A model generated the notes under the pieces. The model saw only the letters and a list, made by a program, of their open reading frames with translations. It searched no databases and had not been told where the DNA came from. From the IMG/VR virus record IMGVR_UViG_3300006921_000001: DNA of 31,134 bases. The stretch is one strand, 5' to 3'. Within the stretch, counting starts at the first letter, position 1. Each line of letters begins with the position of its first letter. Shown here piece after piece: positions 1 to 31,134 of the stretch. A program made the position numbers and the translations under genes. Source of the DNA: an uncultured virus (IMG/VR IMGVR_UViG_3300006921_000001). Taxonomy: Duplodnaviria > Heunggongvirae > Uroviricota > Caudoviricetes.

Positions 1-206
1 CTTCCTAGCACTATTCCCTCGTCGTAAAAGTTGGGATTTAATAGCACTAAGTCGCTATCATTGAAACGGGGATGAAACTCATAAAGGTTTCTACCGCCCA
101 AAGGTTTTAACTTCATAATCTGTAGTATTCTATCCAAGATATAGTCATATGTAATATCGTCGGATAGGTGTCCTAACCCTAGTTCTTCTAAATCTTCATT
201 TTCCAT
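1..206 (-). CDS. hypothetical protein, runs off the left edge (MENEDLEELGLGHLSDD...)
   Basis: Read by hand: ATG at 206 preceded by GGAG, open to position 1; overlaps the end of 196..753. Confidence 0.7.
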   Translation of the reverse strand, partial: MENEDLEELGLGHLSDDITYDYILDRILQIMKLKPLGGRNLYEFHPRFNDSDLVLLNPNFYDEGIVLG

Positions 207-753
207 ATATTTTCTCCCTAAATAATTGGTCGGGCGTTGGAAACCATTCAGGTCGCCCATTACGCCAAGTAGCAAATCGCCACTTATCTATTCTGTAATA
301 TTCCTTATATGCTTCTATAGTACATGGGAATAATTCTTCATCCAACAAATGTGGATAAATGTCTTTTTTAATTGCTCTAGCGAAAGGAGTAAGACCTTCG
401 TTATCAAACTCAGCATTTTGCAGCCATTTTGATACATCTTTATCAATCTCTCGCATAAGACGTTCTACTTTGTGTTGTTTCTTATAACGACCTGTATATT
501 CGTCGCATAATGCCCAAGTATTATCCCACAACCATTGAAAGTTTTCTCTTGATTGTCTACCCCATACTGTAGATGGGTGAATAGCCATACCGCGTGAAAG
601 TTTCTTCCAAACAATTTTGTCCGCAGGAAATCCTAACTCATGTAAATTATGTGAAATCATTTGAAATCCCTCTGTTGGCATCTTGACTACGTGTTTATCA
701 CAACATAAACTAGCCGCTTGCATTGGGTCTTCATGTAAAAAGAATATATTCAT
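196..753 (-). CDS. pyrimidine-dimer DNA glycosylase (T4 endonuclease V/DenV-like) family protein
   Basis: MNIFxL-DP, DKHVVKM-E-Q, HP-x-x-W, EY-x-RY-K-HK, AY-x-YY and C-terminal W-x-x-x-RP-x-W motifs typical of this phage family. Confidence 0.75.
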   Translation of the reverse strand: MNIFFLHEDPMQAASLCCDKHVVKMPTEGFQMISHNLHELGFPADKIVWKKLSRGMAIHPSTVWGRQSRENFQWLWDNTWALCDEYTGRYKKQHKVERLMREIDKDVSKWLQNAEFDNEGLTPFARAIKKDIYPHLLDEELFPCTIEAYKEYYRIDKWRFATWRNGRPEWFPTPDQLFREKIYGK

Positions 754-842
754 TCTTCCTCACCACCCGTTTTAGCATATTTGTGACTCATTTGTTCTCG
801 ACGTAATTGTCTATCATACATTTCATATTCTTCTTCATTCAT
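750..842 (-). CDS. 30-aa acidic micro-protein (MNEEEYEMYDRQLRREQMSHKYAKTGGEEE)
   Basis: ATGA start/stop overlaps at both ends. Confidence 0.5.
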   Translation of the reverse strand: MNEEEYEMYDRQLRREQMSHKYAKTGGEEE

Positions 843-994
843 TCTTCTTCATCCTCCTCTTTTATGTTTAAGTGTGATATAATTTGGTCTACGAGGTCGG
901 CCTGACTATTGATAACATCCATAATCCATTTAGTATGACCAATAAAGAAAGCAAATAAAACCACAAGATTAATTACTATATATTCATAATCCAT
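839..994 (-). CDS. small membrane protein (MDYEYIVINLVVLFAFFIG...)
   Basis: Track ORF 839..1066; ATG at 994 preferred because the upstream part is occupied by a Cys-rich micro-ORF; one hydrophobic segment. Confidence 0.55.
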   Translation of the reverse strand: MDYEYIVINLVVLFAFFIGHTKWIMDVINSQADLVDQIISHLNIKEEDEEE

Positions 995-1070
995 TGTTAC
1001 ACTTCCTACAGGAACCGATACGATACCAATTACCGCACTTATCACATTGACTGGGTATTGCTCCACACAT
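984..1070 (-). CDS. 28-aa zinc-ribbon micro-protein (MCGAIPSQCDKCGNWYRIGSCRKCNNGL)
   Basis: Two CxxC pairs; TAATG overlap with the upstream stop; GGAGG upstream. Confidence 0.55.
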   Translation of the reverse strand: MCGAIPSQCDKCGNWYRIGSCRKCNNGL

Positions 1071-1159
1071 TATCCCATCCTCCTAGAACACGGCATACAG
1101 AACTTCTCAGAGTATGAGAATACTGGATTCATGCAATTTTTATTCTTGCACAGTTTCAT
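1070..1159 (-). CDS. 29-aa Cys4 micro-protein (MKLCKNKNCMNPVFSYSEKFCMPCSRRMG)
   Basis: Cx4C and CxxC; ATGA overlap with 1156..1428. Confidence 0.55.
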   Translation of the reverse strand: MKLCKNKNCMNPVFSYSEKFCMPCSRRMG

Positions 1160-1428
1160 TCTGTAATCTCCCATTGTCCGTCGTCGTATACTATACTTGC
1201 ATTAAGTAGGTCAATATTCTCGAAATACATTCTAGGCGACCATCTAAAATTGTGTGCTCTTTGCATAGCACCAAATTGACGTTCTAACCATTCAATATAC
1301 TCAAGGATAACCATTCCATCAGTAATAACACTAGCCGGGTAAGGCCAAGTGCAAGAAGTATTAGTACAAATACCATCTCCATCTTCATCTCTTTTAGTTT
1401 CCCATGCACATCTAGGACATTTATTCAT
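1156..1428 (-). CDS. hypothetical protein with N-terminal zinc ribbon
   Basis: CPRC...CTNTSC; coupled with neighbours. Confidence 0.7.
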   Translation of the reverse strand: MNKCPRCAWETKRDEDGDGICTNTSCTWPYPASVITDGMVILEYIEWLERQFGAMQRAHNFRWSPRMYFENIDLLNASIVYDDGQWEITE

Positions 1429-1711
1429 AATTTCGCCTCCATACTGTTAATCTTGCTACGTTATCCACGTCTGTCTTCCAACCTTTAAGATACATTCTTA
1501 GGAATTGACCAAATCGCACCTTGTTAGTTCTCAACTTCAAAGTGTGAACTTTAGCACTACCTGCATTTCCACAGTGTTTAGCATACAATTTCTCATATGT
1601 GTCGCACACTTCTTTCATTATTTCATCAGAAGACAGCATTTCTTCCCTGTCTTCAGCAACTGTTAATACAGCCTTTCTCATTAATTCTCTATTTGTCTTT
1701 TTTCCTGCCAT
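1421..1711 (-). CDS. hypothetical basic protein, possibly winged-helix-like
   Basis: ORF track; tightly packed in the minus-strand block. Confidence 0.7.
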   Translation of the reverse strand: MAGKKTNRELMRKAVLTVAEDREEMLSSDEIMKEVCDTYEKLYAKHCGNAGSAKVHTLKLRTNKVRFGQFLRMYLKGWKTDVDNVARLTVWRRNYE

Positions 1712-1983
1712 TATAAAACACTCCTGCTCAATTTATGTGACTTTTCGTCAGAATATTTCTTTTCAAATCGAAAAAGTCGGTAAAGTTCTCGCCTACGGAG
1801 TTCTTTACTGATAATTCTGTCAAGATATTCTTTTTTATACATTCTGAGGTCATTATTATTCGCATAATCTCTCAAAGTATGGTGTTTAGGCAAACTTTGC
1901 AAGTATTCTGTATTACTTATGTGTTTATGCATCATTCTTCCTCCATTACGTATGGTGACTTCATAAAAGGTACTTTTACCCAT
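1711..1983 (-). CDS. hypothetical protein
   Basis: ORF track; TAATG overlap with 1421..1711. Confidence 0.65.
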   Translation of the reverse strand: MGKSTFYEVTIRNGGRMMHKHISNTEYLQSLPKHHTLRDYANNNDLRMYKKEYLDRIISKELRRRELYRLFRFEKKYSDEKSHKLSRSVL

Positions 1984-2291
1984 GTGAGACCTAACGGTTT
2001 TACCTTTCGGGCAATTTCCATTACCGTTTTATCAGTTAATTTCAGATTTGCTACGTCAAATGCTTGATAAACAGTCATAAAACTGTCATCCTTTAGATGA
2101 TAAATTGATTTACTCATCTTTTCACCAACAGTTTCATTTCCTGTCTGCATACACTTATCGTATTCCTCAAAGTAATAGTTACCACTACGGTAACGAATAT
2201 AAAAGTCGTTACCATTACTTAGTCGTCCTTCAATCTGTGTCGGCTCTGCAACACTAGTTATTCTAAATTTTACAATTTCTTTCTCATTCAT
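1932..2291 (-). CDS. hypothetical protein (PTQIEG...FYIRYRSG motif)
   Basis: ORF track; GAGG upstream of ATG. Confidence 0.7.
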   Translation of the reverse strand: MNEKEIVKFRITSVAEPTQIEGRLSNGNDFYIRYRSGNYYFEEYDKCMQTGNETVGEKMSKSIYHLKDDSFMTVYQAFDVANLKLTDKTVMEIARKVKPLGLTWVKVPFMKSPYVMEEE

Positions 2292-2344
2292 ATTTATTCC
2301 TCTTGTTTTGGTAGTTTACAGAGATACCAACTCTAAGTATTAGG

Positions 2345-2418
2345 TGGGTCTAGTGGGATTTGAACCCACGACCAACGGGTTAAAAGCCCGTCGCGCTACC
2401 TTACTGCGCCATAGACCC
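2345..2418 (-). tRNA. tRNA-Lys(UUU)
   Basis: Acceptor GGGTCTA/TAGACCC, anticodon arm ACGGG-CT-TTT-AA-CCCGT, T-arm GTGGGTTCAAATCCCAC; no full CCA. Confidence 0.95.
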
Positions 2419-2424
2419 AAAAGA

Positions 2425-2499
2425 TGCTGAATCCGGGATTTGAACCCGGGTCCACGGAATGAAAACCCGCGATGATGGACCTAACTACACCAATTCAGC
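2425..2499 (-). tRNA. tRNA-Glu(UUC)
   Basis: Acceptor GCTGAAT/ATTCAGC, anticodon arm GCGGG-TT-TTC-AT-TCCGT (two G-U pairs), T-arm CCGGGTTCAAATCCCGG. Confidence 0.9.
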
Positions 2500-2514
2500 G
2501 TTTTGAATATTAAG

Positions 2515-2596
2515 TGCTGGAAGTAGGATTCGAACCTACGAAGCATTTTGCAGTGGAACTTAAGCCCACCCCCTTTGGCCACTCGGGTATTCCAGC
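2515..2596 (-). tRNA. tRNA-Leu(UAA)
   Basis: Acceptor GCTGGAA/TTCCAGC, anticodon arm GTGGG-CT-TAA-GT-TCCAC, long variable arm GCA-AAA-TGC, T-arm GTAGGTTCGAATCCTAC. Confidence 0.95.
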
Positions 2597-2629
2597 GTTA
2601 ATATGGTTTTTACAAGGAACCAAATAACC

Positions 2630-2791
2630 TTACTTGCGTAACTGTTTCTTTACCCACAAAACAATTCTATGCCCTGTCACGAACACCATAAAATATAACG
2701 CCAACTCTATAAGCAGTGCAACAATAAATGCTTCATCAGCCACGCAAGATTCTAACCCTACTATATTAGTACAAACTTCAATGTAGGGCAT
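2630..2791 (-). CDS. 53-aa putative membrane protein (MPYIEVCTNIVGLESC...)
   Basis: Read by hand; fills the gap; hydrophobic stretch followed by a basic tail. Confidence 0.45.
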   Translation of the reverse strand: MPYIEVCTNIVGLESCVADEAFIVALLIELALYFMVFVTGHRIVLWVKKQLRK

Positions 2792-2816
2792 ACACCATTC
2801 AATATTAAACTCATGT

Positions 2817-3167
2817 TTAAACTTTCACTTCGGAGTCACTAGACCACAAAGTTCCCCATTCTACATTGTATTGCTTACAATACAAACGTAGGGTTTCCCA
2901 GTCCTCGTCCATTTCTATTCTATTATCTTCAGTCAGTGCTGGCATTACAACATTGACAAAATCATCTAATAAGTATTGAGCGTCATCATCGGTTAGCCCA
3001 CTGGCTATTACACTTTCAAATTGTCTAAGAAACCCACCGATAAGACCATGCTCATCTATAATTCTATTTGCTTGTCGGATTGACTTCCGCAAGTAGCGTC
3101 TATATTTTAGACCTTCCCAAGCATCCACAGTCATAGCCTTAACTATGTCTATAAATATACCAAACAC
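2817..3167 (-). CDS. hypothetical protein
   Basis: ORF track; GGGTGA upstream of GTG. Confidence 0.65.
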   Translation of the reverse strand: MFGIFIDIVKAMTVDAWEGLKYRRYLRKSIRQANRIIDEHGLIGGFLRQFESVIASGLTDDDAQYLLDDFVNVVMPALTEDNRIEMDEDWETLRLYCKQYNVEWGTLWSSDSEVKV

Positions 3168-3575
3168 TTACTCACCCTTGAACTTAGCAAATCGCTTCAA
3201 ATACATGAATGTAAACATATGCTTCCTAAACTTTTTCGTTGTGGCATGCATATTACCTTTCATCCAAGTATTCATTCTTGAAACTTTAACTTCATCGTTT
3301 GGTACGCCTAGTTTAGGTATGAATGTACCTTTCTTGTTTACTATCGGTTCACCATTTTTATCCCTATATACTATAAGTTCACCATTATCATCCCAGATGC
3401 GTTCGGTTCCACTTTCTAATTTATTTATCTTATCTGATATCTGTTGTGGCGCATTTTCAGGCCCAACATTCCTTTTCAGTTTATAATCATATCTAGTATA
3501 GAATTCACTACCAATATCTGTATTTAATAGAAAATCCTTATATCCTTCCCAATCATTCTTCTTTCTCCATGTCAT
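3168..3575 (-). CDS. hypothetical protein
   Basis: ORF track; AGGAG upstream. Confidence 0.75.
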   Translation of the reverse strand: MTWRKKNDWEGYKDFLLNTDIGSEFYTRYDYKLKRNVGPENAPQQISDKINKLESGTERIWDDNGELIVYRDKNGEPIVNKKGTFIPKLGVPNDEVKVSRMNTWMKGNMHATTKKFRKHMFTFMYLKRFAKFKGE

Positions 3576-3694
3576 TTTTTATATCTCCTTATATTATGTG
3601 ATATGTATATGTCTACCGCTATAGTAGACAGTAATTCTGTCGGTTTTGATTCGCAGACCAACACAACTGCGCCAAAATGTCTAAGTTTTAGTTA

Positions 3695-3898
3695 TTAGCA
3701 CCCACCGACAATTGCCTGTGTGAGTACGATTTCGTTAACATCATTGAAGTTAACATTCGCAATTTCTTCGCGGCTGACTAGTTCGCCATCCACGTAAGCC
3801 CAATGCGTTGGGTGTTCAATAATTTGTTCAAGTGCGCCTTCTGCGCTCATCATAAGTTCCGTGTGTCCTGTCTCATTTAAAATTGTTACCTTTACCAT
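3695..3898 (-). CDS. ubiquitin-like (SAMP/ThiS/MoaD beta-grasp) protein ending IVGG-C
   Basis: 67 aa from ATG 3898 after AGGTGA; N-terminal VKVTIL strand, central VDG, EIVL...IVGG tail. Confidence 0.7.
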   Translation of the reverse strand: MVKVTILNETGHTELMMSAEGALEQIIEHPTHWAYVDGELVSREEIANVNFNDVNEIVLTQAIVGGC

Positions 3899-4020
3899 TT
3901 CTTTCACCTTGTTGTTTGGCCCTCTCGGGCAATTTATACTACGCTTAGGTGGTATATAACCATCACGCTGTATTGTATTTTAGACATTTTGATATACTTT
4001 TTTCTCATTCATTCTGTTCG

Positions 4021-4293
4021 CTATTTTTTGTATTCAGCAATATCCTTCGGGTCGAAGACCTTCCAGAATTGCATCTCTCTATCTTCCATGATGTAAATAT
4101 CGCCAAAATCCATCGCTTTATCTCCATCATCCATGTATCTTGCTTCTCCTACTTCGTAGGTCCACTTATCCCAATCCTGTATTACTCTCTTGACTATTGC
4201 CAATCGCTTAGTGCGAATATGAACTAATACATCCCCTCGTTTTGCAATAGGGTCTTTTGACGGCTTTGGGGGTTTTCTAGGAGTATGTCTCAT
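4021..4293 (-). CDS. hypothetical protein, possible small beta-barrel (KRGDVLVHI)
   Basis: ORF track; ATGA coupling. Confidence 0.7.
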   Translation of the reverse strand: MRHTPRKPPKPSKDPIAKRGDVLVHIRTKRLAIVKRVIQDWDKWTYEVGEARYMDDGDKAMDFGDIYIMEDREMQFWKVFDPKDIAEYKK

Positions 4294-4547
4294 ATTGTTC
4301 TACCTCTATAATCTGCCCAGCGTCTTGCAGTTATTTCTGCTTCAGCATCAAGATACCAATGTCTAAAGAATATAGACATTATGATATTACCTATAGCCAT
4401 CATGAAAAACCACTGATTAAAATAAGATAGAATCGACAAAGTTATTCCCAGAAACAAATTAATTCTAGATAATATATTCATAGTATCCCGGAAAGCCAAC
4501 ACATCTATGTCGCGCTTATTTTCCAAGTATTCACTAACTAATCCCAT
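4290..4547 (-). CDS. two-TM membrane protein
   Basis: Two hydrophobic segments. Confidence 0.7.
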   Translation of the reverse strand: MGLVSEYLENKRDIDVLAFRDTMNILSRINLFLGITLSILSYFNQWFFMMAIGNIIMSIFFRHWYLDAEAEITARRWADYRGRTI

Positions 4548-4857
4548 GTATTTCTACCTCGCTATGTTTACTGTTACCACAAGGACAAGTATCTAACCTG
4601 TATAGTTTATCCCCTAGTATATTGTATGTAGAAACAAACGCCTTACCACAATCACAATATAGGTGCGATACATCAAACTCTGCAGGAACTCCTTCCATAT
4701 AATATATTATACAAGTCACCCCTACTATTAATGAAATGCTTTGCCAAATATCAAAAGTGTCAGGGTATACACTCTGAGTATAAACTACCCAAAGTATGCA
4801 GATAGCCCCAACCACTATCAAATATGGTTGTACTATACGTCTTATAGTTAGTCCCAT
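4534..4857 (-). CDS. two-TM membrane protein with C-terminal CxCG...CPCG zinc ribbon
   Basis: Hydrophobic segments; CDCG and CPCG. Confidence 0.7.
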   Translation of the reverse strand: MGLTIRRIVQPYLIVVGAICILWVVYTQSVYPDTFDIWQSISLIVGVTCIIYYMEGVPAEFDVSHLYCDCGKAFVSTYNILGDKLYRLDTCPCGNSKHSEVEIHGIS

Positions 4858-5138
4858 AAATCTTCACTGTTCCTCTTTGCCACTAACCATAGAACACAAT
4901 ATCCTGCCAAGTCGAGAAATATATCCTCATCTTTTTCTATTGCATCATGTCCCATCGCCAATCTTGAAATCTTATCATCCATTCGGACTCGTATCAATTC
5001 CTCAGCACTTCCATTCGCAAATATCCCAACAGGGTTCAATGCTGAATCTCCATACTGTTCATTTTTCAGAACCAAAAGTTCTGTCAATTCTTTCATCACT
5101 TTCTTAATCTTCCTAGTTGTATCTTCTGTGTCTGTCAT
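4848..5138 (-). CDS. DUF1599 / nucleotide-modification-associated domain 1 (Nmad1)-like protein
   Basis: KN-x-x-YGDS, RMDDKISRL and DLAGY motifs; GGTGA upstream. Confidence 0.75.
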   Translation of the reverse strand: MTDTEDTTRKIKKVMKELTELLVLKNEQYGDSALNPVGIFANGSAEELIRVRMDDKISRLAMGHDAIEKDEDIFLDLAGYCVLWLVAKRNSEDLWD

Positions 5139-5179
5139 TTAATCACCAAATTGCATACCTATGTATATCTTTTCTTTTT

Positions 5180-5545
5180 CATTCTGCACAAGAAACCACT
5201 TTTCCTACACATTTTGCACACTATTCCTACGTGAGAAATCAATATGTGCAAGAAATCTGGATTTTCCAGTGCATTTTGTAACTATTCCTATTTTCCTACT
5301 TTTCCTATGGGGTCACACCCATATACACATATAGACCCATATATCTATAACAAAATGTAATAGATAAAATAGTGTGTGTGTAGTAGTAGGTAGGAATAGT
5401 AGGAATAGTAGGAATATTTACAATATGTAATAGATAATACTATTTTCTTGTTCATAATGATTTCCTACGCATAGGAAAAGTGAGAAGGTGTTGCATAATG
5501 TCAAAGAAAATGAGTGAGAATTTGAATTACCCCATTATGCAACAG
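5180..5545. repeat. iteron-like cluster of TAGGAA/TTCCTA direct and inverted repeats; candidate replication origin
   Basis: TAGGAATAG tandem at 5391-5416; reverse copies near 5200, 5221, 5282-5307 and 5461; ATGTAATAGATAA twice; 12-bp inverted repeat 5489-5500/5533-5544; no ORF. Confidence 0.55.
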
Positions 5546-6308
5546 AAAAAGGTAGTTATTAAATCATAATAACCATGTAATTATTGTAAATTTTTAAGCG
5601 TTAGTTTATATAACAACTAGGCACAATTTACAAATAAAAGGAATCTGTTTGTATGCGAGTTCTATTCATCGTGTCACTCGCATACCTATCTGACCCCCGC
5701 CCCGTATATAAACCGCGACGGCCCAAAAAGACATTTTCTATAGCGTATTTAAATACATCCATTGTAAATGCCTATCTAGATACAACCATATGGGTGTGGA
5801 AAGAAATTCCATCAATAACCCTTGCTGCGGTAAGCATGGCAGTAGCACTATAGACGCTTCATTAATTACACTAACAGTTAATTATTCATTGTCTACTTGT
5901 GCACTGCCTGCTACCATATGGTACAGATAAATAGTTTGACACTAATTACTCATCTTCGTCAAACATCTGTTACCCTCCTGTGGATTCTCCATTTTACTTA
6001 CGTGGAGAACCATATGGTTCGGTTTACGGTATACGGATGTATATGTATTCTGCTGTGCAGATATACTATTAAATCTGATACTCCGTATTCGATAAACCAA
6101 TGAACCTTGCTATTTCTTTCTCGCGCGGAATCCGGGGCCGGCAATAAATACATTTATTATGCCTTAACGAATGCTCCATTCTGTCCTTACTTTATGGACA
6201 AGAATGTCTCATTAGTACCATATGGTTGTTTTTGCTAGCGAGTAATAAAGGGAGGTGCAACGAACTAAAACGAAAATTTGTATAGTTTTTGCTTTCTTTA
6301 TTACGAGC

Positions 6309-6357
6309 AAAAAAATACCCCAGTCGGGTGGAAGGAGGGGTTTTACCCCCTCCCTCC
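6309..6357 (-). terminator. GC-rich hairpin followed by a T-run downstream of 6394..6852
   Basis: GGAGGGG 6334-6340 / CCCCTCC 6347-6353; A-run 6309-6315 reads as a T-run on the minus strand. Confidence 0.45.
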
Positions 6358-6393
6358 GAGGACATTTTGAGGCTTAAGCCTCGTCTTCATCTC

Positions 6394-6852
6394 TCATTGG
6401 ACATCGCCCTTGAGGAATGTGATAACGTCTTCTGCTGTACTAACGTCATTATCTGCCTTGATGAGGCGGTTAATTCTGTTAATACAAATCTCCTGCATCT
6501 TTGCTTCATCTCTAAGGGTGTTATCCCTCAATGTTAGAAGACGAAGCAGTAGATGAGCATCTCCGCGAATTGTCTGTTCTGCCTTGATAGATTCAGGATT
6601 ACCGGGTGTCTTACCACCGGGGCAAGCATTGTCAGTTCCTTGATATCGCTTTATGATTCCTGAAATCATCATCATTTCAGCCTTCTTTGCATTATCATCA
6701 CCTTCATTTCCACGGACTACGGAATCTTCAAGGAAGTCCTTAGTAGCAGTATCAGCGTCTTTCTCAGACCAGAATAACATAGCAAGCCATTTAGTGACTC
6801 GCTCCATCAATTTAGTCCATTTTTGTTCAGTTGTTGGTTTTGTTTCGACCAT
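6394..6852 (-). CDS. hypothetical protein embedded in the hairpin array
   Basis: 152-aa ORF; TTTAAGTA box 28 nt before ATG. Confidence 0.8.
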   Translation of the reverse strand: MVETKPTTEQKWTKLMERVTKWLAMLFWSEKDADTATKDFLEDSVVRGNEGDDNAKKAEMMMISGIIKRYQGTDNACPGGKTPGNPESIKAEQTIRGDAHLLLRLLTLRDNTLRDEAKMQEICINRINRLIKADNDVSTAEDVITFLKGDVQ

Positions 6853-6908
6853 ACTAAGTCATTTTTATAGGGTACTTAAACTTACCACAAAGTTTTCTTT
6901 TAAGTACC
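6853..6908 (-). promoter_or_regulatory. archaeal TATA-type promoter (TTTAAGTA, 6880-6873) inside a stem-loop arm
   Basis: Spacing fits a leaderless transcript; shares TATAGGGTA-y-TTAA and ACAAAGT with the copy at 9441-9495. Confidence 0.6.
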
Positions 6909-7275
6909 ATATGGTCCTCAACTTCAGTGGGACCAGAAATGGGGATAACGATACTAATACTAGGCCGCATCACCTCGTATTCACGACGTTTGATAAGTCG
7001 TATCGTACCATATGGTGACAAGGGAGCCCTAAAACGCGGTATTCACTACGTCAGAACATGCGGACATTAACTTGACTCTTTTCAGCGTTGTAAAAAACAT
7101 TTACTAACAGCAACAAAAAAAGCCGGCGTTAATGCCGTTTCTGTACCATATGGTTCGAGTTTGTATAACTTTGAGATACAAACGACTTTTGAATACATGG
7201 AAAAAGCGAACCTCAAAATTAAAAAAAGAAAAAATTGGTTTTTGTTAACGCGGAACCGTAAAACCGCGATGCAGG

Positions 7276-7446
7276 TCAATCTCTCAAAGAATCCCGTGAC
7301 TGATAGTCACCAGATTCAGTGATTGTTTGAACATGCCCACACTTATTGCATCGGATAACCGATTCTTGCGTCCATAACCTAGAATGGTGATGTATCGCTT
7401 TGTGTGTTTTTACTATTGTGTTATTGTTGTGCCTGCAATTGGTCAT
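7276..7446 (-). CDS. 56-aa zinc-finger-like protein (MTNCRH...RCNKCGHVQ...)
   Basis: Read by hand; CxH and CxxC; ATGA overlap with 7443..7616. Confidence 0.65.
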   Translation of the reverse strand: MTNCRHNNNTIVKTHKAIHHHSRLWTQESVIRCNKCGHVQTITESGDYQSRDSLRD

Positions 7447-7616
7447 TCGTTCAACTCCTTAAGTCGTTTCTCAACCTCTTCGGTTATTCGCCTTGTTGAG
7501 GCAATTAACTCGCTTTCGGAAGTGGAAGAAATACGTAAAGATTCAACAATGTAGTTTTGATACCTATCTTGCTTAATCTTTAAGACGAATTCAGGCCGAC
7601 GGAAGAATCTAAGCAT
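7443..7616 (-). CDS. 57-aa hypothetical protein (MLRFFRRPEFVLKIKQD...)
   Basis: Read by hand; TAATG and ATGA overlaps with both neighbours. Confidence 0.65.
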   Translation of the reverse strand: MLRFFRRPEFVLKIKQDRYQNYIVESLRISSTSESELIASTRRITEEVEKRLKELNE

Positions 7617-7945
7617 TACTGCCTACACTCCTTCGCCTGATTTGCCAGCCAATCTTGACGGCGTTGGTCATCAGTTCTCCAATCCCAATGTGAATAGGCA
7701 TCCTGAATCCACTTAGGATTCTCTTCAACCAATTCACGGAACTTATGACCGGCTCTTAGAGCCTTAAGTCGTTCCCTGCGCCAAATTGGGTTATCCCAAT
7801 TGTAGGCCTCTTTCTTAGAATTGTGTTCTGGAGCGATTCGCTTGAATCCCTTCACATACAATCCGTATTTTTTTCCATGTCGCTGTGTAAATGTATTACT
7901 CATGGCCCCAACCTCCGCAATTTTGGCAATCACCGTGGTCGGCAT
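7616..7945 (-). CDS. hypothetical basic Trp-rich protein
   Basis: ORF track; first gene of a coupled three-gene string. Confidence 0.75.
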   Translation of the reverse strand: MPTTVIAKIAEVGAMSNTFTQRHGKKYGLYVKGFKRIAPEHNSKKEAYNWDNPIWRRERLKALRAGHKFRELVEENPKWIQDAYSHWDWRTDDQRRQDWLANQAKECRQ

Positions 7946-8188
7946 TGTATTTCATTTCACATACTATACATTGTGTCATATTTGTTCACCTGCAAATTAA
8001 AAAAGGCGACTTTTTTGGTATCGCAGAAAGTCGTAACTGCGCCGATGGTCAAAATCGTGTTTCATCGGATTAATTTTAGCACCTATTACCGGATGCCTCG
8101 GATTTGGCTTTTTTAGGTCGTGAGAAGCCATTAACTCACGGGAAAAAGGCTTAAGCCTCTTCCTCATCGCGGACTATGATGATAATCA

Positions 8189-8824
8189 TCATTCATCCGC
8201 TCCAGTTTGCACTGAATCAGTAGATTCTTCCGCTGTGACCGTAAAGGTCATGTCGGAATTACCGTCCCAGATATTAGCACGGTATTTGCTCATTAGGTTC
8301 TGCTTCTCAGCATTAACCTTTAGAGCGACGAACTCTTCACGGGTTTCAATAACGCCGTAAGGGTTCTCAGAATCTCGTCCCGAAAGACGAAGAACCGATA
8401 GATGGTTCACATTCTGAATATCTGCTGATATGTCGAAGACATTTCCCCAGAACTCTTCAGCAACTGCAATGTGAGAATCAAGGTTTGCCTGAATCTCAGG
8501 GGATAATGTAGTTCCCCGTCCACGCTGGAAAGGCCATGAAAGAGAAATACCGTATCTCTCCTGCATTTGCCTACCAGTTAGGTGGATGCGCTGCTTTAGT
8601 TCACTGGATGGTGTTTCATCAGCCATTTGCTCCAACAACATACTTATCTGTTGTAGGTCGAAAGAAGCATAGTTCTTTTGCTTCTTCGTGCTGATGGCGT
8701 TTACCAGTGGGGTGGCCGCCTCATGCCATTCGTTCACCTTTGCGGAATAAACCGCAAAGTCATCTTCGCTCATTACTTTCGTGTTTTCACTCATTTTTGT
8801 CACACTCTTTGTTGTTTCTGCCAT
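8189..8824 (-). CDS. hypothetical protein embedded in the hairpin array
   Basis: 211-aa ORF; TTATATAT box upstream. Confidence 0.85.
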   Translation of the reverse strand: MAETTKSVTKMSENTKVMSEDDFAVYSAKVNEWHEAATPLVNAISTKKQKNYASFDLQQISMLLEQMADETPSSELKQRIHLTGRQMQERYGISLSWPFQRGRGTTLSPEIQANLDSHIAVAEEFWGNVFDISADIQNVNHLSVLRLSGRDSENPYGVIETREEFVALKVNAEKQNLMSKYRANIWDGNSDMTFTVTAEESTDSVQTGADE

Positions 8825-8841
8825 TCCTGACAGATATCTAT

Positions 8842-8895
8842 CGTATTTGAATCCTATATATAAGGTAGCCTAACAAAGTGGCTACCATATGGTAC
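8842..8895 (-). promoter_or_regulatory. promoter repeat copy (TTATATAT 8863-8856) abutting hairpin and ACCATATGGT
   Basis: Aligns over about 54 nt with 9441-9495. Confidence 0.65.
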
Positions 8896-8949
8896 GAGTT
8901 TAACGCTTTGAATTAAACGACTTTTGAAGAATGATAAAAGCGTACCTTG

Positions 8950-8972
8950 AAAAAAAAATAAAAAAAAAGAAA
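8950..8972 (-). terminator. oligo-T tract (archaeal-type terminator)
   Basis: Near-pure A-run on the plus strand; a similar tract lies at 7215-7234 after the 7276..7945 genes. Confidence 0.55.
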
Positions 8973-9440
8973 GGGAAGTCAGGAGCGTAAACAAAACAGT
9001 CGGTTAGCACGTTTTCGACATGAGTTATCGGCCGATTCTCATGCGATACTAAGGTGGAAACCCGTTCTGCAATACTCCATCATTCCCACGGGAAAAGAAA
9101 GGGTGCGGGTAGGACTACCTCGGGATAAGGGACACCTACAAAAGATTCACCGGATTACCCGTATACATTTGGTTTCGTATAGCGAAGGTTGGTTGACGGC
9201 TACTCTATCTTAACTCACCACAATAGGCTCTTACTCCTACTGTTGCTACTAACTACCCGCTAAGGTAATCCCGCTATTAAATCGGTCACGCTACGCCTTT
9301 TGATTATTATGACGTTATTGCACGATGGCAACACAAACGCATTTGGACACTATATCCAGTTGAGCAGGTGATTATCTTACCAATGCTTCACATCGGTTGT
9401 TCGATACACCACGGTCGGGTTTGCGGCCCGACATATCAGA
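8973..9440 (-). ncRNA. candidate structured non-coding RNA with a pseudoknot
   Basis: Lies between the promoter copy and the T-tract; no ORF of 60 aa or more; multiple stems and two crossing 8-bp helices. Confidence 0.55.
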
Positions 9441-9495
9441 CGTATTTGTATAGGGTATTTAAGGTAACTTTAACAAAGTAGTTACCATATGGTAC
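9441..9495 (-). promoter_or_regulatory. promoter repeat copy (TTAAATA on the minus strand) abutting hairpin and ACCATATGGT
   Basis: Paralog of 8842-8895. Confidence 0.6.
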
Positions 9496-10796
9496 TGGGG
9501 CAACTGGTAATTCTATGGTTGCGGTTTCTGCAGAAACCATTTTGCAAATTCCGGGAAACCACTCGGAATAATATAATTACCGTTGTCCCGTGTCCCCACC
9601 GTGGGGTTCACTTAAACTATCAGTTAAGTACCATATGGTTGGCGGTTTACGTGCGACGGAAACTTCTAGTTTACTTAAGTAATACTACTAGGATGAGGTG
9701 TTTTAATTGTTATTAAAGCCGAAGACGACGTTAATTGCTTAGGGTCGTTGCCGATAAACCAAATGACAAAACCTTACTTGTTTACGCGGCTGGGGGCTCA
9801 ACGTTCACCATAGATTCGTGATTTCACGACGAATCTTATGTTTCTCTTATTCACACCATATGGTACGAATCTATATAATTTTTTGATAATATCAAAAAAG
9901 GAGTAATAGTTGTCTTCGAGAAAATGAGACAAATATGTACGACTGATACTTTTTGTGAAAAATTACATAGATGAGTCCCTAGCGGCTTTCCGCGCCAGAG
10001 CGGGAGTACAGACCTCTAAACCCCTTTAGTAAAACACCTATAAATAAAAACATTTATTATCATAAATCTTTTACTAGGATTTATGTTAATGTAACGGTAA
10101 ACCATTACATTTACTAAACCCACAGTGCCTTAGAATTCTGTACCATATGGTGTGAACCTCATGAGGTTCTTATATCCCGCGAAACCCCTGCCCCTAACCC
10201 AAATAAATTACTTTTATTTCACTCAGCGTAGCCTCTCCCATGTAAAAACATTTAACATATACGTGTCTACGCCCTGCGAAAGAAAACTAACGCTGTCGCT
10301 ATTTCTTTGCACGTCCCATGTTATGATTCATACAACCATATGGTCCACATTTATGTTGGGACCCCGACGAGGCACAAAGGCTTATTGTTTTTAAATTTCA
10401 TTAGAGATGAAAAAGCATAACGCTGACGCTCAACAAGCGTACCATATGGTCCCATCCCCGAGGTATTCCCGTTGGCTTAACTTTCCTTGAATAAAGGAAT
10501 TTTTACCCGTTATTAAATACAATTAATAGTGCAAAAACCCTACCGTTTCATTTATCCTGCAGAAACTCAAGTACCATATGGGTGGCCTTGATTATAATTG
10601 AATTTATAATAAGGTGCCGCGTTAGGCAAACCCGCACCGCTGCGGTACTACAATGATTTAATTAAACACATTAGTACCATATGGTTCCGCTTTGCGTGAA
10701 CTTATTTTGTTATTTAAATAAAAAAACCAAATAACCCATTCAGATACCCAATCTTTATAGGGAACCCCAAAGTTTGCCTATTACAGAGGGAAAAAT

Positions 10797-11153
10797 ATGT
10801 ATACCTTCAATTTTAACTTAGGTGGCGGGCAAAATACACCCGATACACATGATTTTGAGCCAATAGTCAAGGCACTAAAAGACATTACAGAGGATTGGCA
10901 ATCATTCTATAACCTATACAAAAGATTCGCGCCACCACCAGAAGAAAACCAAGCCCAAATACAAGCATGGTTTAAAGAAATCAAACTTTCCCTCGACGCA
11001 ATCATAGAATTGTATAATAAAATACCTAATTCGCCAGATATGGACAATATACATGGCCCGGAAGAAGCAGAAAATATGCTAAATCAATTCGTTGAATTGA
11101 ATAAGTTATTTCAACCAGACAAACCAGATACAGATACAACAGGATATAATTAA
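10797..11153 (+). CDS. hypothetical acidic helical protein
   Basis: ORF track; TTTATA at 10754 and GAGG upstream. Confidence 0.7.
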   Translation: MYTFNFNLGGGQNTPDTHDFEPIVKALKDITEDWQSFYNLYKRFAPPPEENQAQIQAWFKEIKLSLDAIIELYNKIPNSPDMDNIHGPEEAENMLNQFVELNKLFQPDKPDTDTTGYN

Positions 11154-11325
11154 ATACGCTATTTAAATAATGTTATTTAGATAAACCTTGGAAATAGAAT
11201 AAAAAAAATAATTAAATTTTCGCTAGTCGCAAAAAAATTACCGCCCAATTTTTGAAAAATGAAAAATGATATGGAAGTGTTGTAAGCATAGTAACTTTTA
11301 TTAATAATATAACAGATGATAAACT

Positions 11326-13461
11326 ATGTGGCGTGATATTCTCAAGGATGAAGGTAGGTCATTAGCCTCATATATAGATACTCCGGGTACTCGACTTAAT
11401 CCAAGTATTTTTAATATTGATGATGTTGCTTACAGTGCAGGTGCGCGAGAATTATTCGGTGAAAGAAATGAGAAGTCACTCATAATAACTGAAGAAAAAG
11501 GAAATGAAATTGTTATAGCAATATACAAAGGAGAAATTCTTAGTGAAGTTGTTGATGATTGTAAAAATTTTCTAAAGGAATTTTTAGAAACAGAAATATT
11601 TAATAATCTAGAACAAGTCCAAAAAGGGCCTATTGATAAAATATTAGATGATACTGTTAGACCTATAGTTGCTAGATTTGTTGGTAGAATGCTTGGTGTG
11701 TTTTTTGAAGATAGCACTCCAATAAGAGAGGGAGGGATTTTAGCGTCAGGAAAACTTAGAGTCAATAATGAAGTTACTGTAAATACAATTGTGTATGGTG
11801 ATTATCTACAAGGTTTAAAGGACGCAGTACATGACAATGCGGGAACGACAGTCACTTATCCGGGTTATATTGGCAATCCGAGTGCGGTTGATATAAAGAA
11901 TAACCTAGGTGAGTTAGTCCATGATTCAGGGGCTCGAAGAACTGATTCATATAGATTTAGGGATAAATATGGCTCAAGCAATAGAGCATATCTTCGTCAC
12001 TCTGATTGGCACTCCACTTTAAGTTTAACTAGTGACGAAGATTACGGCGGAGATGCCGGCTCAGGCGAGCCTCTGAAAATACCTAGGTCACAAAGGGTTA
12101 CTAATGCAAACAATCAAACATATGTTAGAATTCAAAAAGATAATTTAAATAATATGAGTAATGAGAATCTATCTAATATGATTATAAAACACATGGACGC
12201 TACTCTTGGCAATCTAGGCCGCGACCATCGACCGAGTAAAGCAATGGATGTAACACGTAAGTTTGTACAACAAATATTATCTGAAAAAAATATAGCAGAG
12301 CATTTAGGGGGCAACCCCGTATTAGCAAGAGAACTTTTTACTTATGGTGGGCAAATGCGAGATGTTCCGGGTAAGAATCCAGAAGATATTATGGAACGTC
12401 TTCCAGAATACACCAAGAGAAATTTACAAATCGAGCGAGAAAGTCCGGGTGTAGAAAACTATAAGGTATTACTTGGAGACCAAGAACTTTTAAGGACGTA
12501 TTTTTCTCTTAGATTTGGAATTGACAGGAGTAAGCCCATAAAAATAAAAGGGATTAGACGTAGTAAACCAATTGCACAAGTTACACATGCAGGTCTCCGT
12601 CGCAAAGGACCCTTTACTAATACTTCTCTTATATATGGTGCTAGAAACCCAGAAGGCAAAGAATATTTAGATGTAGCAAGATTTGGCTATACTCATACAA
12701 AAATTCATCAGCCAGTCGAGGCACTAAAGGAGATACTAGGGATGTTAACCAATACTAAAGAAAAATCACCAAGGTATGATATGCCAGTAGATTTAGTTGC
12801 ACACTCTAGTTTAGAAAGCACAATAGCACAAAGTAAAGAAGAGGATGGGGTATCATGGGAATATAGTAATATAAATGAAAGACATTTTGTAAAGATAGAA
12901 CATTCAATACCCTACCCTTCAGATAGTTATCTCATAGAGTATTTTGACCAGATTTTCGGAGGAACAAATGTTGACAGAGTGTATGATATGATACAAGACG
13001 CAATGGAAAATGATACAATGGCAGTATTAAAGTTTAAATTTTATGTTGATGCCACGGGTGGAAGAAGAGTAAAATATGACAGGGGTAGTTCGGAAATAGA
13101 GTATGAGGGTTTTCCCGATGATACACAAACCAATTATGCTGGCCAAGCACATTATTGTATATATGATAGGATTGATAGGACAATAGAAGAAGACAGGGCA
13201 GGTCAGGTTTGCATAATTAGTTATGCGGATAATTTAGGAGATTCTGTTGTGCAATTTTTAATGGGGCAAAAAAACATATTTCCCGTATTAAAAGGTAATT
13301 ATAGAGATGGTTCCGTAAGTATTTCTAAGGACTACATCACAAGGGAAGACATAGAGCATATAGCGATGGTCCCAGACGATTTAAAAAGACCCTTAAAACA
13401 ATTAGTTGATTTAATCATATGGCGTGGGAAAAGAAGCAGGTTAAAAGTAATCGAAGAGTAA
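11326..13461 (+). CDS. large hypothetical protein with N-terminal MWRDILK motif
   Basis: 711-aa ORF; TTTTATTA 30 nt before ATG. Confidence 0.85.
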   Translation: MWRDILKDEGRSLASYIDTPGTRLNPSIFNIDDVAYSAGARELFGERNEKSLIITEEKGNEIVIAIYKGEILSEVVDDCKNFLKEFLETEIFNNLEQVQKGPIDKILDDTVRPIVARFVGRMLGVFFEDSTPIREGGILASGKLRVNNEVTVNTIVYGDYLQGLKDAVHDNAGTTVTYPGYIGNPSAVDIKNNLGELVHDSGARRTDSYRFRDKYGSSNRAYLRHSDWHSTLSLTSDEDYGGDAGSGEPLKIPRSQRVTNANNQTYVRIQKDNLNNMSNENLSNMIIKHMDATLGNLGRDHRPSKAMDVTRKFVQQILSEKNIAEHLGGNPVLARELFTYGGQMRDVPGKNPEDIMERLPEYTKRNLQIERESPGVENYKVLLGDQELLRTYFSLRFGIDRSKPIKIKGIRRSKPIAQVTHAGLRRKGPFTNTSLIYGARNPEGKEYLDVARFGYTHTKIHQPVEALKEILGMLTNTKEKSPRYDMPVDLVAHSSLESTIAQSKEEDGVSWEYSNINERHFVKIEHSIPYPSDSYLIEYFDQIFGGTNVDRVYDMIQDAMENDTMAVLKFKFYVDATGGRRVKYDRGSSEIEYEGFPDDTQTNYAGQAHYCIYDRIDRTIEEDRAGQVCIISYADNLGDSVVQFLMGQKNIFPVLKGNYRDGSVSISKDYITREDIEHIAMVPDDLKRPLKQLVDLIIWRGKRSRLKVIEE

Positions 13462-13471
13462 GGTGAAAAAG

Positions 13472-14365
13472 ATGGAATGGGAAAATAAATTAATCAAAAC
13501 ACCATATAGAGAAATTACTCAAGAGCGGGTTGGTGAAATCACTAGAGAGTATATTAATGTTGAAGGTGAAACCTATGACAAAATATATTCCGGGGCAAAA
13601 AAAGGTGATACTCCTAGTACTTATTGGACTCATGACCCAACTATGGCTTTATGGTATGCAATAAAGGGTGACACAATAGCACCAACCAATAGGTCTGGTA
13701 CTCCAATTATTTTTGAAGCAGATGTAACTGAAGAAATAATAGATGTTTACAAAGACCCAGAAACAGATGGTGGTTTAATTGATTTAGAGGACACTGTAAA
13801 AAATTACCGAGTAATTGAAGGTCCAGAGTTGGCGCAATTTATGGAAGATAATTATGTTGATGGATATTATATGGGGCTTCATCCAGAAGAATACGATAGA
13901 ACAATAGATGTATTGCGAACTGGTGACGAGAGGGCTATGGAGCATTTCTTTGGTCCTAGAATTACAGATGTTAGACAAAGCATGAGAACTAAAGATTATA
14001 AAAAGCGAGCAGCCGACCAATATTGGAGGGCTTTCGTCCGCAACGGTAAGTTAAAAACTAAGGATGAAGTAGAAAAATCTTGGGTGGAAACAATTAACAA
14101 AAAGGATAAAAAAGATATGCGAGTAGGTAGTGTATACCCTAGTGATAGAGAGGGTAAGAAAATTATGATGCTTACTCATGAAGGTAAGAAAATTCATGCT
14201 GGCGCTAAAGGTTATGGTAATTGGAAAGGAAAAGGTAAAAACAGAGGCGGTGGCACACATAAAAACCCAAAACGTCGAAAGAGTTTTAGAGCAAGACATA
14301 AATGTGACCAATGTAAAGGAAGAATTACAACTTCTAAATGTTTAGCCTGTAAAAAGTTGTGGTGA
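13472..14365 (+). CDS. two-module protein: N-terminal possible ADP-ribosyltransferase-like domain plus basic KNPKRRKSFRARHKC module
   Basis: ATG 13472 after AGGTGA gives MEWENKLIK; internal SWVETINK between the modules; domain calls rest on motif resemblance only. Confidence 0.6.
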   Translation: MEWENKLIKTPYREITQERVGEITREYINVEGETYDKIYSGAKKGDTPSTYWTHDPTMALWYAIKGDTIAPTNRSGTPIIFEADVTEEIIDVYKDPETDGGLIDLEDTVKNYRVIEGPELAQFMEDNYVDGYYMGLHPEEYDRTIDVLRTGDERAMEHFFGPRITDVRQSMRTKDYKKRAADQYWRAFVRNGKLKTKDEVEKSWVETINKKDKKDMRVGSVYPSDREGKKIMMLTHEGKKIHAGAKGYGNWKGKGKNRGGGTHKNPKRRKSFRARHKCDQCKGRITTSKCLACKKLW

Positions 14366-14369
14366 TAAT

Positions 14370-14840
14370 TTGTGGGAAGATATTATTAAAGCGGAATTTC
14401 AGGTTAAGACAAATTTTCCTGATGCAGATATTTGGCTTCAAACTAGAGGTGAGGATAAAAACGTTGGCAAACCACTGAAGCAATTTTCTTCCGTTCAAGG
14501 CAAATACAATTACGGTATTAAACTTCCCGAAGGCTGGAATAAAGATTATGTATTCAAGCAGTTGGCCGATTTATATAGAAACGGTCATTGGAAGATTCAT
14601 TCTTATGGTACTTTAAATTTACAACATATTCGCAAGGACGATATTTTGCAGGTCTTAGATAAGTTGGAAAACAAAGAAGATTATACGGATGAAACTTCTG
14701 AAAAGTTTCAAGAAATATATGAAAACTGGCTTACATATTCAAAAGCAGTTGCTGAAATGTTAGAAGGTCATAGTTCAGAACTTGTACGCGAAGGTAGAGA
14801 AATAAAACGGTTTATAGAAAAACTAGAGGGTATGAGATAA
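14370..14840 (+). CDS. hypothetical protein (MWEDIIK), weak resemblance to type I R-M specificity half-domains
   Basis: TTG start after GGTGA; DADIWL-x-x-RG...VGK and GT...HI-x-x-x-DI pattern. Confidence 0.6.
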   Translation: MWEDIIKAEFQVKTNFPDADIWLQTRGEDKNVGKPLKQFSSVQGKYNYGIKLPEGWNKDYVFKQLADLYRNGHWKIHSYGTLNLQHIRKDDILQVLDKLENKEDYTDETSEKFQEIYENWLTYSKAVAEMLEGHSSELVREGREIKRFIEKLEGMR

Positions 14841-14855
14841 TTTATATAGAACATA
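14841..14855 (+). promoter_or_regulatory. TTTATATA-NW-ACATA promoter motif
   Basis: 30 nt before ATG 14871; recurs at 19521, 20345 and 24412. Confidence 0.7.
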
Positions 14856-14870
14856 AACGAGTGAATAAAT

Positions 14871-15071
14871 ATGAATTGGTTCGATGTTATTAAATCGGAT
14901 AAAATAATTGAAGATAAAATTATTGCAGAGTTCAAAAAAGAAGGAGGTGCTTTAGGTATGAAAAACCTTAAAGCAATTGCACCACCTAAAGAACTCAATA
15001 GAGTCCTAGATGCTATGAAGCGCAGAAAACTAATTTATGTGCATGAGCATGGCGATTTAATTATGAGGTGA
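14871..15071 (+). CDS. small winged-helix-like protein (MNWFDVIK)
   Basis: Helix-turn-helix plus beta-hairpin pattern. Confidence 0.7.
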   Translation: MNWFDVIKSDKIIEDKIIAEFKKEGGALGMKNLKAIAPPKELNRVLDAMKRRKLIYVHEHGDLIMR

Positions 15072-15075
15072 ATAA

Positions 15076-15657
15076 ATGTGGTGGGGTGTAATTAAATCAA
15101 AATGGATGGGCCAAATGTCCGACAGTAAAAAGGAGTTACTTGAACACGAACCTAAAATTAAAATTGATATTCCTAAGATGTCTTACCCTGATGACCGTAA
15201 AGAAGTTAAAGAAGTAATAAAGGTAATGAAAGAAAAACCAGTGCCCGAAGATATTATGTCTAAACACGACAAAGATTCCGACCAAGTATTATTTGATATT
15301 GTAGATGCAAAAAGTTCTGATTATGAAGATTTTATAAAAGACGTTAACTCGTACGTAATGCGAGAGAAAGTAAAATATGCAAGAAAAAGACCAAATGAAG
15401 TTTCTGATATTGTAGAAAGTAAAACAGAAACAGATGATACTCCGGCTTTTCCTTCGGGTCACGCAACTTTAGTTTATGCTTTAGAAAAAATGTTAGCCGA
15501 CAAATACCCTAATAAAGCAGAACAATTAAATAATACCACTGAGATGTTAGCATTAGCAAGAGTTCAACTTGGTTCACACTATCCTTCGGATATTAAAGCA
15601 GGTAAACAATTGGGATATTTAATAGCAAAAAAATACTTGGGGGATAAAAACAAATGA
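15076..15657 (+). CDS. PAP2-family phosphatase (MWWGVIK leader)
   Basis: K-x6-RP (KVKYARKRP), FPSGH and R-x5-H-x3-D (RVQLGSHYPSD) motifs. Confidence 0.85.
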   Translation: MWWGVIKSKWMGQMSDSKKELLEHEPKIKIDIPKMSYPDDRKEVKEVIKVMKEKPVPEDIMSKHDKDSDQVLFDIVDAKSSDYEDFIKDVNSYVMREKVKYARKRPNEVSDIVESKTETDDTPAFPSGHATLVYALEKMLADKYPNKAEQLNNTTEMLALARVQLGSHYPSDIKAGKQLGYLIAKKYLGDKNK

Positions 15658-16109
15658 AATGGGAACATATATTAAAAAATGTTGAACAAGACGGTAGAGA
15701 ATTCATAAGTAATTACTTTGCAGAATTAATTAGTAGCATAGGTGGGGCAATAAACTCACTGCAGACCAACTTAGCAACCCTACTAGAAGCGAAGGCAAAG
15801 ATGATAAAAGACCGCGATGCACAAGAATCCCTAACAAGAAGGGTGTTAGATTCAATGTATGAAAAAAGTATTCAAGAAATAGACGAAGTTATTGAGCAAA
15901 CACAGAAACAACTAACTACGTTCCGGGGCATGGTTGTAGATATAAGAGGTAACGAGAGAATGATTGAAGGGCTACCAATAGGAGTGGCGTTAAAATCTCT
16001 TGAAGATTATTTTGAAGGAAAAGATACAACTGGCTTCCCTCCTTTAGATAGGCAAAAATTAGCCGAACTATTACATAGAATAGGTTTTGAAGGGAAGGGT
16101 ATGGAATGA
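15654..16109 (+). CDS. coiled-coil hypothetical protein (MKWEHILK)
   Basis: ATGA coupling; heptad-like helices. Confidence 0.75.
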   Translation: MKWEHILKNVEQDGREFISNYFAELISSIGGAINSLQTNLATLLEAKAKMIKDRDAQESLTRRVLDSMYEKSIQEIDEVIEQTQKQLTTFRGMVVDIRGNERMIEGLPIGVALKSLEDYFEGKDTTGFPPLDRQKLAELLHRIGFEGKGME

Positions 16110-17752
16110 CAGAAGATATTGACGACTTAGTAGAAAAGGCAAAAGTCCTAGCAGAAGCAACAGGTCGAGAGGAAGCCGATGTATTGGCCGACTTAATGGA
16201 TGACGGTGTGTTAAATGATTCACACAAAGAAACCGAAAAGACAGATTTAGTAACACAATTAAAAGAGGCTGCAGAACTAATTAATACTGTTCAGGCAATT
16301 AACCAAGAAGTTGCAGAAAACAAAGTGCTTAACGGTAACGGTAATTCCACTAACGTAGAAATTGATACTACACTAGAGGGCGATATTGTAGACAGGGCTA
16401 TTGAATCTGTCCAACGTAAAGCCGAAAATATTAAGAAGATTATTATTCTTGTCGCTCCATTGTTCTTATTAGTTGGAGGTGGAGGAACATTAGAGATGTT
16501 TGGAATAACCGACTTTACTGGTGATAACGATGAATACGAAGACCCTTACACGCCAGACATTACCACTCCTGAGATTTGGGGATGCACAGATTGGGAAGCA
16601 GATAATTATGATGAATATGCTACACTTGATGACGGTTCTTGTTATTATCCTGTATATGGTTGTATGAATAACGCTGCTCCAAATTATAATCCTGATGCAA
16701 CAGTAGAAGATGGTTCATGTACGCGTGGTGGTTGTATTGACCCCGAAGCAGAAAACTACGATGATACCGCTAACGAAGATGATGGAAGTTGCGAATATTA
16801 TGTAGAACCTATTTATGGTTGTACTGACTTAGAAGCAAATAATTATCAGAGTGAAGCAGAAGAAGACGATGGTTCATGCACTTATGACCCAGAGCCGGTT
16901 TATGGTTGCACAGATAATTCTGCTAATAACTATAATTTCGAAGCAACGGAAGATGATAATACTTGCGAATACGACCCTGAACCTATTTATGGTTGTACGG
17001 ATGATAACGCAAATAATTATAATCCCGATGCTACTGATGACGATGAGTCATGCGAATATGACCCAGAATTAGAATGTGAAGTAGAAATTACTAATCACTA
17101 TAGAGGTCATGTACAATCAGATGCAGAACAAGATGCAATATTAATTGCCTTTAGAATTGTTCCTACAGATTGTGATGATGAGGTTTTAGAAATAGACATA
17201 GATATGCACCCACCCGGAGAAGATGACGAAGTAGATTATACTCACTATGTAGAAGTTAACGGTAGTGAACCAACAGATGTTTCTTATACTTTTGATAATG
17301 TAGCGGTAGGTGTTTGGGTTCCACGAATTACTGCGGCAATTGACGATGAACCAATAGAAAGAATTTGGATGTGGTCAATCGAAGTAGTAGAGCAGGTTTG
17401 TGAAATTAATTTGTTCGGTATTAATTTTGGAACAAACAATACTTCTGCTGTTGTTATTTATGACCTTGATTGCGGTGACGAGGAAAATGACTTAGACGGA
17501 TATAACGTGTCTGTGCAGTTCCTTGTGTATTCTGTTAACTCGTCAAATAACACTAACCCTCCTATTCAACTCAATACCACAACACATTATATTCAGGGTT
17601 ATGCAGACGACCCACGTATGCTTAGGTTAACTAATTTTACTGAAGGAAATACTACTCGGTATGACTTTTATTGGTATGTTACTTGGGTAGATGCTGATGG
17701 TGAAATGCAATATATTGAACGCACTTGGTTAAATAGAGAATTGGCTCCGTGA
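16106..17752 (+). CDS. single-pass membrane protein with six GC-x-D-x-x-A-x-NY...DD-x-x-C repeats
   Basis: TM IIILVAPLFLLVGGGG, six acidic Cys repeats and a beta-rich C-terminus with N-x-S/T sequons. Confidence 0.85.
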   Translation: MTEDIDDLVEKAKVLAEATGREEADVLADLMDDGVLNDSHKETEKTDLVTQLKEAAELINTVQAINQEVAENKVLNGNGNSTNVEIDTTLEGDIVDRAIESVQRKAENIKKIIILVAPLFLLVGGGGTLEMFGITDFTGDNDEYEDPYTPDITTPEIWGCTDWEADNYDEYATLDDGSCYYPVYGCMNNAAPNYNPDATVEDGSCTRGGCIDPEAENYDDTANEDDGSCEYYVEPIYGCTDLEANNYQSEAEEDDGSCTYDPEPVYGCTDNSANNYNFEATEDDNTCEYDPEPIYGCTDDNANNYNPDATDDDESCEYDPELECEVEITNHYRGHVQSDAEQDAILIAFRIVPTDCDDEVLEIDIDMHPPGEDDEVDYTHYVEVNGSEPTDVSYTFDNVAVGVWVPRITAAIDDEPIERIWMWSIEVVEQVCEINLFGINFGTNNTSAVVIYDLDCGDEENDLDGYNVSVQFLVYSVNSSNNTNPPIQLNTTTHYIQGYADDPRMLRLTNFTEGNTTRYDFYWYVTWVDADGEMQYIERTWLNRELAP

Positions 17753-17757
17753 TTATT

Positions 17758-18051
17758 ATGCCAATAAGAAAAGTTAAAGGTGGATATAAATGGGGTAAAT
17801 CCGGTAAGGTTTATCCTACTCGTAAACAAGCAGAAAAACAAGCAGCCGCCGCTTACGCTTCTGGTTATAAAAAATCAGAAGAACAAGGAGAATGGTTTAA
17901 TACCATTAAAGCAAAAAAGAAAACAAAAAAGGATGCTTGTTATCATAAAGTAAGAAGCAGATATGATGTTTGGCCTTCTGCTTATGCTTCTGGTGCTTTG
18001 GTTCAATGTCGTAAAGTTGGTGCAAAGAACTGGGGGAAGAAAAAGAAATGA
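17758..18051 (+). CDS. small basic two-module protein (KDACYHKVRSRYDVWPSAYASG module)
   Basis: ATG 17758; internal EWFNTIK separates the modules. Confidence 0.75.
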   Translation: MPIRKVKGGYKWGKSGKVYPTRKQAEKQAAAAYASGYKKSEEQGEWFNTIKAKKKTKKDACYHKVRSRYDVWPSAYASGALVQCRKVGAKNWGKKKK

Positions 18052-18332
18052 CTTGGGAACAAATACTAAAACGCAAACTAACTGCAAAACCTTCTTCTGA
18101 AACTTCTCTTAGAGATTGGTTTGGACGTAAAGGAGCCAAAGGTAGTAAAAGCGGTTGGGTAGATTGTAATACTTGCCGTAAAGATAAGAAAACTGGTCGT
18201 AAAAAATGTAAAGCATGTGGTCGCAGTAGTGGCGAAAAACGTGCAAAATATCCTAAGTGTAGACCAACTCCAGCAGGATGTAGTAAAAAAGGTAATTACG
18301 GTAAAAAATCAAAGGTGGGCAGAAAAGGATGA
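18048..18332 (+). CDS. small basic Cys-rich protein (MTWEQILK)
   Basis: SLRDWF...WVDC...CGR...YPKCRP; ATGA coupling. Confidence 0.8.
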   Translation: MTWEQILKRKLTAKPSSETSLRDWFGRKGAKGSKSGWVDCNTCRKDKKTGRKKCKACGRSSGEKRAKYPKCRPTPAGCSKKGNYGKKSKVGRKG

Positions 18333-18763
18333 AATTTAAATTATTACCAGAAGACACCTTTCGTGGTATGGTAACTAATTTTACTTCAGCAATAGACAAA
18401 GGCTATCCTAATATTGTTTCCCCACTTACGTATTATGCTTATGTCGCAGAAGATTCTGTATTAGGTTATTCATCATTTTCAGACATGGGTGATTTTTACT
18501 TCGTAGGCAATACTTATATTCAGCCTGAAAATCGCGGTCAAGGAATATACACTAAATTACTTTCTAATCGCAACGCACATCTTTCTGATAAACCTAAAAT
18601 TACTTTAGTAAACCCAATAGAGGGCACAGATATTGCGGTGCTTTTTAGACAAGTTAATAAACAAGGTGGGATTAAGGTAGAATCATACAAGGACGTGGAA
18701 GATATTATGTGTCAAGATATGTATAATAAACTAAACACTCTTCCTTTGTTTATTTATAGGTGA
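18329..18763 (+). CDS. GNAT-family N-acetyltransferase
   Basis: YIQPENRGQGIYTKLL acetyl-CoA-binding motif A. Confidence 0.75.
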   Translation: MKFKLLPEDTFRGMVTNFTSAIDKGYPNIVSPLTYYAYVAEDSVLGYSSFSDMGDFYFVGNTYIQPENRGQGIYTKLLSNRNAHLSDKPKITLVNPIEGTDIAVLFRQVNKQGGIKVESYKDVEDIMCQDMYNKLNTLPLFIYR

Positions 18764-18768
18764 TTATT

Positions 18769-19191
18769 ATGAGTTGGGAATATATTTTAAAGGATGAGAC
18801 GTCCGGGCCAGTGTATCGTCCATTTACCACAAAACAATATATTGGCCTACTTGTATATGATTTTGTTGAGGAAAAGGAAACAGCATCACTTAAAGAAATT
18901 ATAGATTTTTTGCAAGACCTAGCACGTAGGCCGGATAGAGACATAGGCCCTAAAATGACGAAAGTGATAGCCGAAAGAAGAGGTATTTGGCCGGGTGGTT
19001 ACGATTACTATTTTGGGAAGCATGGAGATAAATTACAAAGAAAAATTACACAAAGCATAGGTAATAAAACTGACGCAGAGATGATGGCAATCGTAGGGGG
19101 AATGAAATTTCTAACTATGATTGATGATAATAAACTTAAAGTAGATGGAAATAGGCCAACACAAGAACGTATGGTAAATTGGGAATGGTGA
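18769..19191 (+). CDS. hypothetical protein (MSWEYILK)
   Basis: ATG 18769 after AGGTGA. Confidence 0.75.
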   Translation: MSWEYILKDETSGPVYRPFTTKQYIGLLVYDFVEEKETASLKEIIDFLQDLARRPDRDIGPKMTKVIAERRGIWPGGYDYYFGKHGDKLQRKITQSIGNKTDAEMMAIVGGMKFLTMIDDNKLKVDGNRPTQERMVNWEW

Positions 19192-19196
19192 TTACT

Positions 19197-19520
19197 ATGT
19201 CTTGGTTTAATATTATTAAAAATAGATTCGAAGCAGGTTCTGCTACACATGTAGCAATAGCGTGGGCAATTAATGATGATATTACTCGTAACGAGGTTAA
19301 GGAACTTATTACACATGAAGTGAGAGATAACCAATATTCTTCAATGGAAGATATTAGGCAGAAAATCGCAGGGCTTTTATCTAAAAATCTACCCCAACAT
19401 AGAGGTTTTATGATGGAGTTAGTAGATGAACATAGGGCTGGCTTAACAGATATTGATTGGGATGTAGTCGCTATGGAGTTCGATGAGTATATCAGAGAAG
19501 ATATGGAAGCATACAGATAA
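19197..19520 (+). CDS. hypothetical protein (MSWFNIIK)
   Basis: ATG 19197 after GGTGA. Confidence 0.75.
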   Translation: MSWFNIIKNRFEAGSATHVAIAWAINDDITRNEVKELITHEVRDNQYSSMEDIRQKIAGLLSKNLPQHRGFMMELVDEHRAGLTDIDWDVVAMEFDEYIREDMEAYR

Positions 19521-19535
19521 TTTATATATAACATA
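19521..19535 (+). promoter_or_regulatory. TTTATATA-NW-ACATA promoter motif
   Basis: 30 nt before ATG 19551. Confidence 0.7.
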
Positions 19536-19550
19536 AAGGGATGTGCCACT

Positions 19551-20336
19551 ATGCATTGGTTTAATATAATTAAAACGGCAGGCATTGAACGTAGAAGATT
19601 ATTTAGGGGAATTAATATCCCTAAAGAGATAGGTGAAATGCGTCCGGCAAATGTTAGAATAAGACCAAATGTAATTCTTACGAGACACGCAATAGAAAGA
19701 ATGCAAGGTAAAGACGTTAGTACAGAACCTACTATCGGTGCGAGAACCGGAGAAACAGTATATAGAGATTTAGAAGGTGTGTGGTATTTTGATGGTGCTA
19801 TGGATGCAATCCAAGAAGGCATAGAATCAGGCAGATTCAAGTCATTACTTAGTGGAAAATTTGGCAAAAAAGGACAACTAATACTAAGGCTTAATAATGT
19901 AGGTCACGGAAGAATGGGGTGGCTCGTAAGAAAACACAATACTTTAGAAAATACATTATACGTTACTACTTATTTATCTTACGGGGGTCTACCAGAAGGG
20001 TCCGGGGCTAACACAGTACAATTAAACAAAGTTTCTACACCTTTACACCCTATTAGTCCACCGCGTATGGATTCAGAACCGTGGGTTCATCCTAAAGACA
20101 GACAGAAAGAACAGGTGGAAAAACCTAAAGAACTATCTTGGCGAGAAAAGGCAGAGATAGAAATAGTTAAAATTAAGGGATTTCAGGAAAAGTTTCTCAA
20201 TCAAATATTCAGGGACCCACCCCCTACTAATACTAAGGAATTAATTGAGACGGCAAAATCTCAATCAGGAACTACTAATAGAGGAAAGTTCATGCAGCAA
20301 TTGGCGATGAACGCAGCATTGAAATGGGATTTTTAA
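19551..20336 (+). CDS. hypothetical protein (MHWFNIIK) with LTRHAIERM motif, possible RelE/BECR-like RNase fold
   Basis: T-x-HA-x-ER-M pattern and late VTTY strand; fold call is inference. Confidence 0.6.
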   Translation: MHWFNIIKTAGIERRRLFRGINIPKEIGEMRPANVRIRPNVILTRHAIERMQGKDVSTEPTIGARTGETVYRDLEGVWYFDGAMDAIQEGIESGRFKSLLSGKFGKKGQLILRLNNVGHGRMGWLVRKHNTLENTLYVTTYLSYGGLPEGSGANTVQLNKVSTPLHPISPPRMDSEPWVHPKDRQKEQVEKPKELSWREKAEIEIVKIKGFQEKFLNQIFRDPPPTNTKELIETAKSQSGTTNRGKFMQQLAMNAALKWDF

Positions 20337-20344
20337 TCAGTTAA

Positions 20345-20359
20345 TTTATATATTACATA
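20345..20359 (+). promoter_or_regulatory. TTTATATA-NW-ACATA promoter motif
   Basis: 30 nt before ATG 20375. Confidence 0.7.
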
Positions 20360-20374
20360 GGAGAATGACAACCC

Positions 20375-20560
20375 ATGCCGCGGACAGAATGGTTCAATAA
20401 TTGGTTAGACGACAATTTCCCAGAAGAAAATGTAGAAGAAGTTTTTGAAAAGACCCTTGAGTATATTGAGGATAGCAAAGACGATACTAAAACATTACAA
20501 AAAATCAAGGCTTACATAATGCAGGCTTTTACTATGGCTAAGGAAGATGAGGAAGAATGA
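20375..20560 (+). CDS. small acidic hypothetical protein
   Basis: ORF track; promoter upstream; ATGA coupling. Confidence 0.7.
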   Translation: MPRTEWFNNWLDDNFPEENVEEVFEKTLEYIEDSKDDTKTLQKIKAYIMQAFTMAKEDEEE

Positions 20561-20811
20561 CTTGGGAAACCTATCTTAAATCTATTGATACAAAAGAAAT
20601 CAATGATTGGTCGGAAGCACTCAAGGCTTTTATTAAGCAGGGTCGTGAACTAGGAATCCCGCTAGACGTTATGTCTGAATTAGAGAATGCCAATAAAGCA
20701 GCAGGAGCAACCACAACAAACGTCGGTGGTTTTACCCCTTCCATTCACAACATTTTGTATGGTTCATGCTCTAAGTGTAAAGACCAAAAATCAAAATGTG
20801 GGTGTGAGTAA
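20557..20811 (+). CDS. hypothetical protein (MTWETYLK) with C-terminal CxxC...CxC
   Basis: ORF track. Confidence 0.75.
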   Translation: MTWETYLKSIDTKEINDWSEALKAFIKQGRELGIPLDVMSELENANKAAGATTTNVGGFTPSIHNILYGSCSKCKDQKSKCGCE

Positions 20812-22529
20812 TGTCCGATTTTCAGGCATTAGAAAATGTCTCCGATAGGATTCAAGGAATCATTAAAGGGGCATATACTAGATGTAAAAATGTCATCAAG
20901 GCAAACGTTAAAATCACAGGTGGTATGGGGAAAGACGGAAACCCTAAAGATATTATTGGATTTATGCAGGCTCACGGTACTGGAAAGCAAAATAGGCCCG
21001 GTTCTGCAAGAACATTTGAAGGTATGGGTATGGCACTAGATATGCTTGATATGCTTTCAAAGGTAGAAAATGTAACAAATCAGAACCTTGAGGATTTAGA
21101 TAAAATAAACGAAATCCTACTAGCAATGATACGTAATAACATAGAGGGTAAAAACGCAACAAACCCACAAAATATACGTTTTAAAGTTGTGGTAGGGTTT
21201 AAATTGGATAAAAGAACAGGTAAGCCTATTAAGATTCAACGAGATTTTGTCTATGGACACTTCAAGACCCCTACAGTTTTAGCATATTTAGAAGCAAAAC
21301 AAAAATATATGGGTAGTGATTATGAAGGACCACAATATTCAGAAACAGCAGAGCAAGTAAAGTATTGGACTAGTGATAAACCAAATACTAGTAGGCCGCC
21401 ATTGTTTATAGCACTTCAGAAATTTCAAGCAGAAATTACAAAAATCAAAGATGACATAGAAGAAGAACCTTCTCCTTCAGACCCTATTATAATCAATATT
21501 GATAAAGGTGTATCGTTGGCCCCATTTGCTAAAATAAATAGTATTAAAGAAGGGTTTATAGCAATTTTAAGTAATGATTCAATTTATCCCAAAAAGCCTA
21601 AAGGTAAAAGGGGTTCAAATAAACCAGTGTGGACAAGCAATACCAGACCTAATTTTAGAGATTCTATAAATGAATATGTATTTAGTGTCGATGAAAACGC
21701 TAGGGCGTTATTGGATGAAGCAGTTCCCGCTTGGGGTGACGAGCCTGATGATTTAGCCGTAACAAAAATATACGACTCATTTAAGATTAGAGTAAATAGC
21801 ACACGTAGAATGAAAACCCTAGCAAGGCTATGTCTTGGTCCAGATGCTAGAAACATAGAACTTCCCGGAAGAACTTCTGGTGTTGTTCTTAAGAGTAATG
21901 TTGTTGAAAAAGCAAAGCCCAAAAAACAAAAAGAACGTATGGTTAGACAGGCGTTTGAATATTTAAATATGAAACCTTCTAGTGCTCAAGAATTATTTGA
22001 TGTAATGGCTTCTGGAAAAATTAAAACAACAACGGGACATGTCAAAAGAAGCCTCTTTTCTAGTGTAAACTCCTTGGCCCAATTTTTGCCGCGCTATGGC
22101 TATAAAAAAGTAGGTGAGGGACTAGGAGAGGGAAGAACCGGAAATAAATACTCAGTTATTTTATGGGAGCCAAAAAATAAATTAATAAAATCATCTGAAA
22201 ATATCGAAAAGGGAAAACGTAGTAGGCCCAAAGAATTTATAATTCGACAAGCATTTGAATATAGGAATAACCAACCCACTAGTGCTAGACACTTATATGA
22301 AATTATGTCTTCTGGGGTAATTAAAACTTTACGAGGAACCTCAAAAAAGAAAAACCCTTTTAGGAGTGTTACATCTCTTGCTGGCTATATGAATTCTCAT
22401 GGCTTTAAGGTATCTAATTTATCAGAGCGGAGTTATAGGTCAGCATCTGCTCCCAGTGGTAGAATGTATGAAGGTACTATGAGTCGTGGTGGGAATGTTG
22501 CTCTATATTTACCAAGAGAGGAGGAATAA
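20811..22529 (+). CDS. large basic protein with two C-terminal tandem winged-helix-like repeats
   Basis: RQAFEY...SA-x-x-L...MxSG-x-IKT...F-x-SV-x-SLA occurs twice. Confidence 0.8.
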   Translation: MSDFQALENVSDRIQGIIKGAYTRCKNVIKANVKITGGMGKDGNPKDIIGFMQAHGTGKQNRPGSARTFEGMGMALDMLDMLSKVENVTNQNLEDLDKINEILLAMIRNNIEGKNATNPQNIRFKVVVGFKLDKRTGKPIKIQRDFVYGHFKTPTVLAYLEAKQKYMGSDYEGPQYSETAEQVKYWTSDKPNTSRPPLFIALQKFQAEITKIKDDIEEEPSPSDPIIINIDKGVSLAPFAKINSIKEGFIAILSNDSIYPKKPKGKRGSNKPVWTSNTRPNFRDSINEYVFSVDENARALLDEAVPAWGDEPDDLAVTKIYDSFKIRVNSTRRMKTLARLCLGPDARNIELPGRTSGVVLKSNVVEKAKPKKQKERMVRQAFEYLNMKPSSAQELFDVMASGKIKTTTGHVKRSLFSSVNSLAQFLPRYGYKKVGEGLGEGRTGNKYSVILWEPKNKLIKSSENIEKGKRSRPKEFIIRQAFEYRNNQPTSARHLYEIMSSGVIKTLRGTSKKKNPFRSVTSLAGYMNSHGFKVSNLSERSYRSASAPSGRMYEGTMSRGGNVALYLPREEE

Positions 22530-22531
22530 TT

Positions 22532-22783
22532 ATGTGGGAAGACACAATACAAAAAAAGAAAATGAACCCTATTGCTGCAAAAATGATAGATGAAATTCTA
22601 TCTGATGGTAGGGCTTATTATGTTAAGGAAGTTTATGATATTTTATTAGATAGGTATCAAGAAAGAGGGATGAAAACCCACACCTTACCTTCGACAAATA
22701 AGGTAGGGTCATATTTACGAATAAACCATACGAGGGTTAACCAAATTGGTCGAACTGCAGTTAAATTTAAACAAAAGGAATAA
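22532..22783 (+). CDS. small winged-helix-like protein (MWEDTIQK)
   Basis: IDEI...EVYDIL...P...VG-x-YL; similar to 22789..23118. Confidence 0.75.
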   Translation: MWEDTIQKKKMNPIAAKMIDEILSDGRAYYVKEVYDILLDRYQERGMKTHTLPSTNKVGSYLRINHTRVNQIGRTAVKFKQKE

Positions 22784-22788
22784 TAATT

Positions 22789-23118
22789 ATGTCTTGGGTA
22801 AATATATTAAAAAAGGTAGGTAGAGAAAATAGAATATTACCCTTGTATACTGGTTTAATTGATGAAATTATGCTAGAAGCAACAAGCCCACTAACCACAA
22901 GACAAGTGACTGATGCTTTACATGATAAATTTCAAGAAATAAAACACAATAGGGTATACGAAAACCCTAGACATAAATCAAGAAGAACTCTATCTGGTAG
23001 ATACTTTCCTGATATTAGACAAGTCGGTAAGTATTTATCTAAAAACTATGTTAGGGGAGATATTGTTCGCTCACCGGGGTCAAGGTCTAAAGTAATAACT
23101 TGGGGTAAACGTAAATGA
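22789..23118 (+). CDS. small winged-helix-like protein (MSWVNILK)
   Basis: IDEI...QVTDAL...P...VGKYL. Confidence 0.75.
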   Translation: MSWVNILKKVGRENRILPLYTGLIDEIMLEATSPLTTRQVTDALHDKFQEIKHNRVYENPRHKSRRTLSGRYFPDIRQVGKYLSKNYVRGDIVRSPGSRSKVITWGKRK

Positions 23119-23777
23119 CTAAAGTAACTCGTAAAACCTGCCCAGTATGTAATCACGAAGAACGTGACATTATAGAACAGGGTGTTCTTGATGGAAGTAT
23201 TGACCCCTCTACGTTAGACAAAGATAATGGTTGGTGGAACGGGACTACCCGTAAGCACATGCAAAACCATACAGACAATTATGTTTCACATTCAAACGAC
23301 AATTGTAAGTTATGCACACATCAGTCACGGGCTGATATTGAAGCAGGGCTTTCAGATGGTCGCACTAAGGTTAGCGAAATCGCGGAACAATTAGAAATGT
23401 CCGAAGACGCTGTACAATTACACTTGCGCAAGCATCTAAAACCTATGATACAAAAAAGTGCAGCACTAGAACTAGCAAGAGTTGATTTTAACGAGATGGA
23501 CGTTCTATCTAATAATATTGCTATACTACAAGACAAAGTAAATGATTTAGGTAACAACGATGATTTGGATTTTAGACAAATCGACTCACTTACTCGATTA
23601 GCAAAAGAAATTAGGGAATCCCTTAAATATATGTTAGAGTTTAAAGGACAACTAGTACACAAGAGAGAAGAAACTATTGTGGTCCAGCAGGTTGAGGTTA
23701 TTCAAAGAGTATTAATTGAAAAATACCCCGAAGTATGGACAGATATACGAGATGCAGTTGCGGAGAAGATACAATGA
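23115..23777 (+). CDS. tandem CxxC/HxxxH zinc-finger-HTH protein with coiled coil; candidate terminase small subunit
   Basis: CPVC...HMQNH and CKLC...HLRKH repeats followed by a helical C-terminus; the TerS role is inference. Confidence 0.5.
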   Translation: MTKVTRKTCPVCNHEERDIIEQGVLDGSIDPSTLDKDNGWWNGTTRKHMQNHTDNYVSHSNDNCKLCTHQSRADIEAGLSDGRTKVSEIAEQLEMSEDAVQLHLRKHLKPMIQKSAALELARVDFNEMDVLSNNIAILQDKVNDLGNNDDLDFRQIDSLTRLAKEIRESLKYMLEFKGQLVHKREETIVVQQVEVIQRVLIEKYPEVWTDIRDAVAEKIQ

Positions 23778-24169
23778 GTTGGGAAAATATAATAAGAAAA
23801 GAAGTTAGGAAAATGCCTGTACCTGCTAGTGAGTTAACTCCTACAGATACACGAGAATCAGCGAAGAAGGATTTCTTTGCACAGTTAGGTAGGAGTGATT
23901 CAAACATAAATAAGTATCTTAATACTTTATTTGAAGAAAAAATAGACCCCGAATTAAACCAAATGAATTTAAAAGGTAAAAAAAGGATTATGATTAACAA
24001 GACGGAATTCAATTCTTGGGACATAAGACATAATAACCATCCTCTTAGTTTTAATACACAAGAGATGCAGAAGATTTTAGCCACTCATTATACGGAGCAA
24101 ATGGGATATAGAGTTTCCCTTGATAAATTTCATCCTAATGAACTACTTTATATTGCTTTGTATAAATAA
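23774..24169 (+). CDS. hypothetical protein (MSWENIIRK)
   Basis: ATG 23774 overlaps the previous TGA. Confidence 0.75.
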   Translation: MSWENIIRKEVRKMPVPASELTPTDTRESAKKDFFAQLGRSDSNINKYLNTLFEEKIDPELNQMNLKGKKRIMINKTEFNSWDIRHNNHPLSFNTQEMQKILATHYTEQMGYRVSLDKFHPNELLYIALYK

Positions 24170-24187
24170 ACTTAAAGAGTGATTACA

Positions 24188-24391
24188 ATGACTTGGTACG
24201 AAGTAATAAAACAACCAAATATGTCTGGTGCAAGAATGTATACAGGCACATGCCCTAAGTGTAAACAATTTGTAAAAAAGGGTGAACCTTGTCCAAAGAA
24301 CTACCCCGCAGAAAGTCCACAGTATGTTTCCGATGTTAGATTTGAAACATGTCCGATGAAAGTTCCTGATACTAATATTCATCTAGAATAA
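24188..24391 (+). CDS. small zinc-finger protein (MTWYEVIK)
   Basis: CPKC...CP...CP; ATG 24188 after GAGTGA. Confidence 0.7.
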   Translation: MTWYEVIKQPNMSGARMYTGTCPKCKQFVKKGEPCPKNYPAESPQYVSDVRFETCPMKVPDTNIHLE

Positions 24392-24411
24392 CTAGATATA
24401 TCATCATAACC

Positions 24412-24426
24412 TTTATATCTAACATT
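24412..24426 (+). promoter_or_regulatory. variant promoter motif TTTATATCTAACATT
   Basis: 31 nt before ATG 24443. Confidence 0.55.
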
Positions 24427-24442
24427 GGTTAAGGACATAATA

Positions 24443-24793
24443 ATGTCTAAGCATCCGAAGGATAAGAGTTTTAACGACAAACTAATGTTACTCATGGGAG
24501 CACCAATTGTATTAACATGGTTGGGTCTTGCCGCATATGTTATTTACATGGCTACCGCAGACCCTGATGTCGTTCTACAAAACTTAGACGGATTTACTGC
24601 TGTATTAGGTTTAATCGGTGGTCCCGCCCTACTCATTATTACTAGCATGTTAGACCTATGGAAGAATGAACAATCTAACGAGATTAATGAAATCCCATCA
24701 GAACTCGCACACCGTCGAGATTTACAAACCCTAGAGAGTCAACACAATATCGCTATGGACGCTTATCTAACTAAGGAGGGTAAGAAAGAATGA
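24443..24793 (+). CDS. two-TM membrane protein (holin-like topology)
   Basis: Two hydrophobic helices and a charged tail; start chosen from promoter spacing. Confidence 0.65.
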   Translation: MSKHPKDKSFNDKLMLLMGAPIVLTWLGLAAYVIYMATADPDVVLQNLDGFTAVLGLIGGPALLIITSMLDLWKNEQSNEINEIPSELAHRRDLQTLESQHNIAMDAYLTKEGKKE

Positions 24794-24948
24794 GTTGGTT
24801 TGATATAGTTAAGAGATTACGTAGTAATCAAAACAAAGATAATAAAGATACCGATACAGAAAAAATTGCACCATTAGTAGCAGCAGCAGGAGCAGCAGCA
24901 GCAGGAGCAGCGAATCTACTATCGGGTAAAAAGAAAAAGAAGGAATAA
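24790..24948 (+). CDS. 52-aa peptide MSWFDIVK...EKIAPLVAAAGAAAAGAANLLSGKKKKKE
   Basis: Read by hand (below the track cut-off); ATGA coupling; carries the shared N-terminal motif. Confidence 0.75.
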   Translation: MSWFDIVKRLRSNQNKDNKDTDTEKIAPLVAAAGAAAAGAANLLSGKKKKKE

Positions 24949-24950
24949 AT

Positions 24951-25154
24951 ATGACTACAGAAAAAGAAGTTACAAACAAAGTTGAGAAGGCCGAAGATAT
25001 GGTCGAAGAAGTTTTAGAAGAATTAGAAGATTTAGGTTTAGTTGATGAGGCTACAGCAAATAAAATTCTAGCGAAGGTCGCACAATATAAGCGGTATATT
25101 CTTCTGGCCGTGCCTGTTGCTATTGCTCTTGTAGCCGCTATTAGCGCGCTATAA
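24951..25154 (+). CDS. small acidic protein with C-terminal membrane anchor
   Basis: ILLAVPVAIALVAAISAL tail. Confidence 0.75.
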   Translation: MTTEKEVTNKVEKAEDMVEEVLEELEDLGLVDEATANKILAKVAQYKRYILLAVPVAIALVAAISAL

Positions 25155-25164
25155 GGGTGATAGA

Positions 25165-27066
25165 ATGGTATCTGAGTGGGAAGAGGTAATAATTCGGGCA
25201 AAGGTAAACCCGGAAGATTTCGCAAAGCAGGCTTTAATTAAGGTCAGAAATATTGCAAAAAATTCTGAAATAGTGGCCCTTGAACGTCTTATCCAAGAAT
25301 ACTCAATCGCTACAGAACAATTAGAAAAAACTGGTGATGTAGAAGAAACACAGGTAAAACATCATTTATCCAGAGAATACATTACTAAAGATTTAATACC
25401 AACGATATTAGAAGGTTTACAGGAAGCATTAGATTCTTATGACGGACCCATAATAGATAAGGTCAATGAATTTAATCAAATGTTATTAGAATTAGAAGAT
25501 GACCCAGAAGTTTTTATGCAAAAAATTGCTCCATTTTTAGAAAATGAATACGATAAATGGATGACCCAAGAAAACGGTAAGACAATACCTGAACATGATG
25601 TGGGGCTAAGTTCTCCACGAAAATATTTTGAATCAAAAATCGAAATTAACGATAGGGACGAAATTATTTCCTCCTTAGAAGCCCTTATTAAAAAACCTAA
25701 CACAGATACTTCATTGTGGCAAAAACTAATTAATATCATTCCCGACAAATATGGTATAACTAGACAAGAAATTATGACTGGTCAAAGAAAGAGAAGATAT
25801 CAGATGGTCCCTAAAGAGCGATTCAATGAAACAATTCTTCACCCTCACACTACCCGCCAAAAGTTTAGAGATTTATTAAGTAATTTACAGAAGGCAAGAT
25901 TTTTATCCGGTAACATAGGTAAATTTTTACTAAAAGCGGAAAGAGGAGAAGAAGGTTTAGAAGTTGATTCTCCATATCTTATGCTATATAATACCGTTAA
26001 AGGGAATTTACAAAATAATTTATTCGGTCGAGCAACTCAAGGAGCAATAATGGGGCGAACAGAACATGTAGGTGAATCTGGAGGTGGCTACACAAAAATA
26101 TTTAGAAATTTCGCTCAAGATTACATTGCTGCTAACCCAGAGGAGATAATGGATGAGGAGATAATAATAGACCGTGCTAAATTACCTGTAGGAACACCTA
26201 CATCCTTGAGACAACTATTTGATAGATGGCAGACAGACCCCAACCTTAAATTGGGACCTGCTACCAAAAAAAGAACTTTGGTTGATGATGAAGGGAAGGA
26301 ACGAGTTAAAGAGAATATTCCCACGATGGCAGACCTATATGGGGATGTAAGATATTCTCAACGTGGGCTTATTGATAGAATTTTATCTGAAGGCGTCAAA
26401 ATTACAGATACAGATGTAGCAGAAATATTCAAAATATGTTTACCTCCGAATAATCAAATGGAAGATAATATTGCTGAATTAAGAGTCAATTCGTTTCCCG
26501 AAAAATTTGATGAGGCAAATGCCTACACAATACTGTCTGCTTATATTTATGTCTTAGACACATTCAATCCATCAAATATTGATGGTCTACTTAGTGACCT
26601 AGCAAAAATTAGAGATGATATGCTATCACTAACATACCAAACAAGTAGGGATAAAAGACGGGGTAATCCACCACGTCCGGTTTTTACATATTCTGATAAT
26701 GGTAAAATACGGGATTATACTGAAGAATTAGAACAATCCGACGTATCTGCTATTATACAACAGATAGAGAATTTTATTACAAAATTGAAAAACGAACTAG
26801 AGGCAACAAGTAGCAATGTTTTAGAGGTTTTATATAATAGTATAGAGACAAACCTTAATAAGGACGGTCAGGGTTTATTCACAATACCAACAAAGCAACT
26901 AGATAGAGAAGGCGATGAAGGAAGAAAAGGTGGGGGCAGGACAGGAAAGCCCAACCCTCAAGGAGAAACTAAACGTACAAACAAAGGGACTATACAAGAA
27001 TATTTACTTAATTACAATGTAAAGGACCGTTCACAGACAGAGCATAATATTATAGGGGTGGCTTAA
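25165..27066 (+). CDS. large helical hypothetical protein (MVSEWEEVIIR), possibly virion-internal
   Basis: 633-aa ORF; GGGTGA upstream. Confidence 0.85.
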   Translation: MVSEWEEVIIRAKVNPEDFAKQALIKVRNIAKNSEIVALERLIQEYSIATEQLEKTGDVEETQVKHHLSREYITKDLIPTILEGLQEALDSYDGPIIDKVNEFNQMLLELEDDPEVFMQKIAPFLENEYDKWMTQENGKTIPEHDVGLSSPRKYFESKIEINDRDEIISSLEALIKKPNTDTSLWQKLINIIPDKYGITRQEIMTGQRKRRYQMVPKERFNETILHPHTTRQKFRDLLSNLQKARFLSGNIGKFLLKAERGEEGLEVDSPYLMLYNTVKGNLQNNLFGRATQGAIMGRTEHVGESGGGYTKIFRNFAQDYIAANPEEIMDEEIIIDRAKLPVGTPTSLRQLFDRWQTDPNLKLGPATKKRTLVDDEGKERVKENIPTMADLYGDVRYSQRGLIDRILSEGVKITDTDVAEIFKICLPPNNQMEDNIAELRVNSFPEKFDEANAYTILSAYIYVLDTFNPSNIDGLLSDLAKIRDDMLSLTYQTSRDKRRGNPPRPVFTYSDNGKIRDYTEELEQSDVSAIIQQIENFITKLKNELEATSSNVLEVLYNSIETNLNKDGQGLFTIPTKQLDREGDEGRKGGGRTGKPNPQGETKRTNKGTIQEYLLNYNVKDRSQTEHNIIGVA

Positions 27067-29588
27067 TGGACAAAGAATTAATGGAAGTTTTAAATGCAAT
27101 ATTTTCTGATATTAATAGCAATAAAGATATTGATATTGTTGATTTAGAAGAGTTAGAACAACTACTTAATATGGAACCTAATCCAGATAACTATCCTAAA
27201 TACAAAGAAGACCTCGTAAAAATTCGTATTAGTAGGGAAAATTTTTTCAAGGATTTTAATACCAAAATTTCTTATTCTGATAGCACGTTAGATACGGACA
27301 CACCGACCATTCCAACCTATCCCGAAAATAATACAAAAGGTGTACTAAATAGATTACAAAGTAAACTAACAGATATGCCTGATTTCACACTCACCAATGC
27401 AAATGAGGGAGGGGCGGTTAGAAACCTTATTACTATACTTAACTCTGGAACTTATTCCCCAGAATTACCTATTCCACTATTTACTGAGGATGAAATTAAG
27501 GCTTTCACAAATGTTATTATGCAAGTCACTAGAAAGCGTTCTTCTTTAAGACCAAAAGTGGGGGAATTGCTTTCTGAGGTAGCGACAACCTCTGCTACAT
27601 CAATTACAAATCGAAGAAGAACATACGACCACTGGAGAGACATGAATACTCAATTTAAATTATTTATTGATGCACTAAACAGTGTTGAGTTTAAACCCAC
27701 TGATGATGAAGGGAAGCAACAAGTCAAAGAGATTCCCAGTTACATCGTAAGAATGGGGCAAGTCACACTTAAAAAAACCATTCACCCGCACTCACCTATA
27801 GTAGCAAACGTTCTTCGTGCTAAATATATTAAAAGAGAACTAGAAGATATAGTCGAGTCGGGGTCGTTCAAAGAATACTCTAAAGAAGGTAAGCCAACAG
27901 GAGACAGCGGCTACATAGATGAAGCAAACACAGAATATATTTCTGTTCTCGAACAATTAAAAAGGGATATTGCTGATTTATCCGATTCTGGAGAAAACCC
28001 ATTTGTTAGGGGTAGTAATATAGGTATTGACCCAATACTTTCTATCGTTTTACAAAACGAAGAATTCCCCTTATTACTTTCTGAAGAACAGATACAAATT
28101 AATGTAAATAATTTAGTTAAAATCTTAACTGGGGAAATACCAGAAGAAAACTTAGAATTTACAATAGATACTATAGAAGATTACGCTAAAACTATACGAG
28201 ACGATTTAAAAAATTATCAAGTAATTCAACGGGACGTATATCACTTTGCTATCATGGATGGTCCAGAGGTTTCTCTAAAGCAGGTAAATTTTAAAGATAT
28301 GGAAAATGCAGCATTTAAAATAGATATTGCTAAGTGGAGCGGTGATAAATACGAAATAGAAGAGGAGGAATTTTCATCTTATACTGAATTAATAGAATAT
28401 ATTAATGATAAAACAAATATTTTAATTAAAAGTTTGGTGAAGTTATTTGATGTTGACGCTTGGGCTAAAACACTTGCTGATGAAAAAGAGGACCCTACAT
28501 ATTCTATAACTTTTCCCGAACGTAGATTAAAAGACCCACGGGCAATCGGTGGTGGGGTCGTGATTCCTGCTTATAGAAGGGCTGAAGTAAAAGAAGTAAA
28601 AGAAAACCTACAAGACCTATCTGAATCAATTAAAACGTACTACTATGAAGGTCTAACTAAACAAAATGTCATGTTTAAGGATTTACCTGAATTTGTTAAA
28701 ACGCCCCAGTATCAGGCTTTAGAAAGAGAATTATCTGGAGACATTACTGCTAAAATGTCGGCGGTTTTATCAACAGGTAAGGCTACCCCACGATATGATG
28801 TAGAGTTATTTTCTAGCCTTAACGGGTTTATTTTAAAGTTAAACAGAGGGGACTTGGGAAGTTACACTAAAATCATACATGGCGAATGCGAGAATTTTAT
28901 TAACTCTATCCTTAATTTATACAGACCTCTTGAGAGAGACGAGATAAAGAGTATTAAAAATAATTTAAGTGTTGTGTTTGGGAGGCTTCTACATGGATTG
29001 TTCGAAGATTCTAATGAGGATTACGAACCTGATAAATTTATGGGTAGAACTCTACAGTATTGGGATAATAAGTTTGAAGACATACTGGAACGTACTGGTA
29101 AGTCACCAACCCTTTCGTTTGTTAAATTAGGAAGAACACTAGAGAATCCTAAGATTAAAGAATACATTTTAACCGGCACTACTATGAGCAAAACAAATAA
29201 AGAAGGTGCTGCAACAGATAATACTTCTACGAAGGCTATAAGAAATGTAGTATATGAAGGCCCTAATAGTTTAATGAATAATTTAGTTAGAGCCAGAGAA
29301 AATTTAGGGGCTTTAGATGACCAATTTAAGAAAGCACTTATGACCTCATATGACCTAATCCGTAAAGGTAAAAAATTACCTATCCATGTAGGATTCTTAG
29401 ATTCTAATTCGTATTCTGATAACGCCTATACTATTGCTACTATGGAACGCATTTATGGCATAGATATATATGCAACAGACATTGATGTTATTATTAAATC
29501 TCAGAACACTACTAAAGAATTAGTAAGTTATTTGGGCCTACCCGAAGAAATGGTGTATCACATAAGGGGGTTGTATAGATGGCTATAA
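27066..29588 (+). CDS. large acidic hypothetical protein, possibly virion-associated
   Basis: 840-aa ORF; TAATG coupling. Confidence 0.85.
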   Translation: MDKELMEVLNAIFSDINSNKDIDIVDLEELEQLLNMEPNPDNYPKYKEDLVKIRISRENFFKDFNTKISYSDSTLDTDTPTIPTYPENNTKGVLNRLQSKLTDMPDFTLTNANEGGAVRNLITILNSGTYSPELPIPLFTEDEIKAFTNVIMQVTRKRSSLRPKVGELLSEVATTSATSITNRRRTYDHWRDMNTQFKLFIDALNSVEFKPTDDEGKQQVKEIPSYIVRMGQVTLKKTIHPHSPIVANVLRAKYIKRELEDIVESGSFKEYSKEGKPTGDSGYIDEANTEYISVLEQLKRDIADLSDSGENPFVRGSNIGIDPILSIVLQNEEFPLLLSEEQIQINVNNLVKILTGEIPEENLEFTIDTIEDYAKTIRDDLKNYQVIQRDVYHFAIMDGPEVSLKQVNFKDMENAAFKIDIAKWSGDKYEIEEEEFSSYTELIEYINDKTNILIKSLVKLFDVDAWAKTLADEKEDPTYSITFPERRLKDPRAIGGGVVIPAYRRAEVKEVKENLQDLSESIKTYYYEGLTKQNVMFKDLPEFVKTPQYQALERELSGDITAKMSAVLSTGKATPRYDVELFSSLNGFILKLNRGDLGSYTKIIHGECENFINSILNLYRPLERDEIKSIKNNLSVVFGRLLHGLFEDSNEDYEPDKFMGRTLQYWDNKFEDILERTGKSPTLSFVKLGRTLENPKIKEYILTGTTMSKTNKEGAATDNTSTKAIRNVVYEGPNSLMNNLVRARENLGALDDQFKKALMTSYDLIRKGKKLPIHVGFLDSNSYSDNAYTIATMERIYGIDIYATDIDVIIKSQNTTKELVSYLGLPEEMVYHIRGLYRWL

Positions 29589-30148
29589 CTGTCTCAAATA
29601 AAGTTATTTCCGAGGCAGAGTTGCTGCAATTATACGCTGAATCTTACCCTAAATATAAAAACAAAAAGAAGGCTAATGGTCAAGACATGCCAAGCACTAG
29701 AACTCCTAGAGCGGCACAAAGCGTATTTCCTCCATTAAGTAGACAAACCCCGGATGGTTATTACGTTGCTATGGATGGAGATATTTTAGCAGGTTGGGCT
29801 GGGTGGAAAAAATTAGATGGCAATACATATCTTACTGCTGGTTCGGCAACAATGCCTGATTATAGAAAACAGGGAATACAAGAAATATTGTGGTCTAAAA
29901 GAGATATAGTTTTTGGAGGTGCTGCGGTTATTGCTATGGCAAATAATAGCCAACGCAAGTGGGTTAATTTTGTAGGTAAGTTTTATCCGAAAGCAACAGT
30001 AGATTTACTTCCCGATGATATACAAACGCAAGTGCAGGAAGCATTAGATTTTTATGAGGAACAAGGTAAAAATCCTAACATATTTTACAGAGGCCCCACT
30101 GAGGATAGTGCCATGCAAAAAGCATGGGTTGTCATTAAGGGGGAGTGA
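29579..30148 (+). CDS. GNAT-family N-acetyltransferase
   Basis: YYVAMDGDILAGW strands and TMPDYRKQGI motif A. Confidence 0.7.
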   Translation: MAITVSNKVISEAELLQLYAESYPKYKNKKKANGQDMPSTRTPRAAQSVFPPLSRQTPDGYYVAMDGDILAGWAGWKKLDGNTYLTAGSATMPDYRKQGIQEILWSKRDIVFGGAAVIAMANNSQRKWVNFVGKFYPKATVDLLPDDIQTQVQEALDFYEEQGKNPNIFYRGPTEDSAMQKAWVVIKGE

Positions 30149-30150
30149 TT

Positions 30151-31134
30151 ATGTTTTTTGATATTATTAAAAAGGCTTCGGATAATTCAACGATGGATGC
30201 TGAATATTCTAAATTTAAGCAACTTATTAATAAAGTAAAAGGGGTCAGAGATTCTATACAAAAAGAGACAAATGAAATATTTGAGGGGTTAAAAGATGTT
30301 GTGGCCGGCGACCCTATAGCGTTTGATGAAGCAATGGACACTCTAATATTATGGCTACACAACTATAGCGATAGGCCGATAACTGAGGCTCAGAGAAACA
30401 TAATGTCAATATTTTACGGTGACGAATATAGGCCAAGTTCACACGACAAAACTCTTTCTGCGATATCTGCCCTACTTTTGCAAAAAGAATATTTACATAA
30501 ACCTTACCGCATATTCAAAATATTTACTCTTGAAGCGGTTAGGGGCACTTGGACTGAAGATATTGTAAATCGCAATTTACTTCATATTCTTGAAAATACA
30601 GAAACGTCAGTCAGTGAAAGGGGTATACTACATTTTCTAGGCGCCCAACTACCTGATGGCGACGGAGAATTTAAAGATTTAATAGGGCAGATTGATGATT
30701 GGTATTCTGCTCTATATAATAAAGTTAAAACTACGTCCGATGTAGATTTACTGGGTTCTTTTTTTGTGACGTGGAAGGATGACCCCACACAAGCAGCAAA
30801 AGCGTTAATACCATATATTACTAAATTCAGGGACCTTTTATTTCAAGAAATAAATCAATATCTTAATAAGTTGATTTCTGCTGAAAAAAAGTTAATGGAC
30901 GTATTTGAAATTATAACACAACAAGTAAAAAAGATGGATGACTTATTTGGTAATCTAAGAGACATAGGTGCTGAAGTTAAAGTAGGTCGGCGGACGACCT
31001 CCGAAGATGATTACGATGGAATAACAATTACAATGGGAGAATATTTTTTTAATACATCATTGCCGAGATTACTCAGTCCAGAAGATTGCCCTACGCTGCA
31101 ACACAAACCAACTAAAAGTCAGATTTGCATACAA
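30151..31134 (+). CDS. hypothetical protein (MFFDIIKK...), runs off the right edge
   Basis: Read by hand: ATG 30151 after GGAGTGA, open for 328 codons to the window end. Confidence 0.8.
   Translation, partial: MFFDIIKKASDNSTMDAEYSKFKQLINKVKGVRDSIQKETNEIFEGLKDVVAGDPIAFDEAMDTLILWLHNYSDRPITEAQRNIMSIFYGDEYRPSSHDKTLSAISALLLQKEYLHKPYRIFKIFTLEAVRGTWTEDIVNRNLLHILENTETSVSERGILHFLGAQLPDGDGEFKDLIGQIDDWYSALYNKVKTTSDVDLLGSFFVTWKDDPTQAAKALIPYITKFRDLLFQEINQYLNKLISAEKKLMDVFEIITQQVKKMDDLFGNLRDIGAEVKVGRRTTSEDDYDGITITMGEYFFNTSLPRLLSPEDCPTLQHKPTKSQICIQ

Follow-up and report, generated by a model that had tools for sequence, protein, structure and literature searches.

Organization of the Array

The sequence CCATATGG occurs 16 times at positions 5786–10684 of the window, which is the whole 31,134-base stretch of DNA analysed here, and nowhere else in it; this agrees with the original prediction in both number and position, and compares with 0.48 copies expected and a maximum of three in 100 dinucleotide shuffles. 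The copies start at 5786, 5914, 6010, 6218, 6907, 7008, 7146, 8885, 9485, 9631, 9856, 10143, 10336, 10442, 10574, and 10677; all 16 are preceded by A and 14 are followed by T. The region, which separates the two divergently oriented gene blocks of a marine virus of ~95 kb, is a single array of 15 cassettes linked by the exact 10-letter palindrome ACCATATGGT, with cassette sizes of 96–1739 nt, given as start-to-start spacing. Every module starts with GGT and ends with ACC, and since these ends usually close the terminal hairpin, each joint reads hairpin-ATAT-hairpin. The motif is also exact across the wider family: 270 exact copies were found in 31 loci, and one-mismatch copies are not enriched (0.39 per kb inside arrays versus 0.35 per kb outside). 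Such copies number three in the window, a background frequency, and none of them falls inside the array.

The ~15 modules of the window comprise three protein-gene units, one tiny acidic-peptide gene, and many non-coding units; no convincing reading frame is present in 12 of the 15 cassettes. The features (cassettes C1–C15) are as follows.

5785–10685, no strand assigned: whole array, (A)CCATATGG(T), 16 copies bounding 15 cassettes
5792–5915, minus: C1, 124 nt, non-coding, two hairpins; mini-cassette layout without the acidic micro-ORF
5920–6011, minus: C2, conserved mini-cassette, hairpin 1 at 6011–5982
within 5978–5967, minus: C2 Shine-Dalgarno sequence GGAGGG
5966–5946, minus: C2 micro-ORF, MFDEDE-stop; the cassette tail pairs back onto the Shine-Dalgarno-to-start region
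6016–6219, no strand assigned: C3, 204 nt, non-coding
6224–6908, minus: C4, protein unit; promoter arm with CTTTG-loop hairpin 6908–6871 and TATA-like box within 6872–6860
6852–6394, minus: C4 ORF, 152 aa, no family
6330–6357: GC hairpin at the C4 end, with a T-run (A-run on plus, 6309–6315)
6913–7009, no strand assigned: C5, 97 nt, non-coding; first hairpin 6913–6934, overall fold no better than shuffles
7014–7147, no strand assigned: C6, 134 nt, non-coding
7152–8886, minus: C7, protein unit; promoter arm with hairpin 8886–8864 and TATA-like box within 8865–8853
8824–8189 and 7945–7616, minus: C7 ORFs, 211 aa and 109 aa
7215–7238 (on plus): T-rich tract at the C7 end, with end hairpin 7212–7152
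8891–9486, minus: C8; promoter arm with hairpin 9486–9463 and TATA-like box within 9464–9454; no ORF >37 aa in its ~490-nt body
8949–8969 (on plus): two T9 runs at the C8 end, then end hairpin 8946–8891
9491–9857, plus: C9 (9491–9632) and C10 (9637–9857), non-coding
9862–10678, minus: C11–C15 (283, 189, 102, 128, and 99 nt), non-coding
9877–9901, no strand assigned: palindromic hairpin just inside C11, with a T6 run on each strand
10683–10720, plus: outer arm of the last motif, with CTTTG hairpin 10683–10701, then AT-rich TATA-like box 10710–10720

The last motif has its outer arm directed toward the block of plus-strand genes, the first of which is at 10797–11153. The 5′ domain of C3 (6016–6106) has a paralogue at 9637–9773 and a homologue in the related locus L002 (6281–6369), all three having the stem base GGTTTACG...CGATAAACC in common. 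In C1, a strain variant carries the compensatory changes A5854>G and T5892>C in a predicted pair. The hairpin at 9877–9901 lies where the plus-favored C9–C10 meet the minus-favored C11–C15 and is a possible two-way terminator.

Relatives and Host

The virus is probably magrovirus-like and archaea-infecting, as judged from flanking genes that it shares with relatives carrying a split family B polymerase, as in group B magroviruses; one related contig was placed in a Flavobacteriaceae MAG. The motif pair was found in 36 viral loci, 29 of which have 5–23 copies. In each of four related records (three are complete genomes) there is one cluster of 6–16 copies, plus one stray copy in one record; a reversed control pattern gave 0 matches. 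Among 185,579 prokaryote genomes the same pattern gave 39 matches, most of them two-copy or evenly spaced tandem repeats; one (L040) has the same spacing as the viral locus L027. None of 81 cassette proteins scored above the Pfam threshold. A manA RNA (Rfam RF01745) lies inside a cassette of a relative (L031, 4452–4720; 70 bits against a gathering score of 55.2), so structured RNAs are real cargo of the arrays, and the window cassettes matched neither manA nor any other Rfam family, even at E ≤ 10. Our searches of the literature for palindrome-joined cassette arrays found no describing paper, in line with the earlier remark that this is not a described element.

Putative Promoter Arms and the Mini-cassette

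Of 567 arms, 202 have CTTTG at 3–25 nt outward from the motif and 6 have CAAAG there. The spacing between palindrome and CTTTG is variable, commonly 4–9 nt and up to ~17. Arm-specific complementarity in 181 CTTTG arms was −2.30 kcal/mol, compared with −1.30 kcal/mol in partner-swapped arms (z = −13), and the bases flanking CTTTG covary (138/196 Watson-Crick pairs observed versus 83 expected). A TATA-like box lies directly 3′ of the hairpin in 73 arms, and a ribosome-binding site starts 26–28 nt beyond this box in 15 of the 24 complete arms. From these sequence features, the arms combining CTTTG hairpin and TATA-like box are putative promoters. Protein cassettes have a promoter arm at one end and a T-rich tract or GC hairpin at the other.

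The mini-cassette was found in 23 of 34 related contigs. Its first hairpin is closed at GGT...ACC in 29 of 31 copies, with differing stem sequences, and its ribosome-binding region is paired with the ACC-ending tail in 28 of 31; the conserved junction, unlike arm sequences, and alike fold that had been described for the array as a whole are borne out and are clearest here. The encoded peptide is acidic and of 6–11 residues, except for one copy with 18.

Folding of Cassettes and Arms

The seven left stems proposed originally are all complementary in the form given there, their duplex energies ranging from −7.4 to −23.9 kcal/mol, and nine of the ten proposed right spans fold with their first and last bases paired together, the exception being 9637–9773. 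When the 12 short inter-motif segments were compared with dinucleotide shuffles, eight had z ≤ −2 on at least one strand and four did not (range +0.46 to −6.2). The proposal that wobble pairs mostly favor the plus strand did not hold as a rule, since the better fold was on the plus strand for five of the 12 short cassettes and on the minus strand for seven. The strand preference amounts to as much as 18 kcal/mol: the plus-strand fold is better by 9–10 kcal/mol for C9 and C10, and the minus-strand fold by 11–18 kcal/mol for C11, C12, and C14.

In the wider family, 16% of the 286 right arms and 20% of the 283 left arms have, within 70 nt, a closed hairpin that reaches ≤ −5 kcal/mol with DNA parameters; the proportion at GGT sites is 11% inside arrays and 5% outside. 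Motif-adjacent hairpins have a median of −1.8 to −2.0 kcal/mol (DNA parameters). Arm hairpins in the wider family are thus frequent, but weak and non-universal.

Rearrangements at the Palindrome

Metagenome contigs of run X14, mostly 95–99% alike to the window and compared at 85% likeness, show single cassettes lost, relocated, or inverted at joints that share only 11–12 letters; the intervening sequence is not known for two of these joints, and at one the shorter side is just 30 letters long. Joint 7004→7143 (138 nt skipped, 12 letters shared, 255 letters on the shorter side) removes C6 exactly from motif to motif. Joint 10438→10571 skips 132 nt (11 letters shared), and joint 6214→10439 fuses the C3 end to the C14 start (12 letters shared); in this strain C14 is thus attached to the end of C3, and its place between C13 and C15 is empty. 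Position 9498 is joined to 9627 on the opposite strand, and the free end at 9639 matches, as reverse complement, the arm to the left of 9485; together these show inversion of C9, a 142-nt unit. Runs X15 and X17 have one common different sequence to the left of motif 9856, and in L002 a homologue of C6 occupies another array position (10340–10478).

Whole units thus vary exactly at the motif, by loss, relocation, and inversion in X14 and by relocation in L002, and these differences between strains and a relative demonstrate that the palindrome is the point of DNA exchange. The crossover cannot be placed within the 11–12 shared letters, so site-specific and short-homology exchange are indistinguishable at these joints. 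Among the four functions offered in the original prediction, that of sites flanking gene cassettes is the supported one; no support was found for replication, packaging, or ejection signals.

Interpretation of the Array

We favor, with a probability of roughly 0.6, an accessory region of self-contained modules joined by ACCATATGGT, the palindrome being the exchange point. This hyperplastic region would consist of three kinds of module joined end to end: protein-gene units with a CTTTG-hairpin promoter arm, TATA-like box, ribosome-binding site, and T-rich or GC-hairpin end; the conserved acidic-peptide mini-gene, with its ribosome-binding site paired with the module tail; and short non-coding folded units, the majority in the window. 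Because all joints are identical and self-complementary, any two could break and rejoin in either orientation, which would lead to excision, reinsertion, and inversion. At a little under even odds, exchange may be targeted by a putative dimeric nuclease or recombinase specific for the palindrome; the less probable mechanism, at about one chance in three in our judgment, is recombination through short homology or template switching, with the hairpins assisting.

It is rather unlikely that the region is primarily a processed RNA array, in which an endoribonuclease would cut polycistronic transcripts at single-stranded AUAU between two closed helices to give small RNAs and mRNAs with protected hairpin ends, DNA rearrangements being a side effect of the repeated joint; RNA processing may nevertheless operate as an additional layer. 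Such processing would account for modules that self-close from GGT to ACC, for the preference of single modules for one strand (by up to 18 kcal/mol), and for the convergence of C9–C10 (plus) and C11–C15 (minus) on a hairpin with T-runs on both strands. It is also consistent with the retention of C11 in L002 with its G-U pairs on the minus strand, with manA RNA as a cassette in a relative, and with the location of the coding and ribosome-binding features of the mini-cassette all on one strand; moreover, most short window cassettes have no promoter box of their own and would therefore need read-through and processing. However, the promoter-arm hairpin is upstream of the TATA-like box and so would not be transcribed by its own promoter, and CTTTG arms point outward on both sides of the joint whatever the gene direction (202 versus 6). 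Further, an RNase site would not require an exact 8–10-mer, and the 490-nt body of C8 folds no better than shuffles.

Use of the palindrome as a shared operator, a double-stranded site for a dimeric transcription regulator of all accessory-gene promoters, we consider unlikely. The hairpins would then be terminators or insulators, and modules would shuffle only by ordinary homologous recombination at the joints, as for PeSLs. The sequence is perfectly palindromic and, in most of the 73 promoter arms, precedes the TATA-like box by 22–26 nt; its cassettes, like those described for PeSLs (PMC2839356), consist of ORFan genes within a plastic region, and RadA-like and nuclease genes are described for magroviruses (PMC5434244). 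Yet a promoter-like arm is present on either side of only 4–5 of the 16 window copies, operators are normally degenerate whereas this 8-mer is all-or-none, and the variable palindrome-CTTTG spacing is easier to reconcile with a folded arm than with a rigid duplex site. The recombined joints, including the inversion of the 142-nt unit, share only 11–12 letters, a short identity for strand-exchange proteins.

An integron-like or IS200/IS605-like system, in which a tyrosine integrase or Y1 HUH transposase would recognize the hairpins and cut the conserved core, is highly improbable. It would fit arrays in which the core is short and conserved and the folded arms vary, the loss, gain, and reordering of cassettes at that core, and the arm-specific complementarity. 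Against it, Phage_integrase, Resolvase, and Y1_Tnp had no match in the four related records (three complete), where controls matched; the palindrome is flanked by two hairpins, unlike the single hairpin of attC; a promoter of their own is present in many cassettes; and inversions occur. The attC-like recombination sites suggested originally, and with them an attC/integron system, were rejected on the lack of a tyrosine integrase in these records, the twin hairpins, and the cassettes' own promoters. The absence of integrase, resolvase, and Y1 matches is weak evidence, since family matches are lacking for most proteins of these viruses; a protein able to act on the palindrome was not found.

Comparison with Known Systems

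The mini-cassette resembles leader micro-ORFs of the mgtL type, mgtL being a leader micro-ORF that senses translation, in that it likewise has a very short ORF with consecutive Asp/Glu residues right after the start. As in translation-sensing leaders, this ORF is enclosed in an RNA helix by which its own ribosome-binding site is masked. Intrinsic ribosome destabilization by N-terminal acidic runs has been described (PMC12673854; 10.1101/2022.01.27.477990). In contrast to mgtL-type leaders, no downstream gene is evidently controlled by the mini-cassette, the next element usually being another cassette's promoter arm; its host is probably an archaeon and its function is putative. The manA RNA is cargo of the L031 cassette and is unmatched by any cassette of the window.

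With DNA shufflons and invertases (Rci/sfx, Hin/Gin type) the array shares short repeated sites and inversion and reordering within a locus. Those systems rely on a tyrosine or serine recombinase of their own, act at longer, asymmetric sites, and vary the coding end of one protein; the array yielded no recombinase match, and its segments are independent genes and RNA-like units. Integron attC arrays are similar in their tandem cassettes, a site fold conserved over sequence, and a short core at the boundary. However, attC is a single imperfect hairpin with R''/R' boxes, while each site here has two hairpins and a palindrome; no integrase was found, and the cassettes, often with a promoter of their own, are present in both orientations.

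Among known systems, the array most resembles the PeSL (promoter-early stem-loop) cassettes, which are mobile regulatory elements of T4-type phages (Arbiol et al., 2010; PMC2839356). PeSLs are likewise small regulatory joints with a promoter and stem-loop, are concentrated in a hyperplastic region rich in ORFan genes, and mark joints at which related viruses differ by module insertion, deletion, or replacement (PMC2839356). As described there, they have a sigma-70 promoter, one G/C-rich stem-loop, and no invariant core (PMC2839356). The array, in contrast, has an exact 10-letter palindrome between two hairpins and TATA-like promoter boxes; many of its modules are non-coding or carry a micro-ORF, its exchanged joints share only 11–12 letters, and inversion is seen.

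The Motif Is Confined to One Array in the Window

CCATATGG has 16 copies within 5786–10684 and none in the rest of the 31-kb window. For the window 0.48 copies would be expected, and 100 shuffles gave at most three; the copy count of the original prediction therefore stands. The base 5′ of the motif is A in all 16 copies and the base 3′ is T in 14, and the left flank in the window virus is mostly GTA (9/16). Three one-mismatch copies are present in the window, all beyond the array and at background level. In 31 loci, 270 copies are exact, and one-mismatch copies are no commoner inside arrays (0.39 per kb) than outside (0.35 per kb), so the motif is all-or-none. The array lies between a minus-strand gene block ending at 5138 and a plus-strand block beginning at 10797, has a G+C content of 0.41–0.43 (~0.35 in its surroundings), and contains three ORFs taken as genes (109–211 aa), all on the minus strand.

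A restriction-avoidance reading of the motif was rejected, since CATATG shows no avoidance beyond the array (7 found, 9.2 expected). Outside 5700–10750, GGTACC and CCATGG are absent (4.8 and 4.1 expected) and TTATAA and TATATA reach about half their expected numbers; these missing or rare palindromes may reflect restriction-site avoidance.

The region 5140–5560, which separates the minus-strand genes from the array, has ~9–10 copies of the words TTCCTAC and GTAGGAA, densely arranged in direct and inverted orientation round AT-rich sequence and including three tandem copies of GTAGGAATA at 5390–5425. The region is 69% conserved with 5370–5968 of the related locus L002, and resembles a replication origin of the iteron type or a stretch bound by protein at several sites. 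The best conserved array neighbor is a 70-aa protein (3695–3907, minus strand; 74–91% identity among the eight matches listed of 14 loci), which ends in IVGGC and has no Pfam match; its size and C-terminal Gly-Gly are reminiscent of the ubiquitin-like ThiS/MoaD/SAMP proteins. A 185-aa protein (196–753, minus strand) matches phrog_624 “DNA binding protein” (E = 6e-46), is found near arrays in ten loci, and gives a weak match, below the cut-off, to Pfam Pyr_excise (T4 endonuclease V type). Adjacent tRNA genes for Lys-UUU, Glu-UUC, and Leu-UAA are located at 2343–2596 on the minus strand, and relatives carry one or two tRNAs a few kb from their arrays.

The Array Family and Its Viruses

Scanning IMG/VR for two 10-mers spaced 86–116 nt apart recovered 36 loci (34 distinct contigs), many on contigs of ~60–99 kb. 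At 29 of the 36, the 8-mer core is present in 5–23 copies within 12 kb; L019/L025 and L033 have the two seed copies and no more. An 18-nt tandem repeat containing the 10-mer in L014 (5984–6140) is probably unrelated to the cassette arrays. Four related virus records, three of them complete, contain 8, 9, 17, and 6 copies, in each case in a single cluster of 2.4–4.6 kb bar one stray copy, and the reversed control pattern gave no match in these four. The identical pattern gave 39 matches in 185,579 prokaryote genomes, mostly two-copy or evenly spaced tandem repeats. The locus L040 is a 43-kb contig binned in an Altibacter (Flavobacteriaceae) MAG, with motif spacing equal to that of the viral locus L027; it either is viral and mis-binned or hints that the host may not be archaeal.

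Almost nothing among the window proteins is recognized by PHROGs or Pfam. Four array-flanking genes of the window (96, 70, 185, and 118 aa) recur beside arrays in 10–16 loci at 27–91% identity, and the window flanking genes are 31–78% identical to those at the loci of three related genomes, G002, G004, and G005. Direct terminal repeats are present in G002 (96 kb) and G005 (99 kb), and the G004 record (96 kb) is designated linear; in each of the three, family B DNA polymerase is encoded in two pieces (~570 and ~305 aa) with stop codons between. Philosof et al. (PMC5434244) describe magroviruses, which are viruses of Poseidoniales, as having terminally redundant genomes of ~65–100 kb and a family B DNA polymerase, with a split polymerase unique to group B, whose terminally redundant genomes are ~100 kb. 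Because the flanking genes are shared with relatives whose polymerase is split, the window virus is probably magrovirus-like, with an archaeal host. No replication gene was found within the window, and Pfam searches of the relatives for PCNA (PCNA_N) and chaperonin (Cpn60_TCP1) returned nothing. Among GenBank phages, there was no DNA match to 5200–10800 and no match to a neighboring 711-aa protein, and a 548-aa protein gave partial cyanophage matches only. A related-locus search with the 711-aa protein returned the same virus only, and a homologous-protein search for closer relatives found five unnamed proteins; the nearest record, G001, is a fragment of 8.3 kb that lacks the motif.

Anatomy of Joints and Arms

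CTTTG lies 3–25 nt outward of the motif in 202 of 567 arms (the sequences flanking the motif), and CAAAG in six. The bases flanking CTTTG covary, forming Watson-Crick pairs in 138 of 196 cases compared with 83 expected (A..T in 95 arms, G..C in 38), and the halves of an arm pair better with each other (−2.30 kcal/mol) than with swapped partners (−1.30 kcal/mol; z = −13 for 181 arms, a figure inflated by related copies). The arm hairpins are short and weak: 16–20% of all arms close at ≤ −5 kcal/mol (DNA parameters, within 70 nt), the figures for GGT sites used as controls being 11% within arrays and 5% beyond them, and stems of ≥6 bp in an exact-stem test are modestly enriched (17–18% of arms, against 7% and 3% of controls). 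In 127 of 184 arms, the strand bearing CTTTG gives a more stable fold than the opposite strand; G-T and A-C oppositions number 8 and 4 (p = 0.39).

The original prediction placed a stem on either side of the motif at most window copies. All seven of its left stems are complementary as written, and in nine of its ten right spans the two ends pair with one another on folding, but in the tenth they do not. Measured against dinucleotide shuffles, eight of 12 short inter-motif segments fold at z ≤ −2 on at least one strand, and the other four do not.

Promoter arms, which carry a TATA-like box after the hairpin (n = 73), read outward as hairpin, ACC, TATA-like box, GGTGA-type ribosome-binding site, and start codon, with the ribosome-binding site starting 26–28 nt past the box in 15 of 24 complete examples; the window has three on the minus strand plus the outer arm. 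Such a joint holds a predicted promoter, not of the sigma-70 type, facing the downstream gene. End arms lead outward from the hairpin to an A-run (a T-run in the gene sense) or a CCCCGAAGGG hairpin, and protein cassettes end in T-runs or GC hairpins that are putative terminators. In the locus L031, each inter-motif segment contains one small gene, all on a single strand.

A Mini-Cassette with an Acidic Micro-ORF

The most widely shared array module is a single family of 90–130-nt units, the mini-cassette, which is matched by the seed pattern of the motif-pair scan and is present in 23 of 34 contigs at 1–3 copies each; the window copy is C2 (cassettes C1–C15 are numbered in window order), on the minus strand. 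Its layout is motif, hairpin 1, a strong ribosome-binding site GGAGG(G/T), 7–11 nt, ATG or GTG, an ORF of 6–11 codons (18 in one outlying copy), and a tail into the next motif. The encoded peptide is M-F-(F)-D/E-rich, and reads MFDEDE in the window (5966–5946). In a set of 31 distinct ORFs, Asp accounts for 41% of the residues beyond the start, Glu for 25%, and Phe for 11%; 21 begin with ATG and 10 with GTG, and 17 terminate in TGA and 14 in TAA. Over the final four codons, conservation falls on positions 1 and 2 (0.2–0.9 bit) and position 3 varies freely (~1.5 bit), a signature of coding sequence.

Of 31 copies, 29 close hairpin 1 at GGT...ACC, and in 28 the region from ribosome-binding site to start pairs with the tail. 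Since MAFFT alignments left the variable stems out of register, with RNAalifold instead pairing both flanking palindromes, the fold was tested by per-sequence folding with partner-swap controls, in which own tails gave −11.7 kcal/mol versus −9.35 ± 0.41 kcal/mol for swapped tails. The mini-cassette is the clearest instance of the “unrelated arms, conserved fold” proposed in the original prediction, because stem sequences differ between subfamilies and the fold is kept. It has no TATA-like box, and its usual place is between an end arm and the promoter arm of the next cassette. The exact motif GGAGG, 5–12 nt, MFDDDE-stop was absent from 185,579 prokaryote genomes. N-terminal acidic runs are known to destabilize translating ribosomes (PMC12673854; 10.1101/2022.01.27.477990). 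The mini-cassette provides a well-defined case on which control dependent on the peptide or the ribosome could be tested in uncultured archaea.

In the sequencing run X14, which contains a near-identical strain, a contig departs from the window at 5943, inside the mini-cassette, and encodes on the minus strand another micro-ORF ending in F-D-E-E-M-E-stop. This divergence suggests exchange between mini-cassette paralogs within the conserved tail.

Cargo of the Window Cassettes

Cassettes and features of the window array
C4, C7, and C8: minus strand; units with a promoter arm
C8: minus strand; promoter arm, ~490 nt without an ORF >37 aa, two T9 runs
Remaining twelve cassettes: 92–283 nt; no convincing ORF
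C9 and C10: fold 9–10 kcal/mol better on the plus strand
C6, C11, C12, and C14: fold 9–18 kcal/mol better on the minus strand
9877–9901: palindromic hairpin; T6 runs in both strands; meeting point of plus-favored and minus-favored cassettes

C11 is conserved in L002, with G-U pairs kept on the minus strand, and C3 and C10 have a domain in common with that locus. The body of C8 was considered as a large structured RNA and rejected, being no better folded than shuffles (z = −0.59 on minus, +0.55 on plus). Pfam gave no match at threshold for any of the 81 cargo proteins encoded in 27 loci plus the window. At gathering score, Rfam recognized three tRNAs alone in the window, beyond the array, and no tRNA gene was found within it. 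At E ≤ 10, eight Rfam matches fall within 5100–11000: seven are far below gathering scores and outside the non-coding cassettes, and the eighth, NEAT1_2 at 6393–6497 (plus strand; 19.3 bits, gathering score 60), overlaps C4. In L031, a manA RNA lies inside a cassette, 3′ of a promoter arm.

DNA Exchange at the Palindrome

The X14 contigs are mostly 95–99% alike to the window, contigs being accepted at 85% likeness. In one of 2.4 kb, 6611–7004 is joined to 7143–8762, with C6 absent motif to motif and 12 letters common at the joint. A second joint (10438→10571, 11 letters common) removes C14 and a third (6214→10439, 12 letters common) places the start of C14 after C3, which taken together indicate relocation of this 132-nt cassette. 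Inversion of C9 is shown by the joining of 9498 and 9627 on opposite strands, together with a loose end after 9639 that, once reverse-complemented, is identical to the arm on the left of 9485. For two of the joints the sequence between is not known, and the shorter side of one is just 30 letters long; with assembly words of 31 letters, chimeras arising at a repeat of 12 nt would be improbable.

Two further runs, X15 and X17, have one common, differing sequence left of the motif at 9856, and a contig of the locus L017 (99.8% identical) starts 8 nt before that motif. In L002, a homolog of C6 (88% identical) is located near the opposite array end. Relatives compared for gain or loss of units at the motif, as the original prediction had proposed, thus differ by cassette deletion, relocation, and inversion at joints (X14, and the moved C6 in L002). 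Exchange maps to the standard connector of the modules. Within C1, the X14 strain carries A5854>G and T5892>C, changes at both partners of a single predicted pair; four further changes in the same stem are not simply compensatory.

One possibility, with a probability of roughly 0.3, is that archaeal viruses of the open ocean have a dedicated palindrome-specific cut-and-rejoin system outside the known recombinase families. Promoter-gene units, small structured RNAs, and a conserved acidic micro-peptide gene would be standard interchangeable parts with GGT...ACC hairpin ends, excised, reinserted, or flipped at ACCATATGGT, in a manner distinct from integrons, shufflons, and PeSLs. Because all joints are identical and self-complementary, any two could be broken and rejoined in either orientation, which would account for deletion, relocation, and inversion alike.

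That a palindrome-specific protein targets the exchange has a little under even odds in our estimation. The exactness of the 8-mer, the very short sequence common at recombined joints, the inversion of a 142-nt unit, and the presence of the motif at promoterless joints (11–12 of 16 in the window) all argue for such a protein. However, no enzyme of a familiar type was matched: tyrosine integrase (PF00589) gave no matches in four related records, three of them complete (controls matched 14/14), and the window ORFs scanned included none; Y1 HUH transposase (PF01797) and resolvase were likewise absent from the four records. General recombination genes, known in magroviruses (PMC5434244), also count against a dedicated protein. 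Exchange by short homology or template switching is a possibility to which we assign clearly less than even odds, and other mechanisms take up the remainder. RNA processing at AUAU between closed helices is possible as a second function, and the joint could double as a processing site.

Magroviruses rank with the most abundant of all surface-ocean viruses, and we know of no function assigned to their accessory genes. A standard connector offers an explanation for the rapid swapping of host-takeover genes by array-bearing viruses, and ACCATATGGT with its arms is a sequence handle by which accessory genes and small RNAs may be found and delimited in metagenomes. If a dedicated enzyme does act on the palindrome, it would add a novel type to the systems of site-specific DNA rearrangement; the cut-and-rejoin reading, if true, would make the arrays a natural parts-assembly system.

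Comparison with Known Systems

Integrons have a single attC hairpin per cassette, and their promoterless cassettes are read from one Pc promoter. The idea of attC-like sites in the original prediction was not borne out: no integrase was matched in the four related records or among the window ORFs scanned, twin hairpins surround the palindrome, and cassettes have promoter arms of their own, in either orientation. Membership of the integrons, of the IS200/IS605 (or REP-RAYT) elements, and of the invertase systems was rejected in each case on the defining enzyme, which had no match in the four related records. We found no description of the array in the literature searched, where the 10-mer and 8-mer yield cloning primers and unrelated work, and the main text of two magrovirus papers makes no mention of palindrome, promoter, TATA, or hairpin.

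The closest known system is that of the PeSL cassettes of T4-type phages (PMC2839356). Both have joints with regulatory elements, predicted ones in the array, in a plastic ORFan region and modular shuffling, and differences between relatives of the window virus fall at the joints of such a region. In contrast to PeSLs, the array has an exact palindrome, twin hairpins, predicted TATA-like promoters, and a cargo of RNAs and micro-ORFs.

Follow-up and report, generated by a model that had tools for sequence, protein, structure and literature searches.

Genes and cassettes of the palindrome array

The window, which here denotes the complete analysed stretch of 31,134 nucleotides from an uncultured Caudoviricetes virus (IMG/VR IMGVR_UViG_3300006921_000001), harbors an array of 16 palindromes at positions 5785 to 10685, 14 of which match ACCATATGGT exactly and two with one mismatch. 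None is located elsewhere in the window, and shuffled sequences contained a mean of 0.05 and a maximum of one exact copy. The array is placed in the strand-switch region where divergent gene modules meet, and the cumulative GC-skew minimum of the window lies at 11246. The palindromes represent the joints between gene-bearing and gene-less cassettes (Table 1). The genes of the cassette 7145-8884 run leftward from a plain hairpin arm with a TATA-like box, and a branched arm (copy 1) forms its downstream, terminator-side end. The neighboring cassette 8884-9484 has its own promoter-type arm, contains no ORFs of at least 50 codons and terminates downstream in a second branched arm (copy 2), which lies outside the gene cassette. 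The promoter-side ends of the two cassettes are similar (78% over 63 bp in the comparison with 8834-8895), and A-tracts like those next to the branched arms follow plain arms at comparable places in related viruses.

A first-pass annotation had proposed that the two branched copies bracket the four-gene block as a cassette boundary. They are direct repeats, each to the right of a palindrome, and the related locus L052 possesses the gene block with copy 1 and lacks 8884-9484 with copy 2, which contradicts the bracketing. The boundary claim holds insofar as both junctions sit at cassette boundaries, but the boundary proper is the palindrome.

Table 1. Features of the palindrome array and of the two cassettes with branched arms
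Feature	Position	Strand	Basis
Palindromic joint array with gene-bearing and gene-less cassettes	5785..10685		16 palindromes compared with shuffles
Six-codon acidic micro-ORF behind a Shine-Dalgarno-like word, gene-less cassette	5946..5966	-	Sequence
Palindromic joint that overlaps the start of copy 1 by three letters	7145..7154		New joints in L043, L052 and run X14
Branched arm (three-way junction copy 1) at the downstream end of 7145-8884	7152..7212		Folding, alignment, relatives
Coding-strand T-tract separating genes and arm, probable terminator of archaeal type	7215..7234	-	Inferred
56-aa Cys-rich ORF, possible zinc finger	7276..7446	-	Weak matches only
57-aa ORF	7443..7616	-	Homologs in palindrome-bounded cassettes of 16 relatives
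109-aa ORF	7616..7945	-	Homolog in L002; no family match
211-aa ORF, first gene of the cassette	8189..8824	-	Homologs in L002 and L004; no family match
TATA-like box directly beyond the promoter-side arm, putative promoter	8855..8863	-	Pattern in relatives
Plain hairpin arm on the promoter side, loop CTTTG/CAAAG; actual second end of the gene cassette	8864..8886		Folding
Palindromic joint between gene cassette and ORF-less cassette	8884..8893		Palindrome count, strain comparison
Three-way junction copy 2, downstream arm of 8884-9484	8891..8946		Folding, strains, alignment
T-tract, probable terminator of the ORF-less cassette	8950..8972	-	Inferred
ORF-less cargo with conserved core, candidate non-coding RNA	8976..9445	-	Relatives
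Promoter-side end of the ORF-less cassette, hairpin arm with TATA-like box	9456..9486	-	Sequence, folding

Used as a query, the 211-aa protein retrieved neither related viral loci nor phage records, and the 220-aa protein retrieved no phage records; the 445-aa core protein and the 118-aa array neighbor gave no usable matches in the protein atlas. The ORF-less unit, which extends from the promoter-type arm to the T-tract and has a conserved core and two ends that possibly pair, has homologs in L002 (10857-11319), L009 (9850-10360) and L001 (5615-6131) and a partial one in L013. We regard it as a candidate for a new viral non-coding RNA on the minus strand; it has no match in Rfam, and the predicted stability of the cargo alone is ordinary (z -0.39). 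In a second kind of gene-less cassette (about 90-200 nt), a Shine-Dalgarno-like word precedes a very short reading frame for 5-10 mostly acidic residues, which begins with a start codon located in a hairpin and is closed by a stop. Such cassettes are present in the window (5913-6018) and in L002, L003, L004, L006, L007, L009, L010, L012 and others; micro-ORFs were found in 31 of 117 short cassettes, in a scan whose spacing enriched such cassettes, and in at most one of the shuffled equivalents. They are possibly minigenes, ribosome decoys or antisense RNAs.

Scanning for two palindromes 85-115 bases apart yielded 39 viral loci, of which 31 share a protein with the window. Of the 61 occurrences of CCATATGG in six related records, 60 are located in one cluster each (2.4-5 kb), and the number (6-17) and order of the joints differ freely between relatives. 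The relatives G002 to G007 have a size of 92-99 kb, within the 65-100 kb of a magrovirus genome, and harbor PolB, which is split in three of the six, as well as archaeal-type replication and head-tail modules; G003 encodes a clamp loader, GroEL, ribonucleotide reductase, a ligase and the major capsid protein. This gene content fits that of group B magroviruses as described in the accessible part of PMC5434244, and the tRNA-Leu is among the shared features. The window has no hallmark gene and is linked to the group via the proteins shared with the 31 loci. Its carrier is probably a magrovirus-like marine virus, for which the gene content suggests an archaeal host. Among the 11 stretches that a genome scan for the joint pattern retrieved, none belongs to Poseidoniales, eight are single matches and three (L083-L085) with four full joints reside on the same 14.7-kb contig of a marine bacterial MAG, possibly a mis-binned virus.

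Several further features of the window were recorded. Three tRNA genes (Lys, Glu, Leu) are located at 2343-2596 on the minus strand. A 70-aa protein (3695-3907, minus strand) with a Gly-Gly-Cys end is kept in 20 loci at 48-91% identity; it has no family match, and we assume that it is possibly ubiquitin-like. The non-coding stretch 5384-5767 to the left of the array shows internal inverted similarity and is 72% alike in L002. The 71 nucleotides from 11189 to 11259, which are non-coding, located at the GC-skew minimum and shared, as a conserved element, by 12 or more related loci and many contigs, represent a candidate origin or packaging signal. Many of the late-side ORFs on the plus strand (11326-24391), and likewise in G003, open with Met-x-Trp-x-x-(Ile/Val)-(Ile/Leu)-Lys, possibly a capsid-targeting or processing signal like that of T4 internal proteins, and a 548-aa acidic, Cys-containing protein comprises 87-nt coding repeats (16649-17067).

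The branched arms and their origin

The sequence and coordinates that the first-pass annotation gave for the two three-way junctions, as well as the A-tracts that follow them (7215-7234 and 8950-8972), are correct, and the two branched folds are real. Under DNA energies, each copy has the three-way junction as its minimum-energy fold on either strand, with z-scores for the two strands of -4.4 and -4.8 (copy 1) and -2.8 and -2.9 (copy 2). RNA energies return the junction for the plus strand of copy 1 (z -2.25) and favor a different, unbranched fold for that of copy 2. Each copy shares its first three paired letters with the palindrome, namely the GGT of ACCATATGGT, a relationship that had escaped the initial description. 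The junction is no stand-alone element but starts within the palindrome as the other arms do, and the first loop of copy 1 contains the word CTTTG.

Homologous junctions were obtained from the palindrome-pair scan (L002) and from a junction-pattern scan of metagenomes (L043, L052/L060, L053/L061, L057), which retrieved 22 distinct loci; an exact pattern for the junction start matched no viral contigs. Seven of the 22 loci (L047, L048, L050, L051, L054, L058, L059) were set aside as lone palindromes without a junction fold. An alignment that included L047 (26.8 bits) was dropped and the alignment without it used for the covariation analysis, because this sequence is a chance match that inflated covariation. 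The remaining alignment comprises six distinct sequences and 17 pairs, a small sample of related sequences in which part of the columns was predetermined by the search pattern: TTT and TTTTGAA are necessarily invariant in L052, L053 and L057, but L002 was found without the pattern.

Pairing is retained in 99 of the 100 cells of this alignment, with two cells of copy 2 counted as gaps due to misalignment. Changes on both sides affect six of the 17 pairs (nine cells) and occur in all three helices; one-sided changes and wobble pairs are both absent. None of 500 shuffles, which ignore relatedness, reached this level of pairing and covariation. The only broken cell is a T.T mismatch in the closing stem of L043, and the same substitution (7209 A>T) is present in run X14. 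The earlier claim of a selected fold, originally derived from the two copies, is supported by the homologs, among which pair-breaking substitutions are confined to this one cell. The junction bases had been described as identical; the A is constant, but the GA is variable, with GC in L002 and L053 and GT in L057.

Such strict pairing with double changes in three helices could denote a stand-alone structured RNA (a small RNA or ribozyme) that functions through its branched shape. We consider this very improbable. Five weak Rfam matches in 5100-11400 are far below the gathering level and none is located on the junctions, the core words of the hammerhead consensus are absent at the junction, the junction begins inside a palindrome like any other arm, and homologous cassettes manage with plain arms. 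The latter is documented by the 57-aa gene, whose homologs define an equivalent cassette in 16 relatives: the far arm is branched in five of them, all from the lineage of the window, and short and plain in 11. A covariance model applied to 46 sources likewise confines the branched form to this lineage (ten true matches and one weak chance match). The branched shape is dispensable in relatives, and the extra helix would represent tolerated variation, in which pairing is kept and the shape itself is unnecessary.

The ORF-less cassette exhibits a plain arm end in L002, L009 and L001, suggesting that copy 2 is the later of the two and most simply derived from the branched end of the neighboring cassette. 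The branched arm may accordingly have had a single origin in this lineage prior to its copying into the adjacent cassette. The sequence of copy 1 hints at a tandem duplication from which the extra helix may have arisen.

Cassette exchange and the structure of the joints

Two close relatives document how cassettes are exchanged. In L043, which is 98.7% identical to the window, segment 7007-7145 is absent, an extra segment is present at 6217 and 9484-9630 is inverted. In L052 (85-96% identical), 6009-6217 and 9484-9630 are inverted, 7007-7145 has moved, and 6906-7007 and 8884-9484 are absent from the stretch compared. Close strains thus delete, invert, insert and move whole cassettes, and the crossover is located inside the 10-13 bp core. 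All eight new joints, three in L043 and five including the inversions in L052, share 10-13 exact bp, the likeness of the exchanged arms does not exceed the background, and longer homologies on offer, such as the 91 bp over which the two junctions are 78% alike, were bypassed. Palindromes coincide with the ends of homology blocks in 11 of 11 cases for L052 and in five of seven for L043; across eight pairs of loci they do so at 29 of 50 ends, with about three expected. More distant pairs show few such ends (none of four for L007-L018, one of nine for L008-L019). Run X14 displays four of six joints at palindromes, possibly not independently of L043, and no joints were detected in the assembled contigs of runs X5, X12 and X15.

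The joints share a common layout of arm, ATAT and arm, in which the stem of each arm opens with the palindrome's own GG(T) and tends to close on a downstream (A)CC. Such core-anchored stems close within 100 nt in 241 of 594 arms, compared with 75 in shuffled and 108 in swapped controls, and in 13 of the 32 arms of the window. The stems of short arms covary, with Watson-Crick pairs in 153 and 122 of 236 arms at the outer positions 2 and 3 (shuffle maxima 101 and 73), and the pair closing the loop word is of Watson-Crick type in 157 of 227 (shuffle maximum 114). Of 602 arms, 237 have the word CTTTG after the core, and nine have the complementary CAAAG. Arms facing a gene usually have a CTTTG-type loop, read outward from the joint irrespective of gene direction. 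When the arms are sorted by a crude ORF rule that misclassed some of them, the word is present in 115 of 164 gene-leaving arms, in 102 of 159 gene-arriving arms and in 23 of 201 arms of gene-less cassettes. The two gene ends differ in what lies beyond the arm. Beyond promoter-end arms lies a TATA-like word (in 73 of 115 gene-leaving arms with the loop), most commonly TTATA or CTATA about 30-40 nt ahead of the start codon, and far-end arms are often followed by an A-tract or a CCGAAGG hairpin (21 of 102 loop-bearing gene-arriving arms), which appears as a UUCG loop on the arriving RNA. Counts of G.T and A.C pairs in the arms (66 versus 68.5 expected and 23 versus 35) single out neither a strand nor DNA or RNA as the folded molecule. 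L014, L017, L020, L026, L031, L032 and L035, and in most counts also L011, were left out of these arm counts as unrelated-looking, window-identical or duplicate rows.

This layout invites an explanation based on transcription, according to which palindrome and arms serve mainly as transcription signals. One cassette end would carry an operator bound by a protein together with a promoter hairpin, and the other an insulator hairpin or the hairpin of an RNA 3' end, with the junction as RNA read through a U-tract. Shuffling would follow incidentally from short-homology annealing at the most frequent repeat, with selection retaining the intact units. We consider it rather unlikely, albeit a serious competitor. 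The TATA-like words and CCGAAGG hairpins at the respective arms agree with it, and the PeSLs of T4-type phages operate in this way, according to the accessible part of PMC2839356. Palindromes moreover account for 205 of the 246 exact repeat pairs of at least 10 bp in the array (83% of the micro-homologies), so the position of the breakpoints alone is no proof of targeting, and outside the array L043 has lost the gene 4547-4849 at two start codons that share 6 exact bp, which documents that short-homology recombination works here without hairpins. On the other hand, the same loop word and core-anchored stem are present at both gene ends, the promoter-side arms are located upstream of the TATA box, and copy 2 shows no junction fold as plus-strand RNA. 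The distance between loop word and core varies by more than 10 bases, which a fold accommodates better than a rigid double-stranded operator would, and none of the new joints in L043 and L052 made use of the longer homologies.

An origin of replication or primase-loading region, in which the arms are single-strand initiation signals and rearrangements arise from nicks and forks, is improbable. The GC-skew minimum is located in the array or within 0.6 kb of it in the window and in all three relatives tested, but this switch equally follows from two divergent gene modules. The CTTTG word resembles the hairpin element bound by Rep in the AAV terminal repeat (accessible part of PMC10892565), but a match of five letters may be due to chance. 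The free variation in site number and order, the framing of genes with promoters and terminators and the absence of a Y1 HUH-type protein (PF01797, the Y1 family only) from five complete genomes all argue against an origin.

On balance, we favor the reading that the junction is a lineage-specific, elaborated DNA hairpin arm at the cassette ends of a shuffling joint that resembles PeSLs and integrons; the crossover is observed, and the DNA fold and the enzymes are those that the sequences make most plausible. With positions upstream of the TATA box and downstream of the T-tract, the arms would be excluded from the transcripts and thus act as folded single-stranded or extruded DNA. The self-complementary ATAT would stay exposed between the helices of two arms, which would designate the joint as the site of cutting and re-pairing, and the symmetric core would permit either orientation of a cassette. 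The five complete relatives harbor neither a tyrosine integrase (PF00589) nor a serine resolvase (PF00239), with a host enzyme remaining conceivable, and all five encode an ERCC4 (Hef/XPF) nuclease. A Sak4-like protein, a ligase and a PD-(D/E)XK nuclease are furthermore encoded by G003, of whose 103 ORFs 48 were covered by family scans and the remaining ones by the PF00589, PF00239 and PF01797 searches. XPF-type enzymes cut at the borders of stem and single strand. Based on this inventory and the lack of a known recombinase, we favor folded arms that steer cutting, annealing and ligation, most likely by the virus's own Hef/XPF nuclease, a Sak4/RadA-like annealing protein and the ligase rather than by a known integrase.

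Several observations weigh against this preferred reading. Stems are core-anchored in only 241 of the 594 arms, gene-less cassettes mostly lack the loop word, and palindromes dominate the repeats. The 6-bp loss in L043, the broken closing pair of the same locus, the distant pairs with few palindromic block ends, the three runs without joints and the indecisive wobble counts point in the same direction, and the enzymes named for the joint are candidates. A more far-reaching version proposes a dedicated, structure-guided recombination system of a new type, with a twin-hairpin DNA joint, marked by the exposed self-complementary ATAT and CTTTG loops, at which any end joins any other in either orientation, and an enzyme outside the tyrosine, serine and Y1-HUH families that cuts and rejoins it. 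The shuffled cargo would comprise acidic hexapeptide minigenes and a conserved non-coding RNA in addition to protein genes, and the three-way junction would reflect the shape tolerance of the site. We regard this version as possible but doubtful.

Comparison with known cassette systems

Magroviruses are abundant ocean viruses of uncultured archaea, and the variation of their accessory genes is undescribed in the literature searched. The array provides a precise substrate, with a 10-bp core, a loop word, covarying stems and natural variants from plain to three-way arms, and allows one to ask whether hairpins direct recombination in the absence of a known integrase. If they do, the array would represent an integron-like system built from other parts and possibly an orientation-free assembly tool; if not, it is still the archaeal-virus counterpart of PeSL shuffling. 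The branched fold by itself is a local variant, and the array matters more. A palindrome-cassette system was not found in the literature searched, and the terms "palindrom", "non-coding" and "intergenic" are absent from the main text of the magrovirus papers, whose supplements could show repeats.

The closest known likeness is that of the promoter early stem-loop (PeSL) cassettes of the T4-type phages RB49 and phi1, which according to the accessible part of PMC2839356 carry sigma70 boxes, share about 100 bp of similarity and recombine to chimeric units, with insertion, deletion and replacement described. In both systems, repeated stem-loops joined to promoters separate small uncharacterized genes within a plastic part of a large tailed-virus genome, cassettes are gained and lost at these units, and a dedicated recombinase has been identified in neither. 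Excised mini-circles are a further mark of PeSL cassettes; the comparison of runs for the present array covered assembled contigs. In comparison with the PeSLs as described there, the shared core of the present array is short (10-13 bp), symmetric and near-invariant, and arms are passed on whole without chimeric exchange over about 100 bp. Cassettes invert, have a hairpin at both ends and are in many cases gene-less, and the promoters, as judged by their TATA-like words, are of the TATA type and do not conform to the sigma70 -35/-10 pattern.

Integrons, as far as described in the accessible part of PMC2727003, likewise reorder cassettes at structured sites; their attC sites are folded single strands of conserved shape and variable sequence that tolerate a variable terminal structure, as the branched arm appears to do here. 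An integron employs a tyrosine integrase (IntI) with attI, and each of its attC sites is a single imperfect hairpin with extrahelical bases and an unpaired central spacer, of which one strand is recombined. In contrast to integrons, PF00589 is missing from the five complete relatives and was, in an additional search, found in none of three, the crossover core is located between two hairpins and not inside one, and it is symmetric, with cassettes that invert. The cassettes of the array have their own promoters, a strand preference is not seen in the wobble counts, and a pattern of extrahelical bases is not established.

Shufflons and other invertible segments use serine or tyrosine invertases and several short sites at which segments invert and reorder. 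The several short sites of the array permit the same two events, but matches to PF00239 and PF00589 are lacking, deletions and insertions take place too, and covarying hairpins flank the sites. What the window adds to these known systems is a branched arm as a derived variant, crossovers of 10-13 bp between unrelated arms and gene-less cargo.

Follow-up and report, generated by a model that had tools for sequence, protein, structure and literature searches.

A stretch of about 470 nt in the genome of an uncultured tailed virus (positions 8973–9440) seems to hold no gene, which raises the question of what it specifies and how it came to lie where it does. The window analysed here is the whole piece of DNA in which this stretch is found, 31,134 nt in length, filed as IMG/VR record IMGVR_UViG_3300006921_000001 (Caudoviricetes). 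A first-pass annotation had proposed that the stretch makes a pseudoknotted non-coding RNA from the minus strand, with a promoter and a terminator of its own. The following sections take up its coding content, the signals that bound it, the RNA found from it and the known systems that it resembles.

The stretch and the virus that carries it

The first-pass annotation had seen no gene in the stretch beyond a 20-codon open reading frame (ORF), located at 9434..9375, and this was borne out: all six frames of 8973–9440 are interrupted by all three stop codons, and the longest ORF across the 610-nt cassette is 37 aa. Other genetic codes were considered as the source of a reading frame and none of them opens one. 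In each of the six frames of the stretch the codon-usage score fell below zero, on a scale where held-out genes of at least 85 aa give 0.07–0.44 bits per codon, and Pfam returned nothing real for the three longest stop-free stretches. A tblastx search that compared the stretch with some 1 Mb of DNA from related viruses gave no match at E ≤ 0.1, no sequence similarity of the stretch to the same DNA was found, and DNA and protein searches of phage records with the window gave no matches. Two probes taken from the stretch had no matches in viral contigs, and a third matched two GC-rich contigs in just the 20-mer, neither of them related to the stretch. No repeats were found inside it. The annotation's description of the stretch as GC-richer than its surroundings was also correct, the GC content of 9001–9500 being 0.452 against about 0.30–0.42 elsewhere in the window.

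The stretch lies within an array of copies of the palindrome ACCATATGGT, and a scan of viral contigs for two copies of this palindrome 85–115 nt apart returned 39 loci on 37 contigs, many of them 90–99 kb long. Four of these contigs are complete genomes (G002–G005), 95–99 kb in length and with terminal repeats. All four encode a family B DNA polymerase; in G002, G004 and G005 it is divided between two genes, the pieces measuring about 570 and about 305 aa, with stop codons within the second match, and the nearest counterparts of the unsplit G003 polymerase are the polymerases of haloarchaeal tailed viruses. Magrovirus genomes are described as terminally redundant and about 100 kb long, and a split polymerase is reported for group B magroviruses (Philosof et al., PMC5434244). 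Around the palindrome block, the window and G003 share proteins whose order is conserved, and on the strength of these shared proteins and of the features of the relatives the window is therefore read as a magrovirus, that is, a tailed virus whose hosts are Marine Group II archaea. This link rests on the shared syntenic proteins and the shared module described below, the family B polymerase having been seen in the relatives G002–G005. No T7-type RNA polymerase was found in the relatives, a search that shows little since the control genomes were also without a match, and no chaperonin was found in them. PHROGs and Pfam left most of the window proteins without a name.

Two other features of the window were recorded. 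Three consecutive tRNA genes (Lys-UUU, Glu-UUC and Leu-UAA) occupy 2343–2596 on the minus strand. Upstream of a 711-aa gene, at 11170–11270, lies an element of some 90 nt that holds no gene and is kept in all ten aligned family sequences with 32 invariant columns, among them GGAAATAGA; it probably controls the rightward operon.

Palindromic joints and the cassette between them

The window contains 16 sites of ACCATATGG(T/G), from 5785 to 10685, where the chance expectation for the 9-mer is 0.28, and in each of the complete genomes G002–G005 the palindromes are confined to one locus of 3–5 kb. The copy at the right-hand end of the stretch faces left, into it, and is followed by the elements compiled in Table 1. 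In 37 related virus contigs the same module is found, consisting of the palindrome, then a hairpin, CTTTG and a TATA-like box, and the aligned oriented element reads ACCATATGGT, 3–9 nt, CTTTG, 5–13 nt, W-ACC-YTA-tat. Among 210 related palindromes the oriented motif occurs at 91–93 sides; CTTTG lies no more than 14 nt away on at least one side in 103 of the 210 distinct palindromes and on both sides in 37. The arms running from GGT to ACC form 1.76 contiguous pairs on average, against 0.76 when partners are permuted (maximum 1.14 in 1000 permutations), and 31 of 91 have at least three contiguous pairs where 7.4 would be expected. An ORF of at least 50 aa starts no more than 70 nt away from 50 of 90 module sides, compared with 80 of 314 other sides and 123 of 400 random places. 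Start codons and ribosome-site words such as GGTGA often follow downstream of the modules, and T-rich tracts lie on the inbound side of the joints. The ATG within the palindrome was tried as a start codon and rejected, the median ORF from it being just 12 codons (564 reads). Scanning a genome collection for the module gave 6 loci against an estimated 38 or so expected by chance; all of these save a contig filed under an Altibacter metagenome-assembled genome (MAG) are single hits, so there is no host signal.

Table 1. Coordinates of the features in and around the stretch.
Feature	Position	Strand	Remarks
Palindrome ACCATATGGT	9484..9493	.	Upstream joint of the cassette; 1 of 16 sites
Promoter module	9456..9486	minus	Inverted repeat, CTTTG loop, ACC, TATA-like box
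Inverted repeat of module	9480–9486 / 9463–9469		GGTAACT / AGTTACC
CTTTG loop of module	9474–9478		
TATA-like box	9456–9462		TTAAATA
RNA present in RNA libraries	9101..9434	minus	Four contigs; candidate diverged, enlarged manA-type RNA
5' hairpin P1	9414..9432	minus	GUCGGG-CCGCAAA-CCCGAC; in folds; aligned to model P1
Closing helix, 5' strand	9406..9410	minus	GGUGU; partner 9102–9106
Hairpin with A-rich internal loops	9375..9404	minus	UC-GAACAA-[CCGAUG..CAUUGG]-UAA-GA; aligned to R1/R2 manA-type hairpin
Closing helix, 3' strand	9102..9106	minus	GCACC; variant 9106 G>A changes U.G to U-A
First oligo-U tract	9093..9100	minus	UUUCUUUU; likely 3' end of the RNA seen
3' remainder	8973..9089	minus	Long hairpin domain, box C/D-like words, complementary ends
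Long T-tract	8950..8972	minus	TRF; candidate archaeal terminator
Inbound half of next joint	8894..8949	minus	Outer arms GGTACG/CGTACC around CAAAG-loop hairpin
Palindrome ACCATATGGT	8884..8893	.	Downstream joint; promoter of 211-aa gene next, 8834–8883
600-bp cassette	8894..9493	.	Present or absent between strains (L048, L049 comparison)

Both ends of the cassette have paralogs in the window. The promoter paralog that the annotation had placed at 9441–9495 was recovered as 9433–9495, which matches 8834–8895 with 77.8% identity over 63 nt, and two compensatory changes set the stem of one copy apart from that of the other (GGTAGCC/GGCTACC against GGTAACT/AGTTACC). At the other end, the long T-tract named in the annotation was found by TRF as an A/T tract, and the segment 8883–8968 is a paralog of 7144–7234 (78% over 91 nt, T-tract included), the sequence directly after the end of a minus-strand operon, whose own T-rich tract lies at about 7205–7236. 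Archaeal transcription is known to use an oligo-T stop and a TATA box some 26 nt upstream of the start, and each joint is read here as a putative inbound terminator combined with a putative outbound promoter of archaeal type. On the plus strand, the right flank of the 8884 palindrome (8884–8972) is an expanded copy of the module facing in the plus direction, followed by an A-rich leader that resembles those found before genes in the relatives and after which no start codon follows; this copy may be a relic or may act as a second promoter in convergent orientation.

The neighbouring 211-aa protein is encoded at eight metagenome loci, five of which are near-identical to the window. The cassette is present in locus L047 (98.7% identical), and loci L048 and L049 (91–92% protein identity) are without 8894–9493, the palindrome being joined directly to the promoter of the 211-aa gene that runs from 8883. 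Judged from these strain sequences, the boundaries of the cassette are the palindromes themselves. The adjacent unit 9494–9629 is inverted in L047, L048 and L049, and in L048 one of the palindromes that flank it has decayed. Compared with L048 and L049, the segment 9864–10141 has identical ends around a central block of about 85 nt that is replaced by unrelated sequence, so that its divergence is mosaic and not gradual. When covariation was tested on the cassette next to the stretch, the test failed; the divergence of that cassette from L048 and L049 consists of one swapped block with identical sequence on either side. Seven short units of 100–290 nt (at 9630, 9855, 10142, 10335, 10441, 10573 and 10676) hold no ORF of note, and together with the stretch they make up some 2 kb of gene-poor sequence where one gene arm gives way to the other. 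Most other seemingly gene-free cassettes of the relatives have an ORF on the opposite strand. The cassette of locus L008 is built like that of the window, with an RNA, about 100 nt more and a long T-tract.

The RNA of the cassette and its likeness to manA

More than half of the words of the stretch are present in each of 15 DNA runs, and 11–21% of them in each of five RNA runs. Contigs from four RNA runs of three studies, mapped on 7500–11500, lie at 9224–9434, 9213–9405 (depth 57), 9196–9388 and 9101–9410; these contigs carry no information on strand, true ends or expression level, and that none of the four runs has a contig on 7500–9100 (8973–9089 included) or 9435–11500 says nothing about those parts. 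The RNA seen thus spans about 335 nt, from 9434 to 9101, and the length of about 470 nt proposed in the first-pass annotation has to be reduced. Counted from the first T of the TATA-like box, the right-most contig end, 9434, comes 28 nt later, which fits the position expected for an archaeal start site, about 26–30 nt from the box. The contig at 9101–9410, from run X19, ends one base short of UUUCUUUU and then carries eight non-templated letters, A-rich when read in the minus sense and absent from the L047 DNA, which hints weakly at a 3' end of a minus-strand RNA at about 9101. Taken together, the promoter of the module, the contigs from RNA libraries and the absence of coding signal support the annotation's view of the stretch as a gene-free unit read from the minus strand with its own promoter and a T-rich end, and it is likely that the stretch makes a transcribed accessory non-coding RNA.

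The pseudoknot fared less well. The local hairpins and the two perfect 8-bp helices are present exactly as listed in the annotation, but the suggestion that the latter form a pseudoknot or a switch did not hold, as both helices are at chance level: two perfect 8-bp inverted pairs were seen, 1000 dinucleotide shuffles have a mean of 1.44, and 40% of the shuffles have at least two. A natural variant shared by L047 and X19 breaks one pair of the helix 9264–9271/9152–9159 (at 9266) and two pairs of the helix 9253–9260/9105–9112 (at 9255 and 9106), with no compensating change of the partner in either helix. The folding energy of the stretch as a whole is ordinary, with MFE z-scores of -0.40 (minus strand) and +0.63 (plus strand), -1.57 for 9196–9434 and -0.92 for 9101–9434. 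The L047 variants at 9255 and 9266 disrupt predicted pairs in the large insert described below, and the one at 9046 disrupts a predicted stem. In the stretch, Rfam gave no match at E ≤ 10 and ARAGORN found no tRNA, in keeping with the annotation, which had seen no tRNA signature.

The sole locally stable part of the stretch is 8970–9089 (z = -3.7). Just before the long T-tract, this 3' remainder contains the box C/D-like words AUGAUGG ... CUGA with complementary ends, an arrangement that occurs once in the window, not at all in 775 kb of strand from the relatives and in 4 of 3000 shuffles. A box C/D kink-turn has a C box RUGAUGA, a D box CUGA, tandem G.A pairs and a 3-nt bulge by the terminal stem. 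The terminal stem at 8973–9089 abuts the boxes without a 3-nt bulge, and a kink-turn RNA of this type was rejected.

The RNA from 9434 to 9101 is probably not a new class, and its layout matches that of manA-type RNAs of related viruses. Directly behind a palindrome module, manA or manA-like RNAs were found in three loci: L033 (1452–1720), which Rfam recognises as manA with 70 bits, L008 (2154 to about 1870, minus strand), a weak Rfam match of 21–25 bits, and L055 (2333 to about 2060, minus strand), which with L054 represents a third member that scores 41.9 bits with R1, a custom model of the 5' domain built from L033 and L008. The RNAs of L033 and L008 start 29–32 nt past the TATA-like box of a module. 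In L033 the manA RNA is followed by a ribosome site and a 105-aa ORF. The L054/L055 contig is the one assigned to an Altibacter (Flavobacteriaceae) MAG, which is probably an effect of binning.

The unit from P1 to the U-tract, 9434–9101, is exactly the span of the RNA contigs. P1 starts 31 nt past the first T of the TATA-like box, compared with 27–32 nt in L008, L033 and L055, and all four RNAs finish in CC(C) and a U-tract. The hairpin with A-rich internal loops has zero non-standard pairs when aligned to R1 and to R2, the latter a model of the three members with the P1 hairpin added. The 5' domain of manA comprises P1, the hairpin with A-rich internal loops and a small hexaloop hairpin. The closing helix appears in both the MFE and the centroid structure of 9101–9434, and its counterparts are GGAGU/ACUCC in L033 and L008 and GGGAU/AUCCC in L055, so that it covaries across the four RNAs, and the 9106 variant preserves it; its placement is partly free, and we estimate the chance probability at about 0.1 to 0.5. 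In an alignment of the four sequences, fitted to R2 and hence with model-dependent pairing counts, 94.2% of cells pair, against 72.8% after shuffling (a level reached by 0 of 500 shuffles) and 25–55% when partners are slid, and both sides have changed in 10 of 14 pairs.

The Rfam manA model (RF01745, gathering cut-off 55.2 bits) had no match at E ≤ 10 in 8700–11400 or 8940–9470, so that the target lies below the cut-off, and it detected L033 and L008 as positive controls. With R1 the target ranks third in the window, at 7.0 bits. With R2 it ranks first (9432–9354, minus strand, 13.0 bits, E 0.098 by a rough calibration), on the expected strand and 2 nt off the expected start, but by a small margin, as the next match in the window scores 11.6 bits and a background match in 576 kb of relatives 12.1 bits. 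Local sequence alignment of the target to L008 and L033 is at chance (z = -0.87 and 0.01). The conserved manA loop words CUGAAUAA, GGUGGUG and AGUAAUCC are not kept; the target has GAACAA and UAUAGUG there, GAACAA standing at the position of the expected UGAAUAA, and one 3' hairpin of the manA consensus seems to be absent. No manA was found in G002–G005, and a pattern joining 5' and 3' manA words refound L008 and L033 among viral contigs and nothing further. The target differs from L047 by 6 changes in 468 nt, which is the rate of the flanking genes and so gives no sign of extra constraint. A kinship with manA, much diverged, is thus plausible but unproven, and we regard the case as evenly balanced.

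Proposed explanation and comparison with known systems

The explanation that we favour overall, with confidence a little better than even, is that of a leftward unit driven by its joint, which would make an enlarged, free-standing early RNA of manA type, about 335 nt long, from an accessory cassette. The 5-kb block of the window would have been assembled from units joined at the palindrome, each joint bringing together an inbound T-rich stop signal and an outbound archaeal-type promoter. The joint at 9484–9493 would launch leftward transcription at about 9432–9434, and the RNA is predicted to adopt a multi-branched fold with a 5' hairpin, a helix (9406–9410/9102–9106) that closes the rest and an oligo-U end. 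Such an RNA would be a diverged and enlarged manA-type molecule that acts as a free-standing early RNA; the remainder of the cassette would comprise 117 nt more and the long T-tract, and recombination at the palindromes may gain, lose or flip the whole 600-bp cassette.

The likeness to manA could instead be a coincidence and the transcribed unit the source of an orphan RNA specific to this lineage. We consider this unlikely though well worth weighing: Rfam is without a match, there is no similarity to the 1 Mb of related virus DNA and the score with the custom model is borderline, but the position, the start distance, the 5' hairpin, the hairpin with A-rich internal loops, the closing helix and the oligo-U tail are all common to the three manA-type RNAs of the family, and R2 ranks the target first with the expected strand and very nearly the expected start. 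Rather less probable again is a decayed cassette, a former gene unit that has retained its promoter and is still transcribed into an RNA without function. Such decay would accord with a cassette that is dispensable (absent in L048 and L049), diverges from L047 to the same degree as its neighbours, has ordinary fold energies and contains, on the plus strand, an 83-codon stop-free stretch (8962–9210) after an A-rich leader of the plus-facing-module type; tblastx and Pfam found no relatives of a gene, however, the codon score is negative in every frame and the GC content is above that of the neighbouring sequence.

Leaderless translation is common in archaea, and the RNA might be a leaderless mRNA for the 20-residue peptide, with everything beyond 9375 forming a long 3' tail. 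The A of the AUG coincides with the end of the right-most RNA contig, and the codon score of the ORF (+0.125 bits per codon) is inside the range of real small genes, but that contig end is one observation, the ORF overlaps the P1 hairpin and has no homolog, and other genes of the family use ribosome sites of the GGTGA type, all of which makes this reading highly improbable. We give just as little credence to an element acting at the DNA level, such as a replication origin or a regulator-binding array with incidental transcripts. The palindromes are clustered in one locus per genome, at the gene-arm switch, and seven more short gene-free units lie at 9494–10675, as such an element might require, but the module stands at a fixed distance from gene starts, the target is without repeats and its RNA is present in RNA libraries.

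The case matters because magroviruses, although uncultured, rank with the most abundant viruses in surface ocean waters. It supplies a promoter and terminator signal that can be tested and a transcript open to detection in public metatranscriptomes, and it gives evidence that an RNA gene, besides protein genes, moves as a cassette at palindromic joints. In the literature searched, the main text of magrovirus papers included, no published link of magroviruses to the palindrome ACCATATGGT or to structured RNAs was found. Tan1, an abundant Marine Group II RNA, was compared by eye alone and set aside, its sequence being unlike that of the target.

Several described systems resemble parts of the locus. 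The crAss-like phage phi14:2 is reported to produce early long non-coding RNAs from intergenic regions (bioRxiv 10.1101/2020.03.07.982082); it shares with the present virus long gene-free regions in a marine genome of about 100 kb, those of phi14:2 being described as transcribed strongly and early, with function unknown, and it differs in being a bacterial virus with no palindrome array and no sequence likeness to the target. HGTV-1, a haloarchaeal tailed virus, is described as having a motif of TATA box and inverted repeat before most left-arm ORFs, which has been likened to PeSLs (PMC3950731). The window resembles it as a tailed archaeal virus with a repeated TATA-like box and inverted repeat, but HGTV-1 is without this palindrome (4 matches at no more than one mismatch, and 4 in the control). 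The closest described system to the joints is that of the promoter-early stem-loop cassettes, or PeSLs, of T4-type phages (PMC4122927), with which they share a repeated motif of terminator and promoter. As described there, the motif flanks the small accessory units of a hyperplastic region and marks the indel point between close relatives, and the cassette correspondingly has the composite motif at both ends, promoter side inward, with indel and inversion at the motif. Unlike PeSLs, the magrovirus joints have a promoter of archaeal type and an invariant 10-bp palindrome core, their units are also found inverted, and the unit studied here bears an RNA and not an ORF.

The manA RNAs themselves are described as elements of marine sequences, cyanophages and gamma-proteobacteria that lie mostly in 5' UTRs and have no known function (Weinberg et al. 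2010, PMC2864571), and according to a cryo-EM report they self-assemble into closed multimers (bioRxiv 10.64898/2026.07.01.735769). If the kinship is true, an orphan cyanophage RNA extends to archaeal viruses, which bears on the purpose of the RNA. A wider reading, in which the free-standing enlarged manA-type RNAs of marine viruses of archaea are mobile cassettes equipped with promoters, is one that we put forward tentatively and with considerable doubt; if it is correct, one fold serves cyanobacterial and archaeal viruses regardless of the expression machinery of the host. Use of the fold across such hosts would argue against a role as a riboswitch and might favour a host-independent one, for example self-assembly into closed multimers by an RNA made early and abundantly in infection. 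The target resembles manA in being marine, virus-borne and placed at the very start of a transcription unit, and in its predicted layout of a 5' hairpin, a helix that closes a multi-branched core and a hairpin with A-rich internal loops. It differs in the insert of about 215 nt in its core, in its altered loop words and in being invisible to the Rfam model; no gene lies downstream of it, whereas manA is mostly found in 5' UTRs, and its virus is assigned to archaea, whereas manA is described from cyanophages, gamma-proteobacteria and marine metagenomes (PMC2864571). A manA that is free-standing, enlarged and borne on a cassette would, in a virus of archaea, add a new form of this RNA.
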